Part shown: piece after piece, positions 1 to 64,000 of the stretch
Numbering within the stretch: the stretch's first letter is position 1
How the letters are laid out: each line of letters opens with the position of its first letter
Made by a program: the position numbers and the translations under genes
From: Candidatus Dadabacteria bacterium
Lineage (GTDB): Bacteria; Desulfobacterota_D; UBA1144; Nemesobacterales; CSP1-2
Assembly (NCBI GenBank): GCA_963805855.1
Contig: CAWDVW010000002.1
Location: forward strand, 608,001 to 672,000
DNA: 64,000 bases
Direction of reading: 5' to 3'
Notes under the pieces: model-generated
Seen by the model: only the letters and a program-made list of their open reading frames with translations
Databases searched by the model: none
What the model was told of the DNA's origin: nothing

Positions 1-473
1 TTTTCATTTTTAGCTGCTTCCAGATACACAGAAACGCCATACTTACCACAGCATTTGTCATACGCGCCGTTAGTGCATACTAAAAAAAGCGGCTCTTTCC
101 TCAAATGGGAATTTCCTTCCAAAATCTCATTAATATCCAAATCAAGTAATTCTTCATAGCTTTTGAACCCAAACTCAAAAAGTTTTGGCTCTAATTCATC
201 GGATTTTGCAACGTAGAATTTTAGTGTATCGCCAGAATTATCATGTCTTTTGATTAGCTGCAATCTGGAGTTGGGAATCGTTTCGAGAATGAGATTTATT
301 CGCTTTTTTACGTCCTCAGGAATCTTGCTGTCAAGAAAAGCCTTATCGGTCCACGCCCCTCTGTATTCCAATAAAAACCAGACGTCTACCCTTGGAGTCG
401 TAGCAAATAGCTCCTCTTTCGCATTGAGTGATAGCTCTGAGCAGGAGAACTGTTTGTAACTTTTACCCGTCAT
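1..473 (-). CDS. Sucrase/ferredoxin-like protein (partial, runs off the window start)
   Basis: Hand-translated, absent from the ORF track: ATG at 473 gives MTGKSYKQFSCSELS...DVWFLLEYRGAWTDKA...PLFLVCTNGAYDKCCGKYG, matching the family's W-x-x-x-E-x-x-x-x-W and VCTxGxxDxCC motifs; no stop before base 1. Confidence 0.8.
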   Translation of the reverse strand, partial: MTGKSYKQFSCSELSLNAKEELFATTPRVDVWFLLEYRGAWTDKAFLDSKIPEDVKKRINLILETIPNSRLQLIKRHDNSGDTLKFYVAKSDELEPKLFEFGFKSYEELLDLDINEILEGNSHLRKEPLFLVCTNGAYDKCCGKYGVSVYLEAAKNE

Positions 474-478
474 TGAAA

Positions 479-699
479 TGTAGCGGAGGTCTTCAGTCCT
501 CCACCTCTAGAATTAATTCTATGGCGACCTAAAGGTCGCCGCTACAAACTCAACAATCCAAGCACATTATCGCGGCTGGAAGCCGCTCCTACCAGATTCG
601 CAAAGCAATCAAACCTCCGCAGCGCCTGTGCCTTGTGTGTTGCAACTTTACACACCAGCAAGCGTGCCCTGAGCTTGTCGAAGGGACTGGTGTGCTACC
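479..699. repeat. Cluster of GTAG-type REP-like palindromes
   Basis: TGTAGCGGAGGTCTTCAGTCCTCCAC (479-504); ATGGCGACCTAAAGGTCGCCGCTACA (521-546); CGCGGCTGGAAGCCGCTCCTACC (~570-592); CACACCAG..CTGGTGTGCTACC (651-699) carrying an internal insertion. Confidence 0.8.
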
Positions 700-725
700 C
701 GTCTAAACTCACCAGAAGAACAGAG

Positions 726-1859
726 CTATTTCGATAATTCCCTGACCATTATGAGTCTCTGTATCTCGTTGGTCCCCTCATAGATCTGGAGTACTTTTGC
801 ATCTCTCATGAGTTTCTCAACCGGATATTCTTCACTGTAACCATACCCGCCATGAATTTGAGCAGCTTCCGTAGCAGCCCACATCGCGGTGTCGGAGGCA
901 AATGTCTTCGCATATGAAGCCTCTAGCGTGTTTCGCTCTCCGGCGGAGCTTTTATAGGCAGCATGATAAGCCAGAAGCCTCGACGCCTGTGTTCTCATGC
1001 CCATCTCGGCAATTTTAAAACCAACCCCCTGGAATCCAAGAATTGGTTGACCAAAGGCCTCGCGCTCTTTGGCAAATCGAATAGACTCGTCGAGGGCACG
1101 TTGTGAGAGTCCCACGCCAAGTGCAGCGACCACGGGACGGCTGCTGTCAAAGACACGCATCGCCAGCTTAAAACCTTCACCCTCTTTGCCCAGTAGGGCC
1201 TCGGGTGGAAGTTCAACCTGTTTAAAAATCACTTCGCAACAATCACAGGCACGCTGTCCCATTTTAGGCAGTTTCTTTGACACTTCAACCCCGGGCAGAT
1301 CTCGATCTACTATGAATGCACTAATTCCGTGATGGCCAGCCTCCGGGTCGGTCTTGGCAAAGACGATGAAAAAAGACGCTTCGTGTGCGTTGGATATCCA
1401 CGTTTTTTGTCCGTCGAGTTCAAATCCCCTGCCAACCCGCCTGGCTCGGGTACTTATGGAAGCCATATCCGAACCGGCGTTAGGCTCGGTCACACAGTAT
1501 GAACCCAATCCCTCGGAGAGCATCCCAAGATACCTTTTCTTCTGCTTATCTGTCCCGACAAGAAGGATAGGCTCGGCTGCCAAACCATTAATTACGGTTA
1601 CGGCTACTGTAATACCCGTGCAGCCCCATCCCAGTTCCTCAGTTACTAAAATCATCTCGACTGGGGTCAGACCATCACCCCCATATTCTTCTGGTATACA
1701 CAGATTGATCAAACCCACTTCACGCACCTTTGATAAAATGTCATGAGGGAATTCTCCCGTTCTATCATATTTACTCGCGGCCGGAGCGATCTCATTTCTT
1801 GCAAAATCTCTTGCGAGATTCCTTATCATCACCTGTTCATCTGTTAAACCGTATCCCAT
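726..1859 (-). CDS. Acyl-CoA dehydrogenase
   Basis: YCVTEPNAGSD, GQKTWISNA, QIHGGYGYSEEYPVEKLMRDAKVLQIYEGTNEIQR motifs; ATG at 1859 preceded by AGGAG preferred over the TTG at 1874. Confidence 0.95.
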   Translation of the reverse strand: MGYGLTDEQVMIRNLARDFARNEIAPAASKYDRTGEFPHDILSKVREVGLINLCIPEEYGGDGLTPVEMILVTEELGWGCTGITVAVTVINGLAAEPILLVGTDKQKKRYLGMLSEGLGSYCVTEPNAGSDMASISTRARRVGRGFELDGQKTWISNAHEASFFIVFAKTDPEAGHHGISAFIVDRDLPGVEVSKKLPKMGQRACDCCEVIFKQVELPPEALLGKEGEGFKLAMRVFDSSRPVVAALGVGLSQRALDESIRFAKEREAFGQPILGFQGVGFKIAEMGMRTQASRLLAYHAAYKSSAGERNTLEASYAKTFASDTAMWAATEAAQIHGGYGYSEEYPVEKLMRDAKVLQIYEGTNEIQRLIMVRELSK

Positions 1860-2068
1860 AAATTCTCCTAGCAAAACATTTATTAGTCACAACAACCCCC
1901 TAATACAGTATTATACTAATACCTGAGTCATAACAAAATTCGCTTTTGAACTGAGAACTAATTATTCAATTTTCCGAATCACATTTGATCATCCATCATA
2001 AATACCAGCGATTTTTATGCTAAAATCAGTCCTGGGAAAGAATTTTTAAACGATGATGGAGAGCCGCT

Positions 2069-3028
2069 ATGAGTGAAGTAGTGATCGGTGTAGATATAGG
2101 CGGAACCAACCTAAGAGCCGCCTCGGTAGATAGAAACGGGAAAATACTCAGCCGCGAGAGTAGATCATCGGATGCAAAAAAAGGTATAGAATATGTGATG
2201 GAAAACCTGATCTCACTTCTAACTGAAATCATAGGAGATGAAGACATTTCAGGTATAGGGATCGGCATTCCCGGAATAATAGATGTTAATAAGGGAATAT
2301 TAACTCAAGCCCCAAATATTTCCGAAGTAAAGAATTACCCTATTAAAGAAAAACTAACACAGAAACTCGGGTCAGCTATCGATGTGACCATAGAAAATGA
2401 CGCCAATTGTGCGGCCCTCGGAGAGTGGTGGCTTGGGGCAGGTAAAGACGTAAATTCGCTCATTATTCTAACCCTGGGAACCGGGTTAGGCGGCGGGATA
2501 ATACTCGATGGGAAGCTTTGGCGAGGTGCAAATGGTATGGCGGGCGAAATCGGGCATATGACGATTGACCCCGATGGACCAAAATGTAATTGTGGGAACT
2601 TTGGATGTCTGGAAAGCTTCGCCTCGGCGGAGGCTATTAGAAGAATGGTGAAAGAAGGCCTGAGAAATAAGAATCTGAATACGATCTTAAGAAGAGAAAT
2701 CGAGAATGTGACCATACATGATATTCCCGAGACAGTGGGCAAGGCAGCAAGAATCGGAGATAAATTTTCCCTTGAAATTTGGGCATCGTTCGGGAAGGCA
2801 TTAGGAGTCGCAATCGCAAATCTAACAAATCTGTTGAATGTCGAGATGATAATAATCGGAGGTGGTCTCTCAAACTCATGGGAACTGTTTATCGAAATAG
2901 CATTGACTGAAGCAAAGAAAAGAGGCCTTAGTGCTCCAATGGAAAATGTCGAGATTAAAAAATGCGAATTAGAAGACGATGCGGGGCTATTGGGAGCCGG
3001 TTACTTGGCTTTAACGCGGGTCAAATAA
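2069..3028 (+). CDS. ROK family sugar kinase (glucokinase-like)
   Basis: GVDIGGT, ENDANCAALGE, TLGTGLGGG, GEIGH, CNCGNFGCLE motifs. Confidence 0.93.
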   Translation: MSEVVIGVDIGGTNLRAASVDRNGKILSRESRSSDAKKGIEYVMENLISLLTEIIGDEDISGIGIGIPGIIDVNKGILTQAPNISEVKNYPIKEKLTQKLGSAIDVTIENDANCAALGEWWLGAGKDVNSLIILTLGTGLGGGIILDGKLWRGANGMAGEIGHMTIDPDGPKCNCGNFGCLESFASAEAIRRMVKEGLRNKNLNTILRREIENVTIHDIPETVGKAARIGDKFSLEIWASFGKALGVAIANLTNLLNVEMIIIGGGLSNSWELFIEIALTEAKKRGLSAPMENVEIKKCELEDDAGLLGAGYLALTRVK

Positions 3029-3040
3029 CAAATAGAGATG

Positions 3041-3079
3041 CCCCCACCTTAATCCTCCCCCACATTTGTGGGGGAGGAG
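3041..3079. repeat. CCCCACCTTAATCCTCCCC...GGGGAGGAG palindromic repeat (second copy at 33826-33860)
   Basis: Near-identical copy at 33826-33860; hairpin lies between convergent genes. Confidence 0.75.
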
Positions 3080-3136
3080 ATGCGATGGCCAATAATCATT
3101 CGGAAGCGAATATTGTGGGCGACCGCTGAGGTAAAA

Positions 3137-4522
3137 TCATTGAATTAGCAATTTTTCGAAATTCGGTCTAATTAATCGAATGGTCAGGACCTTTTTCCTC
3201 TTATCACGAACCTTAAATCTCTCATCGACCCTCATTCCTCCGATCCACATTATCTTGCCCTTGCAGAGGAAAATAGGGATTTGATGTCGAATAAACCTGG
3301 GTATCTTCTCATCGATAAAATAATTCTTCAATTTCTTAAATTCATTCATACCATATGGTATGAGCCTGTCCCCCTCAGTAAAATTTCGAACCTGAATCGG
3401 AAAATCAACCGAGGCAGAATCAAAACAAGCGAGATATTTATCCGATTTCAGTGAATTTACCTTTTCGAATTGGATCTCAAACTCGGCATGTGGAAATCTG
3501 TGCAATCCAGTTGAATTAACGCTGTACCTGAAACTACATGTGAATAGAGCGTTCTTCGTAAGCACAAAGAGGCCATGGCCCTTAGCTACCACTATTTCTC
3601 CAGGAAGATAGAGCTCACCCGACGCTTGCCCGGAATCCAGGAGCTCATTCATTGACACAATATGGTTTAGTGAAATCCTCTTCAGATCACCCTTTATTTT
3701 CTCAATCGCTAATCTCAATAACCCATACTTCATCGCTTCAGAAAGCGCACTATAATACGCAAGTTTTCCCACCAACTCGCCATCTCTTAAGCTGGAAAAC
3801 AGTTTGTCAAAATGGTTTTTTGCCTCAGTCCTGATGTAGTCCTCTTCGACTCCAGCTATGTAGGCAGTCCTCGCTAGTGTTTCCTTGATGTTAGGATTAT
3901 ATGTGATCAGGTGCGGAATTAGCTCATTTCTGATTCTGTTTCGTAGAAAAAACATCTCCTTGTTTGAAGAATCTTCCATCCACCCTATACCCTTCGATCT
4001 CAAGTAATCCTCAACATCAGATTTCGTAACCTCAATCAGTGGTCTAATTATATTATCATTTACAGGGGGGATCCCGGAAAGACCAAGCAACCCACTTCCG
4101 CGAATGAATCTCATAAGAACTGTTTCAGCCTGATCATCAAGCGTGTGGGCCGTGGCTATCTTATCGGCATTATGCTTATTTAATACTTCTCTAAGAAACT
4201 TATACCTGAGCTCTCTAGCCGCTTCTTCTAGAGACAGACTCGTGCTCCTTTTAAACTCAATCACATCGATTTCCCGGAGTTCAAAAGGAAGGCCTAATTT
4301 TTCGGCAAAACTCCGCACGTAGGCAGCGTCTCGGTTTGATTCTTCTCCTCTAATACGATGATTAAGATGGGCCACAACGAGTTTCAGACGATAATCTGCT
4401 AGCTCTGTCAATATTTGCAGCAGACCAAGCGAGTCCGATCCTCCTGATACACCTACCACAACACACTCCCCGGGGATGAGCATGTTAAATCTTTTTATCG
4501 TCCTACTTATTAGACTTAACAT
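3137..4522 (-). CDS. tilS: tRNA(Ile)-lysidine synthetase
   Basis: SGGSDS PP-loop, HLNHRIRG, EEAARELRY, AHTLDDQAET, RPL, RNRIR, C-terminal KKLKNYFIDEKIP; likely start ATG 4522. Confidence 0.96.
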   Translation of the reverse strand: MLSLISRTIKRFNMLIPGECVVVGVSGGSDSLGLLQILTELADYRLKLVVAHLNHRIRGEESNRDAAYVRSFAEKLGLPFELREIDVIEFKRSTSLSLEEAARELRYKFLREVLNKHNADKIATAHTLDDQAETVLMRFIRGSGLLGLSGIPPVNDNIIRPLIEVTKSDVEDYLRSKGIGWMEDSSNKEMFFLRNRIRNELIPHLITYNPNIKETLARTAYIAGVEEDYIRTEAKNHFDKLFSSLRDGELVGKLAYYSALSEAMKYGLLRLAIEKIKGDLKRISLNHIVSMNELLDSGQASGELYLPGEIVVAKGHGLFVLTKNALFTCSFRYSVNSTGLHRFPHAEFEIQFEKVNSLKSDKYLACFDSASVDFPIQVRNFTEGDRLIPYGMNEFKKLKNYFIDEKIPRFIRHQIPIFLCKGKIMWIGGMRVDERFKVRDKRKKVLTIRLIRPNFEKLLIQ

Positions 4523-5162
4523 CTTTGGATTGATTATCGGCAAGTCCGCCCGAGATTATAATCCTGAAGGCATCCTCGGTACTGATTGGAAGCTCTTTAA
4601 TATCTTCTTCTGGAAGCATTATATAATACCCACTGGTCGGATTAGGGGTCGTGGGAACAAAAATACCCACTAGATTCTTACCCGAAGTATTACGATCGGC
4701 ATCCTCTTTAACCGTACCGGTAACAAAACCTATTGAATAAACACCCTTCCTCGGATACTCAAACATTACAACCCTCTTAACCCCTTTAAAACCAGTTGTT
4801 AGAAAAATACTCTCTATTACCTGTTTGGAAGCTGTATAAATCGTTCGGGCTAGTGGAATTCTTGCAATGATTGATTCGCCGATTCCCAATAACTTCCTGC
4901 CCGTATAAAACCTCGCAATACTCCCAACAAAAAGAACTATAATAATTGTTCCCACGAGCCCGATTCCAAAGGTAGAAAGCTGGAACAGAGATGGATGAAG
5001 CTTCGAAAGGGGTCTGATCAGAACCTTAGCAGGTGCAGCGCTCAAGAGCTCAACTATCCATTTCCCGAGTGTGAAGAGAATAAAAACCGTGAGCCCAAAA
5101 GGAACGGTTACAATAAGGCCAGCAAGGAAATTTTGCCTAAACGCATTACTGATTCGATTCAT
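4503..5162 (-). CDS. DUF502 membrane protein
   Basis: FLAGLIVTVP N-terminus, EYPRKG, FVPTTPNPTSGY motifs. Confidence 0.9.
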   Translation of the reverse strand: MNRISNAFRQNFLAGLIVTVPFGLTVFILFTLGKWIVELLSAAPAKVLIRPLSKLHPSLFQLSTFGIGLVGTIIIVLFVGSIARFYTGRKLLGIGESIIARIPLARTIYTASKQVIESIFLTTGFKGVKRVVMFEYPRKGVYSIGFVTGTVKEDADRNTSGKNLVGIFVPTTPNPTSGYYIMLPEEDIKELPISTEDAFRIIISGGLADNQSKDVKSNK

Positions 5163-5449
5163 TCACTGACTTGTACTTCATTTATAGAGTCCCGAAGGAA
5201 TCTGCTTGGCTTGAACGTGACGACAGTCCTATCCGATATTACGATCGCGTCACCGGTGGCCGGATTTCTTCCTTTTCTTGCCTTCCTTTTTTGAAGCCTG
5301 AAGCTTCCGAAGCCGGGAATTTTAATTCCTTCGCCATTAGCAAGTTTTTCTTTCACTGTCTCAAAGAAAAACTCAACAATCTCAGCCGATTCACGCCTTG
5401 AAAGCCCTATCTTTACGTGTATTACATCTGCTAGTTCTTTTTTCGTCAT
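5159..5449 (-). CDS. ihfA: Integration host factor subunit alpha
   Basis: MTKKELA..., GFGSF, RKGRNPATG, VVTFKPS; directly downstream of pheT. Confidence 0.9.
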   Translation of the reverse strand: MTKKELADVIHVKIGLSRRESAEIVEFFFETVKEKLANGEGIKIPGFGSFRLQKRKARKGRNPATGDAIVISDRTVVTFKPSRFLRDSINEVQVSE

Positions 5450-5460
5450 ATATTTCCCCC

Positions 5461-7869
5461 TTAAATTTTACGTAATTCTGCGCCAAAGGCCAAATTCAGC
5501 TTTTCCAATGTCTTGGCCTGCACTTGATTTATATCTTCATCCGTAAGCGTTTTATCAGCCGATCTTAATATCATAGAAACAGCAACGCTTTTCTTACCCT
5601 CTTCGACCGCACCGCCTTTAAACACATCAAATACACTCACGTCTTCGATCAAGCTTGATTCTACCCTTCTTATCTCACCAACTATGTCACCCACTGGTAA
5701 TTCTTCATCCACTACGATGGCGATATCTCTTCTCACGAATGGAAATCTGGGAATGGGTCTAAATTGTAACCGCTCGCCAATGTAAAACTCTGCAAGTTTA
5801 TCCAGATCAATTTCAAAAACATATACACCTTGTGAGATATCCATTTTTTCCGATATCTCAGGATGAAGTTGACCCAAAATACCAATTTCCTCTTCCTGGA
5901 TTAAAACCCTTGAGGAGTTACCCGGATGAAGGAAGCCGACCTGCTTTGTTTGTTCAAATCTCAGCGTTTTTACAAGCGAGTGCAATTCAAAAATTCTCTC
6001 AACAACACCCTTTAAATCATAAAAATCGAATTCAGCTTTTCCCCATAATTCGTGTTGTCTCTCACCGGTTGCTGCAACCACAAGTTTAGTGATCTCCTTC
6101 GGCAACCCGTTTCCTTCCGGGATGTAAACCCTTCCAATTTCAAAAACCCTTATATCATTTATTTGACGATTCAGGTTAAGACTCACGTTTCTCATTAATC
6201 CAGAAAAAAGGCTCGTCCTCAACACAGATCCCTCACTACTGAGCGGATTCAATATCCCTAGGGGTTGAGTCGAATTAAACAGTCCAAGATATGCTGGGTC
6301 ATCAAAACTATAGTTTATAACTTCAAGAAAACCATAGGACGTTAGTATTTCCTTTATCCGGCTTTCAATGATCTTTTCTGTTTTTAATCCTTCTGTCTTC
6401 ATAACAACAGAGGGTAGGGTTGTCGGGATTCTGTTATATCCATAGTGTCTCGCCAGTTCTTCGATTAAATCAACTTCTCTAGCGATATCCACCCTAAAGG
6501 TCGGGATCATGAACGTTAACTCTTCACCTTCCGCCGCTTTTCCTTCAATATCGAGCCGCTCCATGATCTCTATGACTTCGTCCGGCTGGATTTCAGTTCC
6601 GAGTAGTCTGTTTAGACCTTTCGCGGAAAGCCTAATCTCCCTTCTTCCGACAGGATTAGGATAAACGTCGATAATACCCCTCGAAACCGTCCCCCCTGCA
6701 AGTTCTCTCATGAGCTCAGAAGCCCGGTCAAGCGCTTTTACTACTCCGTTTATATCTACCTGCCGTTCAAACCTGTAAGATGACTCAGATTTCAAATTTG
6801 TCCGCTTTGAGGTCCTTCTTACGCTAATAGGACTGAAAAACGCGCTTTCAAGCAGAATATTTTTAGTAGCGTCCGAGACCTCGGTGCTTGCCCCTCCCAT
6901 CACACCTGCCAATGCAATAGGCTTTGAAGCATCAGAAATAATCAAATCTTCGTTGGTTAGAACCCTCTCCAGTCCATCGAGTGTTTGTATTACTTCCCCC
7001 TCATTTGCGGATCTGACAACTATCTTCTTTCCTTCGATCAGATCATAATCAAATGCATGGAGTGGTTGACCCCACTCCAACAGAACAAAGTTTGTTATAT
7101 CAACGATGTTATTGATCGATCTGATACCAGAATTCTCGAGTCTCATCTTCAGCCAGCTGGGGGAAGGAGCTATCTTTAGGTCGGTAATTACCCTGCAAGA
7201 ATACCTTTGACAGCCTTCGGAATCCAATACTTCAACTCTAACCAACTTATCTATATCTTCACCCTCTTCCACTAATTGAAATTTTGGGTATCGAAGCTCA
7301 GATCCGAAAACTGCCGCAACCTCCCTGGCGATCCCGACAACACTTAGGCAGTCTGGTCTGTTAGGTGTTACGCCGATTTCCATTACCACCTCATCAAGTC
7401 CCAGGGGATTGACAATGCTGCCACCAACTTCAGAGCGTTCCGGAAGTATGATAATCCCCTCGTGATCGTCCCCTACACCCAATTCAACCTCGGAACATAG
7501 CATCCCTTCCGACAACTCTCCCCTTATCCTGGTCTCTTCCATTGTGATCCCTTCCGGGAACTTCACACTTCTTGGGAGCCTCGTACCAGGCAGAGCAAGC
7601 GCTACTTTATCATTAACCTCCATATTTTTTGCGCCGCACACTATCTCGTAGCTTTTCGCACCATCCGAGACATCGCAAAGGAGAAGCTTTTTTGCATTTG
7701 GGTGTGGACGTATTTTTAGGATTTCCCCTACGACTATTTCCTCCAACCCCTTCCCTAGATATTCAAGCGACTCAACCTCAAGGCCACTCATAGTAAGCCT
7801 TTCGGCCAATTCCCCCGGGGTGACGTCAAAATCAACATATTCTTTAAGCCAGCTCACAGTAAATCTCAT
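5461..7869 (-). CDS. pheT: Phenylalanine-tRNA ligase beta subunit
   Basis: HPNAKKL, IVCGAKN, TPNRPDCLS, GQPLHAFD, ESSYRFER, RFPFVRRDIA; 802 aa. Confidence 0.98.
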   Translation of the reverse strand: MRFTVSWLKEYVDFDVTPGELAERLTMSGLEVESLEYLGKGLEEIVVGEILKIRPHPNAKKLLLCDVSDGAKSYEIVCGAKNMEVNDKVALALPGTRLPRSVKFPEGITMEETRIRGELSEGMLCSEVELGVGDDHEGIIILPERSEVGGSIVNPLGLDEVVMEIGVTPNRPDCLSVVGIAREVAAVFGSELRYPKFQLVEEGEDIDKLVRVEVLDSEGCQRYSCRVITDLKIAPSPSWLKMRLENSGIRSINNIVDITNFVLLEWGQPLHAFDYDLIEGKKIVVRSANEGEVIQTLDGLERVLTNEDLIISDASKPIALAGVMGGASTEVSDATKNILLESAFFSPISVRRTSKRTNLKSESSYRFERQVDINGVVKALDRASELMRELAGGTVSRGIIDVYPNPVGRREIRLSAKGLNRLLGTEIQPDEVIEIMERLDIEGKAAEGEELTFMIPTFRVDIAREVDLIEELARHYGYNRIPTTLPSVVMKTEGLKTEKIIESRIKEILTSYGFLEVINYSFDDPAYLGLFNSTQPLGILNPLSSEGSVLRTSLFSGLMRNVSLNLNRQINDIRVFEIGRVYIPEGNGLPKEITKLVVAATGERQHELWGKAEFDFYDLKGVVERIFELHSLVKTLRFEQTKQVGFLHPGNSSRVLIQEEEIGILGQLHPEISEKMDISQGVYVFEIDLDKLAEFYIGERLQFRPIPRFPFVRRDIAIVVDEELPVGDIVGEIRRVESSLIEDVSVFDVFKGGAVEEGKKSVAVSMILRSADKTLTDEDINQVQAKTLEKLNLAFGAELRKI

Positions 7870-8113
7870 TTTCTTAATTCTACAAAAGTAAATAATTACA
7901 TATTGTTAGAGCCCGTGTCAATATCAAAATTCGTCCAAGCTACCGACATAACATAAAAAACAATCCTTCTGGACTCTATAATCACATGTAGGCGCCGATT
8001 TCCATATCAGCAAGTTCGGGAATCGGTCCATATAATCAAACTCCGCACATATGATTGTTGAGAGAATTGGGTTACAATTATTGAAGCGGCGTAGAATGAC
8101 TCGAACATAAAGG

Positions 8114-8731
8114 ATGGACAGATTCATTTTGATTTTTATATTTACATTATTTCTTATTCTATCCCATCAGCCCCAAGCAATATCCAGCCAGCAACCAGAC
8201 AAAAACACCGATTGGAAACCTAAAGAGGGCTTGGAACTCATCGGTGCTAAAGCCCCTCCTCTAAAAGGTCTAAAATGGCTCAATACCAAGCCGTTGACTA
8301 TAGAAGACCTGTCTGGAAAAGTCGTCCTCATTCGATTCTGGTTAGTCGGATGCCCGCTTTGCACAAGAACCGCCCCATCCCTAGTAGAGCTTAATCAGAA
8401 ATATTCCCAGAAGGGTTTAGTCGTGATTGGGATACACCACCCAAAATCGGAGCGGACAAGAAATCCGGATCTGGTTTTAAGGCAAGCACAGTTATTTGGA
8501 TTCAATTTCCCGATTGCCCAGGATAACGACTGGAAAGTCATTAAATCGTACTGGCTTAATGGTAAGAATAGATCATATACCTCGGTTAGCTTCCTGTTGG
8601 ATAAAAACGGCAGAATAAGGTTAATAAATGACGGCGGAGAGTTTTATAGGAGCGATGAAAATCCAGAAGCGAATGCTGCATTTCTTGCAATCGATAAGAA
8701 GATTCAGGAACTTTTAAACGAGAATCCCTAA
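8114..8731 (+). CDS. Exported TlpA/redoxin-family thiol-disulfide oxidoreductase
   Basis: Signal peptide; WLNTKPLT..L.GKVVLIRFW..CPLC; VIGIHHP. Confidence 0.85.
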   Translation: MDRFILIFIFTLFLILSHQPQAISSQQPDKNTDWKPKEGLELIGAKAPPLKGLKWLNTKPLTIEDLSGKVVLIRFWLVGCPLCTRTAPSLVELNQKYSQKGLVVIGIHHPKSERTRNPDLVLRQAQLFGFNFPIAQDNDWKVIKSYWLNGKNRSYTSVSFLLDKNGRIRLINDGGEFYRSDENPEANAAFLAIDKKIQELLNENP

Positions 8732-8760
8732 GTTGCCACGAATTTACACGATGCACTCTT

Positions 8761-8795
8761 CAGGATGCACGATACATGATGCATGATTCATGAAG
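8761..8795 (+). repeat. Heptamer tandem repeat CA(G/C/T)GAT(G/A/T)
   Basis: CAGGATG CACGATA CATGATG CATGATT CATGAAG. Confidence 0.75.
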
Positions 8796-10487
8796 TTACC
8801 AGGAACCTCCACCCCCACCTCCGAATCCCCCTCCACTGGATCCCCCTCCGCCGAACCCGCTTCCGCCAGATTTTCTGGGACTGGATGCAAAACTACTGTT
8901 CATGACAGTTAGACTTCTTCCTAGATCGGCCACGAATATCCGGGGAGCAAAAGTATCACCATATCTCGGGGAGTAGTACCATGAAGGCGGGCTTTTGTAC
9001 ATATCTTTAAATGCATCTGCCCACCTGTCTCCCAACCCGAAAACCAGGGCGTAGGGAAGTACCCTATCAAAGAGTGTGGGATCATCCTTGGCGAGTTTCT
9101 CAATGCGGTTCTTCTCAGCTCTCTCTATAAATTCTCTGAAGCCCAGTAGCTCCTCTTTTGCCAATGAACCCTTCTTTGTCTTCCTAGGCATGAATCTCGA
9201 AAACATGAGAACAAATAGACCCGATATGGCGATAGACAACTTTAATCCCCAGGATTGAAATAGAAACATAGAGGCCACAATTATTCCAATCCCGATCCAT
9301 TTGAATATTTTCCGAATGTTCTCAGGGTTCGAGGGAAAGTATCTACTGGAAATAAGCTCCTGATAAAGCGCCTTCTTGATCGGTGGGAGCACCTTGTAAA
9401 AATTGTTTTTTAGTTCAGAAATCATTACCTTATCTTTACTCGCCCCGAAAAGCCCGGAAAACACTTTATGCTCGTGGGCCTTAAGCTCACCTTGTCCCGG
9501 ATCTCTCAGTTTAATAAGCTTGTAGTCCCTGTCCGAAAAGAATATGAATTTTGGGCTCTCGGTCTCTTCGATTTTCAGAAAGCCTCTTACGGCAAGGTCT
9601 ATAACAGTCGATGTTACATCAAGAATGTCCGCGCTTTCATCCATCAGTGTTCCTGCCTCAGCTGGCGTAATATCGGCAGGAGGTTCATACCTAACGGCCA
9701 CTACACCCTTTCCATCGGGGTCTCTGCCCATCGAATACCAAACGTAGGATATCAGAAAGAGGGTCAAAAATGGCAAAGCGAAAAACCAGTTATCAGAGAT
9801 AAACCAGGAAGCCTTGCTTAGACTTGACGGTTCCTTAAAATATCCCTTCGGAACTCCGATAACAATCGAAAGTCCCTCTCCCGCAGCAAAGCTTTTCAGG
9901 GCGTTGAATTCTATGCCTGTCGGAGTAATGTTAAAATTACATTCCTCCGCTTTAGAGCCGTAAACTCCTGTATAGCATTTAACAGTAACACCCTGGGGCA
10001 CCCCTTGATCAAAGTAAACCTTTGCACTGGCTCTCCCTATCGGAACCTTCCACTCGTTGCCTGTAACGTTCCAATAGATCTCGTCATGGTCTTTAAAGAA
10101 GGTTATCGCACCATCAACCGCATAATCGATTCTATAATTCTTGACACCACTCACCACCTTATCAGGATCTCCGATCCTAATGATCAACCTTCCCCGGTCG
10201 CGACTAACTTTTTTTTCATATGGTACTCCATCAAAATTCGTAGCCCTATTAGGATGCATTCTCAGGTTATAGTTCTTGATACCAATCTGGTATTTGTAAG
10301 GGATCTCCCGCATTATTCCGTGTTTGTGCTCACTACCAAAATCGTATTCAATGTCCTCTTGGACACTTATAGACCCATCCTCTCTTATCAGCATTTCCAC
10401 ATAAAAATCCTGTATCTCTTCGGCATAGAGCGGAGCAAAAAAGGAGGTAATATAGATAGATAGGGCAACGAAAAAAGTGGATTTCAT
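8796..10487 (-). CDS. DUF2207 membrane protein
   Basis: Signal peptide, HGIMREIP, YWNVTGNEW, DLAVRGFL, LPYALVFG, Gly/Ser-rich tail ending GGGGGGSW. Confidence 0.92.
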   Translation of the reverse strand: MKSTFFVALSIYITSFFAPLYAEEIQDFYVEMLIREDGSISVQEDIEYDFGSEHKHGIMREIPYKYQIGIKNYNLRMHPNRATNFDGVPYEKKVSRDRGRLIIRIGDPDKVVSGVKNYRIDYAVDGAITFFKDHDEIYWNVTGNEWKVPIGRASAKVYFDQGVPQGVTVKCYTGVYGSKAEECNFNITPTGIEFNALKSFAAGEGLSIVIGVPKGYFKEPSSLSKASWFISDNWFFALPFLTLFLISYVWYSMGRDPDGKGVVAVRYEPPADITPAEAGTLMDESADILDVTSTVIDLAVRGFLKIEETESPKFIFFSDRDYKLIKLRDPGQGELKAHEHKVFSGLFGASKDKVMISELKNNFYKVLPPIKKALYQELISSRYFPSNPENIRKIFKWIGIGIIVASMFLFQSWGLKLSIAISGLFVLMFSRFMPRKTKKGSLAKEELLGFREFIERAEKNRIEKLAKDDPTLFDRVLPYALVFGLGDRWADAFKDMYKSPPSWYYSPRYGDTFAPRIFVADLGRSLTVMNSSFASSPRKSGGSGFGGGGSSGGGFGGGGGGSW

Positions 10488-10566
10488 TAAAGCTGCAAAA
10501 AATGTGTTTTTAATTGCCAGATTAGGTTACATGATATTCATATTATTGATTTGCCTCATCGCCCGA

Positions 10567-10594
10567 GTAGGGGCAATTCATGAATTGCCCCTAC
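10567..10594. repeat. Perfect 28-bp REP palindrome
   Basis: GTAGGGGCAATTCATGAATTGCCCCTAC equals its own reverse complement; a related decayed copy lies at ~44728-44755. Confidence 0.85.
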
Positions 10595-10607
10595 TTTGAC
10601 GCATAAT

Positions 10608-11165
10608 TCAGCCAAAACTCACACTGGGAGCCCTTCTTTCGTCCGGAGTCTCAAGCTCAAAATATTCTCTTTTTTGGAAGTTAAACATATTTGCAACTAC
10701 ATTGCTTGGTACTGATTCGATCTTTGTGTTCAAATCCCGGACCACGGCATTATAATATCTTCTTGAAAGCTGAATCTGCTCTTCAATATTCGAGAGCTCC
10801 TTTTGGAGTTCGATAAAATTTTGGTTTGCCTTTAGCTCAGGATAGGCCTCAGCCAGGGCAAAGAGGCTTCTAAGCGTCGACTGCAGGATATTCTCCGTAT
10901 GTGTTTTATCATTTGGAGAAGAAGCCTGCATGGCGTCATTTCTAGCCTTAACTACCTTCTCGAATGTCTCTTTTTCATGAGATGCGTACCCCTTAACAGT
11001 TTCAACCAGGTTCGGAATGAGATCATATCTTCTCTTAAGCTGCACATCGACATCAGACCACGATTGATCGGCGGTATTCCTCAGCCTTATAAGCGAATTA
11101 TATATGCCGACAGAAATGGCGACCAATATACCTATAATTATGAGTATGATTAAAATCCCCGACAT
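10608..11165 (-). CDS. lemA: LemA family protein
   Basis: N-terminal TM; WSDVDVQLKRRYDLIPNLVETVKGYASHE; EAYPELKANQNF; RRYYNAVV. Confidence 0.96.
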   Translation of the reverse strand: MSGILIILIIIGILVAISVGIYNSLIRLRNTADQSWSDVDVQLKRRYDLIPNLVETVKGYASHEKETFEKVVKARNDAMQASSPNDKTHTENILQSTLRSLFALAEAYPELKANQNFIELQKELSNIEEQIQLSRRYYNAVVRDLNTKIESVPSNVVANMFNFQKREYFELETPDERRAPSVSFG

Positions 11166-11219
11166 ATTTCAATTTCTCCTCAGAATTTATTTATTTTTTT
11201 ACCAGACCCCTGAACTTAA

Positions 11220-11248
11220 TTTATAAAACTCATAAACCGATAAGTCAA
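11220..11248 (-). promoter_or_regulatory. Putative sigma70 promoter for lemA-DUF2207
   Basis: TTGACT-N17-TATAAA on the minus strand. Confidence 0.5.
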
Positions 11249-11375
11249 GGGGAATTGATTTCTAAGAAGGCATAAGCGAGATTAGAAAACCTCACCGATC
11301 TTTACCCGATTATTTAACCGAGATAGGCGGGACACCCTTGTTGCGCTTAAATGCCTGAGCATCTCCTCCACATTC

Positions 11376-12602
11376 TCACCAGAGAGGATTAAAAACCAGT
11401 CCGGATAGGGTCTTCGGATAAAAATATGTTGTTTTGTGCGGTAACTTTTCATCCGCCAAAACTACTTCGAATATATCTGACGCTGTTAGCGGGGGAAGAA
11501 TAAAACCAAGTATATATTGGCCACTTTTAACAAGCTCGGATACTTCCTTAATAGACTTTGTATATAATATTTCCGACTTTTCTTCGGTAATTATCTCTTT
11601 TAGCACTACATTATGGAGTAGCATTACAGCTAAATTCTTAAATGACTCAGGATAGAGGTCCTTGGGCGAAACCTTAATAACATTCCGGGTGTCTTTTGAC
11701 AGTATGAGAAATTCCCGACTTCCCAGAGATGAGACCGCTTCCCTAAAATCAATTCTTTTAATATTAAACCTCTCCCCTATTTTCTGAATGAAATCCTTCA
11801 GATCCAGGGAGCCGAGATTTTTTAACACCCTGTGAGTGGGGTTGATCAAAAGTCCGTCATCTTCGGCACGAGCGAGGTACATCATCACGTATTCATACAG
11901 CCGCTCACCAGAACCGGTGCCCGAATTATTCCTCTGTTGGTTTCTATACTCGAGAGCCGTTTCATAACGATGGTGTCCGTCGGCGATAAGGAGATTAGAA
12001 TCCGACATTGTTGTTTTTATTTGCGATATGATATCGCGGTCAGAAATTTTCCAGAGCTTATTCCTCACACCATCCCTGTAAAGAGAATCAATCAAGGGCT
12101 CATCCTCAATATTTTCGCCGATGGCTTTTTCTATCGATCCTTCCGGATCAGAATAGATAGAAAAAACTGGGCTTAGATTTGCCTTGCATGCCAAAGTTAG
12201 CTTCAGCCTGTCGATCTTAGGCTTGGGAAATGTCCTCTCGTGGGGGAGGATAATCTTCGAAGAAAAATCCTCAATCCTGACAGTGGCGATGAATCCCCTT
12301 CGTATAATCTTTTTCCCGTCGAGATCAAACTGCTGGTGATAGGGATAGATTGATGGCTCGGCCTCTTGAATTAGAACCTGATCCGCAATCCAGTCTCTAA
12401 ATGTGGCGCCAGCCTTAACGTATTTTTGTTCACCCTCGCACTTGGAAAGGATAAGGCGAACCACATTATACGGGCTTACCCCATAGAGCTCTTCCTGCTC
12501 CTCAGGACTAATCACATCATAAGGAGGGGCAAGAACCTTAGATAAATTTTCAATTTTCTCTGGATTGTAACGAAAGCCCTGAAAACCGGTTACGACAGCC
12601 AT
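11376..12602 (-). CDS. DUF1015 family protein
   Basis: APPYDVIS, ILPHERT, IADGHHRYETA, PTHR, KTTYFYPK motifs. Confidence 0.92.
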   Translation of the reverse strand: MAVVTGFQGFRYNPEKIENLSKVLAPPYDVISPEEQEELYGVSPYNVVRLILSKCEGEQKYVKAGATFRDWIADQVLIQEAEPSIYPYHQQFDLDGKKIIRRGFIATVRIEDFSSKIILPHERTFPKPKIDRLKLTLACKANLSPVFSIYSDPEGSIEKAIGENIEDEPLIDSLYRDGVRNKLWKISDRDIISQIKTTMSDSNLLIADGHHRYETALEYRNQQRNNSGTGSGERLYEYVMMYLARAEDDGLLINPTHRVLKNLGSLDLKDFIQKIGERFNIKRIDFREAVSSLGSREFLILSKDTRNVIKVSPKDLYPESFKNLAVMLLHNVVLKEIITEEKSEILYTKSIKEVSELVKSGQYILGFILPPLTASDIFEVVLADEKLPHKTTYFYPKTLSGLVFNPLW

Positions 12603-13216
12603 TAAAAAAATCCCTGAATCAATTCTCTACTTATTTCACCCTCCCTGATGATTGAGGGTGGAGTTTTGGTCAAATCCACTACAGTCGAACCTTTTGATGG
12701 GTGTAGGCTACCCGAATCAATTATAAGGTCAACTCTAGAGCGAAACGCATCAATGATGTCATTTATATCATATAAATTATTCCTCCCGCTGATATTTGCG
12801 CTAGTAGCCGTTAGTGGTTGTGAGATGTATTCAAATAGCCGTTTCACGAACGGATGGCTCGATATTCTGACGGCCACCTTCCCGGTATCCGCTGTGATCA
12901 GGTCGGGTAATTTTATCTTTTGATTGAGCACAAGGGTTAGTGCACCTGGAAGAAAGCGGTCAATAAGCTTTGAGGCTTGCTCAGTTACATTAGCGACCTG
13001 ATGAAACATTTCAATATCCTTTACCAGCACTGGAATGGGCTTACCGTGAGGCCGACCTTTCACAATAAAAACTCTTCTTACGGATATCTCGCTTAGCGCA
13101 TTGGCACCCAGTCCATAGAGTGTTTCTGTAGGATAAACTATCGTTCCTCCGTTATTTATTATCAATGCCGCGATCTTAGGCGATTCGGGGTTTTCTTCTT
13201 TAATTACCTCAGTCAA
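12602..13216 (-). CDS. tsaC: L-threonylcarbamoyladenylate synthase (TsaC/Sua5/YrdC)
   Basis: YPTETLYGLGA, KGRP..KP, PGALT, TATSANISG, GSTVVD, IREG. Confidence 0.95.
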   Translation of the reverse strand: MTEVIKEENPESPKIAALIINNGGTIVYPTETLYGLGANALSEISVRRVFIVKGRPHGKPIPVLVKDIEMFHQVANVTEQASKLIDRFLPGALTLVLNQKIKLPDLITADTGKVAVRISSHPFVKRLFEYISQPLTATSANISGRNNLYDINDIIDAFRSRVDLIIDSGSLHPSKGSTVVDLTKTPPSIIREGEISRELIQGFF

Positions 13217-13341
13217 TGACTAATCACTCCAATCTCATCGTTAAGCAACAAAACGCGGAATAGCAGGATAATGGTATGATCCGGCTTTCTAATAAATGAT
13301 CTTACCAATCAACACTCTCATTGCAGAATGGTATAGTTAAC

Positions 13342-14445
13342 TCAAATTCTCCACCCGCCATAATAGAATAAGGCCTTCTCATTCCCCAGGATCCCTGAAG
13401 CGTAGTTAAGCCCTACTTCTGGATCAAACGGCATCATGTCAGAACCAAAGATAATACTAGCATTCATTTCATCCAGCATCTTTAGTGGATTTATACTACA
13501 AGCCCTCTCATCTCCCAATGCCTTCTGGTAAGTCTTCATGAATACTACATTAAAGTTAGGTTGTACGCAGAGAGTAACACACATTTCGTTGAGCCTCTTG
13601 ACCTGGTCAGCGTTTATCATCTCAGCATGTTCTATCCTATGTCCTTTTAGCTTAACGTTTGCCATTTCAAAGGAATTTACGGCAGCTTCAATGGCTCCAT
13701 CACCTATCGCATGCATCGAAATTCTCAACCCCTCTTTTTCAAGTCCAGAAACTATGGATATCAGTCGCTTTTCAGAGACTAAAAGATTACCCCTACTCAC
13801 CCTGTCGCAATAATCTTGTTTCAGATAGGCCGTCCTAGCGCCGATAGAGCCGTCAACAAATACCTTTACCCAGCCAAGCTGTATTGACTCGTCCTCTCCA
13901 TAAATGTCAAATAGCTCTAGAATCCGTTCATAATCTTCGTAGTAAGGCATTAAAACGACGTTCAACTGTAATTCTCCCTCTTCCCTTATCATAAAATATG
14001 TACGAGCAATGTTATAATCGACGAAATCATGGACTTCCATAATCCCTCTTGAAAGAGCCTCCCTCTGCGCCTGGAGCAACGGTCTCGTTATATCCTTTGG
14101 CTTCAGTGAAGAGGCAAGATGCCTGAGTAATCCCTCAAAAACATATCCCTTCTCTACATCAAAATTGTGGGATGGTTTCAAATTAAAATCTTCTATTACT
14201 CGATCGTTTATCACTCCAACATGTCCGTCTATTCGTATAAGAACTACGGGGAAAGGAAATCCATTGATGTCAACTTTTGTTATGTTCTCGCCCAGCGACT
14301 CCTCGTCCCAGCCCCAGGCAATTACAGGCTTATCCACCGCGCTTTGAATCATACCTATAAGATCCTTTTTGCTCCTGGCGTTTTCTATAGGAACAGTTTT
14401 AAGCGCAAATAGTTCTAAATGGGTATGTGCATCAACAAATTTCAC
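13342..14445 (-). CDS. Amidohydrolase family 3 (YtcJ-like)
   Basis: DAHTH, RIDGH, KVFVDGSIGARTA, HAIGD, RIEHA, FGSD. Confidence 0.88.
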   Translation of the reverse strand: MKFVDAHTHLELFALKTVPIENARSKKDLIGMIQSAVDKPVIAWGWDEESLGENITKVDINGFPFPVVLIRIDGHVGVINDRVIEDFNLKPSHNFDVEKGYVFEGLLRHLASSLKPKDITRPLLQAQREALSRGIMEVHDFVDYNIARTYFMIREEGELQLNVVLMPYYEDYERILELFDIYGEDESIQLGWVKVFVDGSIGARTAYLKQDYCDRVSRGNLLVSEKRLISIVSGLEKEGLRISMHAIGDGAIEAAVNSFEMANVKLKGHRIEHAEMINADQVKRLNEMCVTLCVQPNFNVVFMKTYQKALGDERACSINPLKMLDEMNASIIFGSDMMPFDPEVGLNYASGILGNEKALFYYGGWRI

Positions 14446-14618
14446 AAACTAAAATATAGCCGATAATGAATCTCTCCGCAGCGAGTTCCAGGCTACCATA
14501 TTAGAAATTCAAAGTCTCAGATGTCAATTTTGGAACCCTGATCGAGGGATTCGTGATCTACCCTGCGGCATGATCGTTCATTTAAGACGTGTAGCCATCA
14601 ATCCCTGCCCCCCAAGCG

Positions 14619-14644
14619 GGTAGCCCACCAGGCTTGCTGGTGGG
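14619..14644. repeat. GTAG REP palindrome (empty counterpart of 651-699)
   Basis: GGTAGCCCACCAGGCTTGCTGGTGGG. Confidence 0.75.
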
Positions 14645-14666
14645 ATAATTCAATGTCTAATGTTCG

Positions 14667-14889
14667 TTTTTAACTTCTTTGTCTTGATACTGAAACGAGT
14701 TCAGCACAGGTACAAAGAAGCAAAAATCAAGGCTACCCAAAAACGCGTGCGTATCGAGCGAATGCGAGATATCTATTAATATAATTAATTAGTTCTCTCA
14801 GTCACTTTGTTCCTTCGAGATGACACTAATGTGTCATTTTCTATACGTCTCCGTTTCTGATTTTTTCAACGCAATTTCTGGAAGGCCAT
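14667..14889 (-). repeat. Long composite intergenic repeat, copy A (related to 21456-21899 and 25231-25555)
   Basis: 14667-14734 equals the reverse complement of 25511-25555 plus a 23-bp insertion; 14837-14889 closely matches the reverse complement of ~25392-25444. Confidence 0.8.
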
Positions 14890-14981
14890 TTAAGTCCTTT
14901 TCATTCGGAAAAGGATTAATGAAAATTAATCTATTCACCGAATTGTAAGAATCTTGTCCCCGAATTATCTACCAGAAACAA

Positions 14982-15049
14982 GTGGAGGACTAAAGTCCTC
15001 CTCTACATTATCAATCATCAAAATGTAGCGGCGACCTTTAGGTCGCCAT
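14982..15049. repeat. REP doublet (same two REP variants as 479-546)
   Basis: GTGGAGGACTAAAGTCCTCCTCTACA and TGTAGCGGCGACCTTTAGGTCGCCAT; the second is the exact reverse complement of 521-546. Confidence 0.8.
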
Positions 15050-15234
15050 CATCCTACCTGCTGGCAATGCTAAGAATTCCCCCGTCATGACAAAAACATT
15101 AATTCGCGACCAAAATGGTATAGCCAATTCATTATGATATAATGCTTTTTTAGAAGCAGTTTAATTTCGAATTGACATGAGCAAACATATCGCTAAACAA
15201 TTCAACGGAGTGGAAAAACCAATTTAGAGAGAGG

Positions 15235-16665
15235 TTGTTTCAAATTTTAGGCAAAGAAGGACTAATCTCCTCTCCCGATGAGCTGATCGCCTACGAGTGT
15301 GACGCGCTTACAGCATACAGCATTAAGCCAATATTTGTAGTCCTTCCAAGATCAACAGAGGAGATTTCCGAGGTTATAAAATTATGCAATAAAGAGAAAA
15401 TACCATTTGTTCCAAGGGGTGCGGGAACAGGCCTCTCGGGGGGCGCACTTCCAACCGAAGAGGGAATAGTTATATCTCTAACACGTATGAATCGGATATT
15501 AGAGATTGACATTGAAAATCAGCGAGTGGTTGTCGAGCCCGGGGTTATAAACGCATGGGTTACTGACGCCGTAAGCAGTAGTGGATACTACTATGCCCCG
15601 GATCCATCCAGCCAGATTGTGTGTACTGTCGGGGGAAACGTGGCCGAAAACTCGGGGGGTGTCCACTGCTTAAAATATGGTGTTACTACGAATCATGTTC
15701 TGGGATTGGAGGTAGTCCTCCCAAATGGCGAAATTGTCGAGCTAGGCGGCAAAACCGCGGATAGGCCTGGCTATGATATCGTCGGGCTTCTGGTAGGCTC
15801 GGAAGGATTACTGGGAATTGTCACCAAGGTCATTTTACGAATAATTAGAAAGCCAGAATCGATCAAAACATTTCTTGCTGCTTTCGATAAAATCGAAGAC
15901 GCCGGTGGCGCCGTTTCCGGAATCACGGCGAAGGGAATAATACCTGCTGGCATGGAAATCATGGATTACTTCAGCATCAAAGCTGTTAATATGGCTATTC
16001 AGGCCGGCTATCCAGATGATGCGGGAGCGATACTCCTGGTGGAGCTAGACGGACCTATTGATGAGATCGAAGCCGGGATTCCACTTGTGCTGGAAGTACT
16101 AAAGGAAAACAACGCAAAAGAGATAAGGATTGCAAAGGACGACGAAGAAAGAGCCTTATTTTGGAAGGGCAGAAAAAGCGCGTTCGCGGCCATGGGCAGG
16201 ATTAGCCCGGATTATTATGTACAAGACGGTGTTATTCCTAGGAGTAAACTTCCCCAAGTGCTTAGAGAGATTAACGTTCTAAGTAAAGAATATGGACTCC
16301 GGGTCGCAAATGTCTTTCATGCCGGAGACGGCAACCTCCATCCCCTCATCCTTTACAATTCGTCTGTAACGGGAGAAACTGAGAAAACCGGAGAGTTGGC
16401 TGGCGATATTTTAAAGGTCTGCGTTGATGCTGGTGGAAGCATAACCGGCGAACACGGAGTCGGATACGACAAAAAACGGTTTATCCCCAGCATGTTCAAT
16501 GAAAATGATTTGGACACTATGAATCTTGTACGATGCAGCTTCGACCCCAACGGACTCTGTAACCCGGGAAAGCTATTCCCAACGCCCCGCACATGCGTCG
16601 AACAAGGAGGTCAAGCCTATGAAATACATCCAATACAAAAAGCGGGAATGGGTGAGATGTACTGA
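15235..16665 (+). CDS. glcD: Glycolate oxidase subunit GlcD (FAD-linked oxidase)
   Basis: PRGAGTGLSGG, APDPSSQ, GGNVAENSGG.HCLKYGVT, HAGDGNLHP, GEHGVG; true start uncertain (see findings). Confidence 0.92.
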   Translation: MFQILGKEGLISSPDELIAYECDALTAYSIKPIFVVLPRSTEEISEVIKLCNKEKIPFVPRGAGTGLSGGALPTEEGIVISLTRMNRILEIDIENQRVVVEPGVINAWVTDAVSSSGYYYAPDPSSQIVCTVGGNVAENSGGVHCLKYGVTTNHVLGLEVVLPNGEIVELGGKTADRPGYDIVGLLVGSEGLLGIVTKVILRIIRKPESIKTFLAAFDKIEDAGGAVSGITAKGIIPAGMEIMDYFSIKAVNMAIQAGYPDDAGAILLVELDGPIDEIEAGIPLVLEVLKENNAKEIRIAKDDEERALFWKGRKSAFAAMGRISPDYYVQDGVIPRSKLPQVLREINVLSKEYGLRVANVFHAGDGNLHPLILYNSSVTGETEKTGELAGDILKVCVDAGGSITGEHGVGYDKKRFIPSMFNENDLDTMNLVRCSFDPNGLCNPGKLFPTPRTCVEQGGQAYEIHPIQKAGMGEMY

Positions 16666-16710
16666 AAGCTTCTTTATTTCAAAACAATCCAAAAATTTCT
16701 TCAATAATTC

Positions 16711-18057
16711 ATGTCAGATTCAATCAAAGAAATATACAACATAGTTGGCAGCAGTAATATTTTCGACGAATCACAGGAGCTTGAAAACTATTCAGTTGAA
16801 GGCAAGGCACCTAGAATCGTCGTGTCCCCAAACACGAAAGAAGAAATCTCTGAAATCTTGAAGATCGCCAATCGAGAGTCGCTATCAGTAATACCGTGGG
16901 GCGGCGGTACAAAAATCGGTATCGGTAATAAGCCGAATAGGGCGGATATCATATTAAGTACAAATAGACTCAACCGAATCATTGAACATAGTGACTCCGA
17001 CCTTGTTGCCACTACAGAGTGTGGCATCAAATTAACTGAGTTCCAGACAGCCCTGAAGGAAAAGAATCAATCACTTCCGATCGACCCCCCACATGTGGAA
17101 CGAGGGGCCACAATCGGAGGAATAATAGCCACCAGTGACAGTGGCCCAAGAAGGCTCAGATACGGGACAGCGCATGGAACAATGAGAGAGCTCGTATTAG
17201 GGGTAAAGATTATTCGTCCGGATGGTGAGATAGCTAAGGCCGGCGCCAAAGTTGTGAAAAGCGTAGCTGGGTACGATATACCGAAACTCTTCGTTGGTTC
17301 TCTCGGTACACTTGGCATAATTATCGAAGCAACTTTAAGACTTTACACAATTCCGGAGCATTCTCTGTCCTGCCTTGCCAGCTTTTCCTCGATTCAGACA
17401 GCCCATGCGACAGCCCTTTCGATCTTAAACTCCTCTCTTACGCCCACATGCCTAGAATTAGTTAATTTGTCTCTATCGGAGTCTCTATCCACAAAGCTAG
17501 AACTAAACCTAAAAAAAAATGCATATATCCTGGCGATAAGATTTGAAAGTGTTGAAAAGGCTGTAAAGAATCAGGCAGCTAAATTAAAGGAAATATCCTC
17601 TAACTACAAAGGCCAGGCATTGATTGTTGAAGGCGATATTGAGGAAAAATTTTGGTATGAAATCACAGAATTTCCTTGGATCAAAGATAAAAACAATACA
17701 GTCGTTTGTAAGACGAGCGTTCTTATTAAAGATGTACCGATACTTTTGGAGAAATTAGAAGATCTTTCAAAAAAAACCGGAATCGAAATTCTTGCATCGG
17801 CGCGTGCCGGAAACGGTGTTTTAATAATATCCCTCGACGGCGATACCCCTAACTTACTTCCGGCCACGAGATCACTTCGGGAACAGGTAAGCTCCTTAAA
17901 TGGAAATATGGTTATTCAACACGCTCCACCTTCAATCAAATCCGAGATTGATGTCTGGGGCGAAATTGGGTCGTCCCTGGAATTAATGAAAAGGTTAAAA
18001 TCTCAATTCGACCCAAACGGGATAATGAACCCCGGAAGATTTGTAGGTGGGATCTAG
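16711..18057 (+). CDS. glcE: Glycolate oxidase FAD-binding subunit GlcE
   Basis: GGGTK, ATIGG, SGPRRLRYG, VVKSVAGYD.PKL..GSLGTLG, FDP.GIMNPGR; lies between glcD and glcF. Confidence 0.88.
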   Translation: MSDSIKEIYNIVGSSNIFDESQELENYSVEGKAPRIVVSPNTKEEISEILKIANRESLSVIPWGGGTKIGIGNKPNRADIILSTNRLNRIIEHSDSDLVATTECGIKLTEFQTALKEKNQSLPIDPPHVERGATIGGIIATSDSGPRRLRYGTAHGTMRELVLGVKIIRPDGEIAKAGAKVVKSVAGYDIPKLFVGSLGTLGIIIEATLRLYTIPEHSLSCLASFSSIQTAHATALSILNSSLTPTCLELVNLSLSESLSTKLELNLKKNAYILAIRFESVEKAVKNQAAKLKEISSNYKGQALIVEGDIEEKFWYEITEFPWIKDKNNTVVCKTSVLIKDVPILLEKLEDLSKKTGIEILASARAGNGVLIISLDGDTPNLLPATRSLREQVSSLNGNMVIQHAPPSIKSEIDVWGEIGSSLELMKRLKSQFDPNGIMNPGRFVGGI

Positions 18058-18828
18058 ATGATTAGGAGAGAACAAAAGGAAGGCTGGTTTCTAATAAATC
18101 AACATGACCATGCAGCCCTTTCGGGACAGATCATGAATTACTGGGGCAATGAAGCCTTTGAACCGCCCGACCCCCAGGATGAAGTCCTTTTTGCAATCAC
18201 CGAACACGATAACGGGTGGAGGGAGTGGGATTCTTCCCCAAGGATTAACAGTCAAACCCGATACCCAATGAATTTCATGGAGATGGACTTTCCTGACCAG
18301 AAGGCTATATGGTCCAGAAGTTTCAGGAGATTTTCCGAGGATCACCACTATGCTTCAGCGTTAATAGCACTTCATTTCAGGGTCTTCAACCAAAAAATAA
18401 TTGACAAAGACGAGGGTAACAGTGAAGCCAGGAGGCTAAATTTTGAAATGAATAAATTCATAGCTAATTCCCTGAATCTGGAATTCTCAAATTCTGGCTT
18501 GCCCCCTCTTCCAAAAAAGGCAAAAATAAATCTAAGGCTAGTGCAGGTCGGCGACATAATCTCTTTGGCTCTCTGCCATGGATGGCCTTCAATCGACATT
18601 GACGCAGCGCCTCTTAACTATGAGGGAACAGCTCTTAAGCTGAAATTGACATCCAGCGATGGTAAAAATTATATAATTAACCCTTACCCATTTTCTCAAG
18701 ATAAACTAAGATTTCAGATAATTGGTAGAAAACTAGGTCAAAAACAATTTAACGGTGATGACGAACTACGGCAATTATTAAATGAATCCAATTTCGAAAC
18801 TCTTGAAGTATCAATCAAGAGTGAATGA
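18058..18828 (+). CDS. DUF3891 family protein
   Basis: MIRRE..GW.LI.QHDHA.LSG..., AI.EHDNGWREWD, YA.ALIALH, D.ISLALC. Confidence 0.82.
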   Translation: MIRREQKEGWFLINQHDHAALSGQIMNYWGNEAFEPPDPQDEVLFAITEHDNGWREWDSSPRINSQTRYPMNFMEMDFPDQKAIWSRSFRRFSEDHHYASALIALHFRVFNQKIIDKDEGNSEARRLNFEMNKFIANSLNLEFSNSGLPPLPKKAKINLRLVQVGDIISLALCHGWPSIDIDAAPLNYEGTALKLKLTSSDGKNYIINPYPFSQDKLRFQIIGRKLGQKQFNGDDELRQLLNESNFETLEVSIKSE

Positions 18829-18835
18829 GAATAAA

Positions 18836-20161
18836 ATGGAAGAAGAGACTGCAACATTTCGGGCGTTTGATGAAATAGACAGACCCAGTCCTGACCTGGT
18901 TAAGGACTGCGTTCACTGTGGATTTTGCCTGTCGGCGTGTCCTACCTATCTGGAAACCGGAAATGAACTGGATTCGCCACGAGGGAGAATCTACCTTATG
19001 AAATCGGCTTTAGAGGGCAAAATACCTATGGGTGGCTCTCTTGTAAAACACCTGGATATGTGTCTCGGATGCATAGCCTGTGAACCGGCCTGTCCTTCGG
19101 GTGTGCAATATTCAAGGCTTATAGAATCAGCTAGGTCTCAGATAGAAAGACGCTATGAAAGACCATTTTCAGACAAGCTTCACCGATCGCTAATCTTTTC
19201 TATTTTCCCCTACTCCAGAAGACTACGACTACTTCTTCCATTACTTTACTTTTATCAGGCGAGCGGACTTAAACATTTGATTCGTAAATCGGGAATAGTC
19301 CGGAGGCTTTCGAAAACGCTTTCAAAAATGGATGACATGCTGCCAACTATCAAATCTAGAGCGCTATTCCCTTCTATGCCAAATGTTGTACATGCAAAGG
19401 GGAAGAAGCGTCATAGAGTCGCACTCCTCACCGGCTGCGTCCAGAGTGTATTATTCCCCGAGACGAATGATGCAACGGTCAGGGTCTTATCTGAAAACGG
19501 TTGCGAGGTCATAGTATCCCGAAATCAGGGATGTTGCGGGGCACTCTCTCTTCATTCAGGAAGATTGTCAGAGGCAAGAGATTTTGCGCGAGCAAACATA
19601 AATATCTTTGAAAGATCAGATTGCGATGCGATTATAGTAAACTCCGCGGGCTGTGGTTCTGCTATGAAAGAATATCGACAGCTTCTCATAGAAGACGAAT
19701 CATACGCAGAACGCGCCGAAAGGATAAGCAACAAAACAAAAGACATAATGGAGTTTTTGGACGAAATAGGGCTGCGTGGTGAACTAAGAGAAGTAAAATG
19801 CCGGGTTACTTACCAGGATGCTTGTCATATCGCCCAGGCTCAGAGGATAAAATCACAGCCGAGAAACATCATCAAGAAGATACCCGGAGTTGAATTCGTC
19901 GAACTTCCGGAATCGGAGCTCTGCTGTGGAAGCGCAGGCATATATAACATGGTAGAGCCTGAGATGTCGGGAAGGTTACTCGATAGAAAGATCCGCAATT
20001 TAAGGGAAACCGAAGCGGACCTACTAGTTGCGGGAAACCCCGGTTGTTTACTCCAGATTCAAATGGGAATAAAACAAAACGGACTGAAGATTAAGACCGC
20101 CCACCCGATTGAGCTCTTGGATTGGGCGTATAGCGGTATTCCACCTGGCTCAGATAGTTAA
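18836..20161 (+). CDS. glcF: Glycolate oxidase iron-sulfur subunit GlcF
   Basis: CVHCGFCLSACPTY, SPRGRI, CLGCIACEPACPSGV, two CCG domains, CCGSAGIYN; start ATG 18836 or GTG 18821. Confidence 0.92.
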   Translation: MEEETATFRAFDEIDRPSPDLVKDCVHCGFCLSACPTYLETGNELDSPRGRIYLMKSALEGKIPMGGSLVKHLDMCLGCIACEPACPSGVQYSRLIESARSQIERRYERPFSDKLHRSLIFSIFPYSRRLRLLLPLLYFYQASGLKHLIRKSGIVRRLSKTLSKMDDMLPTIKSRALFPSMPNVVHAKGKKRHRVALLTGCVQSVLFPETNDATVRVLSENGCEVIVSRNQGCCGALSLHSGRLSEARDFARANINIFERSDCDAIIVNSAGCGSAMKEYRQLLIEDESYAERAERISNKTKDIMEFLDEIGLRGELREVKCRVTYQDACHIAQAQRIKSQPRNIIKKIPGVEFVELPESELCCGSAGIYNMVEPEMSGRLLDRKIRNLRETEADLLVAGNPGCLLQIQMGIKQNGLKIKTAHPIELLDWAYSGIPPGSDS

Positions 20162-20390
20162 AAAACTATCCGAATTTAACACACTTAAACAAACTCCATT
20201 TAGTAGGTCACTATAGATATCCCAAGATATCCCAATTTAGAAGAAGAGCACTCAGTCGTTGCCGAAAAGTCCTTCAACTTCGCCCTGAATTAGATCAAGG
20301 AAAAAGCTGTTTCTTCGCACCAACGGCTATGACAAAACCAATCGTCATTTCGACTGTAAGGAGAAATCTTTGTGTAAAATGGAGTGAAAA

Positions 20391-20501
20391 ATGGTTAGGA
20401 ATACTCAAACTACATTCGTTATATCCAGTGATGAGGCGGAGGACATGCTTAAGAATGGAAAGAAATTCATGGAGAAAATGGTTCATTACTTAAAGAATTA
20501 A
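20391..20501 (+). pseudogene. Possible C-terminal remnant of a HEPN-domain protein
   Basis: 36-codon ORF ...TTFVISSDEAEDMLKNGKKFMEKMVHYLKN resembles the terminal helix of small HEPN proteins; recognition by eye only. Confidence 0.3.
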
Positions 20502-20621
20502 AGACAATTATGCATAATCAGAGCTTGGTGAAGATCGTTCCGTGATTTCCACAAGTATCTAGGGTGGACAAATTATGTCCGAAATTAAAAGTAATCTTAG
20601 TTTAAAAAGAGGTTAAATACC

Positions 20622-20801
20622 ATGAAATCAAAAAACAGAATAGTTTATTCCATTGATGTCGAAGACTTGCAAAGCGTCGCTGATCAGGAATTGGACAGAG
20701 AGCTTACAGACAAAGAAACAGAATTTATTGAAAATCGACTGGGAGATTATGTCGATTGGTATGGAGCGATTGCTTCGGCAATAGGTGATCTGAAGACGTA
20801 A
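20622..20801 (+). CDS. Small acidic hypothetical protein (59 aa)
   Basis: Below the ORF-track cutoff; AGAGGT RBS; MKSKNRIVYSIDVEDLQSVADQELDRELTDKETEFIENRLGDYVDWYGAIASAIGDLKT. Confidence 0.7.
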   Translation: MKSKNRIVYSIDVEDLQSVADQELDRELTDKETEFIENRLGDYVDWYGAIASAIGDLKT

Positions 20802-20860
20802 AAATCGAGCATATAATCTTCCCTTACTCTGATCACTTGTATAAGGTCAGCAGAACTCTC

Positions 20861-21268
20861 CTACCCTTTCAAATTTTTCTGTATTTTTGATAAGATAAAT
20901 CTGGAAAGTTCTTCGTCCCCGAAAGTGCCGACTCTGATCGTAATTTCCGTAATATTGTCGCCTACCCTTTTAAGGCTTATTCGCACCTTCTTGTTATCGG
21001 CCGTCATCGCTTCGAGTTTTCCAGCGGTTACGTCGCTATATTTGTCGGTTACCACCAGTTGCATCTGATCGACTGCTTTTTCCGTAGCCTTCCATACTTT
21101 AGGCACATTATAAGCCTCGGTAGCCTTCAATTCCCCCTTGATGTACGCTATCGTTCCGGCACCTGCTGCCGCACCTGCTGCTCCTCCAACAGCAGCAGCA
21201 ACACAACCGTTATTAATAAGTGGAATAATTCCAAGCAATGCTATTAGTAGCCATTTCTTCGACTTCAT
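20861..21268 (-). CDS. DUF3568 family lipoprotein
   Basis: MKSKK + hydrophobic stretch + NGC lipobox, Ala/Gly-rich segment, IRVGTFGDEELSR; ATG 21268 preceded by AGGAGG. Confidence 0.82.
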   Translation of the reverse strand: MKSKKWLLIALLGIIPLINNGCVAAAVGGAAGAAAGAGTIAYIKGELKATEAYNVPKVWKATEKAVDQMQLVVTDKYSDVTAGKLEAMTADNKKVRISLKRVGDNITEITIRVGTFGDEELSRFILSKIQKNLKG

Positions 21269-21455
21269 TAATTCCCTCCTTTCGGTAGAAATGATATACA
21301 TTCACTGTGTACAATTGAACAAGAGACGTGACGTGAAATTCTGGATAATGATAATCTCTTTACTCCCTCGATGTCAAATCTGGTATGTGTATATTTGAAA
21401 TCAATAAAAAACCCTCCAACAATGAGTATCAGCGCATGAACACATGGTCTCTCGA

Positions 21456-21899
21456 GTCATTGCGAGCAGCCCAAGGGGACGAGGAATCTAAAAAGGGAAG
21501 CGATCGCTTCAATTTGTTTCGCAAATTTCGCAATGGCGCGACTGATGTTCATTCTTTCACCGGCATTCCAAAAATTGTGTTAAGAAAATCGCAATTGCTA
21601 TTGTCATCTCGAAGGAATACTTCGAAGTAGCTCGGTACAGGCTCCGTGAGAAATCCATTTTCCGACCGCCTTTTGTCATTTCGAATGAATATGAGAAATC
21701 TTTCCTTTGTTTTTTGCATTTACCAACTCAACTACTAGATCTCTCACATCCGTTCGAGATGACATGTTGCGTAGGTTCGATATGACAGGGTTTGGACAGC
21801 CTAGTCCTGAGCGCCGTCGAAGGATTGCTTCTTTGTACCTGTGCTGAACCATGTCGTGACGTTAGGTCAGCATCTATTCAGTACCAAGACAAAGAAGAT
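21456..21899 (+). repeat. Long composite intergenic repeat, copy B, with several nested palindromes
   Basis: ~21500-21590 matches ~25333-25421; 21791-21899 matches 25504-25550 with insertions; nested TGTCATTTCGAA..GAGAAATCT / AGATCTCTC..TTCGAGATGACA elements. Confidence 0.8.
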
Positions 21900-22073
21900 A
21901 AAACGCTAAGCGACTGATTTCGCTAGTACAAGTCAGATTCTCTTACCAGTATTCTAAGTAACAAAATCCGATCCCGACGCAAGCCCTTAATTACATCAAA
22001 CTTAACTCAAGGTAACATAATCGATGCAGCTCTATTTAAATAAGGTCGACAACTACGATATATACATCAAATA

Positions 22074-22952
22074 TTGGAACGAAGAGAAATGAATACGATT
22101 ACACTCCTTTCACCAGCCAAAGTCAATCTAACCCTCGAAGTTCTGGGCAAAAGGCCCGATGGTTATCATGAAATCAGGTCGATAATGCAGCCAGTCGATT
22201 TATTTGACGAGGTTAAAATCGATGTGCTAGATGGTAAAGGAATAGCTATTGAAACAAAGGGACCTAAGATCCCAGCCGGAAACCGCAACCTGGCCTGGAA
22301 AGCGGCAGACATCTTTATTAAACAATCTGGCCTAAGAGCAAAGGTTAAAATTTTTATCAAAAAGTTAATTCCAGCGGGAGCGGGGCTCGGCGGTGGAAGC
22401 TCTAACGCAGCCAGTGTCCTGGTGGGCTTAAACAAAATAACAGAAAAACTGAGCCAAAATGATTTAATGGATATTTCGCCAAAAATCGGAGCCGACGTTG
22501 CCTTTTTTATAGGTTGCAGGAGTGCAGTTGCCGAGGGAATCGGAGAAAAAATCACCACGATAAGAGATTTACCCCTCTTTAATTATATTCTCGTCAATCC
22601 CGGATTCGAAGTCTCGACCCGGGATATCTACAAACACTGGGATAGGTTTCAAACAGGGGCAAAAAAACTAGAAAGCTTAGGAGAAACTATAATCATTTTC
22701 AGAAAGGGAGAATTTCCCTTGCGAAATGATTTGGAGCAAGCCGCTATCGATCTTTACCCTGAGATAAAAGCCCTAAAGGAGTTATTGTTCAGCCTGGGGA
22801 TTGAAGACGTGTCAATGACCGGAAGCGGACCAACCGTATTCGCAGTTTTCAAAGGGGAGAAGGAGGGATTAGACATCTATAATTACCTGAAAACTAGCAC
22901 GAAATATAAGGTTTTTTACGTGAAGGGAATCTCAGGATGGCACAGGTTGTAA
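22074..22952 (+). CDS. ispE: 4-diphosphocytidyl-2-C-methyl-D-erythritol kinase
   Basis: PAKVNL.L.V.GKRPDGYHE, IP.GAGLGGGSSNAA, GADV.FF, MTGSGPTVF; start may be ATG 22089. Confidence 0.96.
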   Translation: MERREMNTITLLSPAKVNLTLEVLGKRPDGYHEIRSIMQPVDLFDEVKIDVLDGKGIAIETKGPKIPAGNRNLAWKAADIFIKQSGLRAKVKIFIKKLIPAGAGLGGGSSNAASVLVGLNKITEKLSQNDLMDISPKIGADVAFFIGCRSAVAEGIGEKITTIRDLPLFNYILVNPGFEVSTRDIYKHWDRFQTGAKKLESLGETIIIFRKGEFPLRNDLEQAAIDLYPEIKALKELLFSLGIEDVSMTGSGPTVFAVFKGEKEGLDIYNYLKTSTKYKVFYVKGISGWHRL

Positions 22953-23233
22953 TAACCTTAATATCTTAACCTTTCACCCGTTAAGGATTACCCTGCCGTT
23001 TTCGCCACCCAATAGTTGAGGTGACACTCAGCATGATCACCCTTCCACCTTTCGACTAAGCTCAAGCGTCAGTGTGAACGGCTTTACTTTTTCCGAATAT
23101 CCCGAAACATGGTAGAGACGCAAAATCATACGTATATACCTAGAATCTCAAGTTTGCTCGGAAAGTGAAAGCTTGGTAACATAAGAAACGCTTATTTCCC
23201 CAAAATCAATTTACGTTTATAATCAATCACAAA

Positions 23234-23308
23234 TGGGGCGTCGTCTAATTGGCAGGACTCAGGCCTTTGGAGCCTGCTATGGTGGTTCGAGTCCACCCGC
23301 CCCAGCCA
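23234..23308 (+). tRNA. tRNA-Gln(TTG)
   Basis: TGGGGCG/CGCCCCA acceptor stem, CAGGC-CTTTGGA-GCCTG anticodon arm, GGTTCGAGTCC T-arm, encoded CCA. Confidence 0.96.
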
Positions 23309-23427
23309 AATTGCACTCTAGAATTACACACTTATTTTATATAACGACCACAGTCGGTTAACAACTTATTGCAATAAACTAACAGTTTTCTATTTCGCTC
23401 ATTCAACTTTTTGAGTTTCAAAAATCC

Positions 23428-24120
23428 TTACGACTTGTTTTTAAATAACCTCTCAAACTCTTCTAACAGCTTAAGATGAGTATCAGAATCCGTGGGAGAC
23501 ATGGTATAAAATCTTTTTTCTTCGAGAGGTGTATCAACCCTGGGTTGGATTGAAAAGTAAGTTGGATATAAGGTTATATTATGAGAAATTAAACTAGGAT
23601 CTTTAATTTGATAAGATATATCCGTATAAAATATCATTCCTTTAATATGAGCCGTAGTTAATTTTGATGATAATCCTTCCATCACAGTTTTATTCAAATA
23701 ATTATTAAATTTATCCGCAAATATATTTCTAAAATCCACATCTAAATTCACTGAACATACCGTTTGTTCTATTTTAGTTAATGGCTTAGAACTCCGAAAC
23801 ACTTGATTTTGATCAAACTGAACCACAATTCCTTTAAGAGATTCATAAAAAAGATTCGCTTCTTTAGAGGTTCCGACAAAGGTGAACCATATTCTCTTTG
23901 GTTCGATGCTAAGTGAATCGATTACCTTTATGCTTTTACCTATCTTTGTTTCTCCCCTTAAAAAATTAACCTTGTCCGCTTGTGACGAGTCAACTTCTTT
24001 GATATTAAACGCCTGCCTAATCTTGTTTATTGCAGACTCGGCATTAATGGATCTGAACGGAATAAGGTCGATCGGGAATATCCTATCTTGCGAGACCGTT
24101 AAATCAGTGATATTTTTCAT
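23428..24120 (-). CDS. Hypothetical protein (230 aa), third gene of the TA operon
   Basis: Intact AT-rich ORF 21 bp downstream of the antitoxin; no family recognised. Confidence 0.8.
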   Translation of the reverse strand: MKNITDLTVSQDRIFPIDLIPFRSINAESAINKIRQAFNIKEVDSSQADKVNFLRGETKIGKSIKVIDSLSIEPKRIWFTFVGTSKEANLFYESLKGIVVQFDQNQVFRSSKPLTKIEQTVCSVNLDVDFRNIFADKFNNYLNKTVMEGLSSKLTTAHIKGMIFYTDISYQIKDPSLISHNITLYPTYFSIQPRVDTPLEEKRFYTMSPTDSDTHLKLLEEFERLFKNKS

Positions 24121-24141
24121 AATTTATTTTCAAAGCTTGAA

Positions 24142-24744
24142 TTAATGAAGATCTTGCTGCATGACTCGTCCTCTCAATACTCCTAGGGGATTTTCAAATG
24201 GAAGATTAGAAAAAGTCGCAGATTTTCCACGAATAACGGACACATCCCTATTTGAAAAATCGATAATTCTAGCAAATGACGGATCTTGTGGTAAATGACG
24301 CACTCGCAAGGATAAGAGTTGCGATTTATTTTCCAGCTCTTTTAATAAGTCTTCTATTTTTTTTACTTGTTCGATAAGAGGTTTAATTGATGATTCTATC
24401 CTATTTCGATTATCTAATTCTCTTTCTATACCCTCCTGAATCCAATTCCTCATAAGAGTTAAATATCCGATACCTTTTTTAATAGCAATTTCCTTTGCTT
24501 TCTGTACCTGCCTTGGATTTAAACGTAAACTTATTAGCTGCTTTTTCTTATGCTCCTCCACTTTCTTTCGTAAATCCCCCGTAATTTCTACTTTAACATC
24601 TTCTAACAAGCCCTTAACTATCAGTTCAGCTGCACTGTGACTATCCCAAAATTCGGCCTCCTCGTCTTCTGTTTTAAACTTGGGTATCTGGTCAAGGGAT
24701 TTTAAATTTTTTATCTTTTTCTTTTTACTTGACTTTCGTTTCAT
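24142..24744 (-). CDS. CopG-type (BrnA-like) antitoxin with a long C-terminal extension
   Basis: IPKFKTEDEEAEFWDSHS and RHH-like ISLRL....K.IA.KKGIGY.TLMR.WI.E; ~90 extra C-terminal residues; ATGA overlap with the toxin. Confidence 0.85.
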   Translation of the reverse strand: MKRKSSKKKKIKNLKSLDQIPKFKTEDEEAEFWDSHSAAELIVKGLLEDVKVEITGDLRKKVEEHKKKQLISLRLNPRQVQKAKEIAIKKGIGYLTLMRNWIQEGIERELDNRNRIESSIKPLIEQVKKIEDLLKELENKSQLLSLRVRHLPQDPSFARIIDFSNRDVSVIRGKSATFSNLPFENPLGVLRGRVMQQDLH

Positions 24745-25019
24745 TTCTTTAACCCCCTCTTTTTTCTAAAAAGCCTTTTTTCTGATGTATTCATTTCCCT
24801 TGCCGTAATGATTCGTGCCGTTCCGTTTTTAAAAGCAAAAAAAACAGCAAGGTACTTCCCCGAATAACTACTCCCTAAAGCAAGGTATCTATCTTTCTTA
24901 ACTTTGCGATCAAAGTGGTAGTTTTCAAAGACAGATTGAACCTCTTCTCTGTCGACATTATGTTTCCTTATAATTTTTGCGTTAACTTCGCGAGTACAAA
25001 CAATGTCTTTTATCTTCAA
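24741..25019 (-). CDS. BrnT-family (RelE-fold) toxin
   Basis: KHNV..EEV..VF, RYLALG....G.YL.V.F, ARIITAREMN.SEKR motifs. Confidence 0.88.
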   Translation of the reverse strand: MKIKDIVCTREVNAKIIRKHNVDREEVQSVFENYHFDRKVKKDRYLALGSSYSGKYLAVFFAFKNGTARIITAREMNTSEKRLFRKKRGLKK

Positions 25020-25095
25020 TGAGAGATTTTACCCCACGACTCACCCACTACCTACATGATAAAAGAGTTCACTAATTCTGAATGTAATACATCGT

Positions 25096-25140
25096 ATATA
25101 CATTTTGTGTATATTATAAGTGTAAATCTGAGTTTATCAA
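25096..25140 (-). promoter_or_regulatory. Putative TA operon promoter with an overlapping palindromic operator
   Basis: Minus strand TTGATA (25140-25135)-N16-TATAAT (25118-25113); inverted repeat ATATACA-N5-TGTATAT at 25096-25114 over the predicted start site. Confidence 0.65.
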
Positions 25141-25230
25141 GTAGATAAGATATTTCGATAGCTAGCAACTAACAAATTGGCCAACAGTTTACTTACGCTT
25201 GATGGCAACCATAAACAAACAGTGATTTCA

Positions 25231-25555
25231 GTCATGCTACGAGCCCCGAGTACTTTGACCATTCGATACTACTCAGAACTCAGGATAAACTCCGTCGAAG
25301 GGGACAAAGCGCTTTAAAACGGGAAAAGAAGGAGATCGCTTCAATTTGTTCCACATATTTCGCAATGACTTGAATGAATCTCATTATTTCATTGGCATTC
25401 CAAAAATTGCGTTAAGAAAATCAGGAGCGGAGGCGTAAAGAAAAATTTGTGGGTTGCGGTCGGATTAAATTTTTCAGTCGAAGAGAGTGATTTTTAGCAA
25501 ATTTTTGGACAGCCTTGATTTTTGCTTCTTTGTATCAAGACAAAGAAGTTAAAAA
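25231..25555 (+). repeat. Long composite intergenic repeat, copy C
   Basis: Shares blocks with 14667-14889 (reverse) and 21456-21899; carries the empty form of the CTTCTTTGT..ACAAAGAAG palindrome. Confidence 0.8.
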
Positions 25556-25710
25556 AAGTCATACATATGAAGAAAATACGTTTGAAGAGGATCACCATGA
25601 AATACTTCGCTATTACAACCAATGACCGCTAGAGTACAAGACTGGCTGGTACCGGCAATGACAATCCAAGACCTGTGGCGAGCCACGGGGAATTCCCTGA
25701 AAGCGGCATT

Positions 25711-25745
25711 AAAAAACTCCCGCCGGCCGGAAGCAGGCGGGGTTC
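25711..25745 (-). terminator. Rho-independent terminator after the dsbA-like gene
   Basis: GC-rich stem CCCGCC/GGCGGG followed by a T6 run on the minus strand. Confidence 0.6.
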
Positions 25746-25773
25746 TTAATTTCGCAAAATTATCAAAGGCTAA

Positions 25774-26838
25774 CTACTTATTTTCAGAAAGGGCTACATC
25801 TATTGCCGATTTCAACCCCTGCGGGTTAGCGCCAGGAACGATCATTCCATTAACCACGAAGGTCGGAGTTGAACTTACACCTATAGAGCGCGCTTCTTCT
25901 GTTTCATTCTGAACTCTTTGGGCAGCCTCTGGGGAACCTATACATTTATCAAACTCATCGGTATTCAATCCTATTTGTTTCGCAAAACCATTAATCTCTT
26001 CTTTTGCATTCTCTGCAGTCAAATTTGCCTGATTTTGAAACAATAAGTCATGAAGCTCCCAAAACTTATCATTTCCCTGTTCGCTAGCGCACACCGATGC
26101 TATGGCCGCGTCCCTCGCCCAATTATGGATGGGAAGAGGCAACTGTTTATAAGCGATTTTAACTTTGCCATCATATTCTTTTAAAATCTGGGGAATAATA
26201 TCCGCTCCTCTCTTACAGAAGGGGCATTGAAAATCAGAATACTCAACAACTGTTACTTTTGCATCTTCTGCACCTTTTACAGGGACATCTTCAAGTGAAA
26301 TTTTACTCATCGTCTCTTTAAGCGGATCAACAGTTGTGTCAATGAATTCCGCCAAGATGATATATTGGCCATCTGTGCTTATGGTTACTGGGATTGGTTG
26401 ATTTCCAAGTGGTACACTTCCGGTCTTGATACCTTCAATCGGCGTATCTTCAAAAGTTTCAAGTGACGCAACATCTCCCATAATCAAATATCTTCCGTCA
26501 CTGCTAATAAGAAATGTTACTTCTCCAGATCCCCTTGCTGACTCGATAACGAATTGACCCTTTCGCAAACCCTCAACTGGGCTCTGCTCGAATCCTTTAA
26601 CCTGTATATTTGCGTCCGCTGGCATACGAGCACCCAACCTCTTTTTTATAAATGACTGCAATCTCTTCTGTTCTTCGGGAGTTACGTTGCCCGCAGGCTC
26701 TTTCTTGGCCTCTGAAGTCGTTTCCTTTGTTTGGGGCTGTTCTTCCTTTTTTTCACCTTGATTTGTACAGGCTGTAAATGTTAAAAGGACTACTACAAAG
26801 AAATACAAAAATAGACCTTTTAATATGATCTTACTCAT
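25774..26838 (-). CDS. DsbA-family lipoprotein with DsbC-like N-terminal domains
   Basis: Lipobox FTAC; EYSDFQCPFC; GVSSTPTF.VNG; ATG 26838 preceded by GAGGAG. Confidence 0.88.
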   Translation of the reverse strand: MSKIILKGLFLYFFVVVLLTFTACTNQGEKKEEQPQTKETTSEAKKEPAGNVTPEEQKRLQSFIKKRLGARMPADANIQVKGFEQSPVEGLRKGQFVIESARGSGEVTFLISSDGRYLIMGDVASLETFEDTPIEGIKTGSVPLGNQPIPVTISTDGQYIILAEFIDTTVDPLKETMSKISLEDVPVKGAEDAKVTVVEYSDFQCPFCKRGADIIPQILKEYDGKVKIAYKQLPLPIHNWARDAAIASVCASEQGNDKFWELHDLLFQNQANLTAENAKEEINGFAKQIGLNTDEFDKCIGSPEAAQRVQNETEEARSIGVSSTPTFVVNGMIVPGANPQGLKSAIDVALSENK

Positions 26839-27092
26839 TTGCTTTCTCCTCACGGCAATTGATTTGGTCATTCGACCCATATACGCGATAAACCTATATT
26901 ATAAACTAATATTTGCCTATGTCACAAAATATAGAACGCAGCATCGGAAAATAGACTTATAATCGGATACTTCTACCAGATTACATTCGGCATAGCAAGT
27001 TGGTCAAAATCACCGAAGAACCAAATAGAAATAGGTCGGGAATGCTTTAAAAAGTTTTATACCTTAATTCAAGACCTATCCAGATCTGGTTC

Positions 27093-27120
27093 TTGACATG
27101 TCAGGTGTTTAGGCTATATT
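27093..27120 (+). promoter_or_regulatory. Putative sigma70 promoter upstream of pcrA
   Basis: TTGACA-N16-TATATT; the -35 box is embedded in the palindrome TGACATGTCA. Confidence 0.45.
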
Positions 27121-27303
27121 CGATAGTGTACTATCTTTCCCCTAAAAGGTTTTAAACTATTGTTATAAGGTTGGTTGGTTTAGATCTCGTTAGAAAGATC
27201 ATAAATTATGGTAGGAAATTGGGGAATATATTAACTATCTTCCGTCATTGAATACTCCTATTTGACTAGATAGTGATTGTTTCTTAATTAATCGGAGTGG
27301 TTA

Positions 27304-29457
27304 ATGGGAACTGACATCTTAAATAATCTTAACCCATCCCAAATCGAAGCTGTAAAGCACACCGGCGGACCACTACTCATCTTTGCGGGAGCCGGCTCAG
27401 GCAAGACTAGAATAATTACACATAGAATTGCCTTTCTGATCAAAGAAATGAACGTTCCACCGTCAAATATTTTGGCTGTAACATTCACAAATAAGGCCGC
27501 TAATGAAATGATAGAAAGGGTGAACCGCCTCATCACCAAGGACGCCAGAGAACTGTGGATAGGAACATTTCACTCTATCTGCTTAAGGATTTTGAAAAGG
27601 GAAATAGATAAATTGGATGGTTATAGAAAGGATTTTATAATCTACGACGAAGTGGATCAAATAAAACTGATAAAAGAGTGTATGAATATTTTGGGTTTGA
27701 GTGATAAGACACTTTCCCCGAAGAACGTACGGTCTCATATTGATTCAGTCAAAAGTAGAGGCCTAAATGACGCTGATTTCGGTTCAACAATATACGACCA
27801 AAAGATTTCTCGCATTTACGACATGTACGAAAAAGAGCTAAGGCGTTCAAATGCGCTAGACTTCGCTGATCTGCTCGATGTAGCGGTTACTCTCTTTGAG
27901 AAAAGGATAGATGTCCTTGAGAGATATCAGTCCCAATTCAAACAGATACTGGTAGACGAATATCAAGATACCAACCGCTTACAGTACAACTTAGTCAAGC
28001 TGCTGTCTGTAAAACATAGAAACATATCAGTTGTTGGAGACGACAACCAGTCAATCTATGGATGGCGAGGTGCAGACATAACAAACATCCTTAATTTTGA
28101 AAAGGACTTCCCGGATGCAAGGGTTTTGAAACTTGAGCTAAACTACAGGTCAACAAAAAATATTCTCCACGCTGCAAACGCAGTCATTAAGAAAAACAGA
28201 TTTAGAAGCGACAAGAGATTATGGACGGAAAACGCTGAAGGAGATCCGATTATCTACTATGAGGCTCGTGATGAAAAGGACGAGGCAAAGCATGTTGCTT
28301 CTCAAATTCAAACTGAGATAGGCAAGAACGGCCGCTCCTACAAGGATTTTGCAGTTTTCTACAGGACAAATCATCAGTCGCGTCAAATTGAAGATGAACT
28401 ACTGCACTTCGGAATACCTCACACCATAGTAGGAGGTGTGGGATTTTACGAAAGGGCAGAAATAAAGGACATACTCGCATATTTGAGGATTATAGCCAAT
28501 CCATCTGATGATATAAGTTTAAAACGCATAATCAATGTTCCAACCCGAGGAATAGGAAAGGGAACGCTCCAATTAATAAATAACCATGCGAATGAAAACC
28601 ATGTATCTTTACTCGAATCAGTAAGACTGGCCGTAAAAGATAAATTTCCTCCCGTAAAAACCATTAAAACGCTCGATAACTTCTGGAACCTAATTTCCGA
28701 CCTTATAGAACTTTCTAAAAAGTCAACAATAAGTGGTCTTCTCAAGACATTACTTCAAAAAACAAAATATTTAGAAGCATTAAACAATGATGAAGAAAGA
28801 AAGGATAATGTGGTGGAACTGTTAAACCTCGTTTACGAATTTGAAAATGAGAAAAAAGACAGTTCTCTTAACGATTTTCTCGACTGGATTTCACTTTCGA
28901 GTGACGTGGACAGATTCAATGAAAAAGCTAATCAGGTTGCTCTTTTGACGCTTCATTGTGCCAAGGGTCTAGAGTTTCCGATAGTCTTTATTATTGGAAT
29001 GGAAGAGAAGCTTTTTCCACACATTCGTTCAATTGGAAATGGCAAACTGATTGAGGAGGAGAGAAGGCTCTGCTATGTGGGGATTACAAGGGCAAAAGAA
29101 AAGTTATATTTAACTAGCACATCTAAGCGAAGAATATTCGGAACCGAGCATAGATCAATACCGTCCAGATTTATTACGGAGATCCCCAGAAACCTATTAC
29201 GCTGGGATAGCTTCAATCATGGGACAGGAAATACCTCTTCGCTTGAAATTAAAGGGGATGACGGCTCGAAAGGAAATGGCTACGAGCGAGCTGAAAACGG
29301 ATTCGCAGTAGGAGAAAAAGTACTACACCATTCCTTTGGCAATGGTGTAGTAGCAAGAATTGAAGGAAAGGGAAAGGATAGCAAGGTTGTAATACAATTT
29401 CCGATTTATGGAAAGAAGAAAATTCTTGCAAGCTTCCAGGGTCTCAAGAAGCTGTAA
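27304..29457 (+). CDS. pcrA: ATP-dependent DNA helicase PcrA/UvrD
   Basis: AGAGSGKT, TFTNKAA, VDEYQDTN, VGDDNQSIYGWRGA, NYRST, AKGLEF, EERRLCYVGITRA, C-terminal Tudor-like domain. Confidence 0.96.
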   Translation: MGTDILNNLNPSQIEAVKHTGGPLLIFAGAGSGKTRIITHRIAFLIKEMNVPPSNILAVTFTNKAANEMIERVNRLITKDARELWIGTFHSICLRILKREIDKLDGYRKDFIIYDEVDQIKLIKECMNILGLSDKTLSPKNVRSHIDSVKSRGLNDADFGSTIYDQKISRIYDMYEKELRRSNALDFADLLDVAVTLFEKRIDVLERYQSQFKQILVDEYQDTNRLQYNLVKLLSVKHRNISVVGDDNQSIYGWRGADITNILNFEKDFPDARVLKLELNYRSTKNILHAANAVIKKNRFRSDKRLWTENAEGDPIIYYEARDEKDEAKHVASQIQTEIGKNGRSYKDFAVFYRTNHQSRQIEDELLHFGIPHTIVGGVGFYERAEIKDILAYLRIIANPSDDISLKRIINVPTRGIGKGTLQLINNHANENHVSLLESVRLAVKDKFPPVKTIKTLDNFWNLISDLIELSKKSTISGLLKTLLQKTKYLEALNNDEERKDNVVELLNLVYEFENEKKDSSLNDFLDWISLSSDVDRFNEKANQVALLTLHCAKGLEFPIVFIIGMEEKLFPHIRSIGNGKLIEEERRLCYVGITRAKEKLYLTSTSKRRIFGTEHRSIPSRFITEIPRNLLRWDSFNHGTGNTSSLEIKGDDGSKGNGYERAENGFAVGEKVLHHSFGNGVVARIEGKGKDSKVVIQFPIYGKKKILASFQGLKKL

Positions 29458-29627
29458 CGATTAGAGCTGGACAAATTATCGATGCAATCTTTCGATTGTG
29501 ACCTGCTGGTGCTTAGTATTGCTCGCGCATGCTATCCGAAGCTGACCGACGCGCAATAGATGCTAGAACACTCCTAACATTAGGAGAATTTTGAAAGTTA
29601 GCTAACAACATGCCCAACCCGGATAGA

Positions 29628-30347
29628 TCAAAATTCTATTTCTCGTATACCTTCGGGATCAAACTCCCTCAACAATTTCAGTTCATCCTCTGTCGGCGGG
29701 GATATAAAAGGGGCTGGCGACACGGGAAAACCCGTATTTTCTGCAATCTCTTGATAGCTTGAATATGGACAGACTCCATCTAACACGAGAATACCATCTT
29801 CCTTTTTGAATGCGGCAATTGGGCTTACGACGCATTTGACATTTCCAGTTGCAGTATTAACAGAACATCTATCCACGAATGACCTTTTGTCATGCCTAGT
29901 TCTCCAAAAAATGATACGTCTAGTATTTGCGGAAAGAAGCGCACTTCCGGCACCACCCGTAAGCTGCACTTTAAGCCTTTCGCCATCTGAAATGTGGCTC
30001 AGATTAAAATTCCCATATTTATCTATCTGTACACCCGAAAGGAATGCAACATCTAATTCCCCACGCGCCGACATGTCAAATACTTCAGACAAAGTCATAG
30101 ACGCTCTTGCCTCCTTAGAAAGTTGAAAATCGACAGTCGAACGCGGGGGTGAAGAGGGATTTGGATTAACTCTACCGGGAATATTTAGCCATGTCAGATT
30201 GGGATTATAAACCTTTTTAGCAAGCCATATCGCGAAGAAAGGTAGATTCGATGCGACGCCCATAAAAGCATTATCCGCATCCTTTAGGAGACGGGCCATC
30301 ATTACGATCATCATTTCCGCTCTTGAGTATTCACTCAGCTCATTCAT
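29628..30347 (-). CDS. CoA-transferase family I beta-like subunit (GctB/AibB-like)
   Basis: E....AR...D....GVAS, FLSG.QIDKYGN.N, G..GS, NTGF, PPT..EL..LR.FDP. Confidence 0.85.
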   Translation of the reverse strand: MNELSEYSRAEMMIVMMARLLKDADNAFMGVASNLPFFAIWLAKKVYNPNLTWLNIPGRVNPNPSSPPRSTVDFQLSKEARASMTLSEVFDMSARGELDVAFLSGVQIDKYGNFNLSHISDGERLKVQLTGGAGSALLSANTRRIIFWRTRHDKRSFVDRCSVNTATGNVKCVVSPIAAFKKEDGILVLDGVCPYSSYQEIAENTGFPVSPAPFISPPTEDELKLLREFDPEGIREIEF

Positions 30348-30406
30348 TAAGTATCCACCAATTTATATAAAAGAAGCTTTTTAATTGAAGTGTCATGACG
30401 CCATTC

Positions 30407-31195
30407 TTAAGGTCTGAACTGTTCCAGGTACTGATTCAGGGCATCTCGGTCCTTAATTGACAAGTATCTTCTAACATGCTCTGGGGAATAGTCATAATAG
30501 GGGTAGCACGACCCCGGCAGCGAACCATTTGATACCTCGACGACTGCCGCTACTTTAAAACCCGGGATACGAGCAAGATCTCCTTCCTTTTCAATTTCAG
30601 CTGCGGAAACTATTCTCTCTGCCGTGAGAATTATCTTTTTCGCTGCCCGTGACATTATTACATCCTCAAAAACGGGTCCATATATTATGGCATTTCCATC
30701 TTCGTCCGCTTTCTGTGCATGAAGCACCGCCCAATCGGGAAAAACAGCAGGTACCGTCAATACTTCTTCATTTCCATACGGGTTGTTTACCGTCTTAAAC
30801 TTTTTAACCAGATAGCTTTCACCGAGATTGGCAATAGGCATAAAAGGAACGCCGAAAGCAGCTGCCCTGAGACTCGAGATCACAGTGTAACAAGAATTCT
30901 CGTTAAAGCTAACCCGTCCCTCCTCGACAGAACGACGGAAGTTTGGCGCAAGTCCAAATTCCGCCTCAAAGCTTACGAAACCCGCAGCTACCTCTTCTAC
31001 GCAATCAGCAAAACAGAGAAGATCAAAATCATAATTTGCAGCGGTTTTCATGACTCTTAAATCCTTCTTCCCCTGACGAGCAAGCTCTCTTGCAAACGCA
31101 GAGGGAAGACGCTGGAGAAGCAACCCCCCCATTGCCAGCCTGTCTCCGTCTGAGACAAGAGAGACAGCTTCTTCAATAGCCATTACTTTGCTCAA
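30407..31195 (-). CDS. CoA-transferase family I alpha-like subunit (GctA/AibA-like)
   Basis: EEAV..V.DGD.LA.GG, LRAAAFGVPFMP, HAQKAD..GNA, P.SCYPYY. Confidence 0.88.
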   Translation of the reverse strand: MSKVMAIEEAVSLVSDGDRLAMGGLLLQRLPSAFARELARQGKKDLRVMKTAANYDFDLLCFADCVEEVAAGFVSFEAEFGLAPNFRRSVEEGRVSFNENSCYTVISSLRAAAFGVPFMPIANLGESYLVKKFKTVNNPYGNEEVLTVPAVFPDWAVLHAQKADEDGNAIIYGPVFEDVIMSRAAKKIILTAERIVSAAEIEKEGDLARIPGFKVAAVVEVSNGSLPGSCYPYYDYSPEHVRRYLSIKDRDALNQYLEQFRP

Positions 31196-31337
31196 TATTT
31201 AACACCACCTTTTCCACTTTTACCTATTAGCTTATCACAGACAAGACCTATGCCAAGTCATAAAGGTAAAGAAACCGCTAAAAAAACATTAATTAATCCT
31301 AATTGGAAATGAATATCAATCATGGTTTATTTTTAAT

Positions 31338-32795
31338 ATGCTTGTAAAGCCAGGGCTGAGATCCCTATCAATCGGCAAAGCAAGATGGCTATTGGGATTG
31401 GGTGGCGTTCTACTGATAGTTATAACAATTATCATAACCCTGATCTCGCCTCATTTTGGCTTAGATACGCCCCTTATAAAGCAACCTGTGATTTTGCTGG
31501 TGTCACTGATGGTTTTCTCTGGAATAGTCTATCTTGTTAGCTCTCGCTTTTCTGTCAATTTAATCCCTACAAAATGGGGCCTTAGTTTTATTATTACCGT
31601 AGGATTAGCACTTCGGATCATAACGATATTTTCAACGCCAATACTTGAGGATGACTATTTCAGGTACCTATGGGACGGAGCAGTATCTTCAAACATGTGC
31701 AGTCCTTATGAGTATTCACCTGAGGAAATACTCAATGGTAACAGTGAAAAAGCTATCCCATTTGCTCTTAAAAATCTTGCCAAGCAATCGGGAGAGATCA
31801 TCCATCGAATCAACCATCCGCAACTTAAAACGATATACCCCCCAATTGCGCAATCGGCCTTTGTAATAGCTCATTGGCTACAACCCTGGAGCATACTCTC
31901 ATGGAGGATGGTTCTCCTGTTCTTTGATATCATTGCATTAGTTCTTATCCTTAGAATTCTCCGAGCCCTACATCTTCCGAATTTGACTGTATTGGTATAC
32001 TGGTGGAACCCACTGCTGGTTAAGGAATTATTTAATTCCGGACACCTTGATGTCGTTGCCTTTCCTTTTGTTTTAGGATCCTTGCTCCTAAATCTAAGAA
32101 AAAATTACCTCTGGTCAGTGGTTCTTTTAACATTATCCATTGGTGTGAAATTGTGGCCGATCGTGCTCATACCCCTGGTACTAAGACCCTTAACTGAAGA
32201 TCCAAAGCGCTTATCCCTTGGAATTGGAATCTTCGTTTTAATCCTCGTCGCTTTAATGATTCCTTACTACACGACCGGGATAGATGAAAGTTCCGCGCTA
32301 CTCGCTTTTGGACAGAGCTGGCAGAATAACGATTCAATATTCAAAATACTTGTCTGGGGTTCTCAATTGATTTTGGAAATGTTGGGAAAACATCCGGGCC
32401 ACGGGCAACTTATGGCAAGGATACTAGATTTAACTCTCATCACTGGATTGATTCTTTATATAAGTTCTCGATGTGTTAAACAGCCAAAAGAGCTTTTCGA
32501 AAAATCTCTTTTGATAATAGCAGCAGTCTTTCTACTAATTCCCACTCAATTTCCATGGTACTATACCTGGATGCTCCCGTTTCTGGCCGTCGCCCCAAGA
32601 CGATCCCTCCTGCTGCTCACTTCACTTCTCCCTCTTTATTATATCCGCTACTATTTGGAACCAAGGGGGATGGTATCATATTTTAATTACGCAGTCGTGT
32701 GGATCGAGTTTGTGCCCGTTTGGATTCTCTTAATACTCGAATGGCACTCTGAGAGAAAAGCAATACTCCCTGGACAAATGAGAATTGTCACGTGA
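31338..32795 (+). CDS. GT-C (GT87/DUF2029-like) polytopic glycosyltransferase
   Basis: P.LEDD.FRYLWDG, INHP...TIYPP.AQ, Y.WNPL...E...GH.D, PWY..W; many TM helices. Confidence 0.8.
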   Translation: MLVKPGLRSLSIGKARWLLGLGGVLLIVITIIITLISPHFGLDTPLIKQPVILLVSLMVFSGIVYLVSSRFSVNLIPTKWGLSFIITVGLALRIITIFSTPILEDDYFRYLWDGAVSSNMCSPYEYSPEEILNGNSEKAIPFALKNLAKQSGEIIHRINHPQLKTIYPPIAQSAFVIAHWLQPWSILSWRMVLLFFDIIALVLILRILRALHLPNLTVLVYWWNPLLVKELFNSGHLDVVAFPFVLGSLLLNLRKNYLWSVVLLTLSIGVKLWPIVLIPLVLRPLTEDPKRLSLGIGIFVLILVALMIPYYTTGIDESSALLAFGQSWQNNDSIFKILVWGSQLILEMLGKHPGHGQLMARILDLTLITGLILYISSRCVKQPKELFEKSLLIIAAVFLLIPTQFPWYYTWMLPFLAVAPRRSLLLLTSLLPLYYIRYYLEPRGMVSYFNYAVVWIEFVPVWILLILEWHSERKAILPGQMRIVT

Positions 32796-33746
32796 TTAAT
32801 TTTCAGAAGAACCAGATGATCTTTTAAGATGAAATTGATTTATTATATCTTTTAACTCCTTTTTAATCTTTTCAGCCTCGTTCTTGCCTATCTCTATTAT
32901 GTGCTCGGCCCGATGAAAGTCTGACACCCCTACTCCGGTAAGATCCGGTCTTATCAGAAAGTCTACCGGAAAGCGCTCCAGAACATGGCTGATCAGTTGT
33001 TTCTGATTTATTAATATACTTCTCTTTAAGATACTAACAACACTAAGCTTATCGAAAATATGTTTGATATCTTTTTCATCTATTGATTTATTCTTATCAG
33101 TCTTTGCAAATGATTTATTGATCTCATAAATCGAGCTTAAACCCGAATCAACGTTCATTGAGTCCGAATCGTTCCTTTTCCTGTGAACTCCGGGACGATC
33201 TATTGATCCGGTAATAACGTCCACACCAACAACAAAATCTGAACCAAGTTCTCTGACCGCTCGAACTGGAAGAGGTTCCAATATTCCTCCATCAACCAGA
33301 AGCTTGTTATTAAGCACAACAGGAATAAAAAGGCCGGGAATTGCAATGCTTGCGCGGACTGCTGATATAAGATCACCCTCTGTGAAGGTGATGACCTCTC
33401 CGTTATTCAGATCAGCACATACCGCAGCATATTTTTTACTTAACTCCTCTATTTTCTCCTTCTCTAAGGATTTTTTCAAAAATCTTATTATCTTCTTGCC
33501 GGTCATAAAACCCTTTTTCGACAGGGTAGGACTTAAAAGCAGTGGGATATCTCTCAATTTAATTCCAACCGCACCTTGTTGTAAGTTTCCTAGCTTGTCA
33601 GCAGCATAAAAGGCACCGACGAACGCGCCCATGCTAGTCCCAGACACAGCACTAAAGTCAATTCCTGCCTTTTCCAAAACGCTTAGAACCCCTATGTGGG
33701 CAAATCCCTTAGCCCCGCCGCCACTGAGGGCAATTCCGAGTTTCAT
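32796..33746 (-). CDS. Patatin-like phospholipase
   Basis: GGGAKG, GTSMG, DGG motifs. Confidence 0.93.
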   Translation of the reverse strand: MKLGIALSGGGAKGFAHIGVLSVLEKAGIDFSAVSGTSMGAFVGAFYAADKLGNLQQGAVGIKLRDIPLLLSPTLSKKGFMTGKKIIRFLKKSLEKEKIEELSKKYAAVCADLNNGEVITFTEGDLISAVRASIAIPGLFIPVVLNNKLLVDGGILEPLPVRAVRELGSDFVVGVDVITGSIDRPGVHRKRNDSDSMNVDSGLSSIYEINKSFAKTDKNKSIDEKDIKHIFDKLSVVSILKRSILINQKQLISHVLERFPVDFLIRPDLTGVGVSDFHRAEHIIEIGKNEAEKIKKELKDIINQFHLKRSSGSSEN

Positions 33747-33825
33747 GTTTAATATTTAACCATACTTTTTATCAAATTTATTGATTCCCCGTTAGAGGGC
33801 CATGCGCAAGGCATAGAAAAGCAAT

Positions 33826-34090
33826 CCCCACCTTAATCCTCCCCATTAGATGGGGAGGAGGGTTTTATTCCATCCGAGGCCATAAGGAACAGGGTCTCTC
33901 ATTAAAATTTTGAAGAGTACGAGCTTATTGCCGCATCGGACCCACCACCGATGCCCGTTCGGGGAACGGGGCCTACATTTTGGTAGCCCACGATCTCCTG
34001 AATGCCGAAGGGACAGCCGGTATATTAAGTTTAATTATCGTTCCAGATATACAGAGGAATCTCCTCCTGGGTTAGAAAAGACCACCAGCT
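33826..34090. repeat. Intergenic cluster of REP-like palindromes
   Basis: CCCCACCTTAATCCTCCCC copy; CCCGTTCGGGGAACGGGGCCTACA; GATAGGCGGGACATT.. (similar at ~11322 and ~48160). Confidence 0.65.
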
Positions 34091-34128
34091 GATAGGCGGG
34101 ACATTCGTCTCCCAATTAATTAGATGAT

Positions 34129-35295
34129 TCATAAGGAGCTCAAAAAATCCTTTATTAGCGGCGTGAGCTTCTCATGTTCGATAAGGAACGAATCATGGCC
34201 ATAGGGTGCGTCGATGTCGTGATTTACCACAAAAACATCATTTGCCCTAAATGCCTCCACCAACTCCTTCGATTGGTATGAGGGATAGAGCCAATCAGAT
34301 GTGAACGAGGCCACAAACACCTTAAGAGAACCCGCCCGTTTAAGGGATTCTTCAAGACTATTATATCCTTCTGCGGCATCATACAAATCTATAGAACGCA
34401 TAAGGTAGATATAGCTATTGGCGTCAAACCTTTGGACAAACTTGCTCCCCTGATATAACAGGTAATTTTCGATTTCAAACTTGCTGTCCAGTCTAACCTT
34501 CATCGTGCTTGGGTCATTGTGGCTCCTACCAAACTTCTCCCACAGCAATCTGTCGCTAAGGTAGGTTATGTGCCCCAGCATTCTAGCAATAGCAAGACCT
34601 TTGTTCGGCGGCTCTTTACCATAGTAATTTCCACCATCCCAATTCGGATCATCCATAATAGCTCGTAGACCGACCTTATGCATAGCTATAGACTGAGGGG
34701 TTGACCTCGCGGCGGTTGCTATCAGGATTATCGAATCGACCATTTGTGGATAAAGCAGTGCCCACTCGATGGCCTGCATTCCACCCATCGATCCCCCGGT
34801 AATAGCGCGGATGCGATTAATTTCCAGATGATCTATGAGTTCCCTTTGTGTGCTAACCATATCGCGTATCGTAACCAACGGGAAGGATAATCCATATGGT
34901 TTTCCCGTTTCGGGATTAGTAGAGGAGGGACCGGTGGTGCCGTAGCAGCTACCCAGAATATTTGCGCAAATAACAAAATATTTACTGGTATCGAATGCTT
35001 TGCCCGGCCCAATCATAACATCCCACCAACCAGGGTATTTATCATCGAGGGAATGTCTACCAGCTGCATGCGCATTCGCGGTGAGGGCATGTTCCACGAG
35101 TATCACATTGTCCCGATTTTCATTTAACTCACCATAGGCCTCATAGGCGATGGTGATCGGCCCAAGCTCCTGACCATTTTCCAAAGTTAATTTTTTGGGC
35201 GGATGTGCAAAGATATATTTCTTGGTTTCGACATTTCCGACGGAACCGTGCTCAACTACTATTACAGGTGACTCACCAAATTCCTGAGAAGACAT
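34129..35295 (-). CDS. metX: Homoserine O-acyltransferase (MetX family)
   Basis: HALT, GWWD.MIGPG, GGSMGGMQ, GL..ARM.GHITY, RFDANSY, YGHDSFL. Confidence 0.95.
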   Translation of the reverse strand: MSSQEFGESPVIVVEHGSVGNVETKKYIFAHPPKKLTLENGQELGPITIAYEAYGELNENRDNVILVEHALTANAHAAGRHSLDDKYPGWWDVMIGPGKAFDTSKYFVICANILGSCYGTTGPSSTNPETGKPYGLSFPLVTIRDMVSTQRELIDHLEINRIRAITGGSMGGMQAIEWALLYPQMVDSIILIATAARSTPQSIAMHKVGLRAIMDDPNWDGGNYYGKEPPNKGLAIARMLGHITYLSDRLLWEKFGRSHNDPSTMKVRLDSKFEIENYLLYQGSKFVQRFDANSYIYLMRSIDLYDAAEGYNSLEESLKRAGSLKVFVASFTSDWLYPSYQSKELVEAFRANDVFVVNHDIDAPYGHDSFLIEHEKLTPLIKDFLSSL

Positions 35296-35324
35296 TCTTT
35301 AAATAATAAGCCCCAAATATAGTT

Positions 35325-36620
35325 TCATGCCTTTACCTTCTGTGACTTTTCCAAGGCCTGATCAATATCCCATAGAATATCATCAAGCGTTTCCAGACCT
35401 ACCGAAATTCGAATCATGTCCGGAGTTACGCCAGCAAGTAATTGCTCTTCATCATTCAACTGTCTATGTGTCGTCGAGGCAGGATGAATAATCAGAGTTT
35501 TCGCATCTCCGACGTTTGCGAGATGACTTAACAACTGTAGGCTTTCTATGAACGCTACGCCGGCCTCCTGCCCTCCCTTAATACCAAACGTAAAGATTGA
35601 TCCGGCACCCTTGGGAACATATTTCTTCGCAAGCTCATGATAGCGACTGTCTTTGAAACCGGAATAGTTCACCCAGGTAACCGATGGATGATCCCTCAGG
35701 AATTTCGCAACAGCCATTGCATTAGAGCAGTGTCTTTCCATTCTCAAGTGTAGGGTTTCTAGACCCTGGATAAAGAGAAACGAATTAAACGGGCTAAGAG
35801 CTGGACCAAATGTACGAAGCGTCTCAACGCGCGCTTTCATTATGTAGCCAAAGTCTCCAAACGTCTCATAGAACCTGATACCGTGATACCCTTTCGAATG
35901 CTCCATCATAACCGGGAAGTTTCCATTGTCCCAGGGAAACTTTCCAGATTCTATGATTACGCCCCCAATTGACGTCCCATGTCCACATATAAATTTGGTT
36001 GCTGAGTGAACTATTATATCGGCACCAAATTCAATTGGCCTGCAAAGGTAAGGCGTTGCAAAGGTATTATCAACGATTACTGGTATGCCTGCTTCGTGTG
36101 CTATATTTGCAACTGCCTCAATGTCAAGAATATTCCCCAACGGATTGCTTATCGTTTCCGCAAAGATTGCCTTTGTATTTTTGGTTAGAGCGGCTCTGAA
36201 ATTCCCGGGATCATCGGGGTTAACAAATTTTGTCTCTATTCCAAGCTTCCTGAAACTCACGTCAAACTGTGAGTATGTGCCTCCATAAAGCGTGCTTGAT
36301 GAAACCAAATTATCTCCAGATTGCAAAATGGTAAATATTGATACCATTTGTGCGGCCATTCCAGAGGCCACAGCCAACGCTCCCCTGCCACCCTCAAGCG
36401 CAGCCATCCGCTCTTCGAAAACCGCATTGGTGGGATTCATAATCCGCGTATAAATATTCCCAAACGTCTGAAGATTGAATAAGCTTGCAGCATGGTCAGA
36501 ACTATCAAAAACATATGCAGTTGTCTGATATATAGGAACCGCGCGCGCGCCTGTTGCAGGATCTGGCAGCTGGCCAGCATGGAGACAAAGTGTTTCAAAA
36601 CCGAATTTTCTATCTGGCAA
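35325..36620 (-). CDS. metY: O-acetylhomoserine sulfhydrylase
   Basis: PIYQTT, GNIYTRIMNPT, HSATKFICGHG (PLP Lys), ANVGDAKTLIIHPASTTH. Confidence 0.95.
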   Translation of the reverse strand: MPDRKFGFETLCLHAGQLPDPATGARAVPIYQTTAYVFDSSDHAASLFNLQTFGNIYTRIMNPTNAVFEERMAALEGGRGALAVASGMAAQMVSIFTILQSGDNLVSSSTLYGGTYSQFDVSFRKLGIETKFVNPDDPGNFRAALTKNTKAIFAETISNPLGNILDIEAVANIAHEAGIPVIVDNTFATPYLCRPIEFGADIIVHSATKFICGHGTSIGGVIIESGKFPWDNGNFPVMMEHSKGYHGIRFYETFGDFGYIMKARVETLRTFGPALSPFNSFLFIQGLETLHLRMERHCSNAMAVAKFLRDHPSVTWVNYSGFKDSRYHELAKKYVPKGAGSIFTFGIKGGQEAGVAFIESLQLLSHLANVGDAKTLIIHPASTTHRQLNDEEQLLAGVTPDMIRISVGLETLDDILWDIDQALEKSQKVKA

Positions 36621-36653
36621 TTTTTCTCCAGTAGTAATTCACTCACGGATTAA

Positions 36654-36750
36654 CAGGATGCACGATTCATGATGCATGATGCACGATACAGGATTGATGA
36701 TGAATTTTTCTCTTAGATGGTGAATCCTGTATCATGTATCTTGCATCCTG
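36654..36750. repeat. Inverted pair of heptamer arrays
   Basis: Six CANGATN units (36654-36695) facing four reverse-complement units (36723-36750). Confidence 0.8.
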
Positions 36751-36752
36751 TA

Positions 36753-37244
36753 CTAAAAAGGTAACCACTTCGGTCTCTTAGACGATATGATACCTCTATT
36801 TACACCAACAAAATTAAGTCCACCGAACAGACGTGCGTGTTCTATCTTCAGACAACGATCCATCACTACATCAAGTCCGGCGCCTTCTGCAATTTTTGCT
36901 GCTTCCCAATTTATAACACCAAGTTGCATCCAAACAACCTTTGCCCCAATTTTAATAGCCTGTTCTACAATGGGAGGTACATCTTCTGGCTTCCTGAAAA
37001 TCTGCACTACTTCCACAGGTTCAGGTATTTCAAGAAGGCTCGGATAACATTTCTCCCCCAAGATTTCCTGGTAGGCGGGATTAACAGGGATAATCCTGTA
37101 ACCATGATCCTGAAGATACTTTGCTGCAAAAAAACTCGGACGATACCAGTTTGCCGACAATCCCACGACTGCAATGACATGATTTTCTTTTAAGATGCGC
37201 CCTATTCTCTCTATATCGTACATTTTCTCAACTGTAGTCCACAC
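36753..37244 (-). CDS. CoA-binding protein (YccU-like)
   Basis: IAVVGLS...RPS, IPVNP, VQIFR, VVWMQLG, VVMDRC.KIEH; start may be ATG 37223. Confidence 0.92.
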   Translation of the reverse strand: MWTTVEKMYDIERIGRILKENHVIAVVGLSANWYRPSFFAAKYLQDHGYRIIPVNPAYQEILGEKCYPSLLEIPEPVEVVQIFRKPEDVPPIVEQAIKIGAKVVWMQLGVINWEAAKIAEGAGLDVVMDRCLKIEHARLFGGLNFVGVNRGIISSKRPKWLPF

Positions 37245-37443
37245 CTTAACTGCTATATAATATTTGAAGAATATTATAAATCTACCTTAGAATAATGACT
37301 ATCCGCAAATTCTAATTAGAATACTGGTATGTTATTAAGATGGTCGAATGCGGAATTTAAAGAAATTTAGGTTATATTTATGGACACAATTTGGGTTGAT
37401 TATTTATAATTAATGGGTAAAAATTAGTCATAATTTAATTGTA

Positions 37444-37986
37444 ATGAAAAACGCCTTAGGAAGTTTACTTCTTACCTATCTCTCTCTAATCCCCATCCTC
37501 AACTTTGGCTGCGGCGACGTGAAAACTTCTTCATACTTCACCCCTCCACAGAGTAAATTAGACAAATATGAAGCATTAGAAATATTTGACTTTGAGACGG
37601 CAATCCCGGATTTCCCAAAAGAAGCATTAGCCAAAATACCTGACGATGTTGAAAGACTTTTAAAAACCGACAAGGATTCATTCAAAGAGGTAAGCCGTGG
37701 GAATATCGAGCAAATCCCTGCCGATAAGACCCTGGTGCTTCTTGGCGAAGTCACCAATTATGTTCCTGGCACGGATTTCAAGTTTGAAGGCGGAGCAGTC
37801 AAATTCGGCGAGGTCACTGTATCTTTAAAGCTTGCATTGGTACAAAAAGACTCGGGAATAGAAATCACATCTGGCGAGGTAAGCGGCTTCAGCTCACTTG
37901 CAATCCTCAGGTCCGGCCATCTGGGCAAAGATATGTATGAAATTATAGCCAACGAAATAGTAAAATTTATTTCTGAAAATTATTGA
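37444..37986 (+). CDS. Hypothetical lipoprotein (DUF4410-like)
   Basis: Signal peptide with FGC lipobox; alpha/beta body. Confidence 0.6.
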   Translation: MKNALGSLLLTYLSLIPILNFGCGDVKTSSYFTPPQSKLDKYEALEIFDFETAIPDFPKEALAKIPDDVERLLKTDKDSFKEVSRGNIEQIPADKTLVLLGEVTNYVPGTDFKFEGGAVKFGEVTVSLKLALVQKDSGIEITSGEVSGFSSLAILRSGHLGKDMYEIIANEIVKFISENY

Positions 37987-38028
37987 ACAAGAAATTAAAA
38001 TCATGTAAAAATATCGACTAACGGGAGG

Positions 38029-39102
38029 ATGGACATGACACACATTAAAAAGATTCTGAAAAAAATTCACACATTACCATTCCTGGCCATATTTATTAGT
38101 ACCACTGTTGTTTTCGTCAACTTAGCAAAGTCCGAGGACGACACCGGTCAGAATAAAACAGATACTAGCACCCTAAGTGCTAAGGACTATTATGAAACTG
38201 GAAGAAAAGAATATCTGAAATTTACCCCTCAGGGTTTCAACAACGCCATAGAAAATTTTAACAAAGCACTCACGATCGATCCCAAATTCGCCCCAGCATA
38301 CGCAGGCCTTGGAGAGGCAAATTCATTCATTGGCTTTTACAGGCTGGAAGTAAAGGATGAGTATGAGAAATTTTTTAATCAGGCATATCAAAATATCCTC
38401 AAAGCCCTCCAATACGGCCCTAACCTCTTGGAAACGCAACGAGCTCTTGCCATAAACTATCTCCACCTTAGTAGAGAAAATGATGCCAAAGCGGCTGCTA
38501 ACCGTGTTTTGCAGATAAATCCAAATGATGCCGAAAGCTATTATGTAATTTGGGCCGCTAATGGGAAAAAACCCTCCGACCAATCTATCTGGAAGGCTCT
38601 GATTCTTGATCCTAATCTCGTCATGGCTCATGTTGATCTAGCAACGGCTTACTTTTTTAACACGCGAGACTATAACAAGGCGGCCGATCATTACAAAAAG
38701 GCGGTAGATTTAGCCGATTCCCCACAGTTGCATAACTATCTGGGAACAACATTCAGGTCGCAAGGCTATTTCCCAAGGGCAATAGAAGAATACAAGAGAG
38801 CTATTGATCTTGATCCCAACTTTGCCCCGGCTCACATGAACCTTGGAATTACCCTTTTTTATATGAATAAATTTAATGAGAGTATCGAAAGAGAGAAGAA
38901 GGCGATTTCTATAAACCCAAAATATCCCGATTCCTACTTTTTCCTCGCACGCGGCTACGAAGCCACAAATAACCCTCAAATGGCAATTAAAAATTATAAC
39001 CTGTTTCTTGACCTTGTAAGCGAGCAGGAGAACTATTTCAATTATATAGGAACCGCAAAGAAGAATCTCGCAAAGCTTCAGGGTGGCTCGTACAACAAAT
39101 AG
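38029..39102 (+). CDS. Exported tetratricopeptide-repeat protein
   Basis: N-terminal hydrophobic segment; repeated A...DP.FA.A...LG TPR motifs. Confidence 0.9.
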   Translation: MDMTHIKKILKKIHTLPFLAIFISTTVVFVNLAKSEDDTGQNKTDTSTLSAKDYYETGRKEYLKFTPQGFNNAIENFNKALTIDPKFAPAYAGLGEANSFIGFYRLEVKDEYEKFFNQAYQNILKALQYGPNLLETQRALAINYLHLSRENDAKAAANRVLQINPNDAESYYVIWAANGKKPSDQSIWKALILDPNLVMAHVDLATAYFFNTRDYNKAADHYKKAVDLADSPQLHNYLGTTFRSQGYFPRAIEEYKRAIDLDPNFAPAHMNLGITLFYMNKFNESIEREKKAISINPKYPDSYFFLARGYEATNNPQMAIKNYNLFLDLVSEQENYFNYIGTAKKNLAKLQGGSYNK

Positions 39103-39233
39103 TAATTCACGTAAAACAGTATTCCATAGGAAGGCGAACCCTGCTAAATTTGTTTACCAATAGCCTTTCCCGCAGTCGGTAAGTAAAATGTTGTTGCGAC
39201 TTTTATCGGTTATTGTGTAATATTGTTATTTAG

Positions 39234-39575
39234 ATGGACCGTCAGATTGGTGATAATTCCAACCTAGTAAAACTTTCATTTGGATTAGAATCTAGCGCAA
39301 GTCTTTGGAATATAGTTTTTGAGGGATTCGATCAAGATGTAATCTTAATAGCTAGATTCGAGGGAAAAGATCTAAAATCCAGAGATCTACTTAACAGATT
39401 TGGCTACATACTTAACAAAAAATATCCAGACTGTGTAATCGATCCTACCGGATCCGGACTTTCAATCAAAAAGTCATTCCCAATGTATGACATATCAATC
39501 ATACGTGAATGGTCAGTGCTCATGAACAGCATACGAGAAGAAATAATAGGGCTGATTGGACAATCAGGGTGTTAA
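39234..39575 (+). CDS. Hypothetical protein (113 aa)
   Basis: Intact ORF of normal composition in an otherwise empty gap; no family recognised. Confidence 0.55.
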   Translation: MDRQIGDNSNLVKLSFGLESSASLWNIVFEGFDQDVILIARFEGKDLKSRDLLNRFGYILNKKYPDCVIDPTGSGLSIKKSFPMYDISIIREWSVLMNSIREEIIGLIGQSGC

Positions 39576-39943
39576 ACTATTAGGCTTATGAAACCTTTCT
39601 CATACCGGTAAGTTTTTTAATGCAAAGAGAAAGGAACCTTAAACTCTAAGAAGATAATAGCTATCTCTCCCTCTCTTCGACAGAGTCGAAAAAGGAAATG
39701 GGAGCTCGGGAAATAGCATTACGTAAAAAGGAGCAATCTCGGATCACCAAAGAAGATCTCAGAAATCACATTTTACACGGCATCAATGCTATCTTTTACC
39801 ACTTTTGACAACAAGATACTGAAGCAGGGGGAATTCTCAGGAATATCTCACAATAGAAAAATAATCTAGGCCATCCCGGAGACGGGATTCAATCATAAAC
39901 CCGTACCTTGCGACATGATAAACGATTACAAGTTCTTGCATGC

Positions 39944-40727
39944 TCATATGACAGTAACGTCACCTGCAATTATCCTCTCGACCTTCCCATTGTCCCTTCT
40001 TATAACTAAAAATCCATTTTGATCTAGGTCGCATGCTATACCTTCAATCAAATTACGATCGATCCTAACCCTCACCCTCTTATTCAGATCTCCCCCACCT
40101 TTTTTTCCACTCATCTATGATTGTCGCCTTTCCTTTGCTATTTAACTCCTCGTACCACTTCTCAAGCAGGTTTATCAAGTTCGCTGCAAACTCAGACCTA
40201 TCCACCTCATGACCCAATTCTTCCCTCACAGAAGTAGCAATCTCTGAAACCTCGCCCATCAAATTATTCATGACCACTCGTGTCATATTCAAGTTTATTC
40301 CTAAACCAACTAAAACAAACTCAACTCGCTCTCCGCCAAGCTCCATCTCCGTTAAGACTCCAGCCACCTTCCTCCGATTTATGAGTAAATCATTGGGCCA
40401 TTTTATCTGACACTTAATCCCATACGAATTCACAGCTTCAAAAAGAGCAACAGAACTCACCAGTGTCAGTATGCTAGCATCTTTCGAGGAGATGGACGGT
40501 CGAAAAATTATTGACATATAGAGGTTAAAACCAGGCGGTGAAATCCACTTCCTCTGAAGCCGCCCCCTCCCTTTCGTCTGCGTGTCCGCGATAATGACGG
40601 TTCCTTCAGTTGCACCTTCCTTCGCTAGATCAAACGCGACATCATTGGTTGATTCCACTTCACGATAGAACCTTATGACCCTACCGAATGTCTTTGTCCT
40701 CAGATGCTTATTTATAAGCCTTTCCAT
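39944..40727 (-). CDS. birA: Biotin-protein ligase, frameshifted near 40092-40106
   Basis: STND, QTKGRGR, KWPND, KVAGVL.E, G.GINLN; removing one base restores the C-terminal domain ...DLNKRVRV...EGIACDLDQNGFLVI...IIAGDVTVI, stop at 39944. Confidence 0.9.
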
Positions 40728-40828
40728 TTAATTATATTTATAATAAATAAAGACAATGAACGCAAGCGTTCCGAATTGAGAAGAGGTGGTTACCCATGCT
40801 GACCTTAATTTTACCTCAAATTAATAAC

Positions 40829-41075
40829 CCTGCTGCCAGCCGTAGGGTATCGGCTCAGAAAGCATCAGTCTCTTCAGCCTTTGCGAGGAACCGTGAATCC
40901 TCAGTTTATGAAGGCTCGAACGGGTCGAAGCAATGTAAAACAAAAGACTAAGATCACAACGCTAACGGTCGCAGTCACAGAATAGGGTGCGAGCAAATTG
41001 CTTCGCGCAGTCTACACTGAGCGGGTCAAACTGCTCAAATGACAGCGGAAGCCCTGTAATATGCTACAGGGAATT
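40829..41075. repeat. Intergenic cluster of decayed palindromic repeats
   Basis: ..TTGCGAG..GAAGCAAT / ATTGCTTCG..CTC.AATGAC pair and CCCTGTA..TACAGGG-type hairpins. Confidence 0.55.
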
Positions 41076-41155
41076 ATCGAGTTAAATTAAGAATTATCAA
41101 AATATTAGGAACAGGCGAAAAATGTGTTATATTATTTAGCTATCAGGAGGAAAAA

Positions 41156-41326
41156 ATGAAAAAAACAATAATCACAATGTCAGTTGTACTAGGACTTGCC
41201 CTTGGAGGGATTTTCAATCTCGTATCTTTCACAGATGTTACAAAAAGCGCGGTAGCTTGTGGCGATAAGGACAAAGGCGCATCGGATGATACAGACACCA
41301 CTGATGACTCGAGTGCTCAAACATGA
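41156..41326 (+). CDS. Small secreted or lipo-peptide (56 aa)
   Basis: Below the ORF-track cutoff; perfect AGGAGG RBS; MKKTIITMSVVLGLALGGIFNLVSFTDVTKSAVACGDKDKGASDDTDTTDDSSAQT. Confidence 0.75.
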   Translation: MKKTIITMSVVLGLALGGIFNLVSFTDVTKSAVACGDKDKGASDDTDTTDDSSAQT

Positions 41327-41515
41327 ATGTTTTCTAAATTATTCGGGCTTGTATCTTTATAAGATGCCCTACCCAATCCTAGGCATTAATTAAGCCATAC
41401 ATGCATAAGGAGTGTTGACGATAGGATTGGGTTTCATTACGAGCACTTCGAGGGTCCTGTACTGAGTAAAATCGAAGTGGTCAGTACAGGCTCTAGCGAA
41501 GTAATTTGATGTACT

Positions 41516-41660
41516 GTCATTGCCGCGGATATTTAGCGGGAATCCAGAAAAGCAAATGGATGCCCGATTACAGTCCTCGGGCATGACACAATATAGAGAT
41601 TGCTTGAATTTCGGAGTTCATCGGTCGACTGAGCTCATGTAAAGTGTCAGTCTCGCAATC
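41516..41660. repeat. Palindromic repeat TGTCATT.CCGCG..GCGGGAATCCA / TGGATGCCCG..CGGGCATGACA with an adjacent GAGATTGCTT..TCGCAAT element
   Basis: Terminal TGTCAT/ATGACA inverted repeat enclosing internal hairpins. Confidence 0.65.
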
Positions 41661-41719
41661 AACAGCGGCGACCTCAAAGTAAACTGAAAAGGATTCGCAA
41701 ATTAAAACTGAAGCATCGC

Positions 41720-42664
41720 GTGGCTAGCGCTTTAAGATTACGGAGATCTGGGATGATCGATTTAACCTTAAACATTTGGAAAAGATTGCTTCAAATTTCA
41801 TTAGCCTTCTTTATCGCAACTGTATGTTTTGGCAACTATCCCGCCATTATTGCCTTTAACAAAAATGCGATTGCTTCCGACAACCAACCTGAAAGCGATT
41901 ACATTATTGAAGACTCTGTCTCAACGAGTTCTCAGATAGACAAAATTGATCCAAAAGCAGATTCACTGCTTAAGGAAATGAGCGACTTTCTCGGAAGCAA
42001 ATATAAGTATACATTCAAGGCCGATATAATGTATGATGAGATATTAGATTCCGGAACAAAACTACAAAGATCAGCATCGGAAAAGGTTTTTGTTCAAAAG
42101 CCAAATAAAGTTTATATAGAGTATATTAGCGATGTTAGCGGACAGAAATTCTGGTATCATGACAGCAATGTGACAATACTGGATTTGCCAAGAGGTGTCT
42201 ACTCAAAAATAGTCGTCGCTGACTCTATTGATCCGGCTTTCGAAGGACTTTTAAAGCAATACAATTATTCACTACCTTTTAGTGAGCTGCTTTTCGTTAA
42301 TCCTTATAAAATACTCTCGAAAAATGTCGAGGCTGGCTATTATATAGGTTCGAGCGTCGTTTTTGGTGTGCCTTGTAATCACCTAGCATTTGTTGACAAG
42401 AATGTGGACTGGCAGATATGGATAGAAGATGGTCAACTGAAAGTTCCGAGAAAAATAGTTCTTACTTATAAAAAGGTTCCAGGATCTCCGCAATTTATAG
42501 CAATACTTAAAGACTGGATTTTTGATCAACCTTTTTCACATTTTCTTTTTAAACCTGATATCCCAAAATATGCTAAAGAAACCGACATGAGCAAAACGCC
42601 TAATAGTTTAGACAGCAATCTTGGAAGAATAAGGGGCTCTGTTGGAAATTCCCAAACAAATTAA
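41720..42664 (+). CDS. DUF2092 periplasmic protein (LolA-like fold)
   Basis: IDPKA..LLKEMSDFL, C.HLAF....VDWQIWI..G...P.K.V.TYK..PGSPQF; start probably ATG 41753. Confidence 0.85.
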   Translation: MASALRLRRSGMIDLTLNIWKRLLQISLAFFIATVCFGNYPAIIAFNKNAIASDNQPESDYIIEDSVSTSSQIDKIDPKADSLLKEMSDFLGSKYKYTFKADIMYDEILDSGTKLQRSASEKVFVQKPNKVYIEYISDVSGQKFWYHDSNVTILDLPRGVYSKIVVADSIDPAFEGLLKQYNYSLPFSELLFVNPYKILSKNVEAGYYIGSSVVFGVPCNHLAFVDKNVDWQIWIEDGQLKVPRKIVLTYKKVPGSPQFIAILKDWIFDQPFSHFLFKPDIPKYAKETDMSKTPNSLDSNLGRIRGSVGNSQTN

Positions 42665-42811
42665 GCCAAAAAAAAGACACCCTGAAATAAGGCATCACTG
42701 CTACAATTTTCATTTAAATTTGGCGACTTACAAGAGAACTTTCTCTAAATTGAGAAGCTGTAGCCAATCAATTAATAGAGTTTTATGATTGCGAAACCAC
42801 TCATTATTTAT

Positions 42812-42838
42812 TTGACAATCTTAAGGCCATGCTATAAT
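42812..42838 (+). promoter_or_regulatory. Putative promoter of the tRNA-Ile2 / rnpB region
   Basis: TTGACA at 42812 and extended -10 TGcTATAAT ending 42838 (short 15-bp spacer). Confidence 0.55.
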
Positions 42839-42867
42839 ATTCTAGGTTTTGCAATACCAAATCCTTT

Positions 42868-42941
42868 GGGCCCATAGCTCAGTTGGTTAGAGCGACGGAC
42901 TCATAATCCGTTGGTCCCTGGTTCGAGTCCGGGTGGGCCCA
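42868..42941 (+). tRNA. tRNA with CAT anticodon, most likely tRNA-Ile2 (lysidine-modified)
   Basis: GGGCCCA/TGGGCCC acceptor with C4:G69 and C5:G68; ACGGA-CTCATAA-TCCGT anticodon arm; no initiator features; CCA not encoded. Confidence 0.9.
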
Positions 42942-43088
42942 AGATTCGGGATTAATTGTTGATGGGAAAAGAGGAAATAACAACACACCCAATAATCTTA
43001 CAAACTCTCGATTATTTATTCGATATTTTAGTTACACATCCAAGATTTTCCAAAAACTACCCGAAAAACAAGATCCAAGGAGGTACAA

Positions 43089-43817
43089 ATGCGAGATCAA
43101 ATTGCTGCTCTCGGTGCGCTCCAGCAACTTGATTTAGAGATAAAGGTAATAGAGGAGAAACTGAGAAAATATCCTCAAGAGATCTCCCGTTATCAAGAAG
43201 ATTTAGAGAATGCTAAGACTTCCATGGCTGAAGCAAAAAAAGAGCTAGAACAGATAAGAAAAAATAAAAAGGAAAAGGAACACCAACTTGAAGAAAACCA
43301 ATCAAGTATAAAGAAGGCGGAGAAAAGACTATTTGAAATAAAAACTTACAGAGAGTATGAGGCCCTTCAAAAAGAAATTAGCGAAACGAAAATGACAAAC
43401 GCATCACTCGAAGAGGAGATCCTCCGGTTTATGGAAGTAATTGAAAATCTCGAAAAACATATTAGCGATAAGGAAGGCGAACTTGCAGAAAGAGGAGAGG
43501 AAAGCGAAAAATTAATAACAGACTACAAAGCAAAAATGAAAGATCTTGAGATAACGCACAAAAATAAGCAACTGGAAAAAGAAAAAATTATGGCAATAAT
43601 AGATCCTGACGTCTTGCCGCTTTATGAAAAGATAAAGACAAGGAATGGGATAGCGATAGCGCCGGCAAGAAATGAGGTTTGTACAGGGTGCAACATGAAG
43701 ATCCCCCCACAACTGTTCAATGAAGTACTCACACTATCGAGAATGATCCAATGTCCTAACTGCGGTCGAATACTCTATAGCGAAGAATCAATTAATGGAG
43801 AGCTACAAACAGCTTGA
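43089..43817 (+). CDS. Coiled-coil C4 zinc-ribbon protein (DUF164/CT398-like)
   Basis: Long coiled coil; CTGCNMKIPPQ...CPNCGRILY. Confidence 0.92.
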   Translation: MRDQIAALGALQQLDLEIKVIEEKLRKYPQEISRYQEDLENAKTSMAEAKKELEQIRKNKKEKEHQLEENQSSIKKAEKRLFEIKTYREYEALQKEISETKMTNASLEEEILRFMEVIENLEKHISDKEGELAERGEESEKLITDYKAKMKDLEITHKNKQLEKEKIMAIIDPDVLPLYEKIKTRNGIAIAPARNEVCTGCNMKIPPQLFNEVLTLSRMIQCPNCGRILYSEESINGELQTA

Positions 43818-44244
43818 ATTGCCCATAAATATTCAACAAAAAGAAGCTGCTACAATTTATATAGATGGGGCTTCAAGGGGTAACCCAGGTTCTTCTGCTA
43901 TTGGAGTCGTTATAATTGATGCCAAGGGAAACAAACGTAAGATAAAAAAGTATCTTGGAATCCATACGAACAACCAAGCCGAATACCACGCATTGATCAC
44001 GGCATTGGCAGCGGCAAAAAAGCTTAAGAAAACATATCTTACAATATTTACCGACTCCCAACTCCTCGCAAATCAGATAAATCGTCTCTGGAAGGTGCGT
44101 GATGCAGAAATTAAAGCCCTTTATCAGGAAGCGAGAAGCCTAATCTCCAGCTTTAAGAAAGTAAACCTAAGCCACATACCCAGGAACTTAAATAAAGAAG
44201 CCGACAGACTTGCCAATCAAGCCTTGGATGATTATCCTTCTTAG
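43795..44244 (+). CDS. rnhA: Ribonuclease HI (archaeal/actinobacterial-type)
   Basis: DGASRGNPG, TNNQAEY, DSQL, HIPR..NKEAD.LAN. Confidence 0.92.
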   Translation: MESYKQLELPINIQQKEAATIYIDGASRGNPGSSAIGVVIIDAKGNKRKIKKYLGIHTNNQAEYHALITALAAAKKLKKTYLTIFTDSQLLANQINRLWKVRDAEIKALYQEARSLISSFKKVNLSHIPRNLNKEADRLANQALDDYPS

Positions 44245-44245
44245 T

Positions 44246-44669
44246 GAGACAAGTGGACCGGGCGATCGCTTACTTGTTCGTAGAAGAACACAGTAAGAGG
44301 AAAGTCCGAACTCCATAGGGCGGCGTGCTGGATAATATCCAGGTGCTGTGAAGCAACGGAAAGTGCAACAGAAAACGAACCGCCTAAGTTAATCGCTTAT
44401 GTGGATAACTGGCAAGGGTGAAAAGGTGGTGTAAGAGACCACCGCACAGAGTGGAGACACCCTGTGGCACTGTAAACCCCACGCGGAGTAAGACCAAATA
44501 GGGAAGCGGTCGTCTCTTTTCGGTCGTCGGATTATCCGACTCCGAATACGAGATTTGGAAAGGTTGCCCGCCTGACGCTTCCGGGTAGGTCGCATGAGGC
44601 ATTCAGCAATGGATGTCCTAGATGAATGATTGCTCAAGACAGAATTCGGCTTACAGGTTCACTTGTTTC
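44246..44669 (+). ncRNA. rnpB: RNase P RNA (type A)
   Basis: P1 GAGACAAGTGGACC/GGTTCACTTGTTTC; GAGGAAAGTCC; GGAAAGTGCAACAGAAA; GGGTGAAA.GGTG..GTAAGAG; GTAAACCCC; ACAGAATTCGGCTTA. Confidence 0.96.
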
Positions 44670-44750
44670 ATTCTATGTTTGTAGAACCAAATCTTGGATT
44701 ATCCCAAATAGAAGAAGGAAATATTTTGCAGGCAATCGCAAGGACTGCCC

Positions 44751-45953
44751 CTACATAAACCTTACTTTCACAAACTCCCTCTTCCCTATCTTCAATCTCA
44801 GTAGATCTCGATCAGGAGTCATCGAGTTTGGATCGGTTATTCTTTCCCCGTCAATGCTGACGCCACCCTGCTCGATCAGCCTCTTTGCCTCCCCCCTGCT
44901 CTTAACCCGTTGAGAAGAAAGCGAAATTAAATCAAGGATGGTTTTCCCATCCTTTTTATCCAAAAGGATCTCCCGCCCATCCTCAGGAAACTGCCTCTCC
45001 GAGAATTTTAATTCGAAATCCTTCTGGGCCTTATGGGCCTTTTTCTCTCCATGAAACAATGTCGCAATCTCAATAGCAAGCGATTTTTTCGCTTCCATCG
45101 GATGATTCCGTGATTTGATGTCATGGATCTCTTCTATAGTTCTTGAACTAAGGAGCTCATAATATTTCCACATCAGATCATCCGAGATTGACATGATTTT
45201 CCCATAGACATCTTCAGGAGTATCTTCAAAAGCAATGTAATTGCCAAGAGACTTGGACATTTTCTTAACGCCATCAGTTCCCTCAAGTAAAGGTAAGAAA
45301 ATAGCTACCTGAGACTCCTGCCCAAAATGCCTCTGCACATCACGACCCAGCAGGATATTAAATCTCTGGTCGGTCCCACCCAATTCAACGTCGGCTCTTA
45401 TGTTTACCGAATCATAGGACTGAATCAGTGGGTACAAAAACTCCATGATTGTTATTGAAGAGCCCGATTCGTAACGTGCACGAAAATCCTCTCTCTCCAG
45501 CATCCTTGCCACATTCCCCAACGATGCGAGTTTAAGCAATCCTTCTGCATTCATACCACCTAGCCAGGAGGAATTGAAAACAACTTCCGTCCTTTCCTTA
45601 TCCAAGATATTAAAAACCTGGTTTTCATATGTCCTGGCATTTTTTTCGACTTCCTCCCTTGTCAACGGGGGTCTAGTTTCTGTTTTTCCAGAGGGATCGC
45701 CAATCATTGCGGTAAAGTCGCCGATCAGGAATACAACTGTGTGCCCCAACGCCTGGAAGTCTCTGAGTTTTCTTAGTAGAATACAGTGTCCGAGATGTAA
45801 GTCAGGTGCGGTGGGATCAAAACCCGCCTTAACCCTTAGCGGCTCATTCCTTTCCACCGACCTTTTAAGTTTGGACAAAAGCTCCTCTTCGGAGATTATC
45901 TCTGCCGTTCCCCTTTTGATAGTTTCAAGCTGTGCTTTGGGATCTTCTTTCAT
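44751..45953 (-). CDS. tyrS: Tyrosine-tRNA ligase
   Basis: [28 protein letters not shown]-terminal S4 domain. Confidence 0.97.
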
Positions 45954-46166
45954 CTGGTACTGGTGTTATTGAGAAATCTAAGAGATTATAGGATAAACAA
46001 TTTATCACATCTGTTCAAAATTGATTCCGGGTCTCCTTTTTTATTAATCATAAGAGGTCAACATGATTTCAACTCATTTAGACTAGAAACCACCGTGTAA
46101 GATTGTCCAACCTCGTCTTCAATGCAGAAAAGTTCTCAATTCCTTCGTCTTTCTGCGTATCCAGGC

Positions 46167-47906
46167 CTATTCCCTGTAAAGGTTGGTTATTGGAAAGCGC
46201 CGGTCCTTACCAAAAGCTCTGGGTGTTATTTTTATACCTGGAGGGGATTGCCGCCTCTTGTACTCGTTTAAGTCTACCATCCTCACGATCCTATTCACCA
46301 TTTCCTCCTCAAATCCTTGAGCTATGATTTCCCCAATGCTCAGATCCTCTTCAACGTATGCTTTGAGTATTGCATCCAGAACATCATACGATGGTAGAGA
46401 ATCTACATCCATTTGATTGGGCCTCAACTCTGCTGACGGAGGTTTTAATATAACAGATTTAGGTATAATCTCTTGGCCCTTCCAGCTGTTGTAAAACTCG
46501 GCAAGCCCGTACACCAATGTCTTTGGGACATCCTTAATAACTGAAAAACCCCCGGCCATATCTCCGTAAAGCGTACTGTACCCCACGCTAGTCTCACTCT
46601 TATTACCGGTTGTAAGCACTAGCCATCCAAATTTGTTTGACAATGCCATGAGTATATTACCACGGATCCTCGCTTGGAGATTTTCCTCCGTAACGTCCTG
46701 CCCTTTTCCGGCAAATACCGCTGAAAACATCTCAAGATAAGCGCTAAAAGCCGGCTCAATTGGAATTGTACTCAGCTCTATCCCTAGATTTTTAGAAAGG
46801 CTCTCCGCATCTACTTTGCTCCCTTTTGAACTGTATCTGGACGGCATTGAAACCCCAACGACGTTTTCTTTCCCCAAAGCCTCTACCGCGATCGCAGAAA
46901 CCAAGGATGAGTCTACACCTCCGCTTAAACCAATGACAACTTTTGTAAACTGGTTTTTCCTAACATAGTCTCTTGTCCCCATAACAAGTGCCTGAAATAC
47001 CTCTTCTTCGAATTCCATAAATGTTGCCATCTTGGGAGTAACCGTTAGACGCGAGTTTCTACTTAACTCACCTACTTCCAATTCGAATACGTGTACGTCC
47101 TTGTCCTCGAGCCTGATCGCATATTTCTCCTTTCTTCTTCTTGGATCATGGAGTCGAGAAGGAAAGACCCTTTGAACATCGACATCCGCAATCAGTAGCT
47201 CCTCTTCGAAGCCAGATGCACGTGCTAGTACTTCTCCACGCTCATCTATAATTACGCTATGTCCATCAAAAATCAACTCATCCTGCCCTCCCACTAGATT
47301 ACAGAAACCTATAACTACCGAATAATCAGATGCCCGTGTTAGCAACATTCGCTCCCTTGCCTGTACCTTAGAGGCGTAATAGGGAGATGAAGAGATATTC
47401 AAAATTATCTGAGCATCACCTAAAAGCGCTTGTTTTCTCGTCGGGTCGCCCGGATACCATATATCTTCACAGATATTCACACCGAAAACAAAATCGCCAA
47501 GTCGATAGACCGGTGTTCTCACGCCGGCTTGAAAATATCTGTTTTCGTCAAATACGCTGTAGTTTGGCAGGTAGCATTTGTGGTAAACATCTATTAGGAC
47601 CTTGTTGTGAATGATTGCTGCTGAATTGTAAATATCTTGGTTTCTATTTGCAAAGCCTGCGACTACGGTTATGGAATCTGTTGCCTTTCTCACCTCATCA
47701 AGAGCTTTTAAGTTATCCTCAATAAAGCTTGGTTTAAGCAACAGATCTTCAGGCGGATAACCGGTGATCGCGAGTTCAGGAAAACATATTATGTCGACCC
47801 CAGATTTTTTTGCGAATCTTATATATTTTATAATCTTTTTGAGGTTACCCTCTATATCACCTACTGATACATTAATCTGACCCAACCCCAGCCTGACTTT
47901 ACGCAT
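46167..47906 (-). CDS. nadE: Glutamine-dependent NAD+ synthetase
   Basis: Nitrilase domain (FPEL..TGYPPEDL, ICEDIW) plus SGGVDS, ENLQARIRG, TTGNKSE, PPSAEL. Confidence 0.96.
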   Translation of the reverse strand: MRKVRLGLGQINVSVGDIEGNLKKIIKYIRFAKKSGVDIICFPELAITGYPPEDLLLKPSFIEDNLKALDEVRKATDSITVVAGFANRNQDIYNSAAIIHNKVLIDVYHKCYLPNYSVFDENRYFQAGVRTPVYRLGDFVFGVNICEDIWYPGDPTRKQALLGDAQIILNISSSPYYASKVQARERMLLTRASDYSVVIGFCNLVGGQDELIFDGHSVIIDERGEVLARASGFEEELLIADVDVQRVFPSRLHDPRRRKEKYAIRLEDKDVHVFELEVGELSRNSRLTVTPKMATFMEFEEEVFQALVMGTRDYVRKNQFTKVVIGLSGGVDSSLVSAIAVEALGKENVVGVSMPSRYSSKGSKVDAESLSKNLGIELSTIPIEPAFSAYLEMFSAVFAGKGQDVTEENLQARIRGNILMALSNKFGWLVLTTGNKSETSVGYSTLYGDMAGGFSVIKDVPKTLVYGLAEFYNSWKGQEIIPKSVILKPPSAELRPNQMDVDSLPSYDVLDAILKAYVEEDLSIGEIIAQGFEEEMVNRIVRMVDLNEYKRRQSPPGIKITPRAFGKDRRFPITNLYRE

Positions 47907-48007
47907 GATATAATATTACCACATCAATCGCTCTATTAACCATTATACAAATTAAATGACGATCTAGTAAGCCGCAGGAAGTCAGCAAACACAAAGAGAC
48001 TGCCGAT

Positions 48008-48320
48008 GGTAGGGCTGGGGGTGTCAATTGCGGTACTTCGACCAGCTCACGGCAGGCTTGCTCGTTTGACAGTAACTTAGGGTTTATACTCCAAATGTTT
48101 TATCCGTACGGGGTTGGAAAACCCCTCCTAGCGTTATTGATGACAATGTTATTTATTATGGATAGTCGGGACATTCTTGTCCCGAAGTTTGAACATGCTT
48201 CTTGATCTCAATAAATTCGTTTCCATCGTTACCGATTAATGTTTTAATTACTGCTACGGGTAGGCAAAGGGTCCCTTCGACCAGGTTAGTGTAGGCTCCT
48301 TCGAAGTAACCCGCTACCTC
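48008..48320. repeat. Intergenic cluster of REP-like palindromes and CTTCGAC..GCTCA micro-elements
   Basis: CTTCGACCAGCTCACGGCAGGC, GGGGTTGGAAAACCCCTCCTA, TAGTCGGGACATTCTTGTCCCGA, GTAGGCAAAGGGTCCCTTCGACC.. Confidence 0.6.
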
Positions 48321-48410
48321 GCGTCGGAATAGATATTGCTTAAGTTATTGAATTTCTTAGTCAAAATGAAATTAAGTCCTAGCAAATCGCCAGAAATACG
48401 AAATCTTCAA

Positions 48411-48989
48411 TTATTGCGTCGAAATGTAGACAAGGTTAGAAAGGAAATGAAATATTATGCTTCCCCAGAGGGTTCCGGTCCTAACATACAGATATCCCAT
48501 GACAAGGGAGGGGAAAAAAGTAAGAACACTCTGAGTGCAAATCCCGCCAATAAACCCCGATGCCACACATAGTGTAAAGAAATGTCCTAATGCAAAGAAA
48601 ACACTCACAAAAACAACTCCCTTCAGGTCGTTCCCTAATTTTTCCTGCAGATAACCACGGAAAAAAACCTCTTCTGGAAGCGCAACAAAAAATAGCTGCA
48701 AGGCAATCAGTATAGCGCTGATTCTATCTACGTTAATCGTGGCACCGGTAAGCAGCAAGTCTAACAGTATATACGTAGGAAGAATGACTATTGACACGAT
48801 TACTCCAATCAACAAACCACCCGGATCCCATTTAAGACCACTCATTCTATCAGTCAGTAGAAACGGTGTGGAAAACAGTATCAGCGCCGCAATAGCGAAT
48901 GAAAAATCAGGGAAAAAGATTCGAGTAAGGGTTATAAGAAATATAACAACAACGTATATTGATAAAGGGGTGAGGTAACTTCTCTTCAA
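48411..48989 (-). CDS. CPBP-family intramembrane glutamic protease
   Basis: PEEVFFRG, FALGH, FFPSL..G.L..RTG, FH...N motifs. Confidence 0.9.
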   Translation of the reverse strand: MKRSYLTPLSIYVVVIFLITLTRIFFPDFSFAIAALILFSTPFLLTDRMSGLKWDPGGLLIGVIVSIVILPTYILLDLLLTGATINVDRISAILIALQLFFVALPEEVFFRGYLQEKLGNDLKGVVFVSVFFALGHFFTLCVASGFIGGICTQSVLTFFPSLVMGYLYVRTGTLWGSIIFHFLSNLVYISTQ

Positions 48990-49529
48990 TACGCTTTTCC
49001 TATGTTATCCTTCGTAATTGATTATGTGCTAAAAAGATTAAACGGAGTTAAAACTACATAAGTTAGATGATAAGGTCAATCAATTTCTTTAAATGAAAGA
49101 AGAAATAATCTGTTATGTCCAACTTAATGGTGGCATTTTATTTTATAGAAGATAAGACCTTAAATCTTTTATACCTTTTCAAGATGCATGCAAGAGATAT
49201 CTTGTGATAAATGGGGTCCCTTCCGGCCGTAATAGATTGGTGCGAATTCAGTCCTCAATAATCGGAATCCGCCTGGATTAATAATGAATAATTTATTAAA
49301 TTCGGATCATTATCGATCAAAAACTTTAAGGGGCAACGAAGTATCGGAACATGAAACAAGCCGAAAAGCACACAAGCGGCTTGACTCACATTTCTCGAAG
49401 ATCTTCTAAACATTGTCCGAAGTCATTATACTATTGTGAGCACAATGAGCAATGCCCAACTCAACTACATATTCCTCCAGGTAAACCGCTTATCGTTAAT
49501 TCCGCTGGTACATTAAACACTTAACCGCG

Positions 49530-51110
49530 ATGATAAAGTCCATTTCCATGAAGAAAATTCTTTATCATAAAACACCCTCGACTCACACAATCAAACTCAA
49601 TCTATCTAACACGAAATTGATGGTCTTCGTAGGTTTATTCTTAATCACATTCGGTGCTGCAGCTCTAAGAGTTAAAGACATTACCGAAAATCCACCCGAA
49701 CTTTACTCGGACGAGCTTGGCAACTTTGTTTCGGCGAAGAGCATCGTAGAAGAGGGCAAAGATCTCCATGGAAGGTTATTACCATTCTTCTATGACCGGG
49801 CGGAATTAAGGCCACCGATCTATGGTTACTGCGCCTATCTTGCTTCGAAATTTTTTATTAATCCAACTTTTGCGATCCGTTTCCCTGCCATAATCTTTGG
49901 GCTCATCACAATTATAATGCTTTTTATGTTGACTCTTGAATTAACTGGCAGCCACGTTGCTGCGCTCTTCAGTGCCTTTTGCCTGGCAATAATCCCCTGG
50001 CATATTCATTATTCAAGAGTCGGCTGGGAACCGGCTTCATGGTTACCGTTTTTATTGACTGCCACAGTATTACTAATCAAAGGGATAAATAAAAACTCTA
50101 GCCCTTTAATACTTCTTGGCTTTGCATTCTTTAGCCTTACAATTTACACATATCAACCCGCTCCATTGATCGCTGCTCTCTTCCTACTCTCAATCGTCAT
50201 TCTTAATCACAGATACTTTTGCAAAAATAAGAAAATATTTTTCACGGGCGCTCTGACCTCCGGCATCATCGCATTGCCTTACCTCTGGACTGCATTACAT
50301 GAGCCCCATCTGTATGAAAGAGCTATAAGGATAAGCACCTTTTCAAAAGGGATCGACATCGACAGCATAAAGATCTTCTTAAATAATTACAAGAGTCATT
50401 TCAGTTTGAAATTCTTGTTTAAGGATGGCGATCCTAATCTCCGCCACGGAGCACAAACAGGAGTACTCTACTGGTGGATGTTGCCATTCATGATTATCGG
50501 TGCGATAGCAGTGGGAAAGTCTGTAAAAAGGCGCTGGTTTGTCGGACTCATAGTTTTTTGGATCGTCGTATTCCCCCTTGTCGGTGCCCTTACCAACGAC
50601 GGCGTTCCGCACACTACAAGAACATTGATTGGCGCCCCTATATTCTGCCTACTGACAGGGATCGGCATATGGCAATCGGTCATTTTTTTTCATTACAGAT
50701 TGAATTCGAGAATTCTGGCTGCATGCTTTGTAATCGCTATTCTCTTCATCGCTGGTATTTCTCTTCTAAGATTTTCTAAAAGGTACTATCTGGACTATCC
50801 GAAATTTTCTTCGATATGGTGGGAATTCGGTCATAAGGAAATATTTGAGAAGATCAAAAGTATAGAGAACAAATATCAGCGGGCATGCCTCGAAAATCTC
50901 AATTACTGGAACGAGTTACAGCTAAAAAAATTCTATCTTGACGAGGGAAAGCTTGATATAATAACCGATATTAACGATCCTAGATGCAGGATGAGGGATT
51001 CAATTGTAGTTGTTAGAGAAAGCGACCGTATATTTGTTAATGGAAATTTAAGATATACCGTCTACAACCCCGAAAATGCCCCGATTTATTATATCTACAC
51101 AATAGACTAA
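49530..51110 (+). CDS. ArnT/GT39-like GT-C glycosyltransferase
   Basis: PP....DE, G.D.HG..LP, RFP...FG, PWHI.YSR, FLF..GD...RH; multiple TM helices. Confidence 0.85.
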   Translation: MIKSISMKKILYHKTPSTHTIKLNLSNTKLMVFVGLFLITFGAAALRVKDITENPPELYSDELGNFVSAKSIVEEGKDLHGRLLPFFYDRAELRPPIYGYCAYLASKFFINPTFAIRFPAIIFGLITIIMLFMLTLELTGSHVAALFSAFCLAIIPWHIHYSRVGWEPASWLPFLLTATVLLIKGINKNSSPLILLGFAFFSLTIYTYQPAPLIAALFLLSIVILNHRYFCKNKKIFFTGALTSGIIALPYLWTALHEPHLYERAIRISTFSKGIDIDSIKIFLNNYKSHFSLKFLFKDGDPNLRHGAQTGVLYWWMLPFMIIGAIAVGKSVKRRWFVGLIVFWIVVFPLVGALTNDGVPHTTRTLIGAPIFCLLTGIGIWQSVIFFHYRLNSRILAACFVIAILFIAGISLLRFSKRYYLDYPKFSSIWWEFGHKEIFEKIKSIENKYQRACLENLNYWNELQLKKFYLDEGKLDIITDINDPRCRMRDSIVVVRESDRIFVNGNLRYTVYNPENAPIYYIYTID

Positions 51111-51209
51111 TTATTAGTAAGAAGATAACATTTTCCGAAATAAGTTTAATTGTAATCTAGGGCGATTTTGAAAATTGAATCTTGTTCCTGAGAATTAACA
51201 AATCATCAT

Positions 51210-51908
51210 ATGTTGATATCGTTAGTCATCCCAACATATAACGAAGCTGAGAATATACCTATTATAATTGATAAGATATTCAGCGTGCTAAGACAAAACT
51301 GCGTGGATGGGGAGGTTATAATTGTGGATGATGATTCACCCGACCGCACGTGGGAAATCGCAGAGAACCTAAAATCCAAACATAACATAAAAGTACTCCG
51401 TAGACTGGACAAGAAGGGATTATCATCCGCGGTGATAGACGGGTTCAAAATGGCCAGCGGAGAGATTATAGGGGTTATGGACGCAGACATGAGCCATCCT
51501 CCCGAAAAGATTCCGGAACTTTTAGGGCCAATCATATCAAATAAATCCGATTTCGTGATCGGAAGCAGATATATCGAGGGCGGAGGAATAGAAAATTGGC
51601 CTGTCCATAGAAGGGTATCATCAAAAATTGCTGCTGTAGCTGTTCGCGGTCTTACCGATGTTAGGGATCCAATGGCCGGGTTTTTCTTTTTTAGGCGAGG
51701 AGTCATCGAAGGATTAAGGCTCAGCCCCCACGGATTTAAAATAGGCCTTGAGATAATCGTCAAATCAAGATGCAAGAACGTAACCGAGGTGCCAATAATT
51801 TTTAGGGATAGGAGATATGGAGAAAGCAAATTGGGGTTAAGCGTTATATTAGAGGATCTCCGTCACATTGCAAGGCTCTACCTGATAAGGTATATGAAGT
51901 TAGGATAG
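51210..51908 (+). CDS. Polyprenol-monophosphomannose synthase (Dpm1/Ppm1-like GT2)
   Basis: VIPTYNE.EN, VDDDSPD.T, GLSSAV..G, VMDADMSHPPE, GSRY, GFKI.LE, F.DR..GESKL. Confidence 0.9.
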   Translation: MLISLVIPTYNEAENIPIIIDKIFSVLRQNCVDGEVIIVDDDSPDRTWEIAENLKSKHNIKVLRRLDKKGLSSAVIDGFKMASGEIIGVMDADMSHPPEKIPELLGPIISNKSDFVIGSRYIEGGGIENWPVHRRVSSKIAAVAVRGLTDVRDPMAGFFFFRRGVIEGLRLSPHGFKIGLEIIVKSRCKNVTEVPIIFRDRRYGESKLGLSVILEDLRHIARLYLIRYMKLG

Positions 51909-52057
51909 CCTTTAATTTTCTTTAAATTGGGATAAATCGCAGGATTCGACACCGATTTAAAATTGCATCATAATTAAAATGCTATGATTCTCTAAGAATC
52001 AAATTTCGTTATCATATTAGTTGATCGAGGCATTCGTCAGGCTTTAAATCTTAGATC

Positions 52058-53275
52058 GTGAGAAGACTCAAATTACTGCTCTCAGAGAATACCTTTGCAA
52101 TTGCTACGTCCATCCTTATTTTTTTAGTTGCTTTTATAGTCTACTATTTTTCAACTGAAGGTAAGCCCACTCCGTATAATAATTTCGTTCGGCTGGCAGA
52201 TGCATTCCTTCATGGAAGGCTTTACCTTACGGAAAACATCCCCTGGCTTGAGCTGGCAATCATCGATGGGAAATACTATATTGTTCCACCTCCTCTGCCC
52301 GCGATCCTAATCTTACCAATCGTGGCCATCTTCGGCCTAACAACAAATCAAACCTTGGTATCAATATTAATTGGCAGTCTTAACGCATCTCTCGTGTTTC
52401 TCGTAGTCAGGACGATGACGAAACAAAGAAGTGTGCAGCTCTGGACCACCGCGATGTTCGTTTTCGGAACGATAAACTGGTGGCTTACGGCCTCGGGCGC
52501 CGTATGGATGTTTTCTCAGGTCACATCCCTTACATTTCTTCTACTGGCGATCTATTATGTCCTTAAAGAGAAAGGACCTTTCTTGACCGGCATCTTTCTC
52601 GGAGCGTCATACTGGTGCCGACTCCCTACAATCCTTTCCTTTCCCTTCTTCATAGCGATGTATTATGACAAATGGATTCCACGATCGACGGACGGGAGCT
52701 GGACAAGAATCTTCAAAATAAGGCCGATCCTGTACCTGTGCCTTGGAGCCGGAGTATTCGTCTTTCTAAACTTTATATACAACTATCTCAGATTCGGTAC
52801 AGTAATGGATAGGGCCTATTACCTAATCCCGGGCGTCCTGGAAGAGCCTTGGTATCAAAAGGGTATATTTGATATAACCTACATTCCTCGCCATTTAAGA
52901 GAGATATTTCTTGGACTACCCAATATTAAATCAGAATTTCCGTATATATATCCCTCTATCTCAGGTCTGGCAATCTGGATAACTACGCCTGCCTTCATTT
53001 ACGCCTTTTTTGCCGAACTACGAAACAGGATCTCGATCGGGTGCTGGTTGTCTATCATCTTGATCTCCTTTGTCGAATTCACTCATGGAACCTGGGGCTT
53101 TTCGCAATTCGGCTATAGATTCGCCTTTGACTTCTATCCTTTTTTGTTGCTGCTCACGGTGAAAGGTATAGGTGATGAGATAAGATGGCATCATAAGTTG
53201 CTCATTTCTATTGGGATTTTCGTAAATCTATGGGGTATAATATGTCTCAATAAGTTAGGATTGATGGGATACTGA
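52058..53275 (+). CDS. Polytopic membrane protein, probable GT-C glycosyltransferase
   Basis: LADAFLHGRL, GKYY...PP.PA, YNY.RFG, QFGYRF..DF.P; about 10 TM helices. Confidence 0.65.
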   Translation: MRRLKLLLSENTFAIATSILIFLVAFIVYYFSTEGKPTPYNNFVRLADAFLHGRLYLTENIPWLELAIIDGKYYIVPPPLPAILILPIVAIFGLTTNQTLVSILIGSLNASLVFLVVRTMTKQRSVQLWTTAMFVFGTINWWLTASGAVWMFSQVTSLTFLLLAIYYVLKEKGPFLTGIFLGASYWCRLPTILSFPFFIAMYYDKWIPRSTDGSWTRIFKIRPILYLCLGAGVFVFLNFIYNYLRFGTVMDRAYYLIPGVLEEPWYQKGIFDITYIPRHLREIFLGLPNIKSEFPYIYPSISGLAIWITTPAFIYAFFAELRNRISIGCWLSIILISFVEFTHGTWGFSQFGYRFAFDFYPFLLLLTVKGIGDEIRWHHKLLISIGIFVNLWGIICLNKLGLMGY

Positions 53276-53334
53276 TCGAAAAACGAAAGGCATGTATCGA
53301 CAAAGACAAAAAGACTTTTACCCAGGAAGCTCGA

Positions 53335-53435
53335 TAGAATTGTGAATACTAAAGAAGCAAAATCACCGAAGTTTGCCCAAAGTGTTGGTGAAATGCCGGC
53401 AGCGGTTTTAGAAAATTGAGAATGAAAGTAACACC
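53335..53435 (-). pseudogene. Decayed fragment of a GtrA-family gene (paralog of 57016-57642)
   Basis: CACCGAAGTTTGCCCAAAGTGTTGGTGAAATGCCGGCAGCGGTTTTAGAAAATT versus CACCAAAGTTGGCCCAAAGTGTGGGTGAAATGCCGGGAAGCGGTTTTAAAAAATT at ~57083-57137. Confidence 0.8.
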
Positions 53436-53484
53436 AGGTTATTATATGTCTCCTTTAGTCGTTGGGTGAAGCCCGAGTTCCGAT

Positions 53485-53603
53485 GGGTGAATTTTGGCCT
53501 CAATTATTACCTCGCCACTTACATCATTTTCACACAGTGTCCTGAATATCCCATCGGCCAGGACCGGTTTATTCTGTACCTCGGCATAGGTCAGAATCAC
53601 TAC
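53485..53603 (-). pseudogene. Decayed N-terminal fragment of a Dpm1-like GT2
   Basis: Translates VVILTYAEVQNKPVLADGIFRTLCENDVSGEVII, aligning with LVIPTYNEAENIPIIIDKIFSVLRQNCVDGEVII of 51210-51908. Confidence 0.7.
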
Positions 53604-53841
53604 CTAACAATCCATCCTTTATGTTTCCGACGCTTCCGGATAAACGACTCATTAGCTCCGAGACCGAATGATCTCTGCCGACCCCCGCAAACTTAATTCC
53701 ATAGTATATTTTTTAATCTACCCGGCCATCTCCTGCAGGATAATCGGTATTCTTCGTCCTTAGTCATAGGAAAGCATGACTGCCTTATGAAAAAAGGGGA
53801 TTCCTTCTCTCGGCACCATGGTAAAAGAATCTTCCTAAGCA

Positions 53842-54804
53842 CTAACTTTTCTCGTCGTCTATAAAGTCCTTAACTATGAATATAGGCCTGTTTTGAATTT
53901 CTTTGTATATTCTGAAAATATATTCACCTATTATTCCAAGAAACAGTAGTTGAATTGAACCCAGAAAGTAAATACTGAGCAAAGTCGATGACCAGCCTAA
54001 CGGGGCTACTCCTGTAACCTTACTAACCACCGTGTAGATGGTTGCAATCAAAAATAGCACCACTCCTACTAAACCGGTATAAAGGCAAACCTTAATAGGG
54101 AAATCAGAAAATGAGAAAATAGCATCTAAGCCTAATTTGACTAACTTTCGGAAACCCATTTTTGCCTCGCCACCGGCTCTCTCAGGCCTGGAATAGTCGA
54201 TGTATTCTCGACTAAAACCAATAAAAGATCGCAACCCGGGCAAGTATCTGTTTTTTTCCTTAATAGATAAGAAAGCATTTAAGGCCTTTCGGTTAAACAT
54301 TGAGAAATTTCCAACATCTGCGGCTTCATCGCCTTTCGAAATAAATCTAAAAACTAAGTGAAAAACCCTTGTAAATAGATTCTTTAGAAGTTTCTCCTTC
54401 CGTTCTATTCGCCTTCCATAAACAATATCGGAGTTTGTGTTGATCAGTTTCCTGTACATTTCTGATAATAACTCTGGAGGGTCTTGCAAATCTCCATCCA
54501 TCATCGCAATGTACTCTCCCCGTGCATAACTCAAACCCGCTGTGTATGCGGCTTGGTGACCGAAATTTCTGGAAAGTTCGAGCACCTTAAACCTGTTATC
54601 TTTATTATGGCACTCAATTAATTTACTTAAACCTTTATCAGTGCTTCCGTCATCTACGCAAATAATTTCAAAGTCGTGTGTGATCCCCTCTAAGCCAACG
54701 ATACACCTTTCAAATAGTTTCTCAATCAATTCCTCCTCATTATAAATAGGGATGACGACGCTGATTTGTGTTTTGGACATAAGATTTAATTTATCCGTTC
54801 GCAC
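53842..54804 (-). CDS. GT2 polyprenol-phosphate glycosyltransferase (GtrB/ArnC-like)
   Basis: VIPIYNEE, VDDGSTD, LSRNFGHQAA..AGL, MDGDLQDPPE, two C-terminal TM helices, GIIGEYI.RIY.E...RP; start probably ATG 54780. Confidence 0.92.
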   Translation of the reverse strand: MRTDKLNLMSKTQISVVIPIYNEEELIEKLFERCIVGLEGITHDFEIICVDDGSTDKGLSKLIECHNKDNRFKVLELSRNFGHQAAYTAGLSYARGEYIAMMDGDLQDPPELLSEMYRKLINTNSDIVYGRRIERKEKLLKNLFTRVFHLVFRFISKGDEAADVGNFSMFNRKALNAFLSIKEKNRYLPGLRSFIGFSREYIDYSRPERAGGEAKMGFRKLVKLGLDAIFSFSDFPIKVCLYTGLVGVVLFLIATIYTVVSKVTGVAPLGWSSTLLSIYFLGSIQLLFLGIIGEYIFRIYKEIQNRPIFIVKDFIDDEKS

Positions 54805-55048
54805 GGATAAAGATAGTGTAAGACACCCTCATTAGACACGATACTAATTTTAAACGGAAATGAGTAAAAGGGAATGCGAATAAATAGACGATAGGGAAAT
54901 AGAAACCACATCCGGGCGAAAGGGGTCGACATGTTCTGTGCGGCTGCAGCGATCTGGATCGTGTTGTAATTTTACCGCCCGCATTTATAATAATCGTCGA
55001 TTCCTATTGCCGCTCGGGGTTTTTATTAAATCCCGGACCGACCGTCAC

Positions 55049-56917
55049 ATGCTCTCATGTTCTCTTTTCATACTTATTTCTTTCCTGTTTGGTTTTAGCG
55101 CCACCCTTTTCCTAAAGGAAGAGTTTTTGTTAGAAGAGAGGATTTTCTACGGAGCCCTAATCGGCTTCGTTGCCTGCACCTGGATTGGCTATCTTGAGTC
55201 GATATTCTTCGGCCTGGATTTAAACACACTTATATTTACCTCTGCTGTTCTACTCATATTAACTTTGATAATCCTTATCCTTAATCGCACCCTTGTCATT
55301 GAGCAGATTGCGACCCGTAGTCTTAACAACATTTCAAAATCTGAGGTGCTTCTCCATATTACCGTTGTAGGTCTCATCCTTTATCCAGTCCTTTTTTTCC
55401 TATTTAGTAGGGTGATAATATCGAAGGAGGATGGAATCTATACCGGGCTTGTGTACAATTTCGGAGACCTACCTTACCACTGGAGCATGATTAACTCTTT
55501 CCTTTACGGTGACAATTTACCACCGGAAACGCCGTTTTATAGCGGTTATCCCCTTCGTTATTATTTTATGTCTGATTTTTTCACAGCTCTTCTTATGAAA
55601 TCCGGCATGGGTCTATGGGGTGCTTTTACCTTTCAGGGTATGGTTCTGAGCGTGGTCCTCGTCGCAATATTATGTCTATTCACTTATCGCCTTACCGGGA
55701 ACAAAATTGCCGCGTCTCTTAGTCCGTTTCTTTTCTTCTTCAACGGGGGGCTAGGATTTATACAGTTTCTCAGAGAATTGTTCTCCTACAAAGAAAATCA
55801 CATGAACATATTCACCTCTCTTAAAGACTATACCAATATTGGACACCTGGGTTATCGTTGGATAAATACCACGACCTCCCTTCTCGTTACTCAAAGGCCA
55901 TTTCTATTCGGTTTTCCAATGTCGATTATGGTTCTCACATTGCTATGGCGAGGGATAAAAGAGCCAAAGAGGGGTTACTTTCTAATGGCGGGCGTTATTG
56001 CAGGTGCGCTGCCTTATTTTCATACCCCCAGCTACCTTTCCCTAGGGATAATAAGCGGAGTATTACTGCTTCTTTTTCCCTCCCTCAAATGGCTTTGGTT
56101 TTTTATTCCAGCGGGTTCGTTGGCGCTTCCTCAGGCATATTATCTCATGCCCAAGGGAGAAAGTGCCGGGCATTTTTTTACGATCCATCTGGGATGGATG
56201 GCGAACGAAGACAACGTCTTCTTGTTTTATCTGAAAAATACAGGCCTATTAATCCCGATTCTCTTAGGAACGCTTATATTCACTCGAAGCCTCTCGCTCT
56301 CTCAAAAGAAATTCGCTGTTCCCTTCATAGTCATATTCTTGGTCGCAAATCTCATTCAATTTACTCCATGGGATTGGGATAACGTGAAGATATTAATATA
56401 TTTTTACATCGGATCAATCCCTTTTGTGGCTTATGGATTAGCCCTTCTCTGGAATAATACTTACAAGATAATCCCGATTCTCCTCGGCCTTACGCTTGTT
56501 CTCTCCGGAATCACAAGTGTCGTGAGTACTAGCGTGCATTATTATTCGGAAAATAATAAAGAAGAAATAGATTTGGCCGAAACCATAAAGAAGATAACTG
56601 GGCCGCACGACGTATTTCTTACAGCACCCATTCATAACCATCTTGTCTTTCTTGCGGGCCGAATCGTCGTTCACGGCTACGCAGGACATCTATGGAGCTG
56701 GGGAATTAATTCTAGTTCAAGAATGAAAGATGTAAGAGAAATGTACAAGGGACGCGAATATGAAAGTACAAAAAAACTCCTCGATAGATACGGGGTAGAC
56801 TATGTAGTAATCGGACCCCCTGAGGAGAGGGAGCTGAATGCAAATTTAGAATTTTATCTGAAAAATTTCCCGATCCTTGTTACCTCTGAGAATTATCATA
56901 TATTTAGGGTAAAATAA
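55049..56917 (+). CDS. Large polytopic membrane protein, probable GT-C glycosyltransferase
   Basis: FGDLPYH...I.SF..G.N.PP..P.Y.G..L.Y, QR.FLFG, PW.WDN.K, C-terminal LAGR....GY.GHLWSWG..YGVDYVVIGP.E; ATG 55049 preferred over GTG 54938. Confidence 0.7.
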   Translation: MLSCSLFILISFLFGFSATLFLKEEFLLEERIFYGALIGFVACTWIGYLESIFFGLDLNTLIFTSAVLLILTLIILILNRTLVIEQIATRSLNNISKSEVLLHITVVGLILYPVLFFLFSRVIISKEDGIYTGLVYNFGDLPYHWSMINSFLYGDNLPPETPFYSGYPLRYYFMSDFFTALLMKSGMGLWGAFTFQGMVLSVVLVAILCLFTYRLTGNKIAASLSPFLFFFNGGLGFIQFLRELFSYKENHMNIFTSLKDYTNIGHLGYRWINTTTSLLVTQRPFLFGFPMSIMVLTLLWRGIKEPKRGYFLMAGVIAGALPYFHTPSYLSLGIISGVLLLLFPSLKWLWFFIPAGSLALPQAYYLMPKGESAGHFFTIHLGWMANEDNVFLFYLKNTGLLIPILLGTLIFTRSLSLSQKKFAVPFIVIFLVANLIQFTPWDWDNVKILIYFYIGSIPFVAYGLALLWNNTYKIIPILLGLTLVLSGITSVVSTSVHYYSENNKEEIDLAETIKKITGPHDVFLTAPIHNHLVFLAGRIVVHGYAGHLWSWGINSSSRMKDVREMYKGREYESTKKLLDRYGVDYVVIGPPEERELNANLEFYLKNFPILVTSENYHIFRVK

Positions 56918-57015
56918 ATCGCTCTCCCGCTTGCTCCAACCTAAAACAGCCTAAGCAGGCAATCCGTATGGCCATTTATTACAGCTAATTATCGTCCAGA
57001 CATGTGGCCGCCAAC

Positions 57016-57642
57016 CTATTTGAAAACGATAAATTTATATCCCACGAATGTCCACGAGATCGTAAAGACCAGAGACACGAACGCACCAAAGTTGGCCCAA
57101 AGTGTGGGTGAAATGCCGGGAAGCGGTTTTAAAAAATTTACGATAAAAGATGCAATTGCAACATTGATAAGAAAAGCACTGCCGCTTACCGCCAAGAATT
57201 TGATAAATTCCCTTTCCCATTGATCGGATCTATTGTTTTCAAACGTCCAAAACTTATTCCAAAGGTAACTATTTGTGACAGCCAATAGGAACGATATTCC
57301 CTTAAAAACAGAAAATAAGATTCCCCTGTCGGTGCTGGAGACATACATGAGAAAATTAAGCACGCCAAAATCTATAGCCGTATTTGAGAATCCAATGATT
57401 ATAAATTTCCCAAACTGGTAAAAGGTAGGCCATTTTCTCCCAAGATTATACGATATGATAATCCAGGAGATTATAAGAATCGGCATTATGATTATTATCA
57501 ACCACAGTGACTTTAAAAGAAAATGGGGCAATGGTATCACATATTCGAGGTTCTTGAGGACTGCAAAGCTAAAGATTGCAATAATAATCCCTAATATGAT
57601 TCCGCTTATAATATCTGTTTTTCTCAACGCGATGGTTACCAT
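57016..57642 (-). CDS. GtrA-family flippase-like protein with extra N-terminal TM helices
   Basis: QF.KF.IIG.SNT.IDFG.LN, NSY.WNK.WTF, W.F.GYKFIVF. Confidence 0.88.
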   Translation of the reverse strand: MVTIALRKTDIISGIILGIIIAIFSFAVLKNLEYVIPLPHFLLKSLWLIIIIMPILIISWIIISYNLGRKWPTFYQFGKFIIIGFSNTAIDFGVLNFLMYVSSTDRGILFSVFKGISFLLAVTNSYLWNKFWTFENNRSDQWEREFIKFLAVSGSAFLINVAIASFIVNFLKPLPGISPTLWANFGAFVSLVFTISWTFVGYKFIVFK

Positions 57643-57730
57643 GAGTTATCTTCTATAGGTTAGGAAAATATAGCCCAAGTCATTCTAATGTATCAGATGC
57701 TGCCTTATGCGTGTCAATATAAATTAAATA

Positions 57731-59038
57731 TCACCTCCACCCGCTGAGCCAGAAGTAACGACCAAGCGAGTCATCAGGTATCGGGACAGCCGCTAAGATA
57801 GGATAGAAGTAAACAAATGTACCAGCAGCTATAAAGAGGTACAACAGAACAAGGTATTTTCCGCTTTGGAATCTCTCCCAGATCAAGTCCAGGAAGTAAG
57901 CGATAACGAGCACAACAAACACGAAAGAGGGAAGAAAATGGTATAGAAACGTTACCTTCCTTGGAGACAATGCCCACGGGAGCCAGTAGGCTAATACACT
58001 CAAGACTGCAAACGCGAGTGCTGGCAGTTCCTTACGTATCACCTGAACGATACCAACAAATAAAAAGAGGCAACCAGTCCACCATATAAACGGGTTTCCC
58101 AGTGCATATATATACCTGTGCTTATCCTCGTATTCTCCGAGATATAAAAACACCGTTCTTAGAAGAATAGGCCACTCCCACCACTGAGACTGATAAGGAT
58201 GTGATTGTGTTATACTTTTGTGATACCAGAACATGCCTTCCTGTAAAGTGATAAAATCCGACAGGCCATGACCATAAAGAAAGTACGGCAGATATGTCGC
58301 AACATAAACAATGAGAGGTATGACTATAAACCCAAGAAGCAATGTTTTGAGTAATTTCAAAGTTGGCACCATATATGATTCGCCTGATTTTTTATCGCTA
58401 TGAACCTCTGTGTAGTACATCACGACGAGAGCGACAGCGGCCAAAAACTCCGTCACATATACACCACTCCACTTCACAGACATGGACAATCCGCAAAAAA
58501 ACCCAGAAACGTATATAAACTTATTACTTCGTGTCTTTGCGTACTTTATCACAAACAGTGATGCGAGGAGAATGAAATTCATCAAGAATACATCAACCAT
58601 AGTAATCCGACTCAATACAAATATGAACGAATCGAACGTGTATAAAAACGCAGCGAATACACCAGCCCTCTTGCTCTGAAAAAGCTCCTTACCTACAATG
58701 TAAATAACTATGGTCCCAAGTCCGCCAAACAGCGCCTGAAAAAACCGCCATCCGAATGTACGATCCCCGAAAATCAAGATACCCAATGCGCTGAGCTCCT
58801 TACCAAGAGGCGGGTGAGACCACTCAAAGGCAAACCCTTCCGGTGCCTTAGCACCCATCTCCCAGCTATCACTATTCCCCTTTGCCACCTCCTGTGCGGT
58901 AAATGCAAAGTAAACCTCGTCGAACATGTAACTATCTGGGTCATCAAGCCCGTAAAACTTGAGTCCGAGACTGATTACAACCAGAAAAACAGCAATTACT
59001 TCATAAATGTCTACCTTTAATAAGCGACTTAGCAACAA
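57731..59038 (-). CDS. Protein O-mannosyltransferase (PMT, GT39)
   Basis: FDEVY, HPPLGK, FGWR, SR..M.D, VKWSG, HPYQS.WW.WP...R, LGNP..WW, FLYH.LP (PMT_4TMC-like). Confidence 0.88.
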   Translation of the reverse strand: MLLSRLLKVDIYEVIAVFLVVISLGLKFYGLDDPDSYMFDEVYFAFTAQEVAKGNSDSWEMGAKAPEGFAFEWSHPPLGKELSALGILIFGDRTFGWRFFQALFGGLGTIVIYIVGKELFQSKRAGVFAAFLYTFDSFIFVLSRITMVDVFLMNFILLASLFVIKYAKTRSNKFIYVSGFFCGLSMSVKWSGVYVTEFLAAVALVVMYYTEVHSDKKSGESYMVPTLKLLKTLLLGFIVIPLIVYVATYLPYFLYGHGLSDFITLQEGMFWYHKSITQSHPYQSQWWEWPILLRTVFLYLGEYEDKHRYIYALGNPFIWWTGCLFLFVGIVQVIRKELPALAFAVLSVLAYWLPWALSPRKVTFLYHFLPSFVFVVLVIAYFLDLIWERFQSGKYLVLLYLFIAAGTFVYFYPILAAVPIPDDSLGRYFWLSGWR

Positions 59039-59044
59039 GCGAGA

Positions 59045-59278
59045 CTATCCCCCTTTTTCAACAAAAGCTTTTGTAAATGAAAACCCCGAGTGAAGATGCC
59101 ATTCATTGGCACGCGTGATAAGAAGAAGCCCAAACAGAAAGAGTGCTACACCATAATAAATTGAAAAATTAATCTCTTTGAATTCTTCTTCTTTCCTAAT
59201 AACAGCAAAACTAAACAATAGTCCAACAATCAGCACGCATATAAATGCGAAGAGTATGAGAACCATTATATAGTACAC
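59045..59278 (-). CDS. Small two-TM membrane protein (77 aa)
   Basis: Two hydrophobic helices; fills the gap between the GT2 and the PMT; in frame with the PMT. Confidence 0.6.
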   Translation of the reverse strand: MYYIMVLILFAFICVLIVGLLFSFAVIRKEEEFKEINFSIYYGVALFLFGLLLITRANEWHLHSGFSFTKAFVEKGG

Positions 59279-59292
59279 TATTTCCCAAGATT

Positions 59293-60003
59293 CTACTTCC
59301 CATCATCCCTGATATCATTCCTGAGGTTCCAACATTCCCTGAACATCCTCAGTATAACCCCGAGATTAGCACCAGTCTGCTTACCAAATAAGCGAGGATA
59401 GTGACTCACAGGGATCTCCTTAATTCTGATATCATTCCTTATGAGCTTGATCAGAAGCTCGGCGCTAAACAGTGCGCCACCTGATTTTATGGGCCTTATT
59501 TTCTCATATGCGGCCCTTGGGAAGATCTTAAATGCGCAGTCAATATCTTTCGCACTCAGACCAAAAATAATCCGAATATAAGCATGGTAAAGCCAGGCAT
59601 TAAGGGTTCTTACAAAAGAGTCGGCCCTTTTCTCTCGATACCCTATGACCGCTACGGAATCCTCTAAGGAAGGCAGAAAATGGTCTAGTTCTCTGATGTC
59701 GAACTGGCCGTCGCTGTCCATCAAGAATATGTAATCAAAAGAAGCCCTGTCAAATCCACTACGAAGAGCCGAGCCATACCCCTGATTCTCTGGATGATTT
59801 ACGAGAATAATTCTCGGATTGGAAGAAGAAAGGCCTCGTACGATATCTCCTGTTCTGTCAGAAGATCCATCATTTACCACTATGATCTCATATTTTATAA
59901 ATTTATGTTGTAGGTAAGAAATAGACTCAGTAACCGTTTTCTCAATATTCCCCTCTTCATTATAGGCAGGGAGAATTACTGAAAGGGAAGAGATTGTTTT
60001 CAT
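59293..60003 (-). CDS. GT2 glycosyltransferase (DPM/DPG-synthase-like, no TM)
   Basis: PAYNEE.NI, VNDGS.D.T, N.GYG.AL, MDSDGQFD, DIDCAFK, V.H.PR..G. Confidence 0.9.
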   Translation of the reverse strand: MKTISSLSVILPAYNEEGNIEKTVTESISYLQHKFIKYEIIVVNDGSSDRTGDIVRGLSSSNPRIILVNHPENQGYGSALRSGFDRASFDYIFLMDSDGQFDIRELDHFLPSLEDSVAVIGYREKRADSFVRTLNAWLYHAYIRIIFGLSAKDIDCAFKIFPRAAYEKIRPIKSGGALFSAELLIKLIRNDIRIKEIPVSHYPRLFGKQTGANLGVILRMFRECWNLRNDIRDDGK

Positions 60004-60073
60004 TGAATATTGTCATTATTGTCCATAATCATAAATGCTAAAATGAATGAATTCTATCGATTCATTGAAGGTC

Positions 60074-61595
60074 CTAAACATTAATTTCTTCTAAATCACA
60101 CCCCTCTTCTGAAAGCTTAAGCACCTTTCCACCATCAACGTTAACACCATTAAAAGAGCATTGCTTCCCGCTGGTCCACTTTACTAAGATATCGACTCTC
60201 TTTTCTTTTCCCAACCCGAAATGCAGAGGGAGCATGTCCTGTTCACAACATCCCCTTCCACCCGATACCTCCCTGATCTGAATACCACTTGATGTGCGAA
60301 GCTCAACCCTTGTTCCTATAGCAGAGGTATTTGTAAGTGACCCGTCTCCTCTGAGTTTTAGTATGAGATAATTTGCATTGTTCCCACTGCTTTTCATAAG
60401 CGCCGTACCAATATGACCAGTCAAAAATACATCCATGGATCCGTCATTATTAAAATCTCCCCAAGTAGCAGCGAATGCATCAATTGGAGAGTCTACTCCC
60501 ACCTGCGGAGCAACATCTTCAAATTTTCCTTTCCCTAAATTTCTATATAACTTAGAGGGGTTGAGATGGTTAGTTGTGAAGATATCTATTCTGCCATCTG
60601 CATCGAAGTCGACCCAGGAGCAAGTTCTGCCATCTCCGATATCTTGAGTCCCGGTTTCAGTTGTTACATCGGTGAACGTGCCGTCGCCGTTATTCCTGTA
60701 TAAGGCTTTTCGAGGGGAATTTATATTACTAAGATATAAATCTAAAAAACCATCATTGTCATAGTCGCCCACGCACGCCGCATTGGAACGCCAGCCAGGA
60801 TCACCTCCTAGCCCTGACGAATCCGTAATATCCGAAAAGGTTCCATCCCCGTCATTCTTATACAATGTATTCAATCCGTCATTTGCGAGGAACAGATCCT
60901 GAAAACCATCGTTATTAAAATCAAACCATACGGCGGACCTGGTAAAAAAGGAGTTTCCGAGGCCAGCTTCATCTGAGACCTCAGCGAACGTACCATCACC
61001 CTGATTCTTATAAAGGAAAGACCCTTTGGGCTTGGCCTGAAATATGTCCAGAAAACCATCTCCTGTCATAATCGATCCACATGGCGTGAGAAACTCCACC
61101 TTGCTTGGTAACGCCAGCCTTTGTTGACTCGTCAACAAATGCACCGCCTCCTAGATTCTTATAAAGTATGGGAGGGGCATTACCCATAGCCGTTCCCACT
61201 ATTAAATCTAATCGATTATCGTTATTGTAATCACCCCAAGCCACAGTTAGTGCGGCTTGATTCACAATTTCTGACCCCTCCGTGATGTCAGTAAAAGTCA
61301 ACCCGTCATTTCTATAGAGAAAAACATTTTTTGCATCTTTGCTTCTTAACTCCGCGTTTGCAACTATCAAATCCAACAGGTCATCATTGTTAACATCGGC
61401 CCAAGCGCCTGACTGCCCAAACACGGCACTACTTTTTATACCGACTCGGTTCGTGACATCCGAAAATAACGGTAATGAAGTAACTCCATCTGATCCCGAG
61501 GAGCCATCATTGCTGGATTCATTCGTACAGGATGAAAAAAGAAAAATTATACATACAAGTGCTGTGCAGAAAAAGTATGATCTCGAATGAAACAA
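60074..61595 (-). CDS. CRTAC1-like FG-GAP / ASPIC-UnbV lipoprotein, split by a frameshift near 61064
   Basis: SSC lipobox; repeated W.D.NNDG..D and LY.N.G.GTF.D motifs across ORFs 61008-61595 and 60074-61144; C-terminal AIG.RV..., LHFGLG; removing one base restores WIDYDGDGFLDIF. Confidence 0.85.
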
Positions 61596-61602
61596 AGGGA
61601 AT

Positions 61603-63249
61603 TCAACCTTTCCTCAGTTTTTCTACGAATAAATCCGCTGCTCTCAAACTCAGCGATTCTATTGTAAGTGAGGGCCCTTCGCCTCCACCAGAAGTGGGGA
61701 AAACGCTCGCATCAGTAATAAGAAGATTTTGAACCTCATGACTCCTGAGATCAGGGCCTACAACAGATTTCTCTGGATCATTTCCCATTCTAGCAGTCCC
61801 AAACACATGTGTTGCAGAAAAAAAATCGTACGTGGAAAATTCTTCTACGATTTCCCCAGCGCCAGAATCCTTTAGGATTTCTTTTGAGGTTTTGGAAATA
61901 AATTCGAGAGTCTTTAGCTCAGGCTCTCCCAAAAATGATTGAATCTTAGCCACAGGCACCCCATAACGATCTTTTTCGTTTTCGCTAACCTTCACAAATG
62001 TATCTTTATTAGGAAAAAATTCACCAATTCCACCTACAGCGATGGCATGGCCAAACCATTTTTGCACTTCCTTGATAAAATCATCTCCCCATCCGCTCAT
62101 GTAACGTGTCGCATAGTCTACAGGCCCCACAGCAGAACCTGCGGTGGGGAATAGCCTCAATCCCCCAGGAAATCCTCGTTTCGGGTCCGGCTCATTCCAA
62201 TCCCAGATAACGCTATCAATGGGTATGCCCCTATAAGAGTCGAGCCTTTTAGGATATAATGCCGCAGCCAGGTAATATAATGTTTCCATGAAGTTCTTCC
62301 CAACTTGCCCATTCTGGTTGATTTCGGAGTTTAGCAGAAGCCGTGGCGTTTCTACCGCCCCACACGCAACAGCTATATAATCCGCTTGAATGAATTGCTC
62401 GTTACCCTCTTTGTCGAAGTAAAAGACCCCTTTCGCTTTTCTTAAGCCACCCTTATTTTCAACTTCAATTCTGCTTGCAAAAGCGCTCGTAAGAATATCG
62501 CAGTTCCCGGTTTCTTCAATTAACGGGATGAACGTGACGTCTACACTACCCTTGTCCTTTCTGGGACAACCCCACGAGCATCCATTACAATAATTGCAGG
62601 GAGGTGCATCCCGATATGGACGGGACAGTATAGCAACCGAATTTGGGGTGAGTTTAAAGCCCAGTTTCTTGCACGATTTCTCAATGATTTGACTTGCGAA
62701 ACTAAGCTTATGGGGTGGCAGGGGGTAGGGATTTTTCCTTGGCCGGTACGGAATGTCGTTAGGACCAGCAACACCCACGATTTTTTCAACCTCCGAGTAA
62801 TAAGGCTCCAAATCATTGTAGTCAATGGGCCAATCCTCTCCCACACCAAACAGGGTTTTCATGCGAAAAGCGCTAGAATTCAATCGCTGGGATTCTCCCT
62901 GAAAATGAAGGGTCGATCCACCCACGCCAACAACATGACTGTACTGATAATACTGTCTGAATTTGGACAGGTTTAGTGCACCTGATGCTTTGTTCCATGA
63001 TCTAAGATTCTCATATTTTTTGTCAAGGGGTTGCTTCTCACCAAAAGAATCTTCCATCCTGTCACGAATGGGGAATCCTACTATTTCCCAATCATCCTTG
63101 TCTAATGGATAATCCTTATAAGGGTCATACCTGGTTCCAGCCTCCAAAATTGCTACACTGAGCCCACTCTTTGCAAGTTTCCATGCGAAAGGGGCACCTC
63201 CCGGACCAGATCCAATTACGATGCAGTCATATTTCTTATCTTGTTTCAT
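61603..63249 (-). CDS. GMC-family oxidoreductase
   Basis: IGSGPGG, VGGST.H, DWP..Y..LEPYY, CNYCNGC..GC, E.PRLLL.S, H..GT.RMG, D.SVFPT. Confidence 0.93.
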   Translation of the reverse strand: MKQDKKYDCIVIGSGPGGAPFAWKLAKSGLSVAILEAGTRYDPYKDYPLDKDDWEIVGFPIRDRMEDSFGEKQPLDKKYENLRSWNKASGALNLSKFRQYYQYSHVVGVGGSTLHFQGESQRLNSSAFRMKTLFGVGEDWPIDYNDLEPYYSEVEKIVGVAGPNDIPYRPRKNPYPLPPHKLSFASQIIEKSCKKLGFKLTPNSVAILSRPYRDAPPCNYCNGCSWGCPRKDKGSVDVTFIPLIEETGNCDILTSAFASRIEVENKGGLRKAKGVFYFDKEGNEQFIQADYIAVACGAVETPRLLLNSEINQNGQVGKNFMETLYYLAAALYPKRLDSYRGIPIDSVIWDWNEPDPKRGFPGGLRLFPTAGSAVGPVDYATRYMSGWGDDFIKEVQKWFGHAIAVGGIGEFFPNKDTFVKVSENEKDRYGVPVAKIQSFLGEPELKTLEFISKTSKEILKDSGAGEIVEEFSTYDFFSATHVFGTARMGNDPEKSVVGPDLRSHEVQNLLITDASVFPTSGGGEGPSLTIESLSLRAADLFVEKLRKG

Positions 63250-63269
63250 CGAGATAAATTAAGCCTGTT

Positions 63270-63298
63270 AATATAAACAATGTATTGAGTTGTGTCAA
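63270..63298 (-). promoter_or_regulatory. Putative sigma70 promoter for GMC-CRTAC1
   Basis: TTGACA-N17-TATATT on the minus strand. Confidence 0.55.
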
Positions 63299-63355
63299 TT
63301 TAGCTGTTATCTTATTGCCCTAGCACAATAATCAAATAATCGGAGGAATATCTAC

Positions 63356-64000
63356 ATGAGCATATTAGCTATTTTACTGGCACTATTAACCTTAATTCCT
63401 TTTAATCTTGGATGCGAAAAACAAAAAGAGGAAAAGGTCACCCCTTCGCCATCTCCAGTTACACAAACCCCTACATCAAAAGAATCTGTAGCCAAGGAAA
63501 AGCAAATAATCGCAAGAATTAACGGAACACCCATTTATAAAGAAGACTTAAGAGGAAGACGGCTAAATGACGCTATAATGAACGAAATCTTTTACCAGGA
63601 GGGATTGAGAAAGGGAGTAGATAAAAGTGTCGAAGATAAGGTAGAGCAGTACAAGAGGGAATTAGTGACAGGAATTGTAAGACAGGAATATTTAGAAACG
63701 CTTCCTGACCTAAAAAAGGTAAGTGATGAAGAAATAGAAAGTTACTACAAGGATAGACTACAAGAATATGAGTACGTTCGCATTCAGGAGGTTACCGTTA
63801 CAGATAAGAAAGTTGCCGAAGATATAATGAAGAGAGCAAAAATGGGCGAAGATTTAGCAAAAATAGCGCAAGAATTGTCAGTACCGATCAAAACAACCGG
63901 CATTAGATCCAATCAGTTAGCGAAAAAAAATATTTTTAGTACAACTGAAGTCGGGTCTTTGAGCGATATTGTAAAAGATGGCGGCGCCTATAAGATTTTT
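63356..64000 (+). CDS. PrsA/SurA-like peptidyl-prolyl isomerase lipoprotein (partial, runs off the window end)
   Basis: Hand-translated: GGAGG RBS; MSILAILL...NLGC lipobox; IARINGTPIYKEDL; VSDEEIESYY; VRIQEVTV.DKK.AE.I......GEDLAKIA.ELS. Confidence 0.78.
   Translation, partial: MSILAILLALLTLIPFNLGCEKQKEEKVTPSPSPVTQTPTSKESVAKEKQIIARINGTPIYKEDLRGRRLNDAIMNEIFYQEGLRKGVDKSVEDKVEQYKRELVTGIVRQEYLETLPDLKKVSDEEIESYYKDRLQEYEYVRIQEVTVTDKKVAEDIMKRAKMGEDLAKIAQELSVPIKTTGIRSNQLAKKNIFSTTEVGSLSDIVKDGGAYKIF

Follow-up and report, generated by a model that had tools for sequence, protein, structure and literature searches.

A window of 64,000 nucleotides (C2:608001-672000 of a 3.11-Mb genome, here called G000) holds one palindrome in three states: empty, with 23 extra bases in its loop, and with 46. 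Judged by their sequence, the inserts are one family of 23-24-nt hairpin micro-repeats, each built of a 5-nt tag, a 17-18-nt hairpin and a tail base. We consider it probable that such units enter hairpin loops through an enzyme acting in trans and then spread passively, that the family is an orphan here and, as part of the same judgement, that it is related to the hairpin repeats beside genes for small single-domain GIY-YIG (Ssn-like) nucleases. We infer insertion as the origin of the difference, a single-stranded substrate and the identity of the enzyme. At 23 nt, the hairpin unit appears to rank among the smallest mobile DNA elements on record.

One palindrome in three states

The host palindrome reads CTTCTTTGT-ATCAAG-ACAAAGAAG. 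Re-reading the sites confirmed the empty, singly filled and doubly filled copies that the first-pass annotation had described, with the empty one trimmed: of the 25522-25548 given for it, the palindrome occupies 25525-25548 and TTG is extra.

25525-25548, forward strand: host palindrome, empty, with 9-bp arms CTTCTTTGT/ACAAAGAAG and loop ATCAAG; the 3' end module of the repeat at 25391-25556
14674-14720, reverse strand: host palindrome, singly filled (+23)
14688-14710, reverse strand: X1 unit, CCTGTGCTGAACTCGTTTCAGTA, 23 nt, a CCTGT tag, a GCTGAA/TTCAGT hairpin and an A
21828-21897, forward strand: host palindrome, doubly filled (+46); in G001, a genome of the same genus, the orthologue is +23 only
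21838-21883, forward strand: two-tier 46-nt unit, X2 inside the loop of X1
21850-21872, forward strand: X2 inner unit, 23 nt, a CATGT tag, a degraded CCTGAC/GTCAGG hairpin and an A

The annotation had also held the steps to be exactly 23 bp. This is right for the first step, since in sequence terms the +23 state is an exact insertion into the empty one, with an ambiguous or repeated GTA at the X1 junction. The +46 state equals the +23 state plus 23 only if two substitutions beside X2 are allowed (TCGTTTCAG versus TCTATTCAG), and the two-tier form is 45-47 nt long in its other copies. The X2 copy at 21850-21872 is three positions off its family consensus, CATGTCCTGACGATAGGTCAGGA. For single-stranded DNA, folding predicts one stem in the empty state (-7.0 kcal/mol), two stacked stems in the +23 state (-9.7 kcal/mol) and three in the +46 state (-13.5 kcal/mol), with a z of about -4 in each case.

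Tabulated across the genome, the insert lengths are discrete and not continuous. Among 82 arm pairs in G000, 60 palindromes are empty (6-nt loop), five are +23 (29-nt), three are +46 (52-nt) and one is +47 (53-nt), giving 60 empty against 9 filled copies; the remaining 13 pairs are due to chance, truncation or rearrangement. With exact arms only, the same four classes hold 13, 3, 1 and 1 of 18 copies. The palindrome matches listed for G000, its sister genome G002, G001 and G007 are 24, 47, 48, 69 or 70 nt long and of no other length, one chance match having been set aside. The pattern is not due to chance, because the commonest 18-mers of G000, with 51 copies, lie in this palindrome and because the pattern read backwards gives no matches in four genomes, compared to 40-108 real ones.

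A family of units that nest in hairpins

X1 and X2 are built alike: a tag of 5 nt (CCTGT or CATGT) is followed by a hairpin of 17 nt and a single base as tail. X1 is CCTGT-GCTGAA-CTCGT-TTCAGT-A and X2 is CATGT-CCTGAC-GATAG-GTCAGG-A, and the resemblance pointed out at first reading holds: C(C/A)TGT, a stem in (G/C)CTGA, a loop, the complementary stem and an A. An inner unit in G099 reads CCTGT-CCTGAA-TTCGT-TTCAGG-A, and a third type, X3, reads CCTGT-CCTGAGC-N4-TCGAAGG-A. The stem variants GCTGAA/TTCAGT, CCTGAA/TTCAGG and CCTGAC/GTCAGG are compensatory.

The earlier proposal of a non-coding unit of about 23 nt that sits in the loops of other hairpins, those of its own family included, is borne out in several unrelated hosts. 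Related sites in the window are as follows.

651-694, forward strand: copy of a CACCAG/CTGGTG hairpin, filled, its loop holding an X3-type unit of 24 nt (663-686)
14624-14644, forward strand: hairpin CCCACCAG-GCTT-GCTGGTGGG, empty; copies elsewhere have an X3-type unit in the loop
15030-15047, forward strand: unrelated hairpin GGCGACC-TTT-AGGTCGCC, empty; the orthologues in G001 and G002 are filled
21806-21823, forward strand: X3-type core CCTGAGC-N4-TCGAAGG, just upstream of the doubly filled palindrome

In G001, the orthologue of the hairpin at 15030-15047 has one 24-25-nt X3-type unit in its loop, and in G002 the nest there has three levels; the G001 orthologue of the core at 21806-21823 has two more units nested in its loop. 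Flanks that pair over at least 6 bp surround 14 of the 20 classifiable CCTGT units in G000, compared to 9.5% of 5000 random positions, and the host hairpins of these units are of at least four unrelated kinds.

The exact X1 pattern recurs, nearly letter for letter, in at least 118 stretches that span many phyla. We analysed the flanks of the 80 loci listed, which contain 82 X1 copies in 46 flank contexts. Arms of at least 6 bp enclose 38 of the 82 copies listed (11.3% of control positions) and arms of at least 8 bp enclose 28 (control 2.2%), while 29 of the copies listed are within GTCAY-tagged hairpins (18 forward, 11 reversed). An example from Aureibaculum (L177) is the filled site GTCATTCAG^X1^AGCGAAG, with an empty copy in the same locus; in G028, from another family of the order, the site is GCTGAAC^23 nt^TTGTTTCAGC. 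At both, the unit borders are exact, without target duplication.

The intergenic position and strong predicted folding of the hairpins would also suit functional elements, such as terminators, RNA stabilisers or protein-binding sites, with a selected stem length and no mobility, and roles of this kind have been proposed for REPs in the accessible text of PMC3733652. We regard this as very improbable. Rfam matches between 13000 and 27000 amount to one tRNA, the palindrome is not followed by a T run, the same 23-mer is present in unrelated hosts and phyla in both orientations, and its presence or absence varies among close relatives.

The host repeat and probable passive spread

The palindrome is part of a larger repeat, which has 21 other long copies and 24 short copies elsewhere in G000.

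25391-25556, forward strand: dispersed intergenic repeat of about 165 bp, ending 3' in the palindrome and with a second site for insertion close to its 5' end
14670-14895, reverse strand: repeat copy with the singly filled palindrome (site A)
21562-21905, forward strand: repeat copy with the doubly filled palindrome (site B), its interior much remodelled

The second insertion site of the repeat is AAATTGCG^TTAAG, and 26 such sites are empty. The flanks of this site have a complementarity of 3 bp and form no hairpin, showing that a hairpin loop is not always the target.

There is an even chance that the three states are simply variants of the 165-bp repeat, each form having been filled once, long ago, and then propagated by copying of the repeat and gene conversion with no insertion at these three sites. 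X1 occupies one position and one orientation in the palindrome in seven of seven cases in G000 and in all copies listed from G001 and G002, which is why passive spread with the host repeat, or gene conversion, may account for many of the G000 copies. In G001, the TCG and TTG loop subtypes are each confined to their own site. Whole copies of the repeat differ by presence or absence between G000 and G001 (locus L082), and the entire copy at 14670-14895 is missing at the orthologous place in both G001 and G002. Where orthologous loci could be compared in relatives, as the annotation had proposed, copies differ by exactly the unit: the copy in G001:C78 holds X1 and its counterpart in G000 (C7:496607-496722) lacks exactly 23 bp, and the copy in G001:C98 is +23 at the place where the window is +46. 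The first of these pairs also differs at two further modules, three at once with X1, and therefore fits replacement by gene conversion. The contigs of four public runs, which showed no 23-bp skip, are uninformative rather than evidence either way.

The doubly filled state had been read as a clean second insertion at site B; this was not borne out, and the composite multiplies as a unit. The 46-nt form carries diagnostic bases of its own, is also found at the second, non-hairpin site of the repeat and has 19 of 36 listed copies in G002, which indicates that it multiplies ready-made.

What variation of the host repeat leaves unexplained is the first arrival of the unit in the loop, the identical 23-mer in 46 flank contexts from many phyla (80 loci listed), and an unrelated single-copy hairpin that is empty, filled and triply filled at one orthologous place. 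Against it also stands the distribution of X1-filled palindromes over both host sub-families, with GTTARAAAG... and AATAAAAAATTAAAC... downstream, each of which includes empty copies too. This reading is compatible with the explanation that we prefer, in which it forms the second step. There, a unit would first enter another hairpin or palindrome at its single-stranded loop or centre, in either orientation and with no duplication of the target, by way of a trans-acting enzyme working on single-stranded DNA, and units entering one another would produce two- and three-tier hairpins. A unit or two-tier composite once formed would then be multiplied passively with the host repeat, or be gene-converted between host copies. 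In G000 the family would be an orphan, since the cognate nuclease gene, of the 106-aa GIY-YIG type described below, is absent from this genome.

The reverse history, with the long form ancestral and the short forms derived from it by slippage at the GTA direct repeat or by loss of an unstable hairpin, is disfavoured and in our view improbable. It would make sense of the GTA repeat at the X1 junction, hairpins are in general prone to deletion, and the composite must be old, since its TCTATTCAG junction recurs in a gene flank of G028. However, X1 on its own occurs in many phyla and, within the order, in 13 clear genomes, while all sightings of the X1+X2 composite come from the three genomes that represent this genus, and with the short form so much more widespread than the long one, the long form does not appear as the ancestor. 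Moreover, the composite minus X2 is two bases off X1, empty copies exceed filled ones by 60 to 9, unrelated hosts possess empty copies of their own, and other junctions have no direct repeat.

Candidates for the enzyme

The window contains no candidate enzyme, as stated at the outset by the first-pass annotation: no GIY-YIG or Y1 transposase match lies inside it. In G000, no gene is bracketed by units. In relatives, a 106-aa GIY-YIG gene has close homologues, at 57-100% identity, that are flanked by inverted hairpins in 14 of 14 loci, and these hairpins, GTCAY-(C/T/G)CTGAAC-TYG-TTTCAG-ATCT, have their core in common with X1. Several of the gene flanks bear nested 23-nt units, and the CCTGT-tagged unit occurs beside GIY-YIG genes only as a nest within the flanking hairpins (L049, L053 and L177). 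The 106-aa protein belongs to the class of about 90-110 aa with a single GIY-YIG domain (PF01541, E 5.5e-15, residues 4-77), and the nearest solved chains are UPF0213 GIY-YIG proteins, a weak match. G000 itself has 10 Y1_Tnp (Y1 transposase) matches and three small GIY-YIG genes, with no X1, X2 or palindrome within 1.5 kb of any of them; one X3-type unit is 1184 bp from one of the GIY-YIG genes. Across phyla, a GIY-YIG gene is nearby in only one of the 80 X1 loci listed.

A GIY-YIG enzyme of the Ssn type is our tentative candidate, held at rather less than an even chance, and a Y1/HUH enzyme is unlikely; the remaining probability goes to no named enzyme. A GIY-YIG nuclease cuts DNA and HUH enzymes both cut and join, which speaks for the latter, and we know of no GIY-YIG nuclease that joins DNA. 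A Y1/HUH enzyme of the RAYT or IS200/IS605 type, with CCTGT as the counterpart of the REP GTAG tag, could also draw on the 10 Y1_Tnp matches in G000, two of which lie 7.7 and 12.7 kb beyond the window. In addition, a conserved 5' tag beside a hairpin, the lack of target duplication and single-stranded targets are as in REP/RAYT and IS200/IS605 systems, going by the available portions of PMC3733652 and PMC3116915. Yet the units and the palindrome are absent within 1.5 kb of all 10 Y1 loci, the tag is neither GTAG nor CGTC, and the hairpin core is that of the GIY-YIG gene flanks.

For Ssn cleavage, the identity of the loop is dispensable and extensions at the loop position are tolerated, according to the part of PMC11893778 at hand. 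The published degenerate Ssn motif, HGTCWYN(0-2)YYVSBRHN(0-5)WNVSBRGN(0-2)RNCYNB, has 41 matches in G000, 26 of the GTCATTCCCGC type. On neither strand does it match X1 in the palindrome, the composite or the empty palindrome, and it has no matches in four CTGAA gene-flank loci of relatives. That the CCTGT-tagged 23-nt hairpin is a pan-bacterial micro-transposon, carried or copied into single-stranded loops of hairpins, those of Ssn recognition hairpins and of its own copies included, by a small GIY-YIG nuclease system, is possible but doubtful.

Significance and comparison with known systems

The spread of 20-30-nt repeats is an open question, and this locus is a clean and testable system for it, with exact 23-nt borders without duplication, defined empty targets, two- and three-tier products and, in sister genomes, filled as well as empty alleles at orthologous places. 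Cross-phylum conservation and a candidate nuclease gene family with core-sharing flanking hairpins are further assets. If the GIY-YIG link is true, a newly found nuclease family would be tied to genome-wide hairpin remodelling, and this would explain stepwise-growing hairpins, a source of confusion when intergenic regions, small RNAs and repeats are annotated. If the micro-transposon reading is true, the unit would represent the smallest class of mobile DNA and provide the first candidate enzyme for the small dispersed repeats (SDRs) discussed below, and the Ssn hairpin families would be hosts and parasites of one another. Should the link fail, what remains is a well-documented example of modular repeat decay, seen in an uncultured bacterium from sediment.

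Two class assignments were rejected: a REP with its RAYT, given the tag (CCTGT or CATGT, not GTAG or CGTC) and no Y1 gene within 1.5 kb in G000, and a MITE or IS200/IS605 PATE, which has two ends, either terminal inverted repeats or unlike left and right hairpins, and about 70 nt or more, given a unit of 23 nt with one hairpin. Like GTAG/CGTC REPs, the unit is small and palindromic, carries a conserved 5' tag and is located within palindromes, and REP families inside small or long palindromes, of which empty copies exist, are reported in the accessible text of Di Nocera et al. 2013 (PMC3733652). In contrast to those, the tag here is CCTGT and the unit is a single 23-nt hairpin instead of a REP dimer; the same text has no description of self-nesting by steps of 23 nt. 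With REPINs/RAYTs and IS200/IS605-derived PATEs, the unit shares the character of a gene-less hairpin repeat that leaves its target unduplicated and for which a mechanism in trans on single-stranded DNA is presumed (PMC3116915, in the part available). REPINs, however, come as doublets, and PATEs, of about 100 nt or more, carry a different hairpin at each end, while the unit here has one hairpin of 17 nt, and no RAYT is adjacent in G000.

The Ssn-related motifs (NTS/SRM; Chenal et al. 2025, PMC11893778) are described, in the text of that paper available to us, as 20-50-nt inverted repeats that fold as hairpins, as is predicted here. The likeness extends to canonical GTCATTCCCGC-type motifs in G000 and, in part, to the position beside a single-domain GIY-YIG gene of ~100 aa: inverted, core-sharing copies with the GTCAY tag flank it in 14 of 14 relatives' loci, and the CCTGT-tagged unit itself brackets no gene in G000. 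Unlike the Ssn motifs, X1 and X2 have the tag CCTGT or CATGT and not GTCAT, fall outside the published degenerate motif and are placed in loops, not beside genes. The main text of PMC11893778, as far as it was available, has no mention of nesting or loop insertion and leaves the expansion of hairpin repeats unexplained.

The SDRs, as described, resemble the unit in being 21-27-nt hairpin units nested in repeats, palindromes and each other, and in homologous loci that are heterogeneous for the unit, as seen here too. SDR1-8 of Nostocaceae were reportedly described by Elhai et al. in 2008 (in Genome Res 18:1484) as small dispersed repeats made of hairpin units of that length. They reportedly nest in other repeats and in each other, SDR5 in the HIP1 palindrome, with heterogeneity among homologous loci. 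To our knowledge, neither an enzyme nor a mechanism for their spread has come forward since 2008. SDRs have been reported only in Nostocaceae according to the accessible part of PMC5861425, and no Nostocaceae record is among the 80 X1 loci listed. The unit described here differs from SDRs in being present in many phyla and in having a core that matches the flanks of GIY-YIG genes.

Three states of one palindrome

The first-pass annotation had described one palindrome as empty, with a 23-bp insert and with a 46-bp insert, and all three states read as written; the GTA at the junction of X1 can be assigned ambiguously.

The palindrome and a second host hairpin in the window (the three palindrome states by sequence inspection)
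25525-25548, + strand: host palindrome CTTCTTTGT-ATCAAG-ACAAAGAAG, empty (site C)
14674-14720, - strand: host palindrome with one 23-nt unit (site A)
14688-14710, - strand: outer unit X1, CCTGTGCTGAACTCGTTTCAGTA, 23 nt, inside the palindrome of site A
21828-21897, + strand: host palindrome with a 46-nt insert at 21838-21883 (site B)
21850-21872, + strand: inner unit X2, the middle 23 nt of the 46-nt insert, in the X1 loop
14624-14644: hairpin CCACCAG/CTGGTGG, empty
651-694 and elsewhere: hairpin CCACCAG/CTGGTGG, filled

The description of the longer insert as X1 plus 23 nt is right in length and position but needs two substitutions beside the inner unit, where the lone X1 has TCGTTTCAG and the two-tier form (X1 with X2 in its loop) has TCTATTCAG. 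Fold prediction on single-stranded DNA gives one stem for the empty state and stacks of two and three stems for the +23 and +46 states. The contigs of four public runs over 14300-25700 end at repeats, with no 23- or 46-bp skip bridging the sites, and are uninformative on population polymorphism. In three of four public runs, contigs pass from 20371 to 21726 through 19 different letters, so that a 1354-bp stretch adjoining site B seems to be missing or replaced in related populations. An Rfam scan of 13000-27000 (E up to 1) gave no match except a tRNA gene at 23234-23305 (RF00005, 58 bits), between sites B and C.

Insert lengths and the host repeat across the genome

In the assembly of the genome under study (G000; 3.11 Mb, 9 contigs, with the window at C2:608001-672000), the commonest 18-mers (51 copies) are part of the palindrome. 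Palindromes with exact arms number 18, with a loop of 6 nt in 13, 29 nt in 3, and 52 and 53 nt in one each. Allowing one mismatch per arm gave 269 right-arm anchors, 187 without a left arm within 130 nt and 82 with one; loops in these 82 pairs are 6 nt (60), 29 nt (5), 52 nt (3) and 53 nt (1), and the remaining 13 are chance pairs or diverged, truncated or rearranged copies. An apparent +4 palindrome (C5:174884) was considered as an excision footprint and rejected, being a 5'-truncated X1-filled copy that starts inside X1. A looser pattern searched on both strands matched 74, 48, 40 and 108 times in G000 and three relatives, and 0 times in the same four genomes when read backwards as a control; among the matches listed (150 of 270) the palindrome is 24, 47, 48, 69 or 70 nt long, bar one long chance match. 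Insert lengths tabulated across G000 are therefore discrete, which speaks against the continuous series that the first-pass annotation had set against its own reading.

The palindrome forms the 3' end of a longer repeat of about 165 bp (25391-25556) that is dispersed in intergenic DNA and has 21 other long and 24 short copies (the last 44-58 bp) in G000. Whole repeat copies are present or absent between genomes, as with about 390 bp in the same-genus genome G001 (G001:C31) that is cleanly missing at G000 C5:747292, and inner modules are exchanged between copies, which together indicate that the repeat is itself a mosaic mobile element. Most copies of the units in G000 probably spread passively with this host repeat. 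The repeat also holds a second host site of the two-tier unit, AAATTGCG^TTAAG, which is empty in 26 copies and filled at C2:49221, C2:265079, C6:104936 and C5:284646; its flanks are without complementarity (3 bp), and it is similar to the loop junction of the palindrome (GTA^TCAAG).

Upstream of the palindrome (window 21794-21835; copies such as G000 C7:642691) stands either CCTTG-ATTT-TTG or CCTTG-TCCTGAGCNNNGTCGAAGGG-TTG, a 16-nt difference that is not a clean insertion, and orthologous copies in G000 and G001 differ in both directions. A cyanobacterial idea was dropped, with only 55 HIP1 in the genome.

A family of units nested in hairpins

The resemblance of the inner to the outer unit goes as far as a common design, in which a 5-nt tag precedes a hairpin (6-7-bp stem starting (G/C)CTGA, 3-5-nt loop) and a single tail base follows it.

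Units of the family
X1: CCTGT-GCTGAA-CTCGT-TTCAGT-A
X2 consensus: CATGT-CCTGAC-GATAG-GTCAGG-A
Inner unit in G099, from another family of the order: CCTGT-CCTGAA-TTCGT-TTCAGG-A, 46 nt in total again
X3, 24 nt: CCTGT-CCTGAGC-N4-TCGAAGG-A, with tandem G-A mismatches in the stem

The stem differences among units are compensatory changes. A generic scan for CMTGT plus any perfect hairpin gave 74 matches against 32-69 for seven control tags and was not enriched, so the stems, rather than the tag alone, define the family; a general family beyond (G/C)CTGA stems was rejected on these similar counts.

Unit seeds gave 25 matches in G000, 20 of them delimitable, and the flanks pair over at least 6 bp within 6 nt of the unit in 14 of the 20, compared with 9.5% of 5000 random positions. 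The hosts include the palindrome and three other hairpins (CCACCAG/CTGGTGG, GGGAACGC/GCGTTCCC and TCACGAG/CTCGTGA) and, with X2 in X1, the family itself, as the first reading had proposed.

In G000 the right side specific to the composite (two-tier) unit follows all nine X2-like copies, and the left half of X1 precedes seven of the nine. The composite makes up 19 of the 36 X1-pattern matches listed in G002, another same-genus genome, and 7 of 39 in G001, and it sits at two kinds of site. These points indicate a two-tier unit that arose on one or a few occasions and then multiplied. The far wider distribution of the short form speaks against a long ancestral form shortened by deletion.

Orthologous copies in relatives

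Empty and filled alleles were found at orthologous copies in close relatives, one pair with an exact 23-bp difference. Site B has the same neighbouring genes in G001 (contig C98), where the repeat has X1 only (+23), a difference that would go back either to conversion by a different copy or to an empty ancestor filled independently in the two genomes. The X3 unit of G001:C98 has two additional units nested in it, which are missing from the window. A second shared copy has X1 in G001:C78 and is without exactly these 23 bp in G000 C7:496607-496722, the two differing at two other modules as well; a third is X1-filled in both genomes, and a fourth is two-tier in each of them (+45 and +47). The unrelated hairpin GGCGACC-TTT-AGGTCGCC at 15030-15047 is empty in the window, holds one X3-type unit in G001 and is a three-level nest in G002, with one level X1-like and in reverse orientation. 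The hairpin is absent from G007, the next outgroup examined, and the series is thus not polarised. It occurs twice in the window (523-540 and 15030-15047), on opposite strands and empty in both.

Spread across phyla

The exact X1 pattern CCTGTGCTGAACTYGWTTCAGTA occurs in at least 118 stretches, and the listed record labels include Bacteroidota (many genera), Balneolaceae, Rhodothermales, Gammaproteobacteria, Alphaproteobacteria, Nitrospirota-type, Scalindua and Thermodesulfobacteriota; one MAG with the last label shares both the palindrome and the second site with G000. The 80 loci listed contain 82 delimitable X1 copies in 46 flank contexts. Arms of at least 6 bp flank 38 of these copies, against 11.3% of 8000 control positions in the same loci, and arms of at least 8 bp flank 28, against 2.2%. 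GTCAY-tagged hairpins enclose 29 of the 82, with 18 in the orientation of the host and 11 reversed. Directly 3' of X1 stands T (66 copies) or A (16 copies), with no G or C among the 82; in cases with a known empty copy, this base is part of the target.

In Aureibaculum (L177), two tagged hairpins with X1 in each enclose a GIY-YIG gene, and a third copy of the hairpin, 50 bp on, is empty, the difference being exactly 23 nt with no base duplicated. This arrangement is striking, although a tblastn search with two flank-associated GIY-YIG types (described below) matched this locus alone among the 80 listed, a proximity not clearly above chance.

Nuclease and transposase genes

Three small GIY-YIG genes and ten Y1 transposase matches were identified in G000, all outside the window, in line with the initial reading that no candidate enzyme is encoded there. 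The hairpins in their flanks are of other types (GTCATTCCCGCGG... and GTCATCTCGA...), and X1, X2 and the palindrome are absent from these flanks. One X3-type unit lies 1184 bp from a GIY-YIG gene, and no gene of nuclease type bracketed by units was found in this genome. Two Y1 (IS200/RAYT-type) matches lie close together, 7.7 and 12.7 kb past the window end (C2:679691-680008 and C2:684678-684989), with flanks free of the studied units.

Relatives carry a 106-aa single-domain GIY-YIG gene (PF01541) between inverted GTCAY-(C/T/G)CTGAAC-TYG-TTTCAG-ATCT hairpins at 14 of 14 loci (close homologues, 57-100% identity), and the hairpin core CTGAAC-TYG-TTTCAG is that of X1. In G028, another genome of the order, the upstream flank reads GTCATGCTGAAC[CATGTCCTGAATTTATTTCAGGA]TTGTTTCAGCATC and, minus the bracketed 23 nt, is exactly the plain hairpin found elsewhere; the downstream flank shares the TCTATTCAG junction with the window's two-tier unit. 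A flank in another relative, G078, contains a reversed 23-nt unit. A second small GIY-YIG type (WVYILRCADGSYYTGHTDNLEKR...) in L033 (G002:C92) and L034 (G007:C333) has X3-type flanking hairpins, inverted CCGTTCAC-CCTGAG...TCGAAGG-GTGAACGG with the X3 core, and one flank of L034 has another X3 unit nested within. G000 lacks both flank-associated types, its best matches to the first (44-48% identical) being its other GIY-YIG genes. The G001 copy of the first type (L065, G001:C68:1439-1724) has a stop after 73 codons, with the remainder in another frame; G001, despite this broken copy, has the most X1 copies (52). Of 101 genomes of the order, 15 have the X1 pattern (two of these cases doubtful), and a close homologue of the gene is found in 5 of the 13 clear X1 genomes (one broken) compared with 9 of the 88 others, a co-occurrence that is suggestive only, since kin are not independent.

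Possible mechanism

The data favour units whose borders are exact, like those made by an enzyme, and which come to lie at unpaired hairpin tips in both orientations and without duplication, a combination that points to a reaction on single-stranded DNA. Ssn, a small single-domain GIY-YIG nuclease, is described as binding its own hairpin solely as single-stranded DNA, cutting a few nucleotides upstream and tolerating loop changes and extensions (PMC11893778). The best candidate for the acting enzyme would be an Ssn-like GIY-YIG system, whose hairpins share the X1 core. Against a GIY-YIG enzyme as the mover, such enzymes are not known to join DNA, X1 falls outside the published Ssn-related motif in a motif match test, and no gene in G000 is linked to the units. 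A Y1/HUH enzyme is a possible mover, and a polymerase template switch between hairpins is another possible source of nested units.

Comparison with known systems

The closest known systems are the small dispersed repeats (SDRs) of Nostocaceae, tagged REPs in palindromes and the Ssn-related motifs, which are hairpin repeats beside Ssn genes. SDR5 is described as inserting in the HIP1 palindrome, and SDRs as not found beyond Nostocaceae (PMC5861425); tagged REPs are likewise described as situated within palindromes (PMC3733652). Nesting is not mentioned in the main text of the Ssn paper (PMC11893778), and six 15-mers of the core motif were printed in none of the full-text literature searched, although supplements may list such variants. 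The units described here appear to differ from SDRs, tagged REPs and Ssn-related motifs in their tag, their strict 23-nt module, their self-nesting and their spread across phyla.
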